Shown one piece after another: positions 1-44,822 of a stretch of DNA of 44,822 nt. This stretch comes from a virus. Positions within the stretch are counted from its first letter, which is position 1; each line of letters opens with the position of its first letter. The translations under genes were made by a program, and so were the position numbers. Below the pieces are notes generated by a model, which was not told the origin of the DNA, did not search any database, and saw only the letters and a list, made by a program, of their open reading frames with translations. Location: positions 1-44,822 of the IMG/VR virus record IMGVR_UViG_3300027852_000012. One strand, written 5' to 3'.

Positions 1-127
1 TAAGTTCTTCTACTAGGTTGGCTTGCTTTAGTGTATCTAATAATACCGTCAGCCTCCCAGCATCAATTCCTCTAGCCGACATCCTTCTTACTAATTCTGT
101 CCTAGTCATCTCACTATAGCGCTCCAA
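1..127. repeat. Terminal direct repeat, copy 1. It is identical to 44696..44822 and is either a circular-assembly overlap or true terminal redundancy.
   Basis: By eye, bases 1-127 (taagttcttctactagg...atagcgctccaa) match 44696-44822 exactly. An ORF reads continuously across the implied junction. Confidence 0.9.
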
Positions 128-1336
128 TGTCCTCCTAATTAGATCCAAATCCTGGCCTTGATCACCGAGAGATATTGGAGTAATAATAGAATCAAGCGCA
201 GGATCTAACGCCTCCAATACCTCAATAGCTCCTTGCACATCACATGCCTCAATGGCCTCCCTACAAGAATTCGCTGCCAGTATAAGTGAGATCTTCCTGA
301 CATGGTCAGCCCTCCTTTGATAGAAGTCAGCAATTCTCTCTTCGGACTCCCTTAACTTCTTATGTTGCTTATGAAACCATCTATCATAGCACTGAAATGC
401 CTCAGGAGTAAACTCTCTCGGACCTTTAAACTTCTCCTTAATCTCCTGTAGGTCCTCCAATAACTTCAAACGTAATAGTGGATCATCGGGAGGACTAATA
501 CTCATAACCCTATCAGTATACTCCTGAGCTACGAATATAATCCTAGACATGAAGCCGCCTGCAAACACATGTCTAGGAAGGCTTTCAACTAGCCACTCTA
601 AGGTAGTGCCGCCTAATAGACTTATGGCAATATTGTGCAACAACCTTTGCTTACGCGTGATGGTGATATCATCATCTACATCCTGAGCATCGTACCAACT
701 AGTTAGAGCAGACACTATCTGATTGTTGGCAGGTGTATTATGTCCAGCTAAGAACCTATACAACTCCGAAGCACATATCATAGCTATGGCATCCTTCTTC
801 TCTTCTTCAGGAGTTGTAGAGAGAATATCAGATAGTCCTTCTGGAGTCGCACGCCCAGCTATTACAGTAACTAGCTCACTCTCTCTTAGTAGGTCCACAC
901 CTATGTTAATGGCAGTGGATTTGTAGCACACACCAGGCGGAGCTACTAGTACAATATATAGAGCCCCGTAGGTATTATTCCTTCCAAAGGGAATCCAAGC
1001 ATCACGCCTTATAGCAGAGCCTAATATGGCCAAGCCCGTGAAGAAATGAAACGGCAAAGGCGCTGCACAGAATGTAGTATAGTTCAGATAGTCCTTCAAC
1101 CAACCAATGTCAGGATAGGAAGCCCTATTGAGTAGGTGTGTGAAACGTGGCACAGGTGTTGGGGTGATGGTAGGATCACCTATTAAACGCACTAACTTCC
1201 TACGTACCTTAGCTTCATGCTCCACTGTCAGGTTTAAGGTATCGAACCAGGCCCAAGCTCGTTCAACTAGTTGAGACCTATCCCCCGTTGTCAGTTCCTC
1301 TTTTAGTTGTCGTAGGAAGTCATCAGTGTTAGACAT
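1..1336 (-). CDS. DUF3987-like putative replicative helicase / NTPase. This is the N-terminal 445 codons. The CDS wraps the circular junction and ends at 44652, giving about 459 aa in total.
   Basis: Hand translation from ATG 1336..1334 is open all the way to base 1: MSNTDDFLRQLKEEL...ALYIVLVAPPGVCYKSTAINIG...ISLLGGTTLEWL...GGFMSRIIFV. The start overlaps the dpdA stop (ATGTCTAA). It is missing from the ORF track because it has no stop inside the left edge. The P-loop-like segment and the GGFxSR motif recall DUF3987. Confidence 0.6.
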   Translation of the reverse strand, partial: MSNTDDFLRQLKEELTTGDRSQLVERAWAWFDTLNLTVEHEAKVRRKLVRLIGDPTITPTPVPRFTHLLNRASYPDIGWLKDYLNYTTFCAAPLPFHFFTGLAILGSAIRRDAWIPFGRNNTYGALYIVLVAPPGVCYKSTAINIGVDLLRESELVTVIAGRATPEGLSDILSTTPEEEKKDAIAMICASELYRFLAGHNTPANNQIVSALTSWYDAQDVDDDITITRKQRLLHNIAISLLGGTTLEWLVESLPRHVFAGGFMSRIIFVAQEYTDRVMSISPPDDPLLRLKLLEDLQEIKEKFKGPREFTPEAFQCYDRWFHKQHKKLRESEERIADFYQRRADHVRKISLILAANSCREAIEACDVQGAIEVLEALDPALDSIITPISLGDQGQDLDLIRRTLERYSEMTRTELVRRMSARGIDAGRLTVLLDTLKQANLVEEL

Positions 1337-2045
1337 CGCAAGCAGTTCGCAGTGCTTGAATGTTTTCCGTCATAAGTAGTCTGTCTTGTACTACATGTCC
1401 AGGCAGTAGTAAGTCTGTGCCACGTGCCAGATTAACCAGCTTCTCTCCTATTAGAGCAGCCTTGATAGGCTTGGAAGTATCCATAGTAAGCAGCATACGA
1501 GGCCAGTAAGCAATCTCACTTAGGCTACGTAACCCTAACATATGTACTGGTACCTCTATAGAACCACATAACTTAGCCAGGACCTCCAGCCGTGGATTCA
1601 GAAAGCTAAGTCCTAGCCAATGATGCGGTGGAGCATTTAAGTAGGCCTGTGTTATCTCATCAGCATCCGCTCCTTGTGGAATATAGCCTATTTGCCAGTC
1701 AGCCTCATGTCTCTTGCAGATATCTATGAACTCCTTAGTTAACTCTTCTGTCTCCCGTCTATTAAACAATACATCAGGTGCCCACACTACATGCGGCTGC
1801 ATCGCACTGGCAAGTTTAAACAGATTTCTTGGAGATAACGTGGCCTCGCTCTCAACATGAGCTTCATAGGCGCCATTATCCAACATAACGAATGATTCTG
1901 GTTCTGCTGCTTTCCTTTTATAATACTCAAAGTACTCTGTGTGCTCCCAAGCAGTGCTGGCAATACAAAAGTGAAAATCCACAAGCCCCTCAGTCTCTTC
2001 CAGATGTGCTATAGGTACTTCTAATGACATTCTTATCTTAGCCAT
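1329..2045 (-). CDS. dpdA: DpdA-like tRNA-guanine-transglycosylase-family enzyme (7-deazaguanine DNA transglycosylase)
   Basis: 238 aa. FVMLDNGAYE resembles the TGT DSGGFQ Asp motif, HMLGL the TGT hLFG motif, and LLTMDTSKP the second catalytic Asp motif (DMFDS/C-like). SD AAGGAGG. It shares an operon with queC, queD, queE and folE. Confidence 0.65.
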   Translation of the reverse strand: MAKIRMSLEVPIAHLEETEGLVDFHFCIASTAWEHTEYFEYYKRKAAEPESFVMLDNGAYEAHVESEATLSPRNLFKLASAMQPHVVWAPDVLFNRRETEELTKEFIDICKRHEADWQIGYIPQGADADEITQAYLNAPPHHWLGLSFLNPRLEVLAKLCGSIEVPVHMLGLRSLSEIAYWPRMLLTMDTSKPIKAALIGEKLVNLARGTDLLLPGHVVQDRLLMTENIQALRTACDV

Positions 2046-2262
2046 TGGCTCCTCCTTTCGCTTTTTTCTCTAAAGTTCTTCTTACCTGTTCCATGGCCCA
2101 ATCAAGCTTATCTTCCGGCATAGCATCCACAGCTTCATTAATAGGTGCTTCCAACTTATGGAAGTAATACATTTGCTTGAATAGATGTTGCTGTCCTTCC
2201 GTGCACTCGGCCAATCCTTCCTTTAGTTGCTTTCTCGCAAAATCTTGTAACTGATTGTTCAT
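2038..2262 (-). CDS. Small conserved-looking phage protein (74 aa), function unknown
   Basis: Start re-picked to the ATG at 2262 (MNNQLQDFARKQLKEGL...), which has the SD AAAGGAGGGAG and forms an ATGA overlap with the polymerase stop. Confidence 0.6.
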   Translation of the reverse strand: MNNQLQDFARKQLKEGLAECTEGQQHLFKQMYYFHKLEAPINEAVDAMPEDKLDWAMEQVRRTLEKKAKGGANG

Positions 2263-4466
2263 GCTACTCCCTCCTTTATTAGGTCTCTCCAATTAGAGCC
2301 CGAGGTTATTTTTATAGGAAAGCACCTATCACCTAGTTCAGGTATAGGTCTTTCCATGCACTCCCTTATTAGGATGATCGCAGCATCCTTATCCTTAAGA
2401 GTACAGTCTACAACTAAGTTATCATGTACTGTTAACGCCAAATGTACTTCAGGCAACTCCCTCTCAAGCCTCTCATCCAATATAGCCATAGAGCCCAGTA
2501 ATGTATCACTACCAGCTGACTGTATTGGAAAGTTATACATCTCAGCTATATTCCCTTCAAAATACTTAAATCTATTATAGGCACTTTTTATCACTGTCTT
2601 ATTAGTCACACTAGCCTGAAAGCGTAGTATTGCAGGATACCTACCTGTAACAACAGCTTGTAGCTTCAAGGCCTCAGCTCTGGAGATACCAAACTCCTTA
2701 GCAATAGATTCAGGTTGCCTATTATACATGGTTCCAAAGACAATAGCTTTAGCTCTCAAGAGTTCCTTGGAACTTATTTCCTCCCTACCATATACCTCAG
2801 CACAGATATTCTCATGGATATTAACCCCATCATCTAAGTCCCTCTGTAGCGCTTTATCACCTGTCACCGCCGCTATGATACGTATCTCGAACTGCCCATA
2901 ATCCCCTTCTACGAATAAGCCACCATCCGGTACAAAGATATGTCTTGACCTCCTAGGTACATTCTGTAGGTTGGGATCACTGCTGGCTAGCCTCCCAGTC
3001 TTGGTGCGTGTTTGGCTATAGGTAGTATGTATCCTACCTCCTATTAGCCTAGAACGCATGCCCTCTAGGAAGGTACTACGTAACTTATCCAGCTCCCTGA
3101 AGTATAATATCCTCTTCACTACTGGATGCTCTAACTTCTCTAAGTCCTCCTTGCTGGTTCTATATTGTTGCCCTCCCTTAGTCCTCTTTAAAGACATACC
3201 CATGTTCACAAGCAAATCACCAATCTGAGCTCCTGAGCGAATATTAATTCCTTGACTCCAGAATATCTTCTCGGTACTATCTATAGCCTCTCCTATAGTC
3301 TTAACCTCTTCCTCTACGGCTGATAGATCTAACTTAATACCTCTGCATTGCATCTTGGATATGACCTTGATGAGCCTGGTCTGAGTTTGGAACAGCTCCC
3401 ACTGACCATTCTCCTTCAGCTCTTGCTTTAGGGGGAGCATTATGCGCCTAGTAGTGTCAGCATCAGTGTTGTTATACTGAGAGAGCTCACTTCTGGACAT
3501 GCGGCCTATATTCTTACCGCTGCCAGGTTTATAGTAGGTTACATCAGTATATACTGAAGTTAGATAGGCTAGGTCATTAGGTAAAATTGGGCACACTAAG
3601 TAGGCCGCTGTCTTAGTATCGAAATACATATTATTTGTCTCTATGCCGTAGTACTTTAAATAGTACCAGTCAAAGGTACCCCTCTGTACAATTTTAGGAG
3701 CAGGACCCTCCAATATCCTAACAGCCTGCTCTCTACCTCGCACATCCCGCATATCAAAGTGCATAGAGCGCCCCAGTCCCCAACTGAATGCGATACCTAG
3801 GACATCACCCTCCCAAGGCTTAAGAGTACCAGGAGTTTCAATATCAAAGGAGACAGGATTAGCAGGATCGAACAGCTCATCTGGGGGGTCCCCATACTCA
3901 GGAAACCATGTTTCGTAATAGGTAGGAGTTCTTCTTAGGGTAGCTTCATAAGAGGCCTCCTTAGCTCTTTCTAGGTCTCTTACTACCGTAGTCCAATACT
4001 TTTGATTACCGCGCATTATGTAGGAAGGGTGGAAAGTGGGCATGACCTTTGGAACTTTGGCCAAGCCATATATTAGTGAACCTCTCCAATTAGTAATGCC
4101 CACTTTCCCAGTCAGCACTGTAAGTGCCTCATTACCCAGTGCTATGATAATATTAGGTTCATGCGATTCAATATCTGCCTTTAAGTACTCCCAGCAAGCT
4201 GCAATCTCCTCCTCTGTAGGTGCCTTATTGCCAGGAGATAAGCACCTACATACATTAGTAACAAAGCATTCGCTTCTGCGGATCTTAGCATCACGTAGTA
4301 AGGCGTTAAGTACTCTGCCAGCTCCACCAACAAAAGGCAATCCTTCCCTATCTTCATCATAGCCAGGATTCCTCCCTACGAGCATTATGGCACATTTCGG
4401 AGGACCTAGGCCTTGAACAATCTGTGTTCTTGTCTTACTGAGATCGCACTTTGTGCATTGAGTCAT
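2259..4466 (-). CDS. Family-A DNA polymerase with an N-terminal family-4 uracil-DNA-glycosylase-like domain and a 3'-5' exonuclease domain
   Basis: UDG4 motifs: CTKCDL, MLVGRNPGYDEDREGLPFVGGAG, FHPSY. Exonuclease motifs: FDIETPG, YNNTDADTT. PolA motif A DYGQFEIRIIA, motif B RAKAIVFGTMYNR, motif C VHDNLVVD, plus SSDPNLQNVP. Confidence 0.9.
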   Translation of the reverse strand: MTQCTKCDLSKTRTQIVQGLGPPKCAIMLVGRNPGYDEDREGLPFVGGAGRVLNALLRDAKIRRSECFVTNVCRCLSPGNKAPTEEEIAACWEYLKADIESHEPNIIIALGNEALTVLTGKVGITNWRGSLIYGLAKVPKVMPTFHPSYIMRGNQKYWTTVVRDLERAKEASYEATLRRTPTYYETWFPEYGDPPDELFDPANPVSFDIETPGTLKPWEGDVLGIAFSWGLGRSMHFDMRDVRGREQAVRILEGPAPKIVQRGTFDWYYLKYYGIETNNMYFDTKTAAYLVCPILPNDLAYLTSVYTDVTYYKPGSGKNIGRMSRSELSQYNNTDADTTRRIMLPLKQELKENGQWELFQTQTRLIKVISKMQCRGIKLDLSAVEEEVKTIGEAIDSTEKIFWSQGINIRSGAQIGDLLVNMGMSLKRTKGGQQYRTSKEDLEKLEHPVVKRILYFRELDKLRSTFLEGMRSRLIGGRIHTTYSQTRTKTGRLASSDPNLQNVPRRSRHIFVPDGGLFVEGDYGQFEIRIIAAVTGDKALQRDLDDGVNIHENICAEVYGREEISSKELLRAKAIVFGTMYNRQPESIAKEFGISRAEALKLQAVVTGRYPAILRFQASVTNKTVIKSAYNRFKYFEGNIAEMYNFPIQSAGSDTLLGSMAILDERLERELPEVHLALTVHDNLVVDCTLKDKDAAIILIRECMERPIPELGDRCFPIKITSGSNWRDLIKEGVA

Positions 4467-4475
4467 TGCCTCCTC

Positions 4476-5093
4476 CTACCGCAGATGCAGTGTTTTATGT
4501 AGTTGGGTAGAGTATCTCCACTGAGGAAATTTCCTACATAGTTCCAAAGCCTCAATGCTCTTATCATAATCAGGAAACTGTTTTTTCATCCAAGGCTGGA
4601 TCCATAATACTTGTCTTGCTCTTCTCGATTCCCACATAGGCTTACCCTGCCTATCGCAGAAAGCATAAAAGGCCTTTGAAGATAACTTAACCTCATCAGC
4701 ATAAAGTAGAGCAGGAAGGTTCTTTAACATGCTGCAGGGCTTAGGACTACAAGCTAACCAAGGCAGCCAAGAGAACACAGGCGGTCTACAAGTGCCATTA
4801 GTCTCAATATGCGTATACTTACCCATACTATCCAGCTCACGTATCAGAGGAGTTACATCCTGCAATAAAGGCTCTCCACCTGTTATCATAACCCTATCTA
4901 CTTTATCATCAGCTGCCACCCTCTCAAGGATGCTGTCAACACTCATCTCAAAGCCGTCCTCATGTGCTGTATCGCACCCTAAGCAGACCAGATTACAGCC
5001 ACTAAGCCTTATAAAAGTCATAGTCTGTCCAATCCATACTCCTTCTCCACATATTGAGGTAAATATCTCATTTACTTTTAGCTCCGAAGACAT
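4476..5093 (-). CDS. queE: 7-carboxy-7-deazaguanine synthase (radical SAM)
   Basis: 205 aa. ICGEGVWIGQTMTFIRLSGCNLVCLGCDT carries a CX3CX2C cluster motif, followed by ITGGEPL. SD AAGGAGGG. Confidence 0.85.
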   Translation of the reverse strand: MSSELKVNEIFTSICGEGVWIGQTMTFIRLSGCNLVCLGCDTAHEDGFEMSVDSILERVAADDKVDRVMITGGEPLLQDVTPLIRELDSMGKYTHIETNGTCRPPVFSWLPWLACSPKPCSMLKNLPALLYADEVKLSSKAFYAFCDRQGKPMWESRRARQVLWIQPWMKKQFPDYDKSIEALELCRKFPQWRYSTQLHKTLHLR

Positions 5094-5394
5094 CTCTTCC
5101 CTCCTTTCTTATTTTGTCCAGCCTAAGCCACATGAAATAAGCATAGTTAGCCATATCTAATATTTCCCACTCTAGCTCTCTTAACAGATCAACCTGCTCA
5201 TGATGATGACTACCATACTGACCATGCCCATGCCCTCCAGAGAGTCTCTTCCCACATTGCTCAGCAAATTGGATAAATTTCTTAGCCTCTGGAATTTTTA
5301 ATTCACTGTTGCTATGTGAGGGACGGAAGGGCTCTTGAATATTGCTGCTGTCTGCATCATTCCTGCTGTCTTTACTCCCCTGATCTTCGTGCAT
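5068..5394 (-). CDS. Hypothetical protein, possibly an all-alpha MazG/NTP-pyrophosphohydrolase-like fold. The start is uncertain.
   Basis: 108-aa ORF. The ATG at 5394 has the SD GAGGAG 7 nt upstream but lies 97 nt inside folE in another frame. The C-terminal half (GHGQYGSHHHEQVDLLRELEWEILDMANYAYFMWLRL) looks like a helical NTP-PPase-type segment. It overlaps the queE start. Confidence 0.45.
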   Translation of the reverse strand: MHEDQGSKDSRNDADSSNIQEPFRPSHSNSELKIPEAKKFIQFAEQCGKRLSGGHGHGQYGSHHHEQVDLLRELEWEILDMANYAYFMWLRLDKIRKEGRDVFGAKSK

Positions 5395-5828
5395 AGGTGT
5401 TCTCCTCTTATAGTACAGTTTACATAATCACTATAGGGAATTAATAAATCCACTATCCTCTGAGTCATTCTCTCCTGCAGTGCTGGACCCTCTCGAACTA
5501 CCTCATCAATCAGCCTTGGTAGTTTGCTAAGTCCTAATACTTGGACCCTCCCAACTCCTTTTGGCTTGTAGGTGACATCTACGATAAAGACCACTGGCAA
5601 TAGGTGATGCGGACATAAGGACCATACTTCATGATTCTTGAGTGATATTATCCCAGCATACTGCTCAGGGAAGGTCTTTATCTCATTGTTGCTTTCTCCG
5701 AACATCTCCTCTAGGAAGCCTACATATCTACTTGGCGTACCTAGGTAAGGCTCTTTATTACTATCCACTCCCATTGCTGCAAGGAGTTCTTCAATTGCTG
5801 CTTCTGCTCTCTTATAATCTATTATCAT
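5298..5828 (-). CDS. folE: GTP cyclohydrolase I
   Basis: 176 aa with LCPHHLLPV and GEHLCTKIRGV (H.C...RG) motifs. SD GGAGG. Confidence 0.85.
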   Translation of the reverse strand: MIIDYKRAEAAIEELLAAMGVDSNKEPYLGTPSRYVGFLEEMFGESNNEIKTFPEQYAGIISLKNHEVWSLCPHHLLPVVFIVDVTYKPKGVGRVQVLGLSKLPRLIDEVVREGPALQERMTQRIVDLLIPYSDYVNCTIRGEHLCTKIRGVKTAGMMQTAAIFKSPSVPHIATVN

Positions 5829-5852
5829 GCTATACTTCCTCCATATGTAGTA

Positions 5853-6092
5853 TTAAACCTCAACAAACTCCCTATCACGATCGATGCCGTAGAATCCTTC
5901 TATCTCTGGTAACCCATAGGCCAAGGCTAACTTATGACATTCTTTTGCAGCGTCTACAGTTGCTTGATCTTTTCTGATGCCTTCACCTATCGAAAAGACT
6001 ATCATAGTTTCACCAGGTTGCCAGCCTTCCTGAACCAGTCGCTCTAACTTCTTAAAATCTTCCTTCTTGGCAAATACTCCTGTCTGTTTCAT
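5853..6092 (-). CDS. Hypothetical protein (79 aa)
   Basis: ORF with the SD AGAGGAGG 7 nt upstream of the ATG. It is co-directional within the replication operon. Confidence 0.6.
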   Translation of the reverse strand: MKQTGVFAKKEDFKKLERLVQEGWQPGETMIVFSIGEGIRKDQATVDAAKECHKLALAYGLPEIEGFYGIDRDREFVEV

Positions 6093-6114
6093 GCTATACC
6101 TCCTCTATTATAAA

Positions 6115-6161
6115 GCAGACAGCGGGATGAGCACTATTGCAACATCCCTAGAACTGTCTGC
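6115..6161 (-). terminator. Nested GC-containing hairpin between two cistrons; a possible intrinsic terminator, attenuator or RNA-stability element
   Basis: gcagacag (6115-6122) pairs with ctgtctgc (6154-6161). Inner gggatg (6124-6129) pairs with catccc (6143-6148). On the minus strand it is followed by TTTATAAT. Confidence 0.35.
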
Positions 6162-6170
6162 CTATACACC

Positions 6171-6554
6171 CTACCTGCTCAGATAGGTAAGGTCCATTCT
6201 CTCACTGCCCTGATTGTCCAGGCGATGTTTAACTCTGAATGAGAGGGAGTGACCGTTAACAGCTTCGAATAAGAAGTCCAAGAAGTCATCTTCAGTCTCG
6301 AACTCTTGCTCTGGTAGGTCCTCATCAGTCACTGCTTTATGTAGTTGGTTAGCTTTCCATAAGCTATCCTCAGTTACTGTAATATTACCGATGACCTTCC
6401 TGCCAGCATAGTCTCCCTCACTTATCCTAATCTGGAAACCACCACTTCTGTTACCTGCTGCTGAGGTACTCTTGAATAGCTTTACTACTGTTCCTTCATA
6501 ATCATCCTCTGGAAAGTTTTGCGTAAGTTGCTTTGGGTCTATTTTAACTTTCAT
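6171..6554 (-). CDS. DUF669-like phage protein (SSB-like partner of AAA_24 / Sak4 modules)
   Basis: 127 aa. The pattern YEGTVVKLFKSTSAAGNRSGGFQIRISEGDYAGRKV...LWKANQLHKA matches my recollection of DUF669. It sits next to an AAA ATPase and a nuclease. Confidence 0.55.
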   Translation of the reverse strand: MKVKIDPKQLTQNFPEDDYEGTVVKLFKSTSAAGNRSGGFQIRISEGDYAGRKVIGNITVTEDSLWKANQLHKAVTDEDLPEQEFETEDDFLDFLFEAVNGHSLSFRVKHRLDNQGSERMDLTYLSR

Positions 6555-6572
6555 GATACTATCTCCTTTTTG

Positions 6573-6839
6573 TTATAAAGCTAATCTATTCAAAAGGGAA
6601 TTTAGGGTATCCCGACAACCCACTAATAGAATCTTAGTATCTGCTAATTGCTGGGCAAGTGGTACATGACATGGTTCTTCAGAAACTTGGTCTTCAGTTG
6701 GCATGGCAGGTAATAATACCGCTGATAATCTATTCACAACCTCTGCCAAGAGAGTATTCAGTTCCTCTGCTAAACACCCTAGTTTATCTGCTTCTACCCA
6801 AACTGGGGCTTTTTTTGTGCACTGTGGATCTGCTGGCAT
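6573..6839 (-). CDS. Hypothetical protein (88 aa)
   Basis: ORF with the SD AAAGGAGGTG. Confidence 0.55.
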   Translation of the reverse strand: MPADPQCTKKAPVWVEADKLGCLAEELNTLLAEVVNRLSAVLLPAMPTEDQVSEEPCHVPLAQQLADTKILLVGCRDTLNSLLNRLAL

Positions 6840-6871
6840 AATATCACCTCCTTTCCTCTACTAACTATACA

Positions 6872-6949
6872 AGAGAGAACAGTCTGATTACGCTTGTAGG
6901 TCTGCCCAGCATCAAACTAGGGTGTTATGACCTTTCCCTTGTTCTCTCT
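6872..6949. repeat. 10-bp inverted repeat with a 58-nt spacer in an intergenic gap
   Basis: agagagaaca (6872-6881) is the reverse complement of tgttctctct (6940-6949). It lies between the nuclease stop and the next start. Confidence 0.5.
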
Positions 6950-6950
6950 A

Positions 6951-7808
6951 TTATGTTTGCACTACTAACTCCTCCCTAATCGGGTCCTCAGGTGCCTCCT
7001 TATAATTAGCTAAGGACTGCTTACTATACCTCGTACAAAGAGGTAGATAAGCACACTCTCCAAATAACGTATAGCAAGCACTTAGATTCTCTCTCCAGAT
7101 TCCAGACTCCAAACTCTCCTCAATAGCTGAGATGGTGCGTAGTGTATTCCTCAGCCACCTTTGCTGCAGTTGAGGACTGATAGCAGTAGGAAGTCTTTTT
7201 ATCTGAGGTACCTTGGTCTTGACTAGAAAGTTGAATAGGGCCCCCACTATGGGAAGCTTCAGGACTTGCTTAGCTGCCCAAGTATACCCTATAATCTGAG
7301 GACTCTTGAGATAGCCAGTGATCAGAGGCCCTGCTGCTTGCTTAGCTGTCTTATGCTCGAATACTAAATGAGGGGCTTTATCCTTCTTGGTATTTAGTTG
7401 TATTACTCCATCTAAGGTCACTTTGAGGTATACTCCCTCTACCAACTTACAGAATAGGGTCACCTCAGGCTTCACTATGGTGAATTCCTCAGTTGGATAG
7501 CTATGAGCTAAGCAGTCCATTAGACGTTTCGCTTCGGCTATCTGACCTTCGGTATACTCCTCCACTACTTGCTCCGAGGTAAGATGGTACTCATACATCA
7601 TAACTCTCTCATCTAAGGAGATGCCCATACTGTGCTTATACCAGAGGTCAAGACACTCATGTGCTAGTGAACCTGTTTTGAGGTTATCGGATGTAATAGC
7701 GGGCTCTAACCTAGGCTCATGGAACCATCTCCACTTACATTTCGCAGGACAGAAATTATAATCCCCTAAGAGACTTCCTCTATATATCCGATCTGTCTCT
7801 TCTGGCAT
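6951..7808 (-). CDS. PD-(D/E)XK nuclease, Cas4/RecB-like, with a C-terminal Cys cluster
   Basis: Start re-picked to the ATG at 7808 (MPEETDRIY), which has the SD AAAGGAGG. N-terminal Cys in YNFCPAKC. C-terminal cluster SACYTLFGECAYLPLC (C..x..C..x..C). The core EHKT resembles E.K. Confidence 0.65.
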   Translation of the reverse strand: MPEETDRIYRGSLLGDYNFCPAKCKWRWFHEPRLEPAITSDNLKTGSLAHECLDLWYKHSMGISLDERVMMYEYHLTSEQVVEEYTEGQIAEAKRLMDCLAHSYPTEEFTIVKPEVTLFCKLVEGVYLKVTLDGVIQLNTKKDKAPHLVFEHKTAKQAAGPLITGYLKSPQIIGYTWAAKQVLKLPIVGALFNFLVKTKVPQIKRLPTAISPQLQQRWLRNTLRTISAIEESLESGIWRENLSACYTLFGECAYLPLCTRYSKQSLANYKEAPEDPIREELVVQT

Positions 7809-7812
7809 GGTA

Positions 7813-8550
7813 TTAGCCTCCTTTCTTAGGCAGTAACTTAGACAGGTCAGAGGGAATGTAGGTCTCATTACTGAAGCTACTCCTGGCATTCCTCCGCTTA
7901 TCAGGTTTAGTCATACACCTGAATGTGGCCTTGCCGTCTTTTGTAACTACCACCTCCAAAGCATACATCTCACTGAAATACCTGCCTACTTCATGAGCAT
8001 ACTTCCCATCAACAGAGACTGGCACCATTATCTGCCCTGTTATCTCATCCCTGATGATTTTTTCATGGTAGGTGATTATGACGTGCTTGTAGTGTGGTAC
8101 TCCCAATATTGATTCTGTCAGTTCGTCGTGCATGGTATACCAACTATCCCAATCACCATATTCAAAGTGGTGCTTCTTACATAAGAATAACATATAGCGC
8201 TTCAGGTGTGCACATACCCTACTATAGCTATCGACAGCCAGGATATCGGCAGCGGGCTCACTATCATACATGTCATTAATAATGGTAACGAATTCCAAAT
8301 ATCCCTCGGGCTGCTTCTTAGGAAAGCTTCCTGGCTTCTTGGCCCTATCTAGGAGGGATTCCTCTACTAGTAGGGAGTTAATTGGAATAACGTTAATCTG
8401 GCCATCGGCTATGTAGTTACGTAAATTAGCCATATCTTCAACCTTCTTATCAGTATCGATAAGGTCAACAGTATAGCCAGCCTTACAAGCACTACTGATC
8501 ATGGTTGTCTTACCACTACCAGGTGGTCCTACTAATGCGAAGCTAGACAT
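7813..8550 (-). CDS. AAA_24 / Sak4-like RecA-fold ATPase
   Basis: Start re-picked to the ATG at 8550, with the SD GGGAGG 8 nt upstream. Walker A is LVGPPGSGKTT. Walker B-like segment is ILAVDSYS. Confidence 0.7.
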   Translation of the reverse strand: MSSFALVGPPGSGKTTMISSACKAGYTVDLIDTDKKVEDMANLRNYIADGQINVIPINSLLVEESLLDRAKKPGSFPKKQPEGYLEFVTIINDMYDSEPAADILAVDSYSRVCAHLKRYMLFLCKKHHFEYGDWDSWYTMHDELTESILGVPHYKHVIITYHEKIIRDEITGQIMVPVSVDGKYAHEVGRYFSEMYALEVVVTKDGKATFRCMTKPDKRRNARSSFSNETYIPSDLSKLLPKKGG

Positions 8551-8758
8551 CTGCGTCACCTCCCTTATTACGGCTTTCTCTCAATAAGCTAAAGGCTCCC
8601 TCAAAAGAGTCTTTTGCAAAATTGCCCTCATCATCAATATATAGTACATACTCGGTTACACTTAAGCCAGTACTATACTCTACGATAGTACGTGTAACAC
8701 TATGACACTTCCCCTTAGCCAGTTGCTTTAGTTGCTTCTTTGCTTCGGTTATCTCCAT
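8543..8758 (-). CDS. Hypothetical protein (71 aa)
   Basis: ORF with an SD (GGAGGTATTAGG ATG). Confidence 0.5.
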   Translation of the reverse strand: MEITEAKKQLKQLAKGKCHSVTRTIVEYSTGLSVTEYVLYIDDEGNFAKDSFEGAFSLLRESRNKGGDADV

Positions 8759-8770
8759 CCTAATACCTCC

Positions 8771-9025
8771 TTAATCTTTAGCTGGTTCATCTAGCTCAGG
8801 AGTTGGGAAGGCCAGCTTAGGAGGCGCATCCCTACGTACTCCATCGGCTCCAACTTCCTCAGTACTGAGGTGTATCCTCAGCCCTTCTGGGAAGGGAGGA
8901 GTCGGATAAGTCCAACCTCTAAGGGTCATAGTGCCTATTAGGTGCTTACCATATCTTGTATCAACCTCCTGATAGGTGGCATATTCCTTAGTTTGTTTGG
9001 TTCTCTTCATACTGATTTGTGGCAT
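8771..9025 (-). CDS. Hypothetical protein (84 aa)
   Basis: Start re-picked to the ATG at 9025 (MPQISMKRTK), with the SD GGAGGAG and placed just after the queD stop. Confidence 0.5.
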   Translation of the reverse strand: MPQISMKRTKQTKEYATYQEVDTRYGKHLIGTMTLRGWTYPTPPFPEGLRIHLSTEEVGADGVRRDAPPKLAFPTPELDEPAKD

Positions 9026-9026
9026 T

Positions 9027-9395
9027 TTATCTCCTCCATAATGCATAAGCGTTATCTGTTTCCCATACTTGAACGCTTTCTAGACAGATTTCTGACTCAA
9101 AAACTCCAATATCTCTAACAATCTCCCTAGCTAACTCAGCAGCAAACACCTCACAAGTAGGAAACTTCATATAATCATTGAGGCACTTGTGGTCATACTG
9201 CCGGAGTGTTGGTAGTACTAACTTATCCAGGGCTTTGAAGTCTATTACCATAGAGCCTGCTAAGGTTTGCATAGGGCCCATAGGCCCACTAACTCTCACA
9301 TCTATTTTATAAGTGTGTCCATGCATCCTCCCACAATCAGAATGTCCTGGTAGGTAGTGAGCGGAATGTATTGTATATTGCTTACCTATTATCAC
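9027..9395 (-). CDS. queD: 6-carboxy-5,6,7,8-tetrahydropterin synthase
   Basis: 122 aa with a GTG start. Motifs HSAHYLPGH...CGRMHGHTYKIDV are PTPS/QueD His motifs. Confidence 0.8.
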   Translation of the reverse strand: MIIGKQYTIHSAHYLPGHSDCGRMHGHTYKIDVRVSGPMGPMQTLAGSMVIDFKALDKLVLPTLRQYDHKCLNDYMKFPTCEVFAAELAREIVRDIGVFESEICLESVQVWETDNAYALWRR

Positions 9396-9553
9396 TTATC
9401 ATCACCTCCTTGTCTTAGTGCCGCAATATCAATCTCATGATGTAGCTGGGTAATTCTAGCAAGACCGATACCACTTTTAATAGCTAACTTCCGCATTAAA
9501 GTTGTAACTACCTCTTGCATAGGTCTGCTAGTGCCCTTCTTTTTCGTATGCAT
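9392..9553 (-). CDS. Small basic protein (53 aa), paralog B of a tandem pair
   Basis: Not in the ORF track because it is under 60 aa. Hand translation: MHTKKKGTSRPMQEVVTTLMRKLAIKSGIGLARITQLHHEIDIAALRQGGDDK. TAATG overlap upstream and GTGA overlap with queD. It aligns along its full length with the neighbouring gene. Confidence 0.55.
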   Translation of the reverse strand: MHTKKKGTSRPMQEVVTTLMRKLAIKSGIGLARITQLHHEIDIAALRQGGDDK

Positions 9554-9714
9554 TAATCACCTCCTTGATCATGCGATTTGATAACTTCCTTATGAAGTTG
9601 TTTAATTTTACTGAGAGGGAGCCCACTTTTAATAGCCAAATCTCTCAGTATGATTGCAATTATCCCTTGAAGAGGTTTACTGGTGTCCTTCTTTCTCTTC
9701 GCATTCCAGCTCAT
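9553..9714 (-). CDS. Small basic protein (53 aa), paralog A of a tandem pair
   Basis: Start re-picked to the ATG at 9714, with the SD GGAGGAG. Sequence: MSWNAKRKKDTSKPLQGIIAIILRDLAIKSGLPLSKIKQLHKEVIKSHDQGGD. Confidence 0.55.
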   Translation of the reverse strand: MSWNAKRKKDTSKPLQGIIAIILRDLAIKSGLPLSKIKQLHKEVIKSHDQGGD

Positions 9715-9886
9715 TAATCTCCTCCTTAGTAAAGAACCTAACACCGAAATTATCCCTTAGGAACTTTCGGTACTTCACACTTCCCCTAGTTGCTAAGATG
9801 TTAATATAAGCATGAACAACTTCATGAGCCACATAGAGTTGTACTAGCTCTTCTTCTGTTTTTGCCTCAGAGAGTAGATAGTCCAC
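9677..9886 (-). CDS. Short HExxH-motif protein (possible minimal zincin / SprT-like). The start is uncertain.
   Basis: This is the C-terminal part of the 9677..10039 ORF: ...EELVQLYVAHEVVHAYINILATRG... The only in-frame start beyond the overlap with the HTH gene is the GTG at 9886, which has no SD. A frameshift fusion is an alternative (see findings). Confidence 0.3.
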   Translation of the reverse strand: MDYLLSEAKTEEELVQLYVAHEVVHAYINILATRGSVKYRKFLRDNFGVRFFTKEEINELECEEKEGHQ

Positions 9887-10167
9887 TTTGTGATTCCGTA
9901 TTCTCGGCAAAGCTCTTCTGAGGGTCTCTCTAGCACTTCTGGGGAAGTCTTTGCCACCTCCCGTAAGAGACTCATTCTCTGTGCTCCGCCCTTTGGCCTT
10001 ATCTGTATCCCATACTCTCTCAGTTTGTTTCTTATACATTGTGATGTCACCTTACATAACTCTGCTATCTCACTTGCTGATAGTAGTTGCTGAAGATATA
10101 GGGTGTTTAACATCTCCTCGGGGCTGCTGTAGCCTAAGGAGTTGGCTATTAAGTACCAGTTTTCCAT
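9844..10167 (-). CDS. Helix-turn-helix DNA-binding protein (107 aa)
   Basis: The segment LSASEIAELCKVTSQCIRNKLREYGI is HTH-like. Confidence 0.55.
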   Translation of the reverse strand: MENWYLIANSLGYSSPEEMLNTLYLQQLLSASEIAELCKVTSQCIRNKLREYGIQIRPKGGAQRMSLLREVAKTSPEVLERPSEELCREYGITKWTIYSLRQKQKKS

Positions 10168-10178
10168 ATTGGGCCCAC

Positions 10179-10216
10179 GGCCTGAAGAACCAGGATGATT
10201 CCCGGCCCTTCAGGCC
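10179..10216 (-). promoter_or_regulatory. GC-rich 9-bp-stem hairpin in an intercistronic gap
   Basis: ggcctgaag (10179-10187) pairs with cttcaggcc (10208-10216) around a 20-nt loop. No U-tract follows on the minus strand. Confidence 0.4.
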
Positions 10217-10222
10217 TCCTTC

Positions 10223-10642
10223 CTACTCCGTAATCATACCTCTCGCCTTAGCCTCAGCCTCGAGGGCTTTGAAATAGGCATTCCGCTTCTTCTGGTAGGC
10301 AGTACGCTGAGCCTTGATGGTCTTCGCGAACTCTGGATCTGCATCCATTTTAGCTTTCCGTTTCTCCTGATAAGCCTTCCTCTGTGCTTTAACACGCTCA
10401 GCATACTCAGGATCACTAGCCATTTTGGCTTTCTGTCTCGCCCACTGGTTCTGATCAGGATGGTCCTTGGTGTATTGCTTACGCTTCTCATTCTGAACCT
10501 CACGCTTCTCCAAGAACTCTAACAACTCCTCATCAGTTATCCCGGCGGTATCGTACTGCTCTTCTTCCGGTACCTCTGATAGCACTTCCTTTGGTGCTTC
10601 CGGTACTACTTCCTCCGTCACTTTAGTTTGTTTCTTCGCCAT
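10223..10642 (-). CDS. Lys/Glu-rich protein with internal ~25-aa repeats (139 aa)
   Basis: SD AAAGGAGGTG. Repeats: SDPEYAERVKAQRKAYQEKRKAKM and DADPEFAKTIKAQRTAYQKKRNAYF. Confidence 0.6.
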   Translation of the reverse strand: MAKKQTKVTEEVVPEAPKEVLSEVPEEEQYDTAGITDEELLEFLEKREVQNEKRKQYTKDHPDQNQWARQKAKMASDPEYAERVKAQRKAYQEKRKAKMDADPEFAKTIKAQRTAYQKKRNAYFKALEAEAKARGMITE

Positions 10643-10940
10643 GATTAATCACCTCCTTTCCTGTTTTAGTATTAAGGGGCCCAAGGCCCTGGGTGCCTAG
10701 CTTGGCTTTCAGCAATAGTTGCTCTAGGATGTTCGGATCACTTATTACCTTCCTCGTGAGAAGGGCCTTCCACTTGCCGTTGGGTTGCTTTATTAAGTTC
10801 AGGAGGTTATGTCCCTCCTCATAGAGCCCTTCTAGGTAGCTGACTCCCATTACCATAGCCAATCCTCCAGCTGATGTTGTGTGCCAGTTGATTATGCACT
10901 TCTGGCCGTTAATAGGATCAAGGAAGTTTCGGTTTGCCAT
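10623..10940 (-). CDS. Hypothetical protein (105 aa)
   Basis: ORF co-directional with its neighbours. SD-like AAGGAG upstream. Confidence 0.5.
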   Translation of the reverse strand: MANRNFLDPINGQKCIINWHTTSAGGLAMVMGVSYLEGLYEEGHNLLNLIKQPNGKWKALLTRKVISDPNILEQLLLKAKLGTQGLGPLNTKTGKEVINHGEETN

Positions 10941-11022
10941 AGGACTCCTTCTTCTCCTTATCGGTCCTTACGAGATACTCACCTAGCAGTAGCAGTATTA
11001 TTAGCAATAGCCCAATAGCCAC
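10918..11022 (-). CDS. Possible 34-aa single-pass membrane peptide
   Basis: A GTG start immediately follows the upstream stop, with the SD GGGAGGA. Sequence: MAIGLLLIILLLLGEYLVRTDKEKKESYGKPKLP. It is very short, so this is tentative. Confidence 0.3.
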   Translation of the reverse strand: MAIGLLLIILLLLGEYLVRTDKEKKESYGKPKLP

Positions 11023-11214
11023 TTAATCCTCCCTCTTAGCGATTACGCCAACTTCCTCAATCTTGAACTCCTCATTAGTAAACTTATCAAAGAGGATGTC
11101 CTCTCCCAGCTTCAGGACAGCTTTAACCAACTCCTCCGCCCTCCCTCTCACGGAAGCTTCCTCCTCACCCTCTTCCTGTCCTATTGATATCTTAATGCCT
11201 ATTAGGTATTTCAT
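11023..11214 (-). CDS. Hypothetical acidic protein (63 aa)
   Basis: ORF with the SD AAGGAGGTAC. Confidence 0.5.
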   Translation of the reverse strand: MKYLIGIKISIGQEEGEEEASVRGRAEELVKAVLKLGEDILFDKFTNEEFKIEEVGVIAKRED

Positions 11215-11250
11215 ATAGTACCTCCTTGGTGTCGTATGATACTGGGCCTT

Positions 11251-11895
11251 TCAGGCCTGCGCATAAGCCACGGGATCCTTCATGCCAGCGTCAGCGAAGC
11301 CCTTTAGTCGAATCTTACAGCTCTCGCATCCTCCACAGGCCTTACTGCCCATTGGACTATAGCAGCTCCACGTCTGTGAGTAGTCTACGTTCAGGTGAAA
11401 CCCAGTGCATATAATGCCCGCTTTGGACATTGTTAGTAGTGGTGCGTGTATCCTAACTGCCTTAGGACGTTCGTAGGTCTTAGCCATTTGCTCAAAGGCC
11501 CTTAGGAAATCCTCTCGACAATCAGGATAGCCACTGTAATCTATGGCATTAGCTCCGATGAAGATGTCATAGGCTCCGATAGTCTCAGCATAGCAAAGAG
11601 CCAGCGATAGGAGTATGGCATTCCGGGCCGGCACGTAGGTAGTGGGCAGACCATTCCTACAGGCTTTAGTGCCTACTAGGCTACTGCCTGCTATACTACT
11701 AAGATCCATTGTGACTAGCTTATGACTAGCTGCTAGCATCCCCTGAGTCATAGCATACCCCAGCTCTATGCTATGCATCTGTCCGTAGTTAATACTCAGC
11801 GCATAAGGTTCAAAGTCCTCCTCCTTAGCGATTGCTAATGCCGTAGCACTGTCTAAGCCGCCGGATAATAACACAATTGCTTTCGTATCGGTCAT
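11251..11895 (-). CDS. queC: 7-cyano-7-deazaguanine (preQ0) synthase
   Basis: 214 aa. PP-loop motif LLSGGLDSATA. C-terminal Zn motif CGGCESCKIR. SD AGGAGG. Confidence 0.85.
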   Translation of the reverse strand: MTDTKAIVLLSGGLDSATALAIAKEEDFEPYALSINYGQMHSIELGYAMTQGMLAASHKLVTMDLSSIAGSSLVGTKACRNGLPTTYVPARNAILLSLALCYAETIGAYDIFIGANAIDYSGYPDCREDFLRAFEQMAKTYERPKAVRIHAPLLTMSKAGIICTGFHLNVDYSQTWSCYSPMGSKACGGCESCKIRLKGFADAGMKDPVAYAQA

Positions 11896-11934
11896 GATGT
11901 TCCTCCTATTAGGCTTTTGTTTTTATATATTTAT

Positions 11935-11963
11935 ATTATAACCTCGATTATTATATAAATCAA
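11935..11963 (-). promoter_or_regulatory. Sigma70-like promoter reading leftward into queC
   Basis: On the minus strand: TTGATT, a 17-nt spacer, then TATAAT. On the plus strand these are aatcaa 11958-11963 and attata 11935-11940. It lies about 40 nt upstream of the queC ATG. Confidence 0.5.
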
Positions 11964-12064
11964 GCTTAAAATATTTAATGATTTCAACTAGTTAGAGTAC
12001 TATATCTATAACTACTTGAAATCATTGAATAAATTTAAAAACACTATATAAATCAACTAGTTAT

Positions 12065-12114
12065 AAAAACTCTAACGAAATCACATAGTTAAGAGGTATT
12101 ATTAGTTATTATTA
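12065..12114. repeat. ~50-bp direct repeat, copy A
   Basis: Copy A is aaaaactctaacgaaatcacatagttaagaggtattattagttattatta. The copy at 12520-12570 differs by about 5 substitutions or indels. Confidence 0.8.
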
Positions 12115-12219
12115 AAAAGCCTAATGAAATCAAGTAGTTACAAACTGTTATTCCTACAAACTACTTTAAGGAATACCTCTTAACTAGTTAAAATCATTAA
12201 ACTAATTAAGATTAAAAAC

Positions 12220-12245
12220 AGGTATCAGGTATTCTTTAATATATA
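12220..12245. repeat. Inverted repeat, left arm (26 nt)
   Basis: aggtatcaggtattctttaatatata equals the reverse complement of 12481-12507 apart from a 1-nt indel. The arms are 235 bp apart. Confidence 0.85.
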
Positions 12246-12341
12246 GATATATATCTAAATATATACGTATATCCCAATGATAATAGGGAAGGATGTACAA
12301 AAGGATGTGTGTAAAACTAAATAGATATCGATCACTATATG

Positions 12342-12379
<38 letters not shown>

Positions 12380-12398
12380 TTATATTATCATATTTATA

Positions 12399-12460
12399 TT
12401 CCAATATCCCAATATCCATATCCCACTATCCATATCCCACTATCCCAATATCCATATTCC
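12399..12460. repeat. Short tandem ATATCC / CTATCC-type repeats, including a 14-nt unit repeated twice
   Basis: The array reads ccaata tcccaata tccata tcccacta tccata tcccacta tcccaata tccata ttcc. The unit tccatatcccacta occurs at 12415-12428 and 12429-12442. Confidence 0.85.
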
Positions 12461-12480
12461 GATCTATAGCTTTAGCTATA

Positions 12481-12507
12481 TATATATTAAGAGAATACCT
12501 GATACCT
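12481..12507. repeat. Inverted repeat, right arm (27 nt)
   Basis: tatatattaagagaatacctgatacct is the reverse complement of the left arm at 12220-12245. Confidence 0.85.
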
Positions 12508-12519
12508 CTTAAAATTCTT

Positions 12520-12570
12520 AAAAACTCTAATAAAATCAACTAGTTAAGAGGTATTATTTAGTTATTATTA
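12520..12570. repeat. ~50-bp direct repeat, copy B
   Basis: Sequence: aaaaactctaataaaatcaactagttaagaggtattatttagttattatta. Confidence 0.8.
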
Positions 12571-12687
12571 GGTATTATTTATAATAACCTCTAACCTATT
12601 GAAATCATTAGAGTTTTTGCTAACTACTTAGAATCATTAGACTTTTTCAAAGAACTCCTCCACTACCTACACAACTCCTAATCCACC

Positions 12688-12849
12688 CTACCTATTCCTA
12701 ACTATCTTAGTATTTACAACATCCTCACCATCCCAACATATACTCTCCATTCTATAACTCAAACTCCTCTCACTTAACATCTTCTCTATCAACATCTCCA
12801 CTTCTTCAACATTATCTTCATCCAACTCTATAGTTATAGTCTTTCTCAT
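12688..12849 (-). CDS. Early small acidic protein (53 aa), C-depleted coding
   Basis: Not in the ORF track. SD AGGAGGG, then ATG. Sequence: MRKTITIELDEDNVEEVEMLIEKMLSERSLSYRMESICWDGEDVVNTKIVRNR. Confidence 0.5.
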   Translation of the reverse strand: MRKTITIELDEDNVEEVEMLIEKMLSERSLSYRMESICWDGEDVVNTKIVRNR

Positions 12850-12860
12850 ATCACACCCTC

Positions 12861-13007
12861 CTAATTATTAACATACTCAACTTCTGTACCACTAACTAAC
12901 TCCACATCTTCAAAACACTCAATCATTAAATCCACCAACTTCTCTAACTTCAATATTTTCTCCCAAGACTCATCCTTTAACTTTAACTTAATCCTTAGTT
13001 CATACAT
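12861..13007 (-). CDS. Early small protein (48 aa), C-depleted coding
   Basis: Not in the ORF track. SD AGGAGGATG, then ATG. Sequence: MYELRIKLKLKDESWEKILKLEKLVDLMIECFEDVELVSGTEVEYVNN. Confidence 0.45.
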   Translation of the reverse strand: MYELRIKLKLKDESWEKILKLEKLVDLMIECFEDVELVSGTEVEYVNN

Positions 13008-13028
13008 ATTACATCCTCCTATTCAAAT

Positions 13029-13283
13029 TTATTCTCCAAACAACACCTTACCTAACAACTCTACTAAATCTCCAACACAAGTCCACTTATCCTCTCCTAA
13101 ATTATCTAATACTACATCCATCTCCTTAACTAACAACTTCCTCTTCTCCTTAGTTACACTCTCATCAATTAATCCCTCCAACCCTACCATCACATCTTCT
13201 TTACAAAACCACATATCATCTCCCCAAAAACGATTTCTCAACACTTTCCTTAATTTTCTCATCAACAACAACTCTTTAGTCAT
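13029..13283 (-). CDS. Early small protein (84 aa), C-depleted coding
   Basis: Track ORF with the SD AAGGAG. The protein has no Pro, His, Gln or Ala at all. Confidence 0.6.
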   Translation of the reverse strand: MTKELLLMRKLRKVLRNRFWGDDMWFCKEDVMVGLEGLIDESVTKEKRKLLVKEMDVVLDNLGEDKWTCVGDLVELLGKVLFGE

Positions 13284-13314
13284 ATCACAATCTCCTTATC
13301 TTATGATTGTAAGA

Positions 13315-13355
13315 GGGAAGGAATACATAGTTCTATCCACTACATATTCCTTCCC
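13315..13355 (-). promoter_or_regulatory. 11-bp-stem hairpin in the only G/C-balanced island of the early cassette
   Basis: gggaaggaata (13315-13325) pairs with tattccttccc (13345-13355) around a 19-nt loop. It sits in the intergenic gap between two early ORFs. Confidence 0.45.
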
Positions 13356-13378
13356 ATTATACACTATTCCACTATACA

Positions 13379-13537
13379 CTACCCCTTCAACTTCTCTAAC
13401 AATTCCTCCAATTCACTCAATTGATCCATTGTATCTTTCTCATCTACTAATTCCTCATCCAAATCATTATACAAACATTCCATAGTATTCTCCAAACTCT
13501 CTCTTAACAATACTACTTCCCTATCATCTAAATCCAT
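13379..13537 (-). CDS. Early small highly acidic protein (52 aa), C-depleted coding
   Basis: Not in the ORF track. SD GGAAGGAGGTG. Sequence: MDLDDREVVLLRESLENTMECLYNDLDEELVDEKDTMDQLSELEELLEKLKG. Confidence 0.5.
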   Translation of the reverse strand: MDLDDREVVLLRESLENTMECLYNDLDEELVDEKDTMDQLSELEELLEKLKG

Positions 13538-13581
13538 ACTACTTCACCTCCTTCCCTTCCATATTCCCAACTTCCAACTTC

Positions 13582-13743
13582 CTACATCAATCCTCTCTCT
13601 TTACATAATGATTCCAATTCCTTCCTCTTAAGATTCCTCTTCCTATTATATTCCTTCCTTTTCTCAATCTCAATCCTTCTCTTCTCTACGAACAACTGTA
13701 ATTCCTCATCACTATAATCTTTAACATCCTTATTCATAGTCAT
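13582..13743 (-). CDS. Early small basic coiled-coil-like protein (53 aa), C-depleted coding
   Basis: Not in the ORF track. SD TGGAGGATTG. Sequence: MTMNKDVKDYSDEELQLFVEKRRIEIEKRKEYNRKRNLKRKELESLCKERGLM. Confidence 0.5.
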   Translation of the reverse strand: MTMNKDVKDYSDEELQLFVEKRRIEIEKRKEYNRKRNLKRKELESLCKERGLM

Positions 13744-13793
13744 ATCACAATCCTCCATTAATTAATTAGTTATACAAGCTAACTTATAATCTT

Positions 13794-13822
13794 ATTATAA
13801 TATGGATTTATAATAATATCAA
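13794..13822 (-). promoter_or_regulatory. Near-consensus sigma70-like promoter reading leftward into the early cassette
   Basis: On the minus strand: TTGATA, a 17-nt spacer, then TATAAT. On the plus strand these are tatcaa 13817-13822 and attata 13794-13799. It lies about 50 nt upstream of the first early ATG at 13743. Confidence 0.55.
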
Positions 13823-13826
13823 CATT

Positions 13827-13894
13827 AAAAACTTCAATAATATTACATAGTTATAAAGATATACTTATAACTATATAGAATTATTGAAGTTTTT
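13827..13894. repeat. 68-nt AT-rich palindrome (15-bp plus 10-bp stems) directly abutting the early promoter -35
   Basis: aaaaacttcaataat (13827-13841) pairs with attattgaagttttt (13880-13894). Inner atagttataa (13847-13856) pairs with ttataactat (13865-13874). Confidence 0.8.
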
Positions 13895-13932
13895 ATTTGA
13901 TATTGGGTAGGCATATATAGATAGTTAGTATG

Positions 13933-13996
13933 TAGATAGATAGTAGGCAGATAGAACTACCATACATAGATAGATAGTAGGTAGATAGTATTACCA
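13933..13996. repeat. Two tandem ~31-bp direct repeats spaced 33 bp apart
   Basis: tagatagatagtaggcagatagaactaccat (13933-13963) and tagatagatagtaggtagatagtattaccat (13966-13996). This is a local purine-rich island inside a pyrimidine-rich strand. Confidence 0.8.
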
Positions 13997-14257
13997 TCCA
14001 CACTAAGTTAGTTCCTCCTACCTTCTTACCCACCACTAACATAGTTAAACCATCACAACTTAGTTAGTACTATCTAACTTCTCTCACTACTCCTTCCTTC
14101 CTACCTACTCTCTACCTAACTACTACCATCCTACAGAAGATAGGTCCACCTAACATTATCACACAATCCTACCCCCCCACCATCACAAAACCATCCCCAT
14201 ATCATCGTCATTACCTGCTTTCGGAATATATCCACTGTGGAGGATAATGTTGATTGA

Positions 14258-14291
14258 GGGCCAAATGGGCCAGTGGGCCAGTGGGCCAAAT
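14258..14291. repeat. Four tandem GGGCCA(A/G)(A)T repeats about 80 nt upstream of terS (candidate pac or terminase-recognition site)
   Basis: The run reads gggccaaat gggccagt gggccagt gggccaaat. A further aggccaatat lies at 14317-14326. Confidence 0.75.
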
Positions 14292-14332
14292 ATCCGATTA
14301 TAAATTGTTGGTCTTAGGCCAATATATGTTGG

Positions 14333-14361
14333 TTGCTTACTAAGGCTAAATAGGCTATAAT
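14333..14361 (+). promoter_or_regulatory. Sigma70-like promoter positioned to give a leaderless terS mRNA
   Basis: TTGCTT (14333-14338), a 17-nt spacer, then TATAAT (14356-14361). The ATG at 14368 is 7 nt after the -10. terS is the only well-supported CDS here without any SD. Confidence 0.4.
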
Positions 14362-14367
14362 AATAAC

Positions 14368-14838
14368 ATGAATGACAGCAGCAGCCTGACTACACAGGAA
14401 CTCATAATAATGGCTATGTATCAGATTGGCAATGGGCCTACGGCCATAGCTCTGCGATGCGGCTTGGATTCGGCTACGGTACAGAACTTCCTAAAGAGTC
14501 CTAGGGCCATTGCCTATCGTCTCGAACAGGAAGAGGCTACTGATCAGCTTATGGCTGGGTTATACCGGGACGGTGCTGAGGCCTTGCGCCGAGCACTAGT
14601 GCATCCTGATCTGAAGTATAGCCTGAAGGCCGCGGAGCTAGTATTCAAGGTCCTCGGCAAGATGAAGCCTGAGGGAGCAGAGTCCGATGGTCCCCAAGTC
14701 CATATAGATAAGATACTGCAAATAATCCAGCAACCGCCTTCAACACAAGAACTAAAAGAGGCTAAGCAATATTGTGCAACCAGAACAATTAGTGCGCCTA
14801 CGCAGACAGTTTCGCGAGCTGTTGCAGATAGCGAATAA
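14368..14838 (+). CDS. terS: Terminase small subunit (HTH-type), putative
   Basis: 156 aa lying immediately upstream of, and overlapping, terL. N-terminal HTH-like segment: GNGPTAIALRCGLDSATVQNFL. Confidence 0.5.
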   Translation: MNDSSSLTTQELIIMAMYQIGNGPTAIALRCGLDSATVQNFLKSPRAIAYRLEQEEATDQLMAGLYRDGAEALRRALVHPDLKYSLKAAELVFKVLGKMKPEGAESDGPQVHIDKILQIIQQPPSTQELKEAKQYCATRTISAPTQTVSRAVADSE

Positions 14839-16423
14839 AGAACGTACTACAGTTCCATTCGACTTGAATGAGCATCAGTTAACCTATCAAGGCAATAAAT
14901 CTACAAGGGATGTGCTTCTCAAGAGCCGTCAAATGGGCTTTTCTACCTGTATCCTTGGTGAGAAGTTCCTCAAATGTATTAGCGTCAGAAATACCAAAGC
15001 AGCCATTATTAGCCACGATAATAAATCCACTGAGCAACTATTTATGCACGTTCACTTCTTTGAGAAGCACTGCCAAGTCCCAATTAGGACAAGCCGCTCT
15101 AGTAGGTATGAGATGGTCTTTCCAGATACTGATAGCACTTTCTACGTGGGCACAGCTGGAGCTAGGGAATTTGGCCGTGGAGATACTATCACCGATCTGC
15201 ATTGTAGTGAGTTTGCTTTTTGGCCTAATCCAGAGAAGATTGTTCGTGGGCTATTTCAAGCAGTGCCCAAGACAGGGCATATTGTTCTTGAATCTACTGC
15301 TAATGGTTATGGCAATAGCTATCACAGGAGGTGCCTGCAGGCTCTTAAGGGAACCAGTACTTGGAAGCTGCACTTCTATCCTTGGTACATTGCAAATGAA
15401 TACCAGCTCTTCACAGATAGTGACTTTGCTCCTTCCGAAGAGGAACTGCGGTATGCCCTAAAGGTAAAGGAGGCCACTGGTGTTACCCTGACTAGCAATC
15501 AACTCCTATGGAGGCGCTTGAAGATTGAGGAGTTTGGAGAGGATCGTCAGGCCGGCATTACTCCAGAGAGATACTTCGAGCAGGAATATCCCCATAACTT
15601 CGACTCGGCTTTCCTGACCTCCGGTAGCAGTATCTTTGCTCAACTTGGTATTGATTCTGCTATACCACCTAAGCCACCGACTCCCCTCTTTGCCAATGGC
15701 TATGCTCAAAGCCCAGATACTATCAATCCCGCACAGGTTTCCTACCATCCTCCGAAGGCTAGTGCGCAATATGTCATAGGGGCTGATCCTGCAGAGGGCC
15801 TAATGCAAGATGAATCGGTGGCGGAAGTACTGGAATGCTGTAGACAGCCAAAGCAAGTAGCTGAGTATGCCAGCGCTGAGGTAGCACCGGATGAGTTTGC
15901 TTATGTCTTGGCCAAGATGGGCAAGAAGTATAACAATGCCAGGATAGTAGTTGAGCGTAATAATCACGGGCTTGCCACCCTATCCATCCTTAAGAGGATA
16001 TATCCAATAGGCCTTATCTACAAGGAGAGGCGCTTAGCTACTCGTGATCGCAGTGATCCTACTGGGGAGGTATTAGGAATACGTACTACGCTGAACAAGG
16101 CCAAGATGGTAGATGATCTCTATGCCTTGCTCAGAGATGGTCTTACCTACTACAGCGCCTTCCTTGACGATGAACTAAAGTCCTTTGTTGAGATAAGGAG
16201 CCAAACTGGACACATACTCCTAAGAGCTCAAGAGGGTTGCATGGATAATAGAGTTATGGCTTTAGTTATGGCTTCTCAGGGTTACCTATCTATGCATAGG
16301 TCTATATCCACACCCAGTGAGAAGGTTATTCCTTTTAATAGTGTGGCAGCAATGCATAAGAGGATGAGGAAAACTAGAATAAAGGACAGTCTTATAGATA
16401 ACTACATTGAGAGGTTTTGTTAA
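14774..16423 (+). CDS. terL: Terminase large subunit
   Basis: 549 aa. Walker A variant LKSRQMGFST (terminase_6-type RQxGxS/T). C-terminal nuclease-like region. The GTG start has the SD AAAGAGG. Confidence 0.8.
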   Translation: MQPEQLVRLRRQFRELLQIANKERTTVPFDLNEHQLTYQGNKSTRDVLLKSRQMGFSTCILGEKFLKCISVRNTKAAIISHDNKSTEQLFMHVHFFEKHCQVPIRTSRSSRYEMVFPDTDSTFYVGTAGAREFGRGDTITDLHCSEFAFWPNPEKIVRGLFQAVPKTGHIVLESTANGYGNSYHRRCLQALKGTSTWKLHFYPWYIANEYQLFTDSDFAPSEEELRYALKVKEATGVTLTSNQLLWRRLKIEEFGEDRQAGITPERYFEQEYPHNFDSAFLTSGSSIFAQLGIDSAIPPKPPTPLFANGYAQSPDTINPAQVSYHPPKASAQYVIGADPAEGLMQDESVAEVLECCRQPKQVAEYASAEVAPDEFAYVLAKMGKKYNNARIVVERNNHGLATLSILKRIYPIGLIYKERRLATRDRSDPTGEVLGIRTTLNKAKMVDDLYALLRDGLTYYSAFLDDELKSFVEIRSQTGHILLRAQEGCMDNRVMALVMASQGYLSMHRSISTPSEKVIPFNSVAAMHKRMRKTRIKDSLIDNYIERFC

Positions 16424-16477
16424 TATGGCTAAAGCCAGGCCTCTGGCCCAGAATAACCAAACATCTATGGAGGTCAT

Positions 16478-17980
16478 ATGTTAGATAGTCCTCTGGGAGA
16501 TTTAGAGAGCACAGCTGAGGAGGTGAAGTTCACTCCTGTGCGGTATACCAACTGGGCCAGTATTATAGGAGGCCTCGTCACTAGGCGTCGTACTACCGAG
16601 AATAGGATGACTAGGATATATAAGAACTACCGAGGTAATCAGCAGATACTAGGAGATGAGGATGAGATCATTGTGAATGTGACCTTCGGTGATACTAGGG
16701 TGTTGGAATCGATGCTTTACTTTACGGATCCATACATCAGAGTGCGGCCCAGTACTAATCCTAGCATAGCTCCGAAGGCTCAGCTCCTAGAAGGAATCCT
16801 AAACTCTATCTGGTACACTGAGAGAATTGGTCGGCAGATAAGGCGTTGCATAGTGGATGCTTGTCTCGTAGGGATCTCTTGGATGCAAGTAGGCTTTAGT
16901 GATTATCATGACCCTAATATGCTATATAGAGGAGGTAAGGTATTCGCTAAGCGCAGATGTCCTATTGATCTCTATACAGAGGATGACATCTCCAACTTTG
17001 ATGAAGCAACCTTCTATGCTCGGAGGGGCTTATACTCTACCCGATGGCTTAAGAGACTCTTTAAGAGAGAGTGGAAAGCTGATACAGATACCAATGTCTT
17101 TCAGCGTCGTGGTGTTAGCGGACGTAAGTCCACACAAGCGATGCTCTATGAGGTAGAGGACTTAGTTGAGAAGCGGCTATTCATAATGTCCCCACAGCAT
17201 AAAGCAATAATACACGAGACAGCTCTTCCTTATGATTATTTTGAAGGCTCAATGTATGTGCCCTTGGCATTCGTAGATGATCCTGAACAGCTAAATCCTA
17301 TCAGTATGACTGAGATTATAAGTGGTCAGCAAGATGAGCTTAATCGTATTAGGACTCAGCAAATGCGGCACAGGAAGAGATATAATAGACGCTATCTAAT
17401 GGAACGTGGGGCCATGAAAGATGAGGAGATTGCAAAGGTAGAAGCAGGGGAAGATGGAGTAATTGCCAAGACAGAAGGGAGTCCTAAAGGTGTAGTAGTT
17501 CCTATTGAGGATGCCCCTCTGGACTTGGGAGGTACTAGGGACTATCAATTAGATATAAAATCAGACAGGAGAGAGATCCTAGGTATCAATGAGTACCTAA
17601 GAGCTGGGGCTGTTCCTAGGACGAAGACAGCTCAAGAGGCTAGTATGATACAGCAAGGTAGTAACATCAGAAGTCAGAACTTGGCCTGTTACCTACACGA
17701 GTTTGTAGTGGATATAGCTAGACGGCTCTCACTCATTGTACAGCATGAGTATGATGATATCAACTACTTACCAAAGCAAGAGGGAGAGGTTGTCTCTTGG
17801 ACCAAGGAAGATATTGCAGGAGACTTCGAGGTAGAGATTGAACTAGGCAGTACACTTCCTCCGCAGCCTATTCCTTATGAGACACTCCTCAATCAGGGCA
17901 AGACTCCACCTGGGCAAGGAGGTATGCCGGGAGGTATGCTAGGGGCAGAAGGTGCTATGCCTCCGGAGGGAATGGGATGA
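16478..17980 (+). CDS. Portal protein, putative
   Basis: 500 aa, placed directly after terL and before the scaffold and capsid genes. SD GGAGG. Gly/Met/Pro-rich C-terminal tail. Confidence 0.6.
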   Translation: MLDSPLGDLESTAEEVKFTPVRYTNWASIIGGLVTRRRTTENRMTRIYKNYRGNQQILGDEDEIIVNVTFGDTRVLESMLYFTDPYIRVRPSTNPSIAPKAQLLEGILNSIWYTERIGRQIRRCIVDACLVGISWMQVGFSDYHDPNMLYRGGKVFAKRRCPIDLYTEDDISNFDEATFYARRGLYSTRWLKRLFKREWKADTDTNVFQRRGVSGRKSTQAMLYEVEDLVEKRLFIMSPQHKAIIHETALPYDYFEGSMYVPLAFVDDPEQLNPISMTEIISGQQDELNRIRTQQMRHRKRYNRRYLMERGAMKDEEIAKVEAGEDGVIAKTEGSPKGVVVPIEDAPLDLGGTRDYQLDIKSDRREILGINEYLRAGAVPRTKTAQEASMIQQGSNIRSQNLACYLHEFVVDIARRLSLIVQHEYDDINYLPKQEGEVVSWTKEDIAGDFEVEIELGSTLPPQPIPYETLLNQGKTPPGQGGMPGGMLGAEGAMPPEGMG

Positions 17981-18255
17981 GTATAACTGGAACTTATAGG
18001 ATGGTAAATGGAGCACTAATCAGGATATCTGTTAGGGTGCCTAGAATTGGTGCCGTCACAAGTGACTTATGTTCCTTTGCTAAGCCTTACTGGGATACGA
18101 ATATTGGAGATGATCCAGTATACCTCAGTTCAAGGAAACAGAAGGCAGAACTACTTAGAAAACAGGGACTAATTGAGAAATCCAGAGTACATGGAGGAAT
18201 TGACGAATGCAAGAGAAATCAAAAAAAGACGTACTTCGATCTGTCAAAGGAATGA
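17977..18255 (+). CDS. Hypothetical protein (92 aa)
   Basis: ATGA overlap with the portal stop. Confidence 0.5.
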   Translation: MSITGTYRMVNGALIRISVRVPRIGAVTSDLCSFAKPYWDTNIGDDPVYLSSRKQKAELLRKQGLIEKSRVHGGIDECKRNQKKTYFDLSKE

Positions 18256-18434
18256 TTCTTCGTATGGTAAAAAAACCAAATAAAGATCAGAGAGGGGCTT
18301 TAGTGGAGGCGTTAAAAACCTTCAGAGCTAAGGCTACTCCTAAGGCCTAATAGGGCCAATTAACCTGGCGTTAGCTATGTTCCGTAACTAAGAGTAGTTG
18401 CCGATGTAATAGCTACGCAGAAGAGGAGGTACAA

Positions 18435-19139
18435 ATGCCACCAGAGCCTGAAGGAACAGAAGACCTGCAGCCTCAAGAAGGTAGCGAAACTGGAACACCT
18501 GATACTGTATCATTGGAGAAGTATAATGAGCTACTAATCCAGGCGCAGTCCAGTCAGGAAAAAGCACAATTACTTGATGAACTATTAGCCGATCCACAAT
18601 TTCAAACTTTTGTAAACGCAGCACCTGAAGATAGGGGTAAGGAGCCAGTTAAGGCCCTTCCAGCTAAAGCCCCTCCCAACCAGCCTGATCTTGTAGCAAC
18701 ACTGCAAGAAGCTATAAGACCTCTCAAAGAGGATATAGCTAGTATGAAGGAGACATACACTAAGGATCAGGAGGTTAGTTGGGCCAATGAGGCTCAGCGA
18801 GAGATTAAGGTTATGAGTACTGATAAGGAGAACTTTCCTTTCTTCAAAGAGGTCTCGGAAGAGATGACGAAGCTTATGGAGAGTGGCAGAGCTCTCAATC
18901 TCACAGATGCTTACCGCCTCGCTGCTTTTGGTAAGGCAGAGGCTCAAGGCAGAAGTAAGATCCTAAATAAGAAGGCTAAGCAAGTCGGTATTCTGCCTGA
19001 TAAGCAAAGGGAAGTTGATAATAAAGATGCTGGGAAGGCCGCTCTTAGTCCGGGAGGAAAGAGGTCTCTTAGGAGCATTCTTGATGATGCTGCGGATAAA
19101 ATAGGACTTGATATTGCGGAAGGCGAAGAAGGAGATTAA
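18435..19139 (+). CDS. Scaffolding protein, putative
   Basis: 234 aa, acidic and helical in composition, located between the portal and major capsid genes. SD GAGGAGG. Confidence 0.6.
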   Translation: MPPEPEGTEDLQPQEGSETGTPDTVSLEKYNELLIQAQSSQEKAQLLDELLADPQFQTFVNAAPEDRGKEPVKALPAKAPPNQPDLVATLQEAIRPLKEDIASMKETYTKDQEVSWANEAQREIKVMSTDKENFPFFKEVSEEMTKLMESGRALNLTDAYRLAAFGKAEAQGRSKILNKKAKQVGILPDKQREVDNKDAGKAALSPGGKRSLRSILDDAADKIGLDIAEGEEGD

Positions 19140-19142
19140 CCA

Positions 19143-20201
19143 ATGTCGACACATCGTGTAGATACAAGAACACTAAATGCACTACTCACTACCACCTTGG
19201 ATGATTACTCCGCTGAGATGGCTGATACTATATTCTCTTCTAACTATCTCTACTACATGTTAAAGAATAAGGGATGTTTTAAGAGTCAAGATGGTGGAGC
19301 TTATCTTAGGCGGCCTGTTATGTTTCAGGCTAATAGTACTGCCAAGTGGTACTCCGGATATGATCCGCTGGACGTTACGCCACAGGATGGTATGACTGAT
19401 GGAATGTATCCGTGGGCATCTTTAGCTGATTCAGTTTCTATCAGCAGAGAGGAGGAACGTAAGAATAGCGGAAGGAGTCGTCTTATCGGGCTCCTGGAGA
19501 AGAAGATTCTTCAATCGGAGAGCACCTTGATTGAGGAAATGAACACTGCTTTAAATGGTGAAGGGAAGTATAATATTTCCCAGACTACCAAAACTATGGC
19601 CGGCCTACAGTCTCTTATTCCAGAAGCGCCTGCTTCATTTGACGCTGGAGGTCTTGACGGAGATAATACGTGGTGGCAGAATAAAGTAAAAGGTAATGCA
19701 GGAACTACCTTCACCTGGGTCTATGATCTTGGTGATACGCCTGCTGAGCCTACCGGCGTTGCTGCTATGCGGCATCTCTATAACAACACTAAGAAGGGGC
19801 CCGGAGGACCTCCTAGTATTGGTGTCGGTAATCAGTACTTAATTGAGAAGTATGAGGGAGGCTTAGCAGTACAGCAAAGATTCAGTGATGAGAAGGTGGC
19901 AGGCGCTGGCTTTGATAATGTAAGATTCAGAGGCTCTACTTTATCTTGGGATGAAGATATAGCCACGGCTAGTATCACGAAGGCTCAAGGGCAGGGTACG
20001 TATGCGGTATTGTACTTCATTAACCCCAAGACTTTTGAGATTATCTATGACTCTCAATCACTCTTTGCACACGAGGGGTTTGTAAGGCCTGAGAACCAGA
20101 CGGCAAGAACATCCCTGATTGTATTCATGGGGAATAGCACCATAACCAATAGGCGTAAGTGTGGTTTGATGGTTGATGCAAATGTAACAGATATTGAATA
20201 A
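19143..20201 (+). CDS. Major capsid protein
   Basis: 352 aa, following the scaffold gene. SD AAGGAG. Size and position are typical of HK97-fold podovirus coat proteins. Confidence 0.7.
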   Translation: MSTHRVDTRTLNALLTTTLDDYSAEMADTIFSSNYLYYMLKNKGCFKSQDGGAYLRRPVMFQANSTAKWYSGYDPLDVTPQDGMTDGMYPWASLADSVSISREEERKNSGRSRLIGLLEKKILQSESTLIEEMNTALNGEGKYNISQTTKTMAGLQSLIPEAPASFDAGGLDGDNTWWQNKVKGNAGTTFTWVYDLGDTPAEPTGVAAMRHLYNNTKKGPGGPPSIGVGNQYLIEKYEGGLAVQQRFSDEKVAGAGFDNVRFRGSTLSWDEDIATASITKAQGQGTYAVLYFINPKTFEIIYDSQSLFAHEGFVRPENQTARTSLIVFMGNSTITNRRKCGLMVDANVTDIE

Positions 20202-20259
20202 GCTTCTAAACAAGCCCTTAGGGGCAAACAAGCCGTAAGGCAAAAAGGAGGTACTACAG

Positions 20260-20715
20260 ATGTTGTTTCAAAGAATAAATCGCACGGATCCAGAGAAAGT
20301 GTTCGTCATTGTTAAGAATAGTTATTCCACTGCTTCCTTAACAAATGGACAATCGGCACAGTGGGACTATGTCACGGATGCTGATGGCATCGCAGTAACT
20401 AAACCGGCGGCCACTGTCAATGGGCTGGGCGCTCCTTCCTTCGGAGGGATCATCACTCAGACTATTGCATCCGGGGACTATGGACTAATGCAGGTATATG
20501 GGCATCACACCGCTATCAGGGCCAGAACTACTACCGGGGGAGCTCCTGCAATTGCCAAAGGTACGGCTCTCAGGGGGCCGATTGCGGCAGCTTTTTGCAT
20601 GGAGTCCGTCACTGTAACTGGTACGGACTCGAATTGCTTCGCAATGGGAATTGCTGGTGCTGCCAATGCCACTTGGACTACTGCAGCGATTGCTGGCTTT
20701 ATTCGTGCAATGTAA
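20260..20715 (+). CDS. DUF2190-like capsid decoration / head-associated protein, putative
   Basis: 151 aa, Gly/Ala/Thr-rich beta-type sequence (GIITQTIASGDYGLMQVYGHH...AKGTAL). It follows the capsid gene. SD AAAGGAGG. Confidence 0.45.
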   Translation: MLFQRINRTDPEKVFVIVKNSYSTASLTNGQSAQWDYVTDADGIAVTKPAATVNGLGAPSFGGIITQTIASGDYGLMQVYGHHTAIRARTTTGGAPAIAKGTALRGPIAAAFCMESVTVTGTDSNCFAMGIAGAANATWTTAAIAGFIRAM

Positions 20716-20739
20716 TATAGTTACTTGAGGAGGTGACGT

Positions 20740-21006
20740 ATGAACTATCAACTATTAACAAACCTATGGAAGTTTAAAACGCCTAATAAGATTGCGGTAC
20801 GTTGTGGGTCCTGCCATAGGCTATTAAGTTTAAAACAGTGTCTCAAGGGTGGCTGCAAATGTGGTCACCGTGAGATGCGTGAAGCAAGATGCCTAACTTT
20901 AAGGGAGAGATTTAAGATTAAATTTTTAGGTTTTAAGCCGGCCTTAGCAGATGGTGATGTGGGCAAGAGATTAGACACACCTAGGGATATGGGAGGTGTT
21001 CAATGA
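20740..21006 (+). CDS. Zn-ribbon-like small protein (88 aa)
   Basis: RCGSCHRLLSLKQCLKGGCKCGH has a CxxC...C...CxC pattern. SD GAGGAGG. Confidence 0.55.
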   Translation: MNYQLLTNLWKFKTPNKIAVRCGSCHRLLSLKQCLKGGCKCGHREMREARCLTLRERFKIKFLGFKPALADGDVGKRLDTPRDMGGVQ

Positions 21007-22349
21007 AAAAAAGGGTGATGATTGGAATACCTGCTTTTGCTGGTGTTGATGGAGAGATACTTGAGGACCTTATGTGCTTAGCCTTTCATCTTGGCAGGCG
21101 AGAGCCTGAGTATGACTTCTTCCTTAAGGTGATTAGCAAGAAGGAACAGTTCAGGGCTAGGAACTTCCTAGTCAATATGGCCTTGGCTGGTGGCATGGAT
21201 TATCTTTGGATGTTGGATGATGATATGGTCATTCCTCCTAATGCCTTCAGTCGATTAATAGCTCATGGTAAGGAAGTTACGGGGGCCCTATACTATCAAA
21301 GAACACATCCTTATAATCCTGTTATGCTTAGAGCTATTAAAGGAGCCAGAGGTACTGTCAGGCATGAGTGGATTCACGACTTCAAGAGGGGTCTAATACC
21401 TGTGGATGTTATTGGTGGCGGGTGTATGTTATTTGATATGAAGGTGTTTAAGAATATGCCCGAGCCTTACTTCTGGATTGATGGAATAATTGGTACTGAT
21501 ATCTACATATGTACTAGGCTAAAGGAGTTAGGATATCAGCCCTACTGTGATACTACTCTGGAGTTAGGTCATCTGGGAGAGAGGCAAGTAGTTACTGGTA
21601 ATGACATGTCTGTTAGCGTACGTAAGTTCGGGAGCTATGCTGCGGAGTTTGTTAGTGATGTTCAGGAATACTTACATATGACTCCTGATATGTATGAGGA
21701 GAAAGTCTCTTATGCTATAGCATCTAGGGAGGTGGTGTGGAATAGCAAGAAGCGTGGGACTCCAGAGGAGATTGCTAGTTATTACCGGGAGCAGGGAGCA
21801 ATGAATATTTTGAGCTGGAGTTGGTATAATACTCAGGATAAGTGGTCAAGGGACTTCTACCCACAATTCATGGAGGCTACTTGGTTGAAGGCACTAGGAG
21901 TTAAGAAGATATTGGAGTTTGGTTGTGGGCTTAGTCTTCTGGGGGTGTCGCTATGTCAGCAAGGCTTTGAGTTAACCTGTGCTGATCTTCCTAATGTTGC
22001 AACTATGGACTTTGCTAAGTGGAGAGCTAAGAAGTATGATATAGCATCTAGGTTTATTGACTTGCTCCACGGAATACCTGCCTGCGGTAAGCAAGATGCT
22101 ATTATGCTATTTGATGTAATTGAGCATCTGCCTGATCCCTGGAATACTCTTAATAAGCTTATGCTACTACTAAATTCAAAGGGGGTGATAATAACAGATG
22201 CCCATATGAAGACCTTTGCAGGTGCTGAGCAAGGATCACCGCAGCACCTAAAGCGCTATGATAGAGATACCTTTGCTTTAGATTTATGTAAGAAGTTCAA
22301 TATGGTACAAAGTTTAAATAATCCTTATTTATTTAGGAGGGCAACATAA
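21003..22349 (+). CDS. Fusion of a GT2-like glycosyltransferase (N-terminal) and a class I SAM-dependent methyltransferase (C-terminal)
   Basis: GT-A features: LWMLDDDMVIPPNAF and GGGCMLFD. Methyltransferase motif I ILEFGCGLSLLG, acidic residue after beta-2 in TCADL, and motif IMLFDVIEHLPDP. Confidence 0.7.
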   Translation: MKKRVMIGIPAFAGVDGEILEDLMCLAFHLGRREPEYDFFLKVISKKEQFRARNFLVNMALAGGMDYLWMLDDDMVIPPNAFSRLIAHGKEVTGALYYQRTHPYNPVMLRAIKGARGTVRHEWIHDFKRGLIPVDVIGGGCMLFDMKVFKNMPEPYFWIDGIIGTDIYICTRLKELGYQPYCDTTLELGHLGERQVVTGNDMSVSVRKFGSYAAEFVSDVQEYLHMTPDMYEEKVSYAIASREVVWNSKKRGTPEEIASYYREQGAMNILSWSWYNTQDKWSRDFYPQFMEATWLKALGVKKILEFGCGLSLLGVSLCQQGFELTCADLPNVATMDFAKWRAKKYDIASRFIDLLHGIPACGKQDAIMLFDVIEHLPDPWNTLNKLMLLLNSKGVIITDAHMKTFAGAEQGSPQHLKRYDRDTFALDLCKKFNMVQSLNNPYLFRRAT

Positions 22350-22540
22350 TGGGAACACAAGAGAGAACAATTGTTTGTATGGCGATAAGAGTTATTAAGA
22401 AAGTAGGTCTGTTAGATATGTTAAAGAAGGCCGCTGAAAAGACTGAGAATGGAGCTGATGACATGGTTGTCTCTTTGCTCATTAGCGCGATTGAGATGGC
22501 CGATACGGTGATTTGTCAAGCAGAGGAGACAAATCTATGA
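22349..22540 (+). CDS. Hypothetical protein (63 aa)
   Basis: SD AGGAGGG. TAATG overlap upstream and ATGA overlap downstream. Confidence 0.5.
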   Translation: MGTQERTIVCMAIRVIKKVGLLDMLKKAAEKTENGADDMVVSLLISAIEMADTVICQAEETNL

Positions 22541-22905
22541 CAATACTAAGAATTATAAAGAAGACGGCTATGGTGGTGTGTGTTGTACTACTACTTGCCC
22601 CGTTTGTGTTTGGCCTACCACATACCAATAGCTATAAGGCAGTATGGGATGCCAATACTGAAACAGATTTGGCTGGATACTACCTTTATTGGAGAGTGGT
22701 TGATGGAGTATTTATTGCTACAGATAAAATTGATACTCAGCTCATTACTGAGTGTGACCTCTCTGCTGTGCCTTCTGATACTATACTAGCAGTAACAGCT
22801 TATGATACATCAGGGAATGAATCGGGATACAGTAACGAAGTAAATTTTACGAAGGACCTCTTGGCCCCGGCTGCACCAGGTGGTCTACAGATAGCAGTCG
22901 AATAA
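22537..22905 (+). CDS. Signal-peptide (or N-anchored) fibronectin-type-III-like protein (122 aa)
   Basis: Start re-picked to the ATG at 22537, with the SD GAGGAG. Signal-like N-terminus MTILRIIKKTAMVVCVVLLLAPFVFG. FN3-type signature WDANTETDLAGYYLYWR...VTAYDTSGNESGYSNEV. Confidence 0.6.
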   Translation: MTILRIIKKTAMVVCVVLLLAPFVFGLPHTNSYKAVWDANTETDLAGYYLYWRVVDGVFIATDKIDTQLITECDLSAVPSDTILAVTAYDTSGNESGYSNEVNFTKDLLAPAAPGGLQIAVE

Positions 22906-22931
22906 TAAGAATAGAATGGTGAGGAGGTAGT

Positions 22932-23141
22932 ATGGAGCACAAACAAACCTTTAAGGTGTTCGTAAAGCCCGGGTGAGGTAAATGCACTAGACTGGTCAGT
23001 CAGTACGATGGTTGTGAAATTTACAATACAGATTCCCCTGAAGGACTTGCGGAGGCCTCCTATTATGGTATTAGTAGAGTTCCTGCCGTAGTCTGTCTTA
23101 ATGAGCATGATCAGCAGCTTTGGAAGAAAATAGCCTTATAA
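22932..23141 (+). CDS. Thioredoxin-fold (Thioredoxin_3 / glutaredoxin-like) protein with an in-frame TGA at the first redox Cys. It is either a candidate selenoprotein (UGKC) or a nonsense pseudogene.
   Basis: Not in the ORF track. Strong SD GGTGAGGAGGTAGT, then ATG. Sequence: MEHKQTFKVFVKPG[TGA]GKCTRLVSQYDGCEIYNTDSPEGLAEASYYGISRVPAVVCLNEHDQQLWKKIAL. Only the joined reading gives the beta-alpha CxxC and G..vPa.v thioredoxin pattern. Confidence 0.5.
22978..23024 (+). promoter_or_regulatory. Candidate bacterial SECIS-like stem-loop directly downstream of the in-frame TGA
   Basis: GUAAAU (22978-83) pairs with AUUUAC (23019-24). CAC (22985-87) pairs with GUG (23014-16). Apical ACUG (22991-94) pairs with CAGU (23001-04) around the loop GUCAGU, which starts about 21 nt after the UGA. 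Folded by eye only. Confidence 0.3.
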
Positions 23142-23154
23142 GTGAGGATGAATA

Positions 23155-25524
23155 GTGAAAAGATTAGTTTGGTTTTGTTGGCTGTTGTTAGTGATTGGAG
23201 CTCTGGTTAGTGGTATGCGAGGAACTGCTGTGGCAGATACTGCTAGCAATGATTATTGCATTGGATATCTTGACGATGATACTGATTGTGAGCCGGTATT
23301 TGCTGGTGCTACTTGGCCTGCGACTGCACTCAGAACTTATGTTAGAAAATGGATAGCTACAACGGATGGGGTGGTTGAAAGAGTTCATCACAGATTTGGG
23401 GCTGATATCACACATGCAGGGTGTAAGGCCGTGGTATTTGAAGGAGTGACAATGAAGGCTTCTGTGGCTTTAACCCCTGTTGCTAACAGCTGGGTTTGGA
23501 GTGATGCGTTAGTCGCGAAAGACGGACAATCATTGAGTTTTGAGGAAGGGGACGAATTATATTTTGGGGTCACTGTAACCCCTGATCCTAGTATTCACTA
23601 TGCGTACAAAACAGCAGGAACAAATTTTTATTTAGCTAGTGTTTATGACGATGATCCTTTGAACTGGAGTTATTCTGCTATAAATCTAGCCACTATATTA
23701 GAATACTCAGTAGGGATTTCAGATGTTTATACCGAAACGTTTTATATGTCAGCGGCCGGAGATGCCTCCGCTCCTGAAACGGTAGCTGGGGCCTGGGATC
23801 TGAGCGATGTGAATACAGCAGGAAATTGGGCCGCTGTTGACTCGGATGATGGGAAACTGGGGCCGAATGATAGATTGATTGTATTGGATGATGACGGAGT
23901 ATTTAGGGGAGAACTAGAGATTCAGCAATCTGGGCTTATCACTAAACCTATTACAATAGTTGCAGAGGAAGGAGGTACACCGACTTTCTATGGTTCCCAG
24001 GATTATGATAGCGTTGGGCAATGGAATGATTTAGGTGCTAATCTATGGGCAACTGCTAACAGCACTTTTGCCGTTGATGTTGGGTTTATCCTTTTTGGAG
24101 TAGAAGCGCAAAATAGCGTAGGGACTAAGGTAGAGGCACAAGTGGATTTAAATGCCCTTCGGGAGTTTTTCCATGACACCGTCAATGATAGGGTGATTAT
24201 CTATTCAACGGCAAATCCTTCTGGTTTAGCTAATGGAATTGAGATAGCCTACTCCCCTAACGATCAATATGATTATCTGCTTCAAATATATGATAAGGAT
24301 TACATTACTATAGATGGACTTACACTAAAATATTTTAATCCTCATGGTGTACAGGTATCTAGGTGTAAAGGCATCACGCTTCAGAATATGCAGGTTAGTT
24401 ATGGGGGAGGCCAGTATCTTGCTGGCACTACTAGGTATGGGAACGGTATTGAGTTTTGGTGTCATACAGAGGATGTTGTTTGTGATAATAACACAGTAAC
24501 ACAAATATTCGACGCAGCTATCTCAGTACAGATTTCAGGAGCTGGGTGCGATGATTGCATAAGGGATAATATTAGAATAAGGAATAATACCGTTAGTTAT
24601 TCCGGGGCTGGCATCACCTATATTCAATCTGCGGGTGGGACAACTGCTGATGATGATATTTTAATTTCATTAAATACTATTTCAAATAGTGGGCAAGGAT
24701 GGAGTGGGACGGATACTAACGAACATTGTTCTGGGGCGGAGTTAAATAAAACATCCACAGGTACATTGACTAATTTTCTTTTCTCTCGTAACACTATTGA
24801 TGTATGTGGTCCCTATGAAGATCCATTGGGTGGCTTAGGAATCATGACTCAAGGTGGTGCATTTGATATTAAGTGGAATAAGATTTCAAATACTATGAAT
24901 TGCGGGATACGTGCCACTGAGGCTGGTGGGGAGCAGTATAGTGGGGATATTATTGGGAATTTAATTATTGATACCGATAAAGACGGGGTTTGGGTAACTA
25001 ATGCTACGGATGAAGCAAATCCGGGAACACTTAATATCTTGAATAATACCATTTACGATGTAGCAGCAGCCTCCATTGGCTTTGACCTAGATGCTAATGT
25101 AGATAAGGTTAATTTTAAAAATAACATCATTAATACTGGGGCAGCAGCAAGAGCTATATGGGTAAGTCCTGATGCTACAAATTTAGATTTTGATTACAAC
25201 CTCTACAACAACACCGAGGGGGAACTTGTTAAATGGCAAGGAACTGCTTATACAATAGCAGAATGGGAGGATTATAAAACCGCTACATCACAAGATACCA
25301 ATTCCTTAACTCCTGGTGTGGCCCAGTTCAAGGATGCTGCGGGTGGAGATTTTAGTTTACGTTGGACTTCTCCTTGTATAGATGCCGGAGTGAATGCGGG
25401 GGTTACAGAGGATTATGCGGGTAAGGCTACTCCTATTAGAGGAGCTTTTGATATAGGAGCTTTTGAAGTATATAGAGAGGTTTGGTTTAAACGTCTTTTA
25501 CATAGATTAGGTTTAGGATTGTAA
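23155..25524 (+). CDS. Right-handed parallel beta-helix (pectate-lyase-like) protein with an N-terminal signal/anchor sequence. It is a possible tailspike/depolymerase or a secreted glycanase.
   Basis: 789 aa with a GTG start and SD GAGGA. N-terminus MKRLVWFCWLLLVIGALVSGMRGTAVA. Repeated NNT/NNI beta-helix turns (NNTVTQ, NNTVSYSGAGI, NNTIYD, NNIINTG). C-terminal ...GAFDIGAFEV. Confidence 0.6.
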   Translation: MKRLVWFCWLLLVIGALVSGMRGTAVADTASNDYCIGYLDDDTDCEPVFAGATWPATALRTYVRKWIATTDGVVERVHHRFGADITHAGCKAVVFEGVTMKASVALTPVANSWVWSDALVAKDGQSLSFEEGDELYFGVTVTPDPSIHYAYKTAGTNFYLASVYDDDPLNWSYSAINLATILEYSVGISDVYTETFYMSAAGDASAPETVAGAWDLSDVNTAGNWAAVDSDDGKLGPNDRLIVLDDDGVFRGELEIQQSGLITKPITIVAEEGGTPTFYGSQDYDSVGQWNDLGANLWATANSTFAVDVGFILFGVEAQNSVGTKVEAQVDLNALREFFHDTVNDRVIIYSTANPSGLANGIEIAYSPNDQYDYLLQIYDKDYITIDGLTLKYFNPHGVQVSRCKGITLQNMQVSYGGGQYLAGTTRYGNGIEFWCHTEDVVCDNNTVTQIFDAAISVQISGAGCDDCIRDNIRIRNNTVSYSGAGITYIQSAGGTTADDDILISLNTISNSGQGWSGTDTNEHCSGAELNKTSTGTLTNFLFSRNTIDVCGPYEDPLGGLGIMTQGGAFDIKWNKISNTMNCGIRATEAGGEQYSGDIIGNLIIDTDKDGVWVTNATDEANPGTLNILNNTIYDVAAASIGFDLDANVDKVNFKNNIINTGAAARAIWVSPDATNLDFDYNLYNNTEGELVKWQGTAYTIAEWEDYKTATSQDTNSLTPGVAQFKDAAGGDFSLRWTSPCIDAGVNAGVTEDYAGKATPIRGAFDIGAFEVYREVWFKRLLHRLGLGL

Positions 25525-25533
25525 GGAGGTATT

Positions 25534-25803
25534 ATGTCGGTTAATATTATTAGGAGTAAGTATTGGAGGCTTCAAGTAGCAGGAAGGATTACGGATAAGC
25601 CTGTTACTATTGCTCACGCAGTATGGTCTGGAGTAGGTACTGATGGGGATGATCTTGTCATTACTGACTTAAGTGGTGATAAGAGAACTACTCGTAAAGG
25701 TGTTTGTGGTCTTGATACTCTTATATGGCCTGGATTAGCTAGTCAAGAAGGCTTTATCTTGGCTACTCTTGATTCAGGTACACTTGAAGTCGAACTTGCT
25801 TAG
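25534..25803 (+). CDS. Hypothetical structural-module protein (89 aa)
   Basis: SD AAGGAGG. Confidence 0.55.
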   Translation: MSVNIIRSKYWRLQVAGRITDKPVTIAHAVWSGVGTDGDDLVITDLSGDKRTTRKGVCGLDTLIWPGLASQEGFILATLDSGTLEVELA

Positions 25804-25816
25804 AAAGGAGGTAGTT

Positions 25817-26083
25817 ATGAGTCTCACTATTAGAGAAAGGAATCTATTATCTTCTGTAGATTCTGATGGTCTTAGAAAGCCTTTGCACTGGTTTGAAACC
25901 TTTATTAATGCGCAGCAGTACATGGAGCCTAGGCCTATGTCTGTTATTAACGCTGATGGAGTTGATGCTGAGGTGGGGTTTAATAGAATAGTGGAAGTAA
26001 TGCCTGAGCTATACTATGGCACAGATACGGATGTGGCATCCACAGCAAAAGCAACTGGTGGTATTCTTGCCCCGCTAACCTAG
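25817..26083 (+). CDS. Hypothetical structural-module protein (88 aa)
   Basis: Start re-picked to the ATG at 25817, with the SD AAAGGAGG. Confidence 0.5.
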   Translation: MSLTIRERNLLSSVDSDGLRKPLHWFETFINAQQYMEPRPMSVINADGVDAEVGFNRIVEVMPELYYGTDTDVASTAKATGGILAPLT

Positions 26084-26094
26084 GGAGGTATGAA

Positions 26095-26832
26095 ATGCAG
26101 TTCTTAAAGCAATCAACTGCTGTCACACTTAAGATAGGCCCCTTCCTTGATGATACGGACTTCAAAACTGCTGAAACTGGGTTAACCATAACTCAAGCCG
26201 ATGTTAGAATTTCAAGGAATGGTGGAGATCTATTTCAGAAGGGCAGTGCTACAGCGTGTACGCATGATGAACTAGGTATTTATGGATGTCCAATAGACGC
26301 TTCTGATACGGCCGTATTAGGGAGATTGCAATTATGGGTACATGAAGCAGGGGCTTTGCCTGTATATCATGAATATATGATTGTACCTGATAATATTTAT
26401 GACTCATATTTCAGCACTGATAAGTTAGAGGTTGATCTCCTGCAAATCGGTGGTGATAGCCAGAGTCGAACTGACCTCAAAGATCTTATCGATACTGGAT
26501 ATGACCCTGTCACACATAAGGTTGAAGGAGTAAAGCTTACTGATACTACGACGACAAATACAGACACGGTTACAGTTGATCAGGTCAATGCGCAGGTCCT
26601 TGATGTACTAAATGTAGATACCTTCGCTGAGCCTGGGCAAGGAACGCCAGCAACTACAACAACCCTTGTTGAGAAGATCGGCTACCTATATAAGTTCCTT
26701 AGGAATAGAATTACCAACGACGGCAGTACTACCGAAGTCTATAATGATGGTGAAGATACTGTTGATCATAAAGCTACTGTAAGTGATGATGGCACAACCG
26801 TAACTAGAGAGAAGTTTGGGAGTGGTCCATAA
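26095..26832 (+). CDS. Conserved-looking virion protein (245 aa), function unknown
   Basis: SD GGGAGG. I recall the N-terminus MQFLKQSTAVTLKIGPFLDDTDFKTAETGLTI...GALPVYHEYMIVPDNIYDS as a recurrent phage structural N-domain. Confidence 0.55.
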   Translation: MQFLKQSTAVTLKIGPFLDDTDFKTAETGLTITQADVRISRNGGDLFQKGSATACTHDELGIYGCPIDASDTAVLGRLQLWVHEAGALPVYHEYMIVPDNIYDSYFSTDKLEVDLLQIGGDSQSRTDLKDLIDTGYDPVTHKVEGVKLTDTTTTNTDTVTVDQVNAQVLDVLNVDTFAEPGQGTPATTTTLVEKIGYLYKFLRNRITNDGSTTEVYNDGEDTVDHKATVSDDGTTVTREKFGSGP

Positions 26833-27179
26833 TGACTGCTAACGAGAAGCTATCTTTACTTGCGTGGCTGCAACCGTGGAGTATTCCTCTTCCGAATCCA
26901 GATGGTGTATTGGAGCGGGGGGACCTTCCACACCTAATCTGGGGAGCTAGTGTGATACGTTGGAACTCTAGCTACACAGAGATAGCCGAGGGGGCTGTAG
27001 CAGTGGTAGCTCCGGCAGCACTACTTGCTATACCCGTTGGTTGGTGGTCTGAGGGCTATTGGGCTTTGCCACTATCCTGGTGGGATGAGCCTTGGTGGGG
27101 AAGAGGTTGGTGGGCAGTAATGCACGAATGGTGGGGTGGTACTGAGTGGGTTACTCGCAGGAGTGGCAGAGATGTTTAA
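26832..27179 (+). CDS. Trp-rich small protein (115 aa; roughly 15% W by hand count)
   Basis: TAATG-coupled to the upstream gene. C-terminal half: VGWWSEGYWALPLSWWDEPWWGRGWWAVMHEWWGGTEW. Confidence 0.5.
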   Translation: MTANEKLSLLAWLQPWSIPLPNPDGVLERGDLPHLIWGASVIRWNSSYTEIAEGAVAVVAPAALLAIPVGWWSEGYWALPLSWWDEPWWGRGWWAVMHEWWGGTEWVTRRSGRDV

Positions 27180-27201
27180 TGCATGTCCAAGGAGGTAATT
27201 A

Positions 27202-27912
27202 ATGAAGATGTCGTCGGAGACTATAATTGCTGAGGCTAGATCTTCCTGGATTGAGCCCTCAGCTGGCTTTATTACAGAAGCTGAGACCTTGAGGTGGTTA
27301 AATATGGCTGAAGCTGATTTTGTCAGATACACAAAGTGTCTTAGGATGAAGTGGCCTTTTGGAACTACAGCTGAGCAACAGGAGTATTCCTTTCCTATTG
27401 ATATGAGGATGTATGAGATCCTTTGGATAACTGTAGAAGGAGAAAGAATAACTCCTACTACTACTGATGAGTTGGATGCCTATAAAAGCAATTGGCGACA
27501 GAGCGCAGGAGGATCTACTGGGGAGCCTGAATGGTATTATATAACAGGATCTCATGATGAGCAATTAGGCTTCTTTTATTGTCCTGATGAGGTATACCAA
27601 ATAGTGGCTTTGATTGTTGAGGACCCTCCTGCAATCTTATCTATTAGCAGTAGCACCTACCCTAAGATTAGGGAAACCTGGCATGAGGCTTTAGTATACT
27701 TCGTCGAGTGGCGGGGACATAAGAAGAATAGAAACTGGGAGGCTGCTGGGCAATCAAGGAAGGATTATCAGGTAATGAGAGAAGAAGCTAAGACAGCTTT
27801 TGCCTCTCTTATTCCAGAGAGGACAGCGATGCTATCTGGTCCCGAGTATAGACCCTCTCAAAGGAAACTACATTGGCCCAGATGGCCTTCTGGCTACGGA
27901 GGAATTACCTAA
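27202..27912 (+). CDS. Head-tail adaptor / tail tubular-A-like structural protein, putative
   Basis: 236 aa with the SD AAGGAGG. It lies immediately before the very large tail protein, as in podovirus gene order. No diagnostic motif. Confidence 0.35.
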   Translation: MKMSSETIIAEARSSWIEPSAGFITEAETLRWLNMAEADFVRYTKCLRMKWPFGTTAEQQEYSFPIDMRMYEILWITVEGERITPTTTDELDAYKSNWRQSAGGSTGEPEWYYITGSHDEQLGFFYCPDEVYQIVALIVEDPPAILSISSSTYPKIRETWHEALVYFVEWRGHKKNRNWEAAGQSRKDYQVMREEAKTAFASLIPERTAMLSGPEYRPSQRKLHWPRWPSGYGGIT

Positions 27913-30900
27913 ATGAGTGACTTCGAAAAAATTGAAGTACGACTAAAGCCTCCTTACTCCATGAACAACTACATAGATCCTATCTTTAGAGGTAGGGAGT
28001 GCGGAGTGTTCCAAGGGTTAACTAACTTCTTTGTCGATAAGGGATCACTAACTGTTAGATCAGGACTTACCAGGCAGAATGCCAATGCTCTGGAATCTAG
28101 TAAGTCAGTACTAGCCCTACATAGGACTAACTACCTAAGTGGTACCAGTCAGATGTATGCGTCCATAGCAGCTAAGCTTAAGTACTATACCGGAGCTGCT
28201 TGGTCTGATATGTCTCTCCCTACTGATATCACTCTCACTGATGACGTCAGGGGAGAATTTAGGAACTTCAAGAACAAAACCTATTACACCAACCATGAAG
28301 AGCCTATTCTGATGATAAGAGAAGGCTCTCCTCCGACTGTGACTAAGGCTGGATTGCCTGATCCTAATGCCAAGAAAGATATTCAACTATGTGAGGATAA
28401 GGATGAGTGGAGTTATCATGCTGGAGGAGGAGGGGGTGCTAAGGCTGATGATCTTGGAATGAATCACTATACTCAAGGAGATCAAGGTGTTAGCTTTTCT
28501 CAGACCACTTCAGGAGAGACAGCTACTCTTATTGATGCTTTTGATACATTAGATCTTACAGCATTTGAGGATGGCAGTACCTCCAATGATGAGGACTTCA
28601 TAGCCTTTACTGCTTTCAGATTCACCAAGCAGGCTATAGCACAACTTAAGATTGAACTATCAACTGGAGGAACAAACTTCGCTAACTCCTTTAGTTGTAA
28701 TGTGTATAATGAACCTTTGGCTGGCTGGGATTATTGGTCACCTAGGCAGACTAGTATGTCAGCAAGATGGGCGAATGATCCAGCTAATCATAGACTGTTC
28801 GATGTCAAGCTAAGGAAGAAGTGGTTTGATGATAGCACAGGTAGTCCTGACTGGTCAGATGTACGAGCTATTCGATTCTCTTTGAAGGGAGATAATAATG
28901 CTACTGCAGATGATCCAGCTAAGGTTGTCCTTGATAACATTAGACTACTAAAGACTCCTCCCGTAGTTGCTCCTTATGAACTGCAGATAGCTGAGTTTGA
29001 GAGACAAGAGTCTTGGAGCGGAGACTTTGATTGGGTGGATTACTGGGCTACTAAAGGAGTCTCTTGTGCTAAGTTAGCTGCTGGTGAAACTATGACTTGG
29101 TCTGGTCTGTCCCTTGATTTATCTGAGTATGCCGATGGTGTAAGTGTTGATGACACTGATACTATACAGATAGATGTAGGAGGACCTGGCTCCTCTACTG
29201 CCTACATCACTCTCACTCTAATAGATAGTACAGCCAAAACCTCCGTTTTCATCTTTGGCATCTTATCCATGCTAACAGGAGGGGGAGTTACTAGGCAACT
29301 ACCTAGATCTGGCATGACCATCTCTTCAGGATTTGATTGGTCCGATATAGCTAGCATTACTATACGTAATGACTTAGCTGACTATGTATACCTAGACAAT
29401 CTCCGTATTGGACCGGCTAGGCCCCAGATGTGGATTGATCCCTTTATACCTGTTGATAGAATAGCTATTGATGCTTTAGGGGAGTGGTTAGATCCTTGGC
29501 TTAGAGATCATCCTCTAGTAGCTGCGATAGCAGGATATGCTTCTGAGTTCTATGAGCAGTTCTGGTATACTACTTCGGGGGAGGGCACTATCACTTATCC
29601 GGATTGGTCTCACGGACAATTAGGAGCTTGTAGTATGCGCTTACAGGCTTCTGGAGGAAGCACCTTTAATGTACTTATTAAGAGAAAGCAGAACCTTGAC
29701 CTGACAGAGTATCGTATATGGGTAGCTAATAATACCTTCGTAACTCCTAGCTTTGCAAATTGGGAAGCTGGCTATTTTGGCTGGCTGAAATTGGTGGAGA
29801 TAGATGTAAGAGATTCTGATGAGTTTCAGATATGGTTAGCTAGCCCTAATTGGGCTGCTGTAAGAGAGATCAAGTTTAAGTTCTTTTACAATGAGAAGGC
29901 GGGTGCTGCTCCTCCCGAAGATCTTCCTGCACTTATAACTGATCCTCCCACTATTAGCATGGAGAACTATTGGGAGTATACTATGAACTACTCTCAAATA
30001 CAGGAGAAGGTTATAAAGCTTGCTGCTACCAACAAACTGCGAAAGCAGTATGAAAAGATAAAGAACTCAGATGCTGCTAAGGATATCTACTTACGGACCT
30101 ACTTGCAGGAGGTAGGAGGCTTCACTGATCAAGAACTAGAGAAGATTATTTACTTAGGAGAGGATAAAGAGCGTAGTGGCTGGCAGGCTTCTTTTCTTAG
30201 ATGGCGAGTTAAGGACCTCGTGCAGTGGCCGCCAGAGGGAGATTATAATGAGAAGAGTAGGCAGTACATATCAGGCTATCAAATATCTCTTACAGCAGGA
30301 GGGGCTGATGCTGAAGTGTGTTTTGATCAGTGGGTATTAAGGAAGAAGGGAGCTCTTAAGGGTCGGTATTGGTATAGGACGGTACTTGAGGATGATGAAG
30401 GATACTATTCCGCTCCCTCTGATGTATCTAATGTAATAGATTGTGATGGCTCAGATGCTATTGTAACTCAGATATATGATGCTTCTTCCGACACTAGGAT
30501 ACGTAATAAGGTAATGCTGAGGCTCGGAGGTGATCGTCCTGATGTGTGGACAAAGGTTAGGGACTTATCTCCTGAGTTAGAGTCCTTTGTAGATGAGACT
30601 CCAGATGAGGAGGCTGCGGCCTTCCAGGAAGAGTTCTACTACGCACCTCCTAAAGCCCATATCATGGAAGTAATTGGTAACTATGCCTGGTACCTAAATG
30701 TCACGGATAGGTGGAAGAGACGTAAGCCAAGTAGAGGTTATAAGGCCAGAGCCTTTGCTCCCTTCCAAGTAGGAGATTATGATTGCTTTGATATCAGACC
30801 AGAAGATGGTCAGGAGCTCACTGGCATTAAGCCCTATATGGGCCTATTAGTTGTTACCAAGGATCATAGTATTTGGACAATGTCTGAGGGCTTGGATGAG

Positions 30901-31626
30901 GTACCTATACTAAGAGTAGAGGAAGCAGGTATAATAGCTCCTAGGACATTATTAGCAACTAGTTATGGTATTATCGGTCTCTCCCATCAAGGAGTTATAA
31001 AAGGTAATATAGCTACTTGGGATCTAGCCTTTGGAAGACCTATCTATGGAGCAATGGAGAGTGTTAGTACTGCCACCTTAGAGCAGGCAGTTGGTTTCTA
31101 TCGAAATGATCACTACTTTATATTCTTCGGTAATCCTAATAATATAGGCTTCGTCTGCTACTTACCTACAGGGCAGTGGACTCAATTATCCAATATCACT
31201 TGTCAGGCTGCATTACTATTAGAAGCTTCCGGGGAAGGCAATAAGATACTATATGGGGATCATCAAGGTTATGTTAATTACATGCTACAAGGAGATGATG
31301 ACTTTGGGGTAGCTATTGCTTCAGAAGCGAATATGATGAACTTCATCACTGACAGTCTTGACCGGGACCAGTTTCTTCGTAGAGTGGCTTTCTTAGCTAA
31401 GAAACTAGCCGGAAGCCCTACTATAACTATAACACCTTATAAGGACGAGATAGCAGGAAGTGCTCTTGAAGCCAATAGTATTACTACCACCACCTTCGCA
31501 CTACATGAACAGGGCTTCCCTCAAGGACTCGAAGGAAATATCTTATCAACGAAGCTAACAGGCTCGGCTAGATTTGCTTTATCCGATGCTCAGTTGGACA
31601 TTTGGAAGAGGCCAGAAAGAAAATGA
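27913..31626 (+). CDS. Large tail (nozzle / tubular-B-like) structural protein, putative
   Basis: 1237 aa with the SD GGAGGA. The C-terminal third has a beta-propeller-like repetitive character (LVVTKDHSIWTMSEG..., IIGLSHQGVIKGN...). The assignment rests mainly on position. Confidence 0.4.
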   Translation: MSDFEKIEVRLKPPYSMNNYIDPIFRGRECGVFQGLTNFFVDKGSLTVRSGLTRQNANALESSKSVLALHRTNYLSGTSQMYASIAAKLKYYTGAAWSDMSLPTDITLTDDVRGEFRNFKNKTYYTNHEEPILMIREGSPPTVTKAGLPDPNAKKDIQLCEDKDEWSYHAGGGGGAKADDLGMNHYTQGDQGVSFSQTTSGETATLIDAFDTLDLTAFEDGSTSNDEDFIAFTAFRFTKQAIAQLKIELSTGGTNFANSFSCNVYNEPLAGWDYWSPRQTSMSARWANDPANHRLFDVKLRKKWFDDSTGSPDWSDVRAIRFSLKGDNNATADDPAKVVLDNIRLLKTPPVVAPYELQIAEFERQESWSGDFDWVDYWATKGVSCAKLAAGETMTWSGLSLDLSEYADGVSVDDTDTIQIDVGGPGSSTAYITLTLIDSTAKTSVFIFGILSMLTGGGVTRQLPRSGMTISSGFDWSDIASITIRNDLADYVYLDNLRIGPARPQMWIDPFIPVDRIAIDALGEWLDPWLRDHPLVAAIAGYASEFYEQFWYTTSGEGTITYPDWSHGQLGACSMRLQASGGSTFNVLIKRKQNLDLTEYRIWVANNTFVTPSFANWEAGYFGWLKLVEIDVRDSDEFQIWLASPNWAAVREIKFKFFYNEKAGAAPPEDLPALITDPPTISMENYWEYTMNYSQIQEKVIKLAATNKLRKQYEKIKNSDAAKDIYLRTYLQEVGGFTDQELEKIIYLGEDKERSGWQASFLRWRVKDLVQWPPEGDYNEKSRQYISGYQISLTAGGADAEVCFDQWVLRKKGALKGRYWYRTVLEDDEGYYSAPSDVSNVIDCDGSDAIVTQIYDASSDTRIRNKVMLRLGGDRPDVWTKVRDLSPELESFVDETPDEEAAAFQEEFYYAPPKAHIMEVIGNYAWYLNVTDRWKRRKPSRGYKARAFAPFQVGDYDCFDIRPEDGQELTGIKPYMGLLVVTKDHSIWTMSEGLDEVPILRVEEAGIIAPRTLLATSYGIIGLSHQGVIKGNIATWDLAFGRPIYGAMESVSTATLEQAVGFYRNDHYFIFFGNPNNIGFVCYLPTGQWTQLSNITCQAALLLEASGEGNKILYGDHQGYVNYMLQGDDDFGVAIASEANMMNFITDSLDRDQFLRRVAFLAKKLAGSPTITITPYKDEIAGSALEANSITTTTFALHEQGFPQGLEGNILSTKLTGSARFALSDAQLDIWKRPERK

Positions 31627-32258
31627 GACCACTATTCCCAGTTAAAGATCCTACACTATTACGTCTCTTCGAAGATGTCTATGGCAAGATGACTAGGAGT
31701 GCTAAGGACAGCTCCTTGGCTTTAGCCGATACCCATGAGCGCATAGCTGGCCTAGAAAAGAGGTTAGTTGACACCCAGGCAAAGCCTACTAAGCCTCCTG
31801 GAAAGGCATTACCAATACCACAAGATCTATCTGTAGTGAAACTCGGGCCTTTTGGTTTAGCTAGTGTCGCCGCATTTGAGATGGCCAAGTATCCAGGCCT
31901 AGTAGGCTATGAGTTCTTTGGCTCAAGTGAATCGGGCTTTACTTGTAATGCTGATTCACGAATTACCTTAGGAGCGTTTCCATGGTGCGCATTCTTCTGC
32001 AGTCTACAGGAGCCAGCCTACTATGTGCGCTGTAGAACCTACAGTTTAACAAGTGTCTCACCACTCACAGCAGAAGCCTCTAGTGAGGACAAGCCAGGCG
32101 TACCTGAGTTCACAGTAGAACAAAAAGTACAAGTAGGGGGAGGACATGTATATTTCTTTCTTGGTCAGCCTCGTGTAGATGTGATAGTTACCTATACGCA
32201 CCGTCCTGCTACAGAGGCTGTTGTAGATTATGATATAAAGTATACGGAGGTAGAGTAA
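31623..32258 (+). CDS. Tail-associated protein (211 aa), putative
   Basis: Start re-picked to the ATG at 31623, which forms an ATGA overlap with the upstream stop. Confidence 0.45.
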   Translation: MRPLFPVKDPTLLRLFEDVYGKMTRSAKDSSLALADTHERIAGLEKRLVDTQAKPTKPPGKALPIPQDLSVVKLGPFGLASVAAFEMAKYPGLVGYEFFGSSESGFTCNADSRITLGAFPWCAFFCSLQEPAYYVRCRTYSLTSVSPLTAEASSEDKPGVPEFTVEQKVQVGGGHVYFFLGQPRVDVIVTYTHRPATEAVVDYDIKYTEVE

Positions 32259-32521
32259 TGGGAGAAAGAACAGATCATGGTTTTGTGTACCTACCAGACA
32301 CTGCTGAGACTGCTGAAGTAGGCAAGAACCAATTCGATAATGCCTTTAAGGAATTAGACACCTTCCTTAAGAATCTGATTAATGAAAGTAGTGGAGCAAG
32401 TTCCTGCCTAGCACTTATCATCATCCGGCTAGCTGCTGAACTTGGCACCTTCTACCTAAATAATGAGAGATACTTCTCTACGGAGAAATATCAGAATGAT
32501 GGTTATTTGGAGCTTAGCTAA
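32258..32521 (+). CDS. Hypothetical structural-module protein (87 aa)
   Basis: SD GGAGG. TAATG overlaps on both sides. Confidence 0.5.
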   Translation: MGERTDHGFVYLPDTAETAEVGKNQFDNAFKELDTFLKNLINESSGASSCLALIIIRLAAELGTFYLNNERYFSTEKYQNDGYLELS

Positions 32522-34338
32522 TGTCAAAGGGAACAGAAATCTTTCGTGGGCTCAAGCCTAGTACACTATATAAATTCAAGATCAGGGCTACTAAGTGGGG
32601 AGGTAAGCAAGGGGATTGGTCTCCAGAGAAGGAGGTCTCTACTGATATCGTAGGCCCTCCTGAACAGCCAATTGTAAATGCGGGCTCAGAAGATCCAAGT
32701 ACTGGCTTCTTGTTCTTTAAGGGCTGGAGAATTTGGTGGGTTTGTCCGACTCCTTGTACAGGATTTCTAGTCAGACATGCTCAGATAATCGGGACCTATA
32801 AGTTATGGACCTTGCCCGTCTATATCCCGTTCAGAGCTAATCCAGAAAAGCACAATGGGCTAGATATTCAAGAACATACATTTGCAGGATGCATCTTAGG
32901 TTGGACGTATGAGTTTGAGGTTGTAGCCGTTAATAACCTTTTTGAGAGGAAGCTCTGGAGTGAGGCTGGCTCTAGTACAGCTACCATCGTAGATGAGACC
33001 GCTCCGAGTATACCTACAGGTCTTTCTGTAACTACTGGGCCTTGGAATAATATAATAGAATGGACTGCTTCACCTGAGACAGATACTGCCTATTATAAAC
33101 TATACGGTAGAGATGATGATGATGCTCCAGATGCTGGTGATTTCATAAAAAGGACTGCTGGCGCCAGTACTCATCCATTTGTCTACCATTTTTGGGCTGG
33201 AGAGGTTGATGCTAAAGATTGGAGATATTACGTTACCGCAGTTGATTGGGCAGATAACGAAAGTGACTTCTCTGAGAAGATACAGGAGTCTGATGATCCT
33301 CCTACGCCTGAGGTTCGTGAGCATAACTTCTTCTTTGGCACTTTGATTACTTGGTCGAGAGAAATAACAGATCATCACTACGATGTTTGGAGAAAATTAA
33401 GTAGTGAGGGAGATGAAACCTATACGCAAATAAATAGGCGTAAGCTTGGTGGAACTGTCTATGAATGGAATCTTCCCTGGTTTGTAGATTGGGGACAACA
33501 TGGTTTAGGCTTTGTATGGGGAACGAATTATGATTATAAGATAGAAACCACCAAGCAGAATATGAAGACGGCTATGTCCAATCATGTTACTACACAGCCG
33601 TTGAAGCCGAGCCTACCTGATGATACGGATGGTGACCTGCCTGAGAGTCGTTTGGACTTAACCTACGGTACTGCTTCTCTTTACTCAAGCATTGTTGCAA
33701 ACACCAACAGTATTGCCTTGAAAGTTAGTAGTACGGATTATGAACCTAATGATGTTATAGGAAAGGTTAATGCTTCAAGTCTGACATTGACCCCCAAGAG
33801 TATCACCTTACAGTCATCTGGTACAATAACTCTTGATGCTGGTAAAGCTCTTAATCTAACAGGCGGTACTATAAACATTACCTCAGGTACACTTAATGTA
33901 AACAATTCCAATGGTCTTGCTGTTGGGGCCTCTGGCGACATAAAACTTACAGTAGGAGCAGATATTATTTTTGATGGCTGTGCTAATTTGGATGCCACAG
34001 GTACAGGTATTTTTTTCCATCCTATCCTAACTGCTACGAAAGATCTTATTCTTGGTACTACCGGTACAAGGTGGAGGGACTTTAAAGCTTATGTCTCTTC
34101 AAATATCTATTTAAAAAGTGCTACTACCATTTTGCTAGAACCATCTAGTAACCTACATCTTGGTCACGATACCGAGACAGACAATGTTTATCTTAATACT
34201 ACTGGTACTGTTTATATAGGCAGTGCTAGTACAGATGAGGTAAAAATATACATCAAAGAAAAGTCGACAGGTAACTATATACAAAAAGAACTGCAATTTG
34301 GAACAGGAGCTACTGGTCAGTATGTTACAGTTGTTTAG
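32521..34338 (+). CDS. Tail fibre protein with FN3-like repeats and a beta-helical C-terminal region
   Basis: 605 aa. FN3 signatures: LKPSTLYKFKIRA and PTGLSVTTGPWNNIIEWTASPETDTAYYKLYGR...YYVTAVDWADNESDFS. C-terminal repeats: SGTITLDAGKALNLTGGTINITSGTLNV. Confidence 0.6.
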   Translation: MSKGTEIFRGLKPSTLYKFKIRATKWGGKQGDWSPEKEVSTDIVGPPEQPIVNAGSEDPSTGFLFFKGWRIWWVCPTPCTGFLVRHAQIIGTYKLWTLPVYIPFRANPEKHNGLDIQEHTFAGCILGWTYEFEVVAVNNLFERKLWSEAGSSTATIVDETAPSIPTGLSVTTGPWNNIIEWTASPETDTAYYKLYGRDDDDAPDAGDFIKRTAGASTHPFVYHFWAGEVDAKDWRYYVTAVDWADNESDFSEKIQESDDPPTPEVREHNFFFGTLITWSREITDHHYDVWRKLSSEGDETYTQINRRKLGGTVYEWNLPWFVDWGQHGLGFVWGTNYDYKIETTKQNMKTAMSNHVTTQPLKPSLPDDTDGDLPESRLDLTYGTASLYSSIVANTNSIALKVSSTDYEPNDVIGKVNASSLTLTPKSITLQSSGTITLDAGKALNLTGGTINITSGTLNVNNSNGLAVGASGDIKLTVGADIIFDGCANLDATGTGIFFHPILTATKDLILGTTGTRWRDFKAYVSSNIYLKSATTILLEPSSNLHLGHDTETDNVYLNTTGTVYIGSASTDEVKIYIKEKSTGNYIQKELQFGTGATGQYVTVV

Positions 34339-34356
34339 GTTTGTGGAGGGCTAACA

Positions 34357-34530
34357 ATGGAGAAGGACTTTAACGAGAAGTTAGATGGGGTAATTAGTAC
34401 TATTAGGAACTATGTAAAACTATTCAAACAACAGGAGCAGGGGAATAAATTAAGTGACTTTGCTTTATCAGCCTTTGAGCAAGTAATAGAACAGGAGTTA
34501 GTGAAACTAAATCAGTTAAAGGAGGACTAG
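34357..34530 (+). CDS. Hypothetical small helical protein (57 aa)
   Basis: Not in the ORF track. SD GGAGGG. Sequence begins MEKDFNEKLDGVISTIRNYVKLFKQQEQG... Confidence 0.45.
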   Translation: MEKDFNEKLDGVISTIRNYVKLFKQQEQGNKLSDFALSAFEQVIEQELVKLNQLKED

Positions 34531-34531
34531 A

Positions 34532-34765
34532 ATGGGAAAGACGTGGAGCGGAAGTCGGAACGGAACAGAGCCTTGTACAGATAGGAGGCATCTTTGGGTT
34601 GCTACTCTGGCTATAGTTTGTATTACTTTCTTAGAGAGCTTAGCCCTGCTTAAAGGCATCAATGGGAAATTGTTTAGCTTGACTGTATTTATAATAGGAG
34701 GATTAGGTGGCTATAGTGTTGGACCATTAATAAGAGGATTCTTATATGGCCAAGATCGTAAATAG
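34532..34765 (+). CDS. Small two-TM membrane protein (holin-like topology)
   Basis: 77 aa with the SD AAGGAGGA. Hydrophobic segments: LWVATLAIVCITFLESLALL and LFSLTVFIIGGLGGYSVGPLI. Confidence 0.4.
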   Translation: MGKTWSGSRNGTEPCTDRRHLWVATLAIVCITFLESLALLKGINGKLFSLTVFIIGGLGGYSVGPLIRGFLYGQDRK

Positions 34766-35168
34766 TGAAGTAACTGGGGATGAGACTTATAGGTTCCTAT
34801 CTCTCTTATATAGATATGCTGGCAAGGTTGAAGATGCTAACAGTCCTATAGACATTATAAGAATGCTTGGTGGTAACGATTTGGCCCTTATTGGCAGTTA
34901 TATAAATGATAAGCCTGTTGGATATATATTAGTCGAACCACAAGGAGAAGAGGCCGTTATGCTACAGGCCTACTCTCAAGACTCCAAGTGCTCTAAGCCC
35001 ATGTTTAGGTACTTATGCAAATGGGCCCTTAAACAAGGATTTGAGAGGGTAGCGGGATACACAAAGAGAAGTCCTAAGGCTTGGAAAAGGAAATACGACC
35101 TAGATATTATTGAATACAAAATAGGAAAGGAGTTGATTGATTATGGGATCGAGGCCAGCAAGAAGTAG
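34746..35168 (+). CDS. GNAT-like acetyltransferase fold, tentative (140 aa)
   Basis: The pattern PVGYILVEPQGEEAVMLQAYS...FRYLCKWALKQGFERVAGYT...AWKRKY is weakly GNAT-like. Confidence 0.3.
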   Translation: MAKIVNSEVTGDETYRFLSLLYRYAGKVEDANSPIDIIRMLGGNDLALIGSYINDKPVGYILVEPQGEEAVMLQAYSQDSKCSKPMFRYLCKWALKQGFERVAGYTKRSPKAWKRKYDLDIIEYKIGKELIDYGIEASKK

Positions 35169-35727
35169 CTCAAGACCAGAGTGGCCTGTTGGCAGTCAAG
35201 AGATGCGAGGCTATCTGGCTCCTGAGTTAGTAAGAGGAATGAGAGGCGAACTTACTTCTGGACAAGAGGCAGGTATGATGAGGTCTGAAGATGAGGTGAG
35301 GAGGCAGACTGCCATTTCTAGGGAACAATTATTGAGGGATATGGGTAGGATGCCTGGAGTGCCCGGCCCTGAGCGCTATGAAGGGCTAAGGAGATTACAA
35401 GATCAACAAGTTAAGTCTCTAGCCGGTATTCAGGCTACTACTAGGGTAGGAGCTCAACAGCAAGCAATGGCCCAAGCACTAAAGTACTCTATGCAGGCTC
35501 CTGGACAAGTAACCACCAGTCAAGGACCTAAGACTAGTACTGGGGCTATGATTGGGCAGGCTCTTGGTACTGCTGCTATGGGCATGGGTGGCATGGCCTT
35601 AGGAGGTGGAATGGGTGCGGGAGCAGGTATGGGAGCAGGTATGTCTTCAATGCCATCAGGAGGAGCAGCTAGTGTATATCCTCCAGGATGGGGACAATCT
35701 TTTAGCAATCAGCTAGTTGCTACATAG
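35143..35727 (+). CDS. Internal-virion-type protein with a Gly/Met/Ala low-complexity C-terminus
   Basis: Start re-picked to the ATG at 35143, with the SD AAAGGAG. Low-complexity stretch: AMGMGGMALGGGMGAGAGMGAGMSSMPSGG. Confidence 0.45.
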   Translation: MGSRPARSSSRPEWPVGSQEMRGYLAPELVRGMRGELTSGQEAGMMRSEDEVRRQTAISREQLLRDMGRMPGVPGPERYEGLRRLQDQQVKSLAGIQATTRVGAQQQAMAQALKYSMQAPGQVTTSQGPKTSTGAMIGQALGTAAMGMGGMALGGGMGAGAGMGAGMSSMPSGGAASVYPPGWGQSFSNQLVAT

Positions 35728-35739
35728 GGAGGTGGTGAT

Positions 35740-36606
35740 ATGCCAGATACGGGTGTTAATATTGGATCACAATTACTGCAGGGATTCGTACAAGGGAAGA
35801 AAATAAAACTTGAGCAAGATAGATTGAAGCAGGAATCTAAGACTCAGGAAGAGCTCACCACTCATAGAACTAGATTGTGGGAGTTGCAGGAGAAGCAGCT
35901 ACAGCAAGGCCAAGCCCAACATGAAGATATGATGCAATATAGAGGAGAGGAGTTAGAGGTTAGACGAGAGGGTACTGAAGCTACTAAGGCCTACCGTGAG
36001 GAAACTATCAAGCTGAAAGATACCTATCAACAAGTTCTCAATATGTATAATGAGCAAAGGCTAGGAGCACAGAGAGCCACTGCTGTCTCTGGAGCTATTG
36101 GAGATTACTCCGATGCTGTCATGACTGCTTATAGTAAGGAATTAGAAATGGGCCCTGTCGGAGTACAGCAAGCCCTAGCTACTGCTAAGCAAGCTCTATC
36201 CAATCAGTTAGCTGTTCTCGGTCTTGATGAGGAGGAGATGGAAGGCATTATGAATCAGTCAGCTATCTTTGATCAGTTATTTGGTCAAGAGCAGGAGCAA
36301 GGAGGCGCTGCTACCGGAGGTCCTCCTGCTGAGCAGGCTGGCACGTTAGATAGAGTTAGAAGTGCTATGTCAGGCGTACCAGAAAGAGGAATGACTGGGG
36401 ATGTGTGGTCTGGCTTGAAAGGTATGATGGGTAGTATGCCTTCAGATGATGACGTCTGGGATATGTATCTTGATGGTGCCTTCGGAGCTAAGCCTACTGG
36501 TCCTGATGATACTCCTGTTAATCCTCCTGAGAGAGAAGCTATGAAAAACGCTCAGAAGTATCTTGCTAACATTAAGGCAATGAGAGGTGGCAATGCCGGA
36601 CAGTAA
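35740..36606 (+). CDS. Internal-virion-type coiled-coil protein (288 aa)
   Basis: SD GGGAGGTGG. Gln/Glu-rich helical composition. It precedes the giant protein, as in podovirus ejection-protein sets. Confidence 0.45.
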   Translation: MPDTGVNIGSQLLQGFVQGKKIKLEQDRLKQESKTQEELTTHRTRLWELQEKQLQQGQAQHEDMMQYRGEELEVRREGTEATKAYREETIKLKDTYQQVLNMYNEQRLGAQRATAVSGAIGDYSDAVMTAYSKELEMGPVGVQQALATAKQALSNQLAVLGLDEEEMEGIMNQSAIFDQLFGQEQEQGGAATGGPPAEQAGTLDRVRSAMSGVPERGMTGDVWSGLKGMMGSMPSDDDVWDMYLDGAFGAKPTGPDDTPVNPPEREAMKNAQKYLANIKAMRGGNAGQ

Positions 36607-39600
36607 AGGACGTAAGATGCTAATGGAGGGATCTGTTACTACTGAAAGATCCCATCTTACCAATACTCTTAAGCAAGTTCAAAGCAAGAAGCGGCTTGGT
36701 GAAATAATGCGGAGGCATAAGATTGTTCAATCCATCGGCCTAGATAAGCCTGTTAGTCCTTGGGAGGTAATGCCCCAGGATCTTAGGGGTTTATGGAAGG
36801 AGGAACATTCCAAGCCTGGTCCTGTTGTTCACAAGGTCAGAGGCGGGAAGACACTAGCCGCCCCTGAGACGTTACGTCCTGCAGGAAGTAGGGAGGATGT
36901 AATACAGTCAGTAAGGAAGTTTTTGAAAACTGAAGCTGAGCCTGCTGCCCTTAGACCTACTACTCCAAAGCCAACAAAGGCCACTAGGCTATTACCTAAG
37001 ACTGAGGGAGCTAAGACTGTCCTGAAGCAGGAGCCTTGGAATGAGCTCTTTTGGAAGTTGCAGACTAAGGCCAATAAGGCTAAGGCGCCAGAGGAGTACC
37101 TCAAGACCCAGCTTAGGAGGTTTATTAATATGGGCGAGAGGTTTGCTAAGCAGTGGCCTGCTCAAGCTAAGTGGTTTAAGAATGCTGCCGGCGGTAGAGG
37201 AAAGCTAGGTATTGCTGCTGCTACGGCTGGCCTGGCTGCTTATGAGATGATGAGACCTGAAGAAGCTGAGGCTAAGATACCTAGGCTAAGTGCTACACAG
37301 TTATCTACCATGGGAAGGCTACTAGAGAGCTTACCAGAGAAGTTTACCTTTAAAGAAGGTGTAAATGTTGCTAGGCAGCAGCTCAGCCTAAGAAGTATGG
37401 TTGATGCTGACCCAGTGGCTCCTCTCGATAAAATACTTAAAACTTTAGAATACACTGGGGATATTAAGGTAGCAAACATGGGAAATTATCTCCCAGGCAG
37501 AACATTTGAAAAGGGGCTAGGGGCTATAACTAGAACTTTTAGAGAGCACCTAGAGACAGGAAAAGAGCTTCAGAGTCTCTATAAGATACACGTAGGCATT
37601 CCTAAGATTCCTGTTTCGAAAAGGGAAACACAAATTGCCCTGCTCAAGCAGGCTTACAGAGTTGGAAAAGCTACATATCGTCCTAAAGAGAGAGCTGTAT
37701 CTACCACAGTCGACAAGCTTGTAAGAGCCGCTGCAGGCACTTTTGGGCGACCAGTAACCGCTACGGAACTACTTAAGAGAGGATATGTTAGAGGAGGAAG
37801 AAGTCTTATAGAACCTCTAATTAGGGACATTCCAGGAGGGCGTAAGTTCACCATTAAAGCACGAACTATAACCAACTTAGCTAAGAGATGTACTGAGGAT
37901 GCTGTGCAAGGTACTCGGGGCCTATCTTTAAATCGAGTAACACGCCGACCAGAATCGGTTGTGATGCCTCTTTCTAAGTTTCGTGACCCTCATTGGTTTT
38001 ACTATGAGACTAGCACTCAAGATATTCTTGGTCGCTCAGTTTCTAAAGAAGAAGTTTGGGAAAAAACTAGTGAGAAAGTTTTGCAGAAGCTAATAAAGAA
38101 TGGAGACGTTGAGGTACTTAAGGGCTCGGCAGCAACTGAAACTAGGCTCTCTTTTGAGCCCTATGTTAGAAAGCAATTAGCTATACCCATTAATGAAGAA
38201 TTGCTTCGAGAGGCTACTAGAACTTCTGAAGTTCGTATATTAGAGGCAGCTAGTGAAGGAATAGAGTCCTTAGATCATATGTTTGCTGGGTCTAATTTAC
38301 TTTATCGACTACAACATTATGGAATAAGACCTCCTAAAGCTATTAAGGACTCCGCAATAGCTACAGCCCGTGTTACCAAATTAACTATAGACAAGTTGAT
38401 AGAACAAGGACTGTTAAGTAAGGAGGCTGGCCGACTAACTGCTGGTCCTCAACTACGTCCTATTATAGCTGAGCACAGAGCCTTAAAAGCAGCTGAGCAA
38501 GCCAAGCTTAGAAAGGGAGTCTTAGACTCTCTAACTCCAGCTGCTTCTCCTCTTGAGGACTTCTTATCTAGAGCAGAGAAGGCTCTCCCTGAAGGCATAT
38601 CTGCTAAAGAGTTTAAGCGTAAGTACCCTTCAGCTGTTGCTAAGTACAAGGAGTACTTTACTGAGTGGTTTCAGAAAGGCAGAATAGAGCCACAGGATGT
38701 AGCGGCTCTTCGACATAAAGTTGGAGATATTAAATACAGAGTTGGTTGGACAACACCTGACAGTGTAGTATCTTCTGGAGAGCTTACTGCGATACCTGAC
38801 GGCTCTAAGATGTTCATGAGAGTAACTGCTGATATTCCTTACTTAGATAGAGTCTTTAAGAAATACCCTGATATTGCTCATGCGCATGCTCCTCCCTACA
38901 CTCTTGAGAATAAGGTGCCTACTCTTGGTTGGTTTAAAATATACCCACGCACAAAAAGCAAGATGTGGTACATTGAAGAGATTCAATCCGATATGCTTTC
39001 CAAGATAGATCAAGCAATACGTAAACCAAAAACAAAAGAGGCAGATATCGCTGCTCTCAAAGATCTGCGTAAGCGCTATGAGGATTGGGCTGACTATGGC
39101 TTAGCTACTGTTATGAAAGAAGCAAGAAAGAATGATATTCAATATGTTTCTATGATAACAGATAAGTCTGTGCAGGACTTGTGGAAGGGTGTCCTAGGAG
39201 AGAAGAAAGCTAAACAGTTCTATAAGGACCTACCTAAGAGAATGGGCTTTAGCGCCGAGGAGACCTCTCTCAAAGCACTTGATCCACAACTGAGTTCAGA
39301 GGTCCTCACAAGAGGCAGAGTGCCCTCTATACTATTTGCGCTAGGCACAGGTACAGCAGCAGCCACACTCCTTGATAAGGAAGCTGAGGCCTCTACAGGT
39401 AAGCAACAATTACTAGGAGGATCGCCGCAACCCACCGCAGAGCCGCCCTTGTCACTTCCTCCGGCTGAAAGCTCTGGGAAGCGGCTGTTCCTCTCTAGTG
39501 CTACTGAGGAGCAAATAGCAGAGGAACAATCCAAGATACCAGAATGGACAGAGGAGGAGCTGGAGGAATATGGCGAGATATATCAAGCAGCACCACCTAA

Positions 39601-42283
39601 CCTAAAGGAGAAGATAGCTGAGCTGTTTGGCTTTCCGTTATTAGGCAAGATGCCTCTGTGGTATCCAGGCAAGGATCCTAAGCAGTATTATGCGGATTGG
39701 AAGAATCTCATGCGTAACCCTCTCACTAAGGAAGAGATTAATACCAGTATGAAATCAAGTCTTGAGTGGGGCTTGATGGGAATGGCTAACTTGCCTGGCT
39801 CCATAGCAGGTCTCGGCGCAATGGCAATGGCAGAGAAACCTGAAGGGCTTGGACTTGCGGCAGTTGCTGGAGGTGCTTTGGCCGGCTTGGCTAAGCGCTA
39901 TAAGATTGGGCATCCACTATTTAAAGCTGGAGAGAAGTTCGGAGGCTTTGCCTATAGGAAATTGGGTCCTGCTAAGCTGAGGGCTAGGATGGAACCTAAG
40001 ACCTATACAGAGGCATTCAAGAAAGATCCTCTACGGTGGTTAGGTAAGCAACTGAACTTCAATAATATGGACCTACCTACTAGGCAGATATTCCGTAAGC
40101 GTTTCGCAGCCATGGGCTTAGATCAGAAGACTGCCTTAGGTCTCTATAAGATAGCTACAAACGGTCTCAATAGTAAAGAGAGACTACTAATGGGTGAGAT
40201 GCTCACTAAGGGCTGGTATGCCTCCAGGTCTTATCTCAAGGCTCATAAAGGTGGTGGTCGAACCTATTATGAGAGAATAGGCCATAAGTTAAAGGACGCT
40301 GTAGATCTAGGCACTAAGGAAAAACCTCCTGCTACCATGCAAGAAGTATACCAACGAAAAGTAGCGCAGATAGTAGGTCCTAAGAGAGAAGTTCCTACAG
40401 CTATGAGTACCTTATATCAGCAAGCTAAGGAAGCCGGTATAAAGCCTAAGAATATCTTAAAAGTATATAAGAGGGCCCTAGGAGTTAGGAAACTAATGTC
40501 TGAGGCAGGCCAGCAAGCTGTTAAGACAGAGGGTGTGCCACTTGAGCACGCTGTCTATCGTGCTAACTTAGAACATTACATCCCTTTCATATATAAGAAT
40601 AAAGAACTACAAGAGCTTGTAGCACCTCAGCTTGGTGATGTATTTAGGAAGATGACCTACAAGGATAGGCTAAGGCTCAATCGCTTTATTCGGAAGCTAA
40701 ATATGAAGCCAGAGGACTACGATAAGCTAGGTCTTGTACTAGAACCAGCAGGACCTATTATGAAAGGCTACGCACAAGTGATGAGGGATGTTGAGACAGC
40801 TAAGATGTTCAGTAAGCTAGCCAACTATAGCAATGCTTCTAGTAGTAAGGCCTCCAAGAAGTTCACAGTGAAGGTACCTGATCATATTAGGTATGGCGCT
40901 ATGAGGGGCAGATATACTACTCCAGCTATTAACAACGAACTCCTAGGCTATGAAAGAGAGGCTACTGCTATTGAGAAGTTCTTTAATAAGGCCCTATCTC
41001 CTTGGAAAGTAGGTAAGGTCATCCTATCTCCGACAACTCATGCACGTAATATTGTTAGTAATGCCATCTTAGCAGATTTGGGTGGCTTACCTCCTTGGCG
41101 TGTGGATATATACTCCCGAGCTCTTAAGAGTCTAATATCTCAGGATAAGTGGTATAAGGAAGCAGGCGAGGAGTTAATGGGTGGCACTTGGTATGGTAAG
41201 GAAGTCTATGCTGGGTTAGGTCCTATAACTGGTCGTAGCATGTTTGATTGGATACTACGTGGCACAGGCGGTGGTGTAGGAGCTTGGATAGGAGGAGAAG
41301 TTGGCGAGGAGATGGGAGGTACTGCAGGAGGAGTTATTGGAGCTGCAGCGGGACTAGGTGCCGGTTGGAAATTCACCAAGCATGCCGGGTCATTATATCA
41401 AGTTGAGGAGCAGTTCTTCAAACTAGCAAAGTATATCCACAATGTAGAATCATTCGGTATGACAAAGCAAGCAGCTAGAATGGATGCTGAGAAGTGTCTG
41501 TTCAATTATGGGGATGCTCCGCCGGCGTTGAAGTGGACTAGGACCTACTTACATCCCTTCGCCACCTTCTCCTATAAAGCTATACCTAGAATAGCTGAGA
41601 CTGTTGTTAAGCATCCTCTACGTATTGGGAAGTACTTTGTAGGCTTTGAGGCAGCGAGGCAGCATTCTCTAGCTAGTCTTAATATTAGTAAATCGGAGTG
41701 GGAGCACATTGAGGAAGTGCTCCCTCAGTACATAAAGCAAGGGAACTACCTTCTTCTGCCCTATAGGGATAGTAAAGGAAGACTCCAAATGATGGATTGG
41801 ACCTACATACTACCATGGGGAGATATTAACGAAATACAACAGAGGGGCCCTCTTGGTAAGATAATAGCTAATCCTCTTATTACGATGCCTATGGAAATAA
41901 AAATGAATAGGAATGCTTTAGGTATGCCTATATGGTATGAGTGGAATAGTCCCCAGGAGAAGGCCGCCAAGCTCTTTCGTTATATGGGCATGCAGATGAT
42001 GCCATCTCTAACTCCTGAGGTAGGCTATAACTGGGAGCACTTACACCGTGCCTTCGAAGGACAAAAGAAAGCACTCACGGTTCCTCAAGCCGTGGGCGCT
42101 AGTCTCTTTGGTGCCAAGATTAAACCTATTAATGTTCAAGCGGAAGCTAAGAAAGCAGCTTTTAGGAAGAGACTTCAGAAGTCCCAGATGAAAAGTGAGC
42201 TCAGAAGAAAGCTGGAACGTGGAGCCGAACGTGAAGGAGCTCGTAAGGACTATAGAGAGAATCTCAAGAGGCTTTATCGCTAA
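36587..42283 (+). CDS. Giant (1898 aa) internal virion / ejection-type protein, putative
   Basis: The longest ORF and the last gene of the structural arm. Gly-rich hydrophobic segments: GLGAMAMAEKPEGLGLAAVAGGALAGLA and GGGVGAWIGGEVGEEMGGTAGGVIGAAAGLGAGW. I recognised no catalytic motif. The start is GTG 36587 or ATG 36593. Confidence 0.5.
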   Translation: MAMPDSKGRKMLMEGSVTTERSHLTNTLKQVQSKKRLGEIMRRHKIVQSIGLDKPVSPWEVMPQDLRGLWKEEHSKPGPVVHKVRGGKTLAAPETLRPAGSREDVIQSVRKFLKTEAEPAALRPTTPKPTKATRLLPKTEGAKTVLKQEPWNELFWKLQTKANKAKAPEEYLKTQLRRFINMGERFAKQWPAQAKWFKNAAGGRGKLGIAAATAGLAAYEMMRPEEAEAKIPRLSATQLSTMGRLLESLPEKFTFKEGVNVARQQLSLRSMVDADPVAPLDKILKTLEYTGDIKVANMGNYLPGRTFEKGLGAITRTFREHLETGKELQSLYKIHVGIPKIPVSKRETQIALLKQAYRVGKATYRPKERAVSTTVDKLVRAAAGTFGRPVTATELLKRGYVRGGRSLIEPLIRDIPGGRKFTIKARTITNLAKRCTEDAVQGTRGLSLNRVTRRPESVVMPLSKFRDPHWFYYETSTQDILGRSVSKEEVWEKTSEKVLQKLIKNGDVEVLKGSAATETRLSFEPYVRKQLAIPINEELLREATRTSEVRILEAASEGIESLDHMFAGSNLLYRLQHYGIRPPKAIKDSAIATARVTKLTIDKLIEQGLLSKEAGRLTAGPQLRPIIAEHRALKAAEQAKLRKGVLDSLTPAASPLEDFLSRAEKALPEGISAKEFKRKYPSAVAKYKEYFTEWFQKGRIEPQDVAALRHKVGDIKYRVGWTTPDSVVSSGELTAIPDGSKMFMRVTADIPYLDRVFKKYPDIAHAHAPPYTLENKVPTLGWFKIYPRTKSKMWYIEEIQSDMLSKIDQAIRKPKTKEADIAALKDLRKRYEDWADYGLATVMKEARKNDIQYVSMITDKSVQDLWKGVLGEKKAKQFYKDLPKRMGFSAEETSLKALDPQLSSEVLTRGRVPSILFALGTGTAAATLLDKEAEASTGKQQLLGGSPQPTAEPPLSLPPAESSGKRLFLSSATEEQIAEEQSKIPEWTEEELEEYGEIYQAAPPNLKEKIAELFGFPLLGKMPLWYPGKDPKQYYADWKNLMRNPLTKEEINTSMKSSLEWGLMGMANLPGSIAGLGAMAMAEKPEGLGLAAVAGGALAGLAKRYKIGHPLFKAGEKFGGFAYRKLGPAKLRARMEPKTYTEAFKKDPLRWLGKQLNFNNMDLPTRQIFRKRFAAMGLDQKTALGLYKIATNGLNSKERLLMGEMLTKGWYASRSYLKAHKGGGRTYYERIGHKLKDAVDLGTKEKPPATMQEVYQRKVAQIVGPKREVPTAMSTLYQQAKEAGIKPKNILKVYKRALGVRKLMSEAGQQAVKTEGVPLEHAVYRANLEHYIPFIYKNKELQELVAPQLGDVFRKMTYKDRLRLNRFIRKLNMKPEDYDKLGLVLEPAGPIMKGYAQVMRDVETAKMFSKLANYSNASSSKASKKFTVKVPDHIRYGAMRGRYTTPAINNELLGYEREATAIEKFFNKALSPWKVGKVILSPTTHARNIVSNAILADLGGLPPWRVDIYSRALKSLISQDKWYKEAGEELMGGTWYGKEVYAGLGPITGRSMFDWILRGTGGGVGAWIGGEVGEEMGGTAGGVIGAAAGLGAGWKFTKHAGSLYQVEEQFFKLAKYIHNVESFGMTKQAARMDAEKCLFNYGDAPPALKWTRTYLHPFATFSYKAIPRIAETVVKHPLRIGKYFVGFEAARQHSLASLNISKSEWEHIEEVLPQYIKQGNYLLLPYRDSKGRLQMMDWTYILPWGDINEIQQRGPLGKIIANPLITMPMEIKMNRNALGMPIWYEWNSPQEKAAKLFRYMGMQMMPSLTPEVGYNWEHLHRAFEGQKKALTVPQAVGASLFGAKIKPINVQAEAKKAAFRKRLQKSQMKSELRRKLERGAEREGARKDYRENLKRLYR

Positions 42284-42479
42284 GCCAGAACTTTGCTTTA
42301 ATCACGCCTTTTGTACGATGCTCCAACCTAAATGCATGCTCAAAAGAAGGATGATATCCTCTTTCCCATTTAGATATTGTTGATCGATCTACGCCAAGAT
42401 TTTTTCCCAATTCTCCTTGGGTGAGTTTTTGGCTCTCCCTCCAATAACACAGTTTCCTTCCTAACGTATAGTTTCTCAT
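42264..42479 (-). CDS. Xre-family helix-turn-helix transcriptional regulator (71 aa)
   Basis: GRKLCYWRESQKLTQGELGKNLGVDRSTISKWERG is a classic Xre HTH. The 3' end overlaps the giant gene by 20 nt in convergent orientation. Confidence 0.7.
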   Translation of the reverse strand: MRNYTLGRKLCYWRESQKLTQGELGKNLGVDRSTISKWERGYHPSFEHAFRLEHRTKGVIKAKFWLSDKAS

Positions 42480-42489
42480 TTTAATCCTC

Positions 42490-42960
42490 CTATTTCCATC
42501 TTCTCCTGCCTCCTTCGGCAGTATCTACATGAAAGCCCCAATCATAGTAATGAAAGCCAGCAGGCCAAGTATCCCTTAAATCATAATAGAGTTCCTCATG
42601 CAGTGTCTTCTGTGAGAGGGCTTCACTACTATCTAGCAATTCAAAATCAACAGCACAGGGAGAAGCCTTACTTAGGTGGAAACTGTGCCAAGAGCCCCAA
42701 TTTACAGGCAGGCCCCTCTCCTTATAAATTTGCTCGTGCCACTCATCACAACTCCAACCACGATTCGGAACAATCTTAATTGTAGTTGTCTCATGTCTTC
42801 CGTTTAATTCTGCCCTGATTGTTTCTAAGGCCCAAAGCACTGGCATCATCCTATGGATTACTTGCTGCTCATCATAACGATCATGATGCTGACAGTGCTT
42901 GCCCTTACAATATATCTCGCTTAACTTGAAGTGCGGTGTTAATAGCTGATTTAAATCCAT
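42490..42960 (-). CDS. Peptidase M15-family (zinc D,D- or L,D-peptidase) endolysin
   Basis: 156 aa. N-terminal HFKLSEIYC. Zn-ligand pattern SWHSF...AVDF...GFHVDT (H..D..H). Confidence 0.6.
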   Translation of the reverse strand: MDLNQLLTPHFKLSEIYCKGKHCQHHDRYDEQQVIHRMMPVLWALETIRAELNGRHETTTIKIVPNRGWSCDEWHEQIYKERGLPVNWGSWHSFHLSKASPCAVDFELLDSSEALSQKTLHEELYYDLRDTWPAGFHYYDWGFHVDTAEGGRRRWK

Positions 42961-43193
42961 CAGTCCTCCTGCAATGTAAGATCCCGGTTTTCAGCCTTCG
43001 GCAATTTTCGATATGCCGTTTCAAACGTTTTCTTTGGTAACCATGAAATGTGTCCGTCTGAATATTTTACAACATAGCCAGGCTGTGTTTTTCGATTTAT
43101 GTTATCTTCTTTTTTGAATTGTTTTAAAAAAGAGCGTTCATTTAATGCATAGGCAAGAATGAATTTTGGTCCAATATAAAGTGTTTCTTTCAT
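42960..43193 (-). CDS. Small conserved-looking phage protein (77 aa), unknown function
   Basis: Start re-picked to the ATG at 43193, with the SD GGAGGA. Contains YIGPKFILAYALN...GYVVKYSDGHISWLPKKTFETAY. Confidence 0.5.
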   Translation of the reverse strand: MKETLYIGPKFILAYALNERSFLKQFKKEDNINRKTQPGYVVKYSDGHISWLPKKTFETAYRKLPKAENRDLTLQED

Positions 43194-43194
43194 C

Positions 43195-43572
43195 TTAATC
43201 CTCCAGCAGTGTAAGATCCCATTCATATATAAATGTTATTCCAATATCAGCCTTGAAGATCATTAAAGCCTTACCTTTTTCTTTACCAAAAAATCCATAA
43301 GTATGTCTTGTGATACCAACACCAACGCTACGTTCATAGTAGAAGTTTGGTGTGTAGAAGTATTGACAATCAGCACTCTTCTTTATCAGCGTAGGTGATC
43401 CATCAGAGCCAATCAAATACACAAGACCCTGTCTGAAATAATAGTCCTCATATCCTACCCCTGCAAAAGAGAAACGCCAGGTCTGCCCTTCAATATTGGC
43501 AAAGAGTAAGGAAGGGATTAATAAGATTGTGGCTGTGATAGTTAGTACTAACTTTCTAATGCTTTGTTTCAT
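43195..43572 (-). CDS. Secreted/periplasmic protein with a signal peptide (125 aa); possibly lysis-associated
   Basis: SD AAGGAGG. N-terminus: MKQSIRKLVLTITATILLIPSLLFANIEG. Confidence 0.5.
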   Translation of the reverse strand: MKQSIRKLVLTITATILLIPSLLFANIEGQTWRFSFAGVGYEDYYFRQGLVYLIGSDGSPTLIKKSADCQYFYTPNFYYERSVGVGITRHTYGFFGKEKGKALMIFKADIGITFIYEWDLTLLED

Positions 43573-43584
43573 ATGTCTGCCTCC

Positions 43585-43680
43585 TTAATTATTAAAAAAC
43601 CTAGCAATCATAATAGCCACGAAGAGCCCTGCGCCACCTAGTGTCAGATGGATGAGTACTCCTTCCCAAAATTTATTCAT
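43585..43680 (-). CDS. 31-aa single-TM peptide (holin- or antiholin-like candidate)
   Basis: Not in the ORF track. Sequence: MNKFWEGVLIHLTLGGAGLFVAIMIARFFNN. Its stop lies within the downstream gene's SD region. It is very short, so this is tentative. Confidence 0.3.
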   Translation of the reverse strand: MNKFWEGVLIHLTLGGAGLFVAIMIARFFNN

Positions 43681-43912
43681 ACGTAGATTCCTCCAAATCT
43701 TTTTTAAGCTTTTGTTGCGCTTCTTCAAACTTTATTGACAATAAGGTTGCAATATCTGTTTTCTTATTCCTATTTACCCACCAAGTTTCCTCTAACGTCT
43801 TTGCTGTCTTATCACACCCAGGGCGGATACACTTGTACTTAATCCGTGCATCTAGCCACATTTTCAATGGAGCTTCCCTGAATTTATGTCCAATGATTTT
43901 ACATAGCCACAT
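43673..43912 (-). CDS. Hypothetical protein (79 aa) with an N-terminal CxxxGHK...C..C motif
   Basis: SD AGGAGGAA. Sequence begins MWLCKIIGHKF...CIRPGCDKT. Confidence 0.5.
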   Translation of the reverse strand: MWLCKIIGHKFREAPLKMWLDARIKYKCIRPGCDKTAKTLEETWWVNRNKKTDIATLLSIKFEEAQQKLKKDLEESTYE

Positions 43913-43924
43913 TATTCCTCCTAT

Positions 43925-44119
43925 CTATTTTCCAAGTAAACACTTAATCTGATCAAAAACAAAAAGCCAAATTTTTCCTGGTAAAGATAATGCTCGTCTT
44001 ATTTTTCTCTTTTTTTCATTCTGATACGCTATTACTGCCAACGCTTCTTCTGCTCCTATTGGAATCCCCCTTGCTACAAGATCACTTAATTCTTCTAAGT
44101 TTTTAATACTACGATCCAT
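43925..44119 (-). CDS. Hypothetical protein (64 aa)
   Basis: SD AAGGAGGATG. Confidence 0.5.
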   Translation of the reverse strand: MDRSIKNLEELSDLVARGIPIGAEEALAVIAYQNEKKRKIRRALSLPGKIWLFVFDQIKCLLGK

Positions 44120-44134
44120 TGCATCCTCCTTTCT

Positions 44135-44314
44135 TTATCCAAAATACAAATCTTTAGCGCACTCATCGCAGAGGTAATTTTCTACATCTAAATCAATTTG
44201 ACAAGTTTCACAGAGTAGGCAACTACATTTGTAACAAAGAATAGTATGATCTCCACAAGGCTGTTTGCATCTGTTACATATAGTGGAAAACATAACCTCT
44301 TGTTCATCTAACAT
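44135..44314 (-). CDS. Cys-rich zinc-finger protein (59 aa)
   Basis: Start re-picked to the ATG at 44314, with the SD GGGAGGGG. Multiple CxxC pairs: CNRCKQPCGDHTILCYKCSCLLCETC...CDEC. Confidence 0.55.
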   Translation of the reverse strand: MLDEQEVMFSTICNRCKQPCGDHTILCYKCSCLLCETCQIDLDVENYLCDECAKDLYFG

Positions 44315-44316
44315 CT

Positions 44317-44664
44317 TCACCCCTCCCACGGATATACTATCCACTCAGGCCCCACATTGTGCAGACTGTAAGTCATAGTATGTGCAATATACTGTGCATT
44401 ACACTTCTTATGTAAGCAAGCAAAGTTATAGATACGTAACCCATTTCTAGTTGCACCACTATCAATAACCTCATCTACTACCAAGACTCCTGTATCAGGT
44501 CTTGCAACTAAGGGCAAGCGCAGTAAGGAGGACATCCTAACAGCCAAACAACAGCCTCCTCTAGGCACTCCAAATATAGCCTCATACTCTCCTCCCTCAC
44601 ACAAGTAGGCTAATGCCAGTGTATCCTTCTCAAACTCCTTCCATGTATATATTACTTTGTCCAT
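44317..44664 (-). CDS. Type I purine phosphoribosyltransferase, xanthine-guanine PRT (Gpt)-like (115 aa)
   Basis: PRPP-binding loop VLVVDEVIDSGAT. FGVPRGGCCLA resembles Gpt AVSRGGLVP. C-terminal EWIVYPWE resembles Gpt WIEQPWD. SD AGGAGGGAGG. Confidence 0.65.
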   Translation of the reverse strand: MDKVIYTWKEFEKDTLALAYLCEGGEYEAIFGVPRGGCCLAVRMSSLLRLPLVARPDTGVLVVDEVIDSGATRNGLRIYNFACLHKKCNAQYIAHTMTYSLHNVGPEWIVYPWEG

Positions 44665-44822
44665 CTATATAACCTCCCTCCTTTCTTACCGACTTTAAGT
44701 TCTTCTACTAGGTTGGCTTGCTTTAGTGTATCTAATAATACCGTCAGCCTCCCAGCATCAATTCCTCTAGCCGACATCCTTCTTACTAATTCTGTCCTAG
44801 TCATCTCACTATAGCGCTCCAA
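44652..44822 (-). CDS. 3' end of the junction-spanning DUF3987-like helicase CDS. Bases 44696-44822 duplicate 1-127.
   Basis: Reading the frame through the junction gives ...LVEELKVGKKGGRLYRWTK, then a TAA at 44652-44654. It overlaps the PRT start by 13 nt. Confidence 0.6.
   Translation of the reverse strand: MERYSEMTRTELVRRMSARGIDAGRLTVLLDTLKQANLVEELKVGKKGGRLYRWTK
44696..44822. repeat. Terminal direct repeat, copy 2 (identical to 1..127)
   Basis: Exact match by eye. Confidence 0.9.

What the first reader, a model, noticed from the sequence alone, without database searches (positions are those of the whole stretch)
12650..13760. About 1.1 kb early cassette of five tiny genes written almost without cytosine (template strand about 1.5% G)
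Seen in sequence:
- On the plus strand of 12661-13260 I count only about 9 G in 600 nt.
- The same depletion continues to about 13760, except for one small island at 13300-13330.
- The minus strand here carries five consecutive SD-led ORFs of 48-84 aa: 13743-13582, 13537-13379, 13283-13029, 13007-12861 and 12849-12688.
- They lie downstream of a near-consensus promoter (13794-13822).
- Their codons almost never contain C. As a result the proteins essentially lack Pro, His, Gln and Ala, and are built from E, K, L, D, V, R, M, G, I, N.
- The rest of the genome has ordinary composition, so this is local and extreme. It is far beyond normal purine loading.

Consequences that follow logically:
- No palindromic restriction site containing a G:C pair can exist in the tract.
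- The mRNA cannot form G-C pairs and is essentially unstructured.
- The transcription template carries almost no G, so it has almost no 7-deazaguanine-modifiable base in a genome that encodes DpdA.
- The purine-rich RNA on a pyrimidine-rich template would form unusually stable RNA:DNA hybrids.

Inference: this is a specialised first-expressed module, possibly small acidic anti-defence or host-takeover proteins. I cannot tell which selective pressure is responsible.
Basis: partly seen in the sequence, partly recalled or inferred. Interest (0 to 1): 0.8.

Follow-up and report, generated by a model that had tools for sequence, protein, structure and literature searches.

The report
Phage early genes written without cytosine
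The first small operon of this phage and the DNA beside it use only three of the four DNA letters on each strand; selection maintains this, I found no description of it in the literature, and a cultured marine phage has the same kind of tract with a different letter missing.

Summary
The + strand of 12661-13260 has 9 G in 600 nt, and 12650-13760 has 28 G in 1111 nt. No other base shows such a trough anywhere in this complete 44.7-kb circular phage genome.

Five real genes lie on the minus strand. Each has a Shine-Dalgarno site, pN/pS is 0.12, and 0 of 1000 shuffles give comparable ORFs. They are almost C-free, most strictly at synonymous sites (third-position C 1/295 against 16%).

The constraint acts on nucleotides and on position, not on the proteins:
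- It covers spacers and non-coding flanks (12342-13877 and 14012-14206).
- It recurs in diverged relatives (L001, L056), is partial in L059, and is absent in L034/L065, which carry the same first gene and 7-deazaguanine genes.
- Ortholog comparison argues against C-to-T decay.

Unexpectedly, the cultured podovirus CRP-7 has a 734-nt non-coding tract free of A at the same genomic position. Across about 100 substitutions between relatives, that tract stays free of the forbidden base.

Best guess (0.3): this is the leading, immediate-early segment, and separating one base pair between the strands erases targets of sequence-specific host defences. RNA-level explanations are close rivals. The peptides' functions are unknown. 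DpdA was not found.

The parts
12342..13877 (+). Main tract depleted of G on the + strand (53 G in 1536 nt), equivalent to a C-free sense strand for leftward transcription
   Evidence: Maximal-scoring segment. Base counts.
13794..13822 (-). Sigma-70-type promoter of the cassette, TTGATA-17-TATAAT
   Evidence: 11 of 12 matches. Identical in L063/L064. Equivalent promoters precede the first gene in L001, and by my reading in L059, L065 and L056.
13826..13895 (.). Palindrome with 31-nt arms abutting the -35. It shares its motif with the repeats at 11962-12650 and looks like an operator.
   Evidence: inverted repeat I2 (90% complementary, 8-nt spacer) and direct-repeat family D3.
13582..13743 (-). 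Gene a: 53 aa, basic (pI 9.4). The only cassette gene conserved across the phage family.
   Evidence: Family alignment A2. Homologs in L001, L056, L059, L034/L065.
13379..13537 (-). Gene b: 52 aa, very acidic (net charge -14)
   Evidence: Conserved in L063/L064.
13315..13355 (-). 17-bp RNA hairpin that holds the 'island' of C's
   Evidence: z = -5.1. No substitution in L063/L064. Nine C's where 1.3 are expected.
13285..13312 (-). 8-bp helix (UUACAAUC with GAUUGUGA) that encloses the Shine-Dalgarno site of gene c
   Evidence: Minimum-free-energy structure.
13029..13283 (-). Gene c: 84 aa, an orphan
   Evidence: AlphaFold model is four helices at pLDDT 60.
12861..13007 (-). Gene d: 48 aa, acidic
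12688..12849 (-). Gene e: 53 aa, acidic, an orphan
12520..12618 (-). Long A-U-rich hairpin followed by a U-run. Probable 3' end of the cassette transcript.
   Evidence: z = -4.8. Inverted repeat I3.
11962..12650 (.). Untranslated AT-rich region. It holds about ten copies of a ~30-nt motif in both orientations, (TA)n, and ATATCCCA repeats with 22-nt periodicity. It resembles a replication origin or an injection-stop region.
   Evidence: Equivalent regions with (CT)n and lineage-specific iterons occur in L001, L056, L059 and L065.
13918..14000 (.). GATAGATAGTAGG-type repeats. This stretch is C-poor on the + strand, so the polarity flips.
   Evidence: family D5; the corresponding L063 segment has 3 of the depleted base in 122 nt.
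14012..14206 (+). Second G-poor tract (7 G in 195 nt). Non-coding, non-repetitive, and conserved in L063/L064.
14258..14288 (.). Four GGGCCA repeats just upstream of the terS promoter. Possibly binding sites for terminase or a regulator.
   Evidence: Read. Other lineages have their own repeat arrays at this position.

Best explanation
SHOWN:
- The tract is the first leftward transcription unit of a complete, podovirus-like, 44.7-kb phage genome. It lies between the terminase operon and an origin-like repeat region.
- Its sense strand is kept free of C, and the template strand free of G.
- The constraint acts on nucleotides, is tied to this position, and is maintained by selection rather than by C-to-T decay.
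- It spills into flanking non-coding DNA.
- A distantly related cultured podovirus, CRP-7, keeps a non-coding tract free of A at the same position.

INFERRED (my preferred mechanism):
- This is the leading, immediate-early segment of the genome. It is the DNA that sits in the cell and is read by host RNA polymerase before any phage protein exists.
- Placing the two members of one base pair on separate strands (G/C here, A/T in CRP-7) removes nearly every sequence that needs both members on one strand. That includes all palindromes containing that pair, and most bipartite restriction-modification sites.
- The exposed segment therefore offers almost no target to sequence-specific host nucleases until the early proteins are made.
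- The polarity is forced by coding. Start codons and Shine-Dalgarno sites need G, so only C can be dropped from the sense strand.
- The five peptides would then be takeover or anti-defence factors, but that is untested.
For: Selection acts on nucleotides, not on proteins:
- Third-position C is 1/295. The spacers are G-free on the + strand.
- All five genes comply, including four orphans.

The pattern is not deamination decay:
- Where orthologs have C, the C-less L056 gene has T5/A6/G7 and T5/A10/G11.
- At four-fold sites the share that C would hold is spread over T, A and G in proportion.

The constraint extends to the DNA beyond the obvious transcript:
- L056's tract (377-1055) runs from its terminator to the -35 of the divergent promoter. 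About 380 nt of it is non-coding DNA upstream of the cassette promoter.
- L001's tract runs about 165 nt upstream of its promoters.
- The window has the second tract at 14012-14206 and a polarity flip at 13918-14000.
- 6-mers holding both G and C make up 5-18% across 12001-14200, against 52 +/- 12% elsewhere.
- G/C-containing 4-mer palindromes occur at 4.3 per kb against 32.3 per kb.
- Two lineages build their terminators from A-U pairs only.

The parallel in CRP-7:
- Record positions 57336-58069 are A-free on the early-sense strand and abut gp01. The genome has the same two-arm layout.
- Copies in CRP-7-type contigs differ by 14-26%. Only 2-6% of substitutions involve the forbidden base, against about 50% in the flanks.
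- A base-pair-segregation logic fits both phages. Logic specific to C does not.

Context:
- The SU10-type adaptor and P22-like portal suggest a podovirus.
- Published work shows that restriction-modification motifs matter specifically in the first-injected region (PMC12455610).
- In T5, sites in the first-step-transfer region are the vulnerable ones, and that region ends in a large untranslated repeat-rich stop signal (10.1101/866236).
Against: - The physical genome ends and the packaging mode are unknown. The assembly is circular. With headful packaging there would be no fixed leading end.
- AT-only palindromes are not avoided: 42 observed against 39.7 expected.
- Residual G/C palindromes are only mildly below expectation.
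- GC-only sites such as GGCC and CCGG remain in the CRP-7 tract.
- Asymmetric sites made of A, G and T only remain possible on the sense strand.
- The phage probably already modifies its guanines, which should itself blunt restriction.
- Close relatives (L034/L065, and some CRP-7-type contigs) do without the trait.
- Some flanking three-letter stretches are arrays of a short motif that simply lacks one base.
- The C's inside the transcript cluster in RNA helices, which points to an RNA-level logic as well.
- The window's tract and CRP-7's tract may not be the same phenomenon.
Confidence: 0.3

Rival explanations
1. RNA-level design. C is excluded so that the immediate-early mRNA cannot fold, giving maximal and immediate translation of five tightly spaced cistrons. 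It also offers no YC-rich loading site to termination factor Rho, and no target to C-requiring mRNA endonucleases such as MazF-type toxins. C is put back only where a helix is wanted.
For: - Minimum free energy is -35 kcal/mol per 300 nt, against -79 +/- 10 for the rest of the genome (weakest value there -50). Random sequence of the same GC content with G = C gives -54.
- YC dinucleotides occur at 1.3 per 80 nt against 6.5. C minus G is -22 against -5.6.
- 22 of the 43 C's in the predicted transcript lie in the island hairpin and the terminator hairpin.
- One helix masks the Shine-Dalgarno site of gene c.
- Rho loading sites are C-rich and G-poor, and Rho silences phage DNA (PMC6144790 and PMC3526286, listed).
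Against: - The tract extends into DNA upstream of the best promoters in three lineages. Upstream promoter candidates are weak, and the one in the window is not conserved in L063.
- In L001 and L056 the unit is a single 200-300-nt gene ending in a terminator, which leaves little scope for Rho.
- Two lineages avoid C even in their terminator stems.
- The CRP-7 tract lacks A, keeps G and C, and is rich in hairpins: 11 terminator-like sites against 4 expected. A single RNA-level rule therefore cannot cover both phages.
- G is not favoured over A at synonymous sites: 63% against 59%, not significant.
Confidence: 0.2
2. Evasion of a deaminase acting on single-stranded DNA or RNA. The non-template strand of the first-transcribed DNA is exposed as a single strand. 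It lacks the base whose deamination is mutagenic or triggers cleavage: C here, A in CRP-7.
For: - In both phages the missing base is on the early-sense (non-template) strand.
- C and A are the two bases whose deamination changes pairing (own knowledge).
- The phage polymerase carries an N-terminal uracil-DNA glycosylase domain. This suggests that uracil in DNA matters to this phage.
Against: - No deaminase is known for these unknown hosts.
- The replacement pattern shows no excess of the deamination products.
- The stretches upstream of the promoter would not be exposed by transcription.
- Each phage drops only one of the two vulnerable bases.
Confidence: 0.1
3. Priming or activation of an origin by an R-loop. 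A G-rich, C-free transcript on a C-rich template forms a very stable RNA:DNA hybrid just upstream of the AT-rich iteron region. It primes or opens the origin for the phage's PolA-type polymerase.
For: - Every relative has the same layout: promoter, then G-rich transcript, then terminator, then AT-rich repeats with (TA)n or (CT)n.
- The polymerase is of the PolA type.
- The global minimum of cumulative GC skew is at about 14000-14500.
- R-loops are favoured by G-rich RNA (PMC4083084, listed; also own knowledge of ColE1, T7 and T4 origins).
Against: - High G density is enough for R-loops. Near-total exclusion of C is not needed.
- Five conserved, purifying-selected genes are an odd primer.
- L034/L065 have the same layout without any skew.
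- The CRP-7 tract has no G-over-C skew.
Confidence: 0.07
4. A template free of the modified base. Host RNA polymerase must read incoming DNA modified with 7-deazaguanine, so the first template strand carries no G and therefore no modified base.
For: - FolE, QueD, QueE and QueC are encoded.
- The template strand has 2.5% G.
Against: - No DpdA was found.
- All other early genes, including the polymerase and the modification genes themselves, have ordinary template G.
- L065 carries QueD, FolE, QueE and PolA-UDG, yet its first gene has 14% C.
- 7-deazaguanine keeps its Watson-Crick pairing face (own knowledge).
- The non-template strand is 32% G, so it would be heavily modifiable.
Confidence: 0.07
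5. A neutral by-product of a local, strand-specific mutational bias or of expansion of short motifs, with no function.
For: - Some flanking three-letter stretches are arrays of a motif that lacks one base: GATAGATAGTAGG in the window, CACTATAC in L056, ATATCCCA in the window.
Against: - The boundaries are sharp and coincide with the promoter and terminator.
- The coding tract is non-repetitive and under purifying selection, pN/pS 0.12.
- The replacement pattern is not that of deamination.
- In CRP-7-type tracts, about 100-140 substitutions accumulated with only 2-6% touching the forbidden base, against about 50% in the flanks. C-T changes are almost absent while A-G changes are abundant.
- C reappears exactly where helices need it.
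Confidence: 0.05

Closest known systems
Restriction-motif avoidance in the first-injected (leading) region of phages: T5 first-step-transfer DNA, and T7-like Autographiviridae (PMC12455610; 10.1101/866236)
   Same: - A short segment at the head of the early genes, read by host RNA polymerase, encoding small and poorly conserved early proteins.
- It is followed, as in T5, by a large untranslated repeat-rich region.
- Selection acts on the DNA sequence of that segment rather than on its proteins.
   Different: - The known cases lack particular motifs of particular enzymes. Here a whole base is removed from a strand over 0.6-1.5 kb, including from protein-coding sequence.
- The leading-end status of this tract has not been demonstrated.
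A-free tract of Roseobacter phage CRP-7 (MK613349.1, 57336-58069) and CRP-7-type viral contigs. I found no mention of it in PMC6918029.
   Same: - Same position (head of the early arm, facing the packaging operon) and similar length.
- One base is excluded from the early-sense strand.
- The composition is held through many substitutions.
- The trait is present in some close relatives and absent in others.
   Different: - The missing base is A, not C.
- The tract is entirely non-coding. The annotated gp72 is probably an artefact of a strand that cannot contain a stop codon.
- It keeps G and C and can fold.
Transcription-coupled strand asymmetry (purine loading, Szybalski's rule)
   Same: The sense strand is richer in G than in C. 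The whole genome shows this in both arms.
   Different: Genome-wide GC skew is about 0.1-0.3. In the tract it is 0.73-0.82 per 500-nt window, and C is essentially absent, with sharp boundaries.
Engineered one-base-free templates: G-less cassettes for in vitro transcription, and ACA-less mRNAs of the MazF single-protein-production system (own knowledge)
   Same: A transcript or template is deliberately written without one base or motif, to make it independent of, or immune to, one factor.
   Different: Those are laboratory constructs. This is a natural operon conserved in a lineage, and its transcript still holds about 20 scattered C's, so it does not dispense with CTP.
R-loop-forming G-rich transcribed regions: ColE1 RNA II origin, T4 and T7 origins, immunoglobulin switch regions (own knowledge; PMC4083084)
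   Same: A G-rich non-template strand lies downstream of a strong promoter and next to an AT-rich origin-like region.
   Different: Those regions are G-rich but not C-free, and they are not packed with translated genes. A relative with the same layout shows no skew.

Membership tests
Leading (first-injected) early region under restriction-avoidance selection | Lies at the genome end that enters the cell first | not testable with these tools
   The assembly is circular, with a 127-nt overlap. Position next to terS with repeat arrays, the podovirus-type adaptor and portal, and the two-arm layout are compatible but prove nothing.
Leading (first-injected) early region under restriction-avoidance selection | Carries strong host-type promoters and small early genes | tested here: met
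   TTGATA-17-TATAAT. Five Shine-Dalgarno-led genes under purifying selection. The promoter position is conserved in relatives.
Leading (first-injected) early region under restriction-avoidance selection | Depleted of restriction-modification recognition motifs beyond what composition explains | tested here: inconclusive
   G/C-containing 4-mer palindromes occur at 4.3 per kb against 32.3 per kb, but this follows from the composition. Against dinucleotide shuffles the cassette has 2 against 6.1 (p about 0.05), and 6-mers are as expected. AT-only palindromes are not avoided.
Leading (first-injected) early region under restriction-avoidance selection | Encodes anti-restriction or anti-defence proteins | tested here: inconclusive
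   No match in PHROGs, Pfam or PDB. Genes c and e are orphans. The structure model is too poor to search with. One peptide is very acidic, net charge -14.
Ordinary transcription-coupled purine loading | Moderate excess of G over C on the sense strand, spread over all genes | tested here: not met
   All 33 other genes have 14-24% C. The five cassette genes have 1.6-2.8%. The boundaries are sharp.
Phage 7-deazaguanine DNA modification system (DpdA type) | preQ0 pathway genes FolE, QueD, QueE, QueC | tested here: met
   Pfam and PHROG hits at 5298-5828, 9027-9395, 4476-5093 and 11251-11895.
Phage 7-deazaguanine DNA modification system (DpdA type) | DpdA, the DNA guanine transglycosylase | tested here: inconclusive
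   No hit in Pfam, NCBIfam, PADLOC, PDB or tblastn for any tested ORF. The candidate at 1329-2045 beside PolA gave an unusable model, pLDDT 34.
Rho-resistant transcript | No C-rich, G-poor, unstructured stretch of about 80 nt | tested here: met
   YC dinucleotides at 1.3 per 80 nt against 6.5. C exceeds G in 2% of windows against 19%.
Rho-resistant transcript | The host has Rho, and Rho would otherwise terminate this unit | not testable with these tools
   The host is unknown. The units in L001 and L056 are only about 300 nt long.
R-loop-primed replication origin | Promoter, then G-rich RNA over a C-rich template, then an AT-rich unwinding element with iterons | tested here: met
   The same layout occurs in relatives.
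R-loop-primed replication origin | The skew is required wherever the layout occurs | tested here: not met
   L034/L065 have the same layout with 14% C in the first gene.

The most novel reading that the evidence does not exclude
Some tailed phages write the segment of their genome that is exposed and expressed first in a three-letter alphabet per strand. They keep the two members of one base pair on opposite strands (G/C in this lineage, even through five protein-coding genes; A/T in the CRP-7 group). This would be a general, sequence-independent way of being invisible to host factors that need both members on one strand, such as restriction-modification sites, palindromes and other motif readers. 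It would be a new class of genome-encoded defence evasion, and a natural example of proteins encoded without one nucleotide.
Probability: 0.3. Interest if true: 0.9.

Novelty: categorically new. Interest (0 to 1): 0.8.

Why it matters
- It would be a natural, selected case of protein-coding genes written without one nucleotide. The proteins have no Ala, Pro or His, and almost no Gln. It shows how far a nucleic-acid-level constraint can override protein composition.
- The trait is positional and variable between lineages. It also recurs with a different missing base in a cultured phage (CRP-7, with a culturable Roseobacter host), so it can be tested directly at the bench.
- If the cause is evasion of host defences at the leading end, it gives a simple compositional signature for finding first-injected regions and early anti-defence genes in uncultured phage genomes.
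- If the cause lies at the RNA level, it is a natural design rule for unstructured, terminator-proof mRNAs.
- Practical warning: on strands lacking T or A no stop codon can occur, so gene callers invent ORFs there, as with CRP-7 gp72.

Tried and rejected
Searches that found nothing:
- No nucleotide relative of the window among 50,697 deposited phages.
The frequency of such tracts across all phages therefore remains unmeasured. Among the 88 loci (717 kb) held, they occur only in this family and in CRP-7.
- Rfam gave only generic hairpin matches below threshold.
- The genome-contig scan found only TerL relatives at 27-32% identity in Clostridia MAGs. This gives no host assignment.
- Vibrio phage douglas 12A4 and Aeromonas phage phiARM81mr (TerL 26-27%) have a different layout and were not followed up.

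Structure predictions that failed:
- Gene c has pLDDT 60, and the DpdA candidate has pLDDT 34. Both were too poor for fold searches, so none was run.

Ideas rejected:
- CTP-independent transcription. The window transcript still has about 43 C's.
- Separate selection for G. The G-ending share of purine-ending codons is 63% against 59%, not significant.
- Simple C-to-T decay.
- Sequencing or conversion artefact. The ORFs are intact, the orthologs are conserved, and independent assemblies from JGI, ENA and Logan agree.
- Avoidance of AT-only palindromes.
Full report
- The + strand of 12661-13260 has 9 G in 600 nt. Positions 12650-13760 have 28 G in 1111 nt, nine of them at 13305-13330. The window mean is 22% G.
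- The lowest 300-nt G fraction in the window lies in this tract. No comparable trough exists for A, C or T. GC skew per 500 nt reaches -0.73 to -0.82, against 0.3 or less elsewhere.
- The window ends in a 127-nt exact repeat of its start. It is therefore a complete, circularly assembled genome of 44,695 bp.

THE FIVE GENES ARE REAL.
- The minus strand carries five ORFs at the stated coordinates. Each has a GGAGG-type Shine-Dalgarno site. They follow a TTGATA-17-TATAAT promoter at 13822-13794.
- Stop triplets are very frequent in this composition (10.4%). Even so, 885 of 1111 nt lie in ORFs of at least 45 aa. Shuffles give 32 nt on average, and 0 of 1000 reach the observed value.
- Two contigs 92-94% identical to the window (L063, L064) keep the genes. 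Pooled pN/pS is 0.12.
- None of the five peptides matches anything in PHROGs, Pfam or the PDB. Genes c and e are orphans in 5.8 billion and 1.8 billion proteins respectively.
- Four peptides are acidic. The first is basic.

THE CONSTRAINT ACTS ON NUCLEOTIDES AND ON POSITION.
- C is rarest at synonymous positions: 1/295 at position 3 against 16.2%, and NNC among NNY codons is 1/67 against 31%, P = 6e-10.
- Leu, Arg and Ser use only their C-free codons. Ala, Pro and His are absent. The residual C's are mostly Thr ACT/ACA.
- The intergenic spacers are also G-free on the + strand.
- G is not separately favoured over A: 63% against 59% of purine-ending codons. The signal is avoidance of C.
- Objective segmentation extends the tract to 12342-13877, with a second non-coding piece at 14012-14206.
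- Between these two lies a repeat block that is C-poor instead.
- Across 12001-14200 only 5-18% of 6-mers hold both G and C, against 52 +/- 12% elsewhere. These are the only such bins in the genome.

WHAT THE GENOME IS.
- The leftward arm encodes QueC, QueD, FolE, QueE, a PolA with an N-terminal UDG domain, a PD-(D/E)XK nuclease and an AAA_24 ATPase.
- The rightward arm encodes TerS-like and TerL proteins, a P22-like portal, a major capsid protein, an SU10-type adaptor, and orphan proteins of 1237 and 1898 aa.
- The nearest deposited phage by TerL is Roseobacter phage CRP-7 at 32% identity. The host is unknown.
- No DpdA was detected by any library.

RELATIVES.
- Synteny is conserved in every relative examined: terS reads rightward; the first early gene reads leftward; then come a terminator and an AT-rich region with iterons and (CT)n or (TA)n.
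- The first gene forms a small family (alignment A2).
- L001 (TerL 58% identical) has a G-free tract at 1975-2619. It covers that one gene, about 165 nt upstream of its promoters, and a 19-bp terminator stem made only of A-U pairs.
- L056 (TerS 59% identical) has a tract at 377-1055, with 0-1 G per 100 nt for most of it. The gene has no C at all. The tract runs from a clear intrinsic terminator to the -35 of the divergent promoter, and includes about 380 nt of non-coding DNA.
- L059 is intermediate, with 10% C in the gene.
- L034/L065 has normal composition (14% C), although it encodes QueD, FolE, QueE and PolA-UDG.
- About thirty loci with TerL near 30% identity show nothing similar.

THE PATTERN IS NOT DEAMINATION DECAY.
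- Where L059 or L065 have C, the C-less L056 ortholog has T5/A6/G7 and T5/A10/G11. Typical changes are Gln to Glu/Lys/Arg, Ala to Gly/Glu, and Thr to Ser/Val.
- At four-fold sites the share that C would hold is spread over T, A and G in proportion.
- Between the window and L063, 18 substitutions include 10 A-G changes and only 4 that touch C.

RNA FEATURES.
- The cassette mRNA is the least structured in the genome.
- It has very few YC dinucleotides.
- Of the 43 C's in the predicted transcript, 22 lie in two highly significant hairpin regions:
  - a 17-bp stem at 13315-13355, invariant in L063/L064, followed by a helix that masks the Shine-Dalgarno site of gene c;
  - a long terminator-like hairpin at 12520-12618.

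THE UNEXPECTED PARALLEL IN CRP-7.
- While scanning every locus fetched, I found that CRP-7 (an isolated podovirus with the same two convergent arms) has a 734-nt tract at record positions 57336-58069 with at most 2% A on the early-sense strand.
- The tract is non-repetitive and runs up to the ribosome-binding site of gp01.
- It is non-coding. A strand without A has no ATG and no stop codon. The CDS annotated on the other strand (gp72) is probably an artefact, because a strand without T cannot contain a stop codon either.
- CRP-7-type viral contigs L104, L122 and L125 carry the tract, and L093 and L129 carry shorter ones. Other contigs with TerL 92-94% identical have none.
- Copies differ by 14-26%. 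Only 2-6% of the 94-141 substitutions involve the forbidden base, against about 50% in the flanking 1.2 kb. A-G changes are abundant and C-T changes almost absent. This is direct evidence that selection acts on composition in non-coding DNA.
- The paper describing CRP-7 does not mention the tract. Three literature searches found no description of one-base-free regions in phages.

INTERPRETATION.
- Shown: a selected, position-specific, lineage-variable exclusion of one base from the early-sense strand, at the head of the early arm.
- Inferred: the mechanism.
- An explanation that depends on C in RNA fits the window's transcript well. That covers lack of structure, blindness to Rho, and MazF-type nucleases. 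It does not explain the non-coding flanks, the A-U-only terminators, or the A-free, foldable CRP-7 tract.
- A logic that fits both phages is segregation of one base pair between the strands. This removes every palindrome containing that pair and every site needing both members on one strand.
- Type I enzymes methylate adenine on both strands (own knowledge). An A/T-segregated duplex could therefore carry no such site.
- Published work shows that restriction pressure concentrates on the first-injected segment (PMC12455610), and that sites in the T5 first-step-transfer region are the vulnerable ones. That T5 region ends in a large untranslated repeat-rich stop signal (10.1101/866236), which resembles 11962-12650 here.
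- I therefore favour the model of a leading, immediate-early segment written to be targetless, at 0.3.
- Its weak points:
  - The genome ends are unknown.
  - AT-only palindromes are not avoided.
  - Residual palindromes give only weak extra signal.
  - The phage probably modifies its guanines already.
- Rivals and their weights: RNA-level design 0.2; deaminase evasion 0.1; R-loop origin 0.07; template free of the modified base 0.07; neutral bias 0.05. The remainder is unassigned.

VERDICT.
- The finding is real and stranger than reported.
Its 'early module' reading is plausible.
- Its DpdA premise is unverified, and a relative with the same pathway genes but normal composition weakens the link to modification.
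- The peptides' role is unknown.
- I found no prior description of the phenomenon, and it can be tested experimentally in CRP-7.

Noticed in passing
L087 37-771 (MK613349.1 57336-58069); also L104 6401-7054, L122 12-601, L125 1261-1824: Roseobacter phage CRP-7 and several CRP-7-type contigs carry a non-coding tract of 560-735 nt almost free of A on the early-sense strand, directly upstream of the first early gene. Its composition is held through 14-26% sequence divergence.
   Followed up: yes
L087 141-836 (CRP-7 gp72): The CDS annotated as gp72 lies inside the T-free strand of that tract. A strand without T cannot contain a stop codon, so this 'hypothetical protein' is probably an artefact of gene calling.
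   Followed up: partly
window 1-127 and 44696-44822: An exact 127-nt terminal direct repeat, the signature of a circular assembly. A 459-aa ORF (44652 to 1336, minus strand) crosses the junction and is invisible to ORF listing on the linear window.
   Followed up: yes
window 2259-4466 (-): The DNA polymerase A has an N-terminal uracil-DNA glycosylase superfamily domain (E = 9e-30). The L065 relative has the same fusion.
   Followed up: no
window 1329-2045 (-): A 238-aa ORF beside PolA, the most likely place for a DpdA. It has no detectable homolog in Pfam, NCBIfam, PADLOC, PDB or deposited phages. The AlphaFold model was unusable (pLDDT 34).
   Followed up: partly
window 11962-12650 and 13826-13895: About ten copies of a ~30-nt motif (TAAAAACTCTAATAAAATCAACTAGTTA) lie in both orientations, forming several long AT-rich palindromes. 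One palindrome abuts the -35 of the cassette promoter. This suggests that one DNA-binding protein controls both the origin-like region and the cassette.
   Followed up: partly
window 12382-12467: ATATCCCA/ATATCC repeats with alternating 14- and 8-nt spacing (22-nt period) sit next to a (TA)n run at 12337-12372. They look like iterons. Relatives have (CT)n runs at the same place, where the L056 and L059 contigs break.
   Followed up: no
window 12846-12865, 13004-13023, 13280-13299, 13744-13760: Four of the five cassette genes share nearly the same translation initiation region (GGAGG/GGAG followed by nTGTGATATGA or ATGTAATATG). This suggests that genes were added to the cassette together with a standard ribosome-binding module.
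   Followed up: no
window 14153-14233 (-): The non-coding G-poor tract holds a 26-codon ORF (MTMIWGWFCDGGGVGLCDNVRWTYLL) that stays open in L063/L064 despite changes at codons 2-3. It is unclear whether it is translated.
   Followed up: no
window 36587-42283 and 27913-31626 (+): Two very large orphan proteins (1898 and 1237 aa) lie at the far end of the structural arm, with no Pfam or PHROG match. CRP-7 has three proteins of 1200-1370 aa at the equivalent place. They are possibly ejection or internal virion proteins.
   Followed up: no
window 21003-22349 (+): A fusion of glycosyltransferase-like and methyltransferase domains sits inside the structural module.
   Followed up: no
P0017 (592-nt NCBI contig): A homolog of the first cassette gene is fused to an N-terminal P-loop segment typical of the phosphoribulokinase/uridine kinase family. 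This may be a real fusion or an assembly chimera.
   Followed up: no
L085, L086, L058, L060, L034 upstream of terS: Each lineage has its own array of short repeats directly upstream of terS: ATAATAGTTAT, GTTACATTGT or TGTCACC. The window has GGGCCA there. Some arrays form local G-poor and C-poor blocks. These are probably terminase or regulator binding sites.
   Followed up: partly

Follow-up and report, generated by a model that had tools for sequence, protein, structure and literature searches.

Small thioredoxin/glutaredoxin-like proteins of phages are collected in PHROG 22 and are of the T4 NrdC type; ribonucleotide reductase is the usual partner of phage thioredoxins. In bacteria, selenocysteine (Sec) thioredoxins and glutaredoxins with a UxxC active site (PF00085 and PF00462), together with the PF13192 'thioredoxin-like selenoprotein Sec.1/Sec.2', are established families (PMC13188914). 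Published bSECIS criteria call for a loop of 3-9 nt with G in its first two positions, an upper stem of at least 4 bp, a distance of 16-37 nt from the UGA to the loop and an MFE of −7.5 kcal/mol or lower (PMC13188914). For E. coli fdhF, the essential part is an upper stem-loop of 17 nt, situated 11 nt away from the UGA, in which U17 and G23/U24 are conserved and G23/U24 are SelB contacts (PMC8659212). Viral examples are few: a 2021 review of viral recoding names only two poxvirus glutathione peroxidases as viral selenoproteins (PMC8310308), and a predicted tRNASec gene has been reported in Basilisk-like Bacillus phages (PMC6145125). A 2026 review of the prokaryotic selenoproteome mentions neither phage nor virus (PMC13188914). 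A preliminary description of the DNA studied here knew of no earlier report of a phage-encoded Sec protein, and our literature search, which did not cover all journals, found no published phage selenoprotein, only the predicted tRNASec and unusual phage tRNAs.

The DNA in question, referred to below as the window, is a stretch of 44,822 nt corresponding to JGI contig JGI24724J26744_10000222 (sample 3300002180). We consider it likely that one of its genes encodes a 69-residue UxxC selenoprotein decoded by means of a compact SelB-type hairpin; Sec insertion is inferred, without experimental support for the incorporation of selenium. With slightly more reserve, we believe that viruses of prokaryotes would hereby have their first known selenoprotein gene, a UxxC thioredoxin-fold gene of a tailed phage that carries its own compact SelB-type SECIS.

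The thioredoxin-like gene and its in-frame TGA

The gene lies on the + strand at 22932-23141, in a 249-nt gap between a preceding gene that ends at 22905 and a following gene that begins at 23155, and comprises 69 codons, one of which is an internal TGA. As first described, a strong Shine-Dalgarno sequence precedes the ATG at 22932, and the frame reads MEHKQTFKVFVKPG-TGA-GKCTRLVSQ...WKKIAL to a TAA stop; both coordinates and reading proved correct. The Shine-Dalgarno sequence (GGTGAGGAGG, 22918-22927, +) has a spacing of 4 nt, and the TAA (23139-23141, +) lies 13 nt 5′ of the GTG of the next gene. The proposed product is MEHKQTFKVFVKPG-U-GKC...WKKIAL. The TGA at 22974-22976 (+), the proposed Sec codon, would specify residue 15, the first position of U-G-K-C, and the TGC at 22983-22985 (+) specifies residue 18, the putative resolving cysteine of the UxxC motif. 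A conserved proline (residue 51, in V-P), encoded by the CCT at 23082-23084 (+), falls where the thioredoxin fold has its cis-proline loop. No ORF starting with ATG, GTG or TTG is present on the + strand 3′ of the TGA at 22974-22976, which rules out the 54 downstream codons as a gene in their own right. The Logan assembly of run SRR5248754, which is independent, is identical to the window over 10,754 nt, TGA included, and its gene calls place no gene at this position, while the public JGI protein record of the small gene gives W at the TGA codon. An in-frame TGA in a thioredoxin-like gene is thus a real observation.

Assignment of the product to the thioredoxin fold, which had been proposed on the grounds that the two halves give a recognisable fold only when joined, is borne out by the best viral family match, the family of its homologs and a structural model. 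The best viral family match was PHROG 22 'thioredoxin domain' (E = 1.6e-5). The single protein fell below the cut-offs of both PF13192 (16 bits, cut-off 24.8) and TIGR00411 (14-18 bits, cut-off 92.75), and none of the NCBIfam selenoprotein models matched at cut-off. With a profile, 1,120 homologs were recovered, most of them 87 aa long and annotated as PF13192 or PF00462 (Thioredoxin_3/MJ0307-like), and the family profile aligns its active site with those of the solved thioredoxin-fold structures 1a8l, 1j08, 1fo5 and 1nho. The AlphaFold2 model (pLDDT 82) has β1 (residues 6-11), the U-G-K-C turn, α1 (18-24), β2, α2, β3 and β4, without the C-terminal helix present in the 87-aa relatives, and its best Foldseek matches are thioredoxins (TMq 0.62-0.71). 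The criterion for a thioredoxin fold, a redox motif between β1 and α1 and a conserved proline loop ahead of β3, is satisfied by U15-G-K-C18 and by P51, which is invariant, as are C18 and a GLAEA motif, in the homolog alignments. In the predicted model, the product is a thioredoxin fold lacking the last helix.

The relatives of the protein also reveal what occupies the TGA column. An exhaustive phmmer search of 1.84 billion representatives returned the query itself and two genuine small homologs, both Cys forms (VFVRPGCPKC and VFVKPDCPKC). Ten further phmmer matches were long repetitive proteins and were rejected as spurious. In all 120 best-scoring of the 1,120 profile homologs, CxxC stands at the TGA column (CPMC, CPKC or CPLC in 114), the sole sequence without it being the window's own record. 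Cys was also found at this column in the loci that we fetched, 10 from metagenomes or viruses and 13 from genomes. The Cys-form loci in metagenome-assembled genomes belong to Syntrophaceae, Syntrophorhabdaceae, Desulfomonilaceae, Thermodesulfobacteriota, Actinobacteria and several archaea, and the 'FTKPGCGKCD' of the Desulfomonilaceae and Thermodesulfobacteriota genomes is very near the FTKPG-U-SKCD of a second phage copy described below. The claims that the TGA sits exactly at the first redox Cys and that the two halves belong to one co-linear protein both hold: the halves are co-linear, with Cys at the TGA column, in every cellular homolog inspected, so that the expectation for a selenoprotein of an in-frame UGA aligning with Cys is met. 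We conclude from these alignments that the TGA replaces the predicted catalytic Cys of a large CxxC family.

Forms with TGA are rare. A search for close relatives of the joined protein returned the window's own JGI protein only, GenBank phages contained no match at the DNA or protein level, and a scan of viral contigs with the single protein gave no confirmed match. The degenerate DNA patterns FxKPG-TGA-xKC and TGA-xKC-xx-CTGGTCAG, run against IMG/VR, recovered the two known contigs and otherwise chance matches. One scan of metagenomes and one of genomes yielded many Cys forms and no additional TGA form.

Conservation of the TGA codon and of a downstream hairpin

A second phage copy was reached through a 76%-identical homolog of the 789-aa protein encoded next to the small gene. 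This contig (IMGVR_UViG_3300027852_000011, here L002) carries a homolog of the small gene at 899-1106, reading MQTYKVFTKPG-TGA-SKCDGLVSQ..., and a copy identical to that of L002 sits on L003, a contig of 10 kb from the same sample as the window. The window and L002 proteins are 62% identical, and the TGA occupies the same alignment column in both (KPG-TGA-xKC). Related genomes with TGC or TGT at this codon would have refuted the proposal; the only close homolog (L002/L003) has TGA instead. Independent TGA-bearing sequences are limited to these two lineages, probably from one environment.

Comparison of the two genes was informative about selection. Between the window and L002, 26 of ∼37 synonymous sites differ, as do 26 of ∼146 nonsynonymous sites (Fisher p = 2e-9 for the whole gene). 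Downstream of the TGA, pS is 0.63 and pN 0.19, with a dN/dS of 0.16 (Fisher p = 5e-6), and upstream of it every synonymous site has changed (pS about 1) at a pN of 0.11 (Fisher p = 3e-5). The Shine-Dalgarno sequence, start, stop and tight packing are intact in both copies, neither has an extra stop or a frameshift, and the chance that a neutral TGA would survive the divergence between them is about 0.03-0.05. Because purifying selection acts on either side of the TGA, a single frame is translated across both halves. That L002 shares the TGA, while synonymous sites are near-saturated and selection is evident on both sides, rules out both a private nonsense mutation and a sequencing error. Orthologs of a selenoprotein gene should keep the UGA and conserve the coding sequence to either side of it, and they do so here, if in two independent lineages only. 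From the comparison of these genes we conclude that the TGA is conserved and translated in frame.

Immediately downstream of the TGA, RNAfold placed in its MFE structure a small hairpin, ACU(A)GACU[GGUC]AGUCAGU, at 22986-23004 (+, −4.3 kcal/mol). It consists of a lower stem (22986-22988/23002-23004), a bulged A (22989), an upper stem (22990-22993/22998-23001) and a GGUC loop (22994-22997), and counted from the U of the UGA it spans nt 13-31 with the loop at nt 21-24. The preliminary description had drawn a larger nested stem-loop, from 4 to 50 nt downstream, with an apical loop about 21 nt after the UGA; the small hairpin with its loop at nt 21 stands, while the nested stem belongs to a weak multibranch fold without conservation in L002. 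Lack of a conserved stem-loop in homologs would have told against the proposal, and in this respect it passed, in that both genes, folded with RNAfold and RNAalifold, have a 4-bp stem with a GGUC loop at the same distance, nt 17-28 from the U of the UGA. At pair 18/27 the window has A-U where L002 has G-C, one compensatory change, and the evidence for covariation is this single pair in two sequences. In the window, the hairpin is extended below the upper stem by the unpaired A and three more pairs. An alternative hairpin in the window, ACUG[GUCAGU]CAGU, is not conserved in L002 and was not retained.

Of the window's 1,579 TGA trinucleotides, only 2 are followed at such a distance by a 4-bp hairpin with a GGUC loop, and the 17 Cys homologs all lack one (0/17). 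In L002, the gene ends at a second TGA, and GGTC is absent from the 40 nt that follow it; with one internal and one terminal TGA, the codon would thus be read two ways, by context, within one gene. The residues encoded by the hairpin, L-V-S, are not conserved in the Cys forms, as would follow from a constraint of the RNA on the protein sequence. Several Cys homologs also contain generic bSECIS-like hairpins of comparable energy, and the generic bSECIS criteria discriminate poorly for that reason. The geometry that they prescribe is present in both phage genes (GGUC loop, 4-bp stem, 17-nt spacing; three of the four published criteria), and the stability is not, at −4.3 kcal/mol in the window and −4.9 kcal/mol in L002 as against −7.5 kcal/mol or lower. 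The 67-nt folds (−8.7 and −6.0 kcal/mol, respectively) are not conserved, and no fold exceeds shuffled sequence in stability (z = +0.2 to +1.7 at lengths up to 67 nt and −0.10 at 102 nt).

The check by RNA folding and covariance models that had been called for hence gave a divided answer: the small hairpin was found, its energy is weak, and no Rfam SECIS model matched in the window at gathering score or in 22850-23200 at E ≤ 10. The Rfam SECIS models span particular gene and lineage groups only. We conclude from the comparison of the two genes that a conserved hairpin of putative SelB type is correctly placed after the UGA, in the absence of SelB-binding data.

Alternative readings of the TGA codon

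The preliminary description had left the choice between a Sec-containing redox protein and a pseudogene, and the shared TGA, selection on both sides of it and the conserved hairpin support the Sec reading. Points against a selenoprotein are the weak hairpin, a foot base that is A or G and not U, the absence of an Rfam match and scores below the Pfam thresholds. That the inserted residue is Sec, and that the host has selA, selB, selC and selD, is inferred.

One other possibility, which we regard as unlikely, is that the UGA is read through without Sec and a standard amino acid is inserted, giving a WxxC, GxxC or CxxC protein. Trp could come from near-cognate tRNATrp, Cys from a tRNASec-like tRNACys(UCA), and Gly or Trp from a host that uses code 25 or 4. 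The W of the JGI protein record is in keeping with such read-through, a hairpin this weak does not prove that SelB is recruited, the host is unidentified, and Deltaproteobacteria reportedly have a tRNACys that mimics tRNASec (PMC5389517). However, Trp or Gly at the position of the attacking Cys would abolish the chemistry implied by the family's invariant CxxC, and plain Cys needs only TGY, yet the TGA persists through near-saturating divergence. No tRNA gene, and hence no suppressor tRNA, was found in the window.

A host with code 4 or 25 is, in addition, very unlikely in view of how TGA is used across the phage genome. The 39 ORFs end in TAA (23), TGA (8) or TAG (8). All four ATGA junctions cited at the outset as evidence that TGA is an ordinary stop elsewhere (17977, 21003, 22537 and 31623) coincide with gene ends and starts in public gene calls, so that this claim is confirmed. 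Most of the genes that end in TGA have a backup stop 1-4 codons further on or an ATGA overlap, and read-through of TGA stops would mostly extend genes by just 1-4 codons. Over about 12,000 codons, the small gene is the only one with a TGA inside it. Other code-4 ORFs in intergenic gaps lay on the wrong strand or had the TGA as their terminal codon, and none was convincing as a second recoded gene. What would be expected of a TGA-reassigned genome is not met, with one internal TGA in ∼12,000 codons, TGA ending 8 of 39 genes and no tRNA. Because TGA stops 8 of 39 genes and no other internal TGA exists, genome-wide reassignment of TGA is very unlikely.

A pseudogene shared by both phages, in which TGC or TGT became TGA in their common ancestor and both copies are now decaying, is considerably harder to maintain and has a very low probability in our estimation. 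The gene is evidently dispensable, being absent from six related phage lineages, and most gene callers omit it (none is called in the Logan contig). Decay is nevertheless incompatible with the strong purifying selection found on both sides of the TGA (downstream dN/dS 0.16; p = 5e-6 and 3e-5), with the lack of any additional stop or frameshift in the two copies, although their synonymous sites are near saturation, with the intact Shine-Dalgarno sequence, start, stop and tight packing of both copies, and with a TGA left unchanged against an expected neutral survival of 0.03-0.05. The selection analysis brings this explanation close to refuted.

Still less probable is that the 14-codon upstream part alone is translated, as a leader peptide, and the remainder is untranslated or an RNA element. 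The short ORF does have a strong Shine-Dalgarno sequence and a normal stop codon, but the downstream 54 codons are under purifying selection in frame and correspond by homology to residues 16-69 of full-length thioredoxin-like proteins, whose β1 strand is in turn the homolog of the upstream 14 codons, and no Rfam RNA family matches. A sequencing or assembly error at 22976 has nothing in its favor beyond the prior that single-base errors occur, and we give it next to no credence, as the independent SRR5248754 assembly is identical over 10.7 kb and two other contigs carry a diverged homolog in which this TGA recurs. Taken jointly, pseudogene, leader peptide and sequencing error retain only a small probability.

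Phage setting and relation to known selenoproteins

At about 45 kb and 43% G+C, the window is the genome of a tailed phage and encodes a terminase, portal, major capsid protein, SU10-type adaptor, family A DNA polymerase and exonuclease; at gathering score, Rfam gave no match in it. The nearest isolated phages, at 25-28% identity in capsid and polymerase, infect very different hosts. A bacterial host is likely because related metagenomic phages encode murein hydrolases (Peptidase_M15_4, Phage_lysozyme) and strong GGAGG sites lie upstream of many window genes. Among the 33 of 39 ORFs scanned, no Sec-pathway family matched, and ribonucleotide reductase was not detected in the family scans of the same number of ORFs.

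In both carriers, the small gene heads a run of long proteins with hydrophobic N-termini. The window has one of 789 aa (23155-25524, +; 13 Cys); L002 has, besides the 76%-identical homolog of the 789-aa protein, three others of 589, 538 and 492 aa. Pfam gave only a sub-threshold DUF5123 match for the 789-aa protein. Most of these long proteins have 12-13 cysteines, and two in L002 are Cys-rich. That the adjacent Cys-containing proteins are clients of the enzyme is speculative. The small gene and the adjoining long proteins are absent from six related lineages that cover the region and whose major capsid proteins are 47-65% identical (L037-41, counted as one, L042, L046, L047, L072 and L073); of the nine capsid relatives whose contigs were examined for orthologs, three (L034-36) end too early to cover it. 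In these six, the capsid genes lead to the adaptor gene, by way of glycosyltransferase or methyltransferase genes in five. We conclude from the six relatives without it that the small gene belongs to a variable late-gene module.

Under the Sec reading, the infected bacterium would be one that uses selenocysteine. Its SelB, carrying GTP and Sec-tRNASec, would bind the 4-bp GGUC hairpin with its unpaired 5′-foot base, 17 nt downstream of the UGA, and would deliver Sec at the UGA in place of release factor 2, the phage contributing the mRNA signal alone and the host the decoding machinery. The product would then be a thiol-disulfide oxidoreductase with the active site U-G-K-C, in which selenocysteine is the attacking residue.

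If this is correct, selenoprotein genes move through phages, and an in-ORF bacterial SECIS makes such genes phage-portable. A 12-19 nt hairpin would suffice as a natural SECIS, and its very small size would offer a natural way to test what SelB recruitment minimally requires. The host range of a phage could be tied to Sec utilisation, one late gene depending on host machinery. A phage gene that only SelB, tRNASec and selenium can complete would tie a virus in a new way to a non-universal host trait, and would therefore be a usable marker for host prediction. Since gene callers skip such genes (Logan) or mistranslate them (W in the JGI record), viral selenoproteins may be systematically missed.

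Compared with the established bacterial Sec thioredoxins and glutaredoxins, the phage protein is alike in its thioredoxin fold, in Sec standing for the attacking Cys, in decoding within the ORF and in having Cys homologs that are far commoner. It differs in being encoded by a phage, in its U-G/S-K-C motif, as opposed to CxU and UxC in the listed PF13192 selenoproteins, in its length of 69 aa without the C-terminal helix, and in matching no NCBIfam selenoprotein model at cut-off. The fdhF SECIS sequence used for comparison was verified in 5,419 E. coli genomes and folded with RNAfold. In its fold, GCA[GGUC]UGC spans nt 19-28 and the loop nt 22-25, U17 is bulged, and additional pairs lie beneath it; three pairs of the upper stem were predicted, and U18-A29 would make a fourth. 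The phage hairpin shares with fdhF the GGUC tetraloop, the 4-bp upper stem and the unpaired 5′ base below it, with further pairs below that in the window copy. It departs from fdhF in a one-nucleotide shift of the loop (nt 21-24 versus 22-25), in a foot base of A or G where E. coli SelB needs U17, in lacking a long lower helix, and in its stability (−4.3 and −4.9 kcal/mol versus −14.9 kcal/mol for fdhF), and its binding by SelB is inferred.

Among viruses, the molluscum contagiosum and fowlpox glutathione peroxidases are likewise virus-borne selenoprotein genes captured from cells and dependent on host Sec machinery (PMC8310308). They belong, in contrast, to eukaryotic viruses, with a eukaryotic SECIS and a glutathione peroxidase fold in place of a tailed phage, an in-ORF signal and a thioredoxin fold. 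The phage thioredoxins of PHROG 22 are also small, phage-encoded redox proteins of the CxxC type; the known members use Cys and usually accompany ribonucleotide reductase, whereas the gene described here lies in a late structural region. Basilisk-like phages share the link between phage and selenocysteine and present the opposite case, a tRNA without a selenoprotein gene, where this phage has a selenoprotein gene without a tRNA. As far as we have searched, a phage-encoded selenoprotein is new, while its chemistry and mode of decoding are of a known kind.

Annotation of the in-frame TGA and the two TGAs of the second carrier

The public JGI protein record for the Sec-thioredoxin gene (P0001) describes a complete 69-aa product with W at the in-frame TGA (window 22974-22976), and in the same JGI call set genes in the neighborhood of the Sec-thioredoxin gene do terminate at TGA. 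The W in P0001 is no evidence for Trp at this TGA. In the gene calls from Logan, an independent assembly of run SRR5248754, nothing was called in the Sec-thioredoxin region.

The thioredoxin homolog of L002 (IMGVR_UViG_3300027852_000011, the second carrier) contains two TGAs. The internal TGA is directly preceded by CCG GGA, and the terminal stop (L002 1104-1106) is also a TGA, lies in the context CCC GGG TGA and is followed 4 bases downstream by the next ATG. A search for GGTC in the 40 nt after this terminal TGA found none.

Early genes, the intergenic stretch and the largest gene

Four preQ0/7-deazaguanine pathway genes, all on the minus strand, were located at window 4476-5093, 5298-5828, 9027-9395 and 11251-11895, and the pathway proteins are a radical-SAM QueE-like protein, GTP cyclohydrolase I, 6-pyruvoyl-tetrahydropterin synthase (QueD) and QueC. 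These four genes, which are the only basis for the inference, suggest that the window phage modifies guanines of its own DNA. In the family A DNA polymerase (2259-4466, minus strand), the 3'-5' exonuclease and polymerase domains are preceded at the N-terminus by a domain of the uracil-DNA-glycosylase superfamily (PF03167, E = 9e-30).

The divergent early (minus) and late (plus) gene blocks are separated by a 2.5-kb stretch (window 11896-14367) that contains no ORFs of at least 90 aa and in which JGI calls several genes of 48-84 aa. The largest gene in the window (36587-42283, plus strand) encodes a 1,898-aa protein that had no match in Pfam and contains just 2 cysteines (0.11%).

The variable module and its upstream neighbor

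Amid the head genes, a plus-strand gene (21003-22349) encodes a 448-aa protein whose N-terminal half is glycosyltransferase-like (PHROG 12406/Anp1-like) and is fused to a class I methyltransferase domain; in relatives these parts are two separate genes. Between this gene and the adaptor gene lies a variable module (window 22349-26083) comprising genes for a 63-aa protein, a 130-aa fn3-like protein, the Sec-thioredoxin and a 789-aa protein, together with small ORFs, whereas capsid-related phages without the Sec-thioredoxin gene (L037-L041, L046, L072 and L073) have 1-2 small genes in this interval. As regards L002, none of the 97 capsid-homolog matches was on a 45,089-nt contig, and therefore the thioredoxin and tail-protein module may be the sole part common to L002, which the analysis covered in part, and the window phage. 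If true, this restricted sharing would point to modular exchange.
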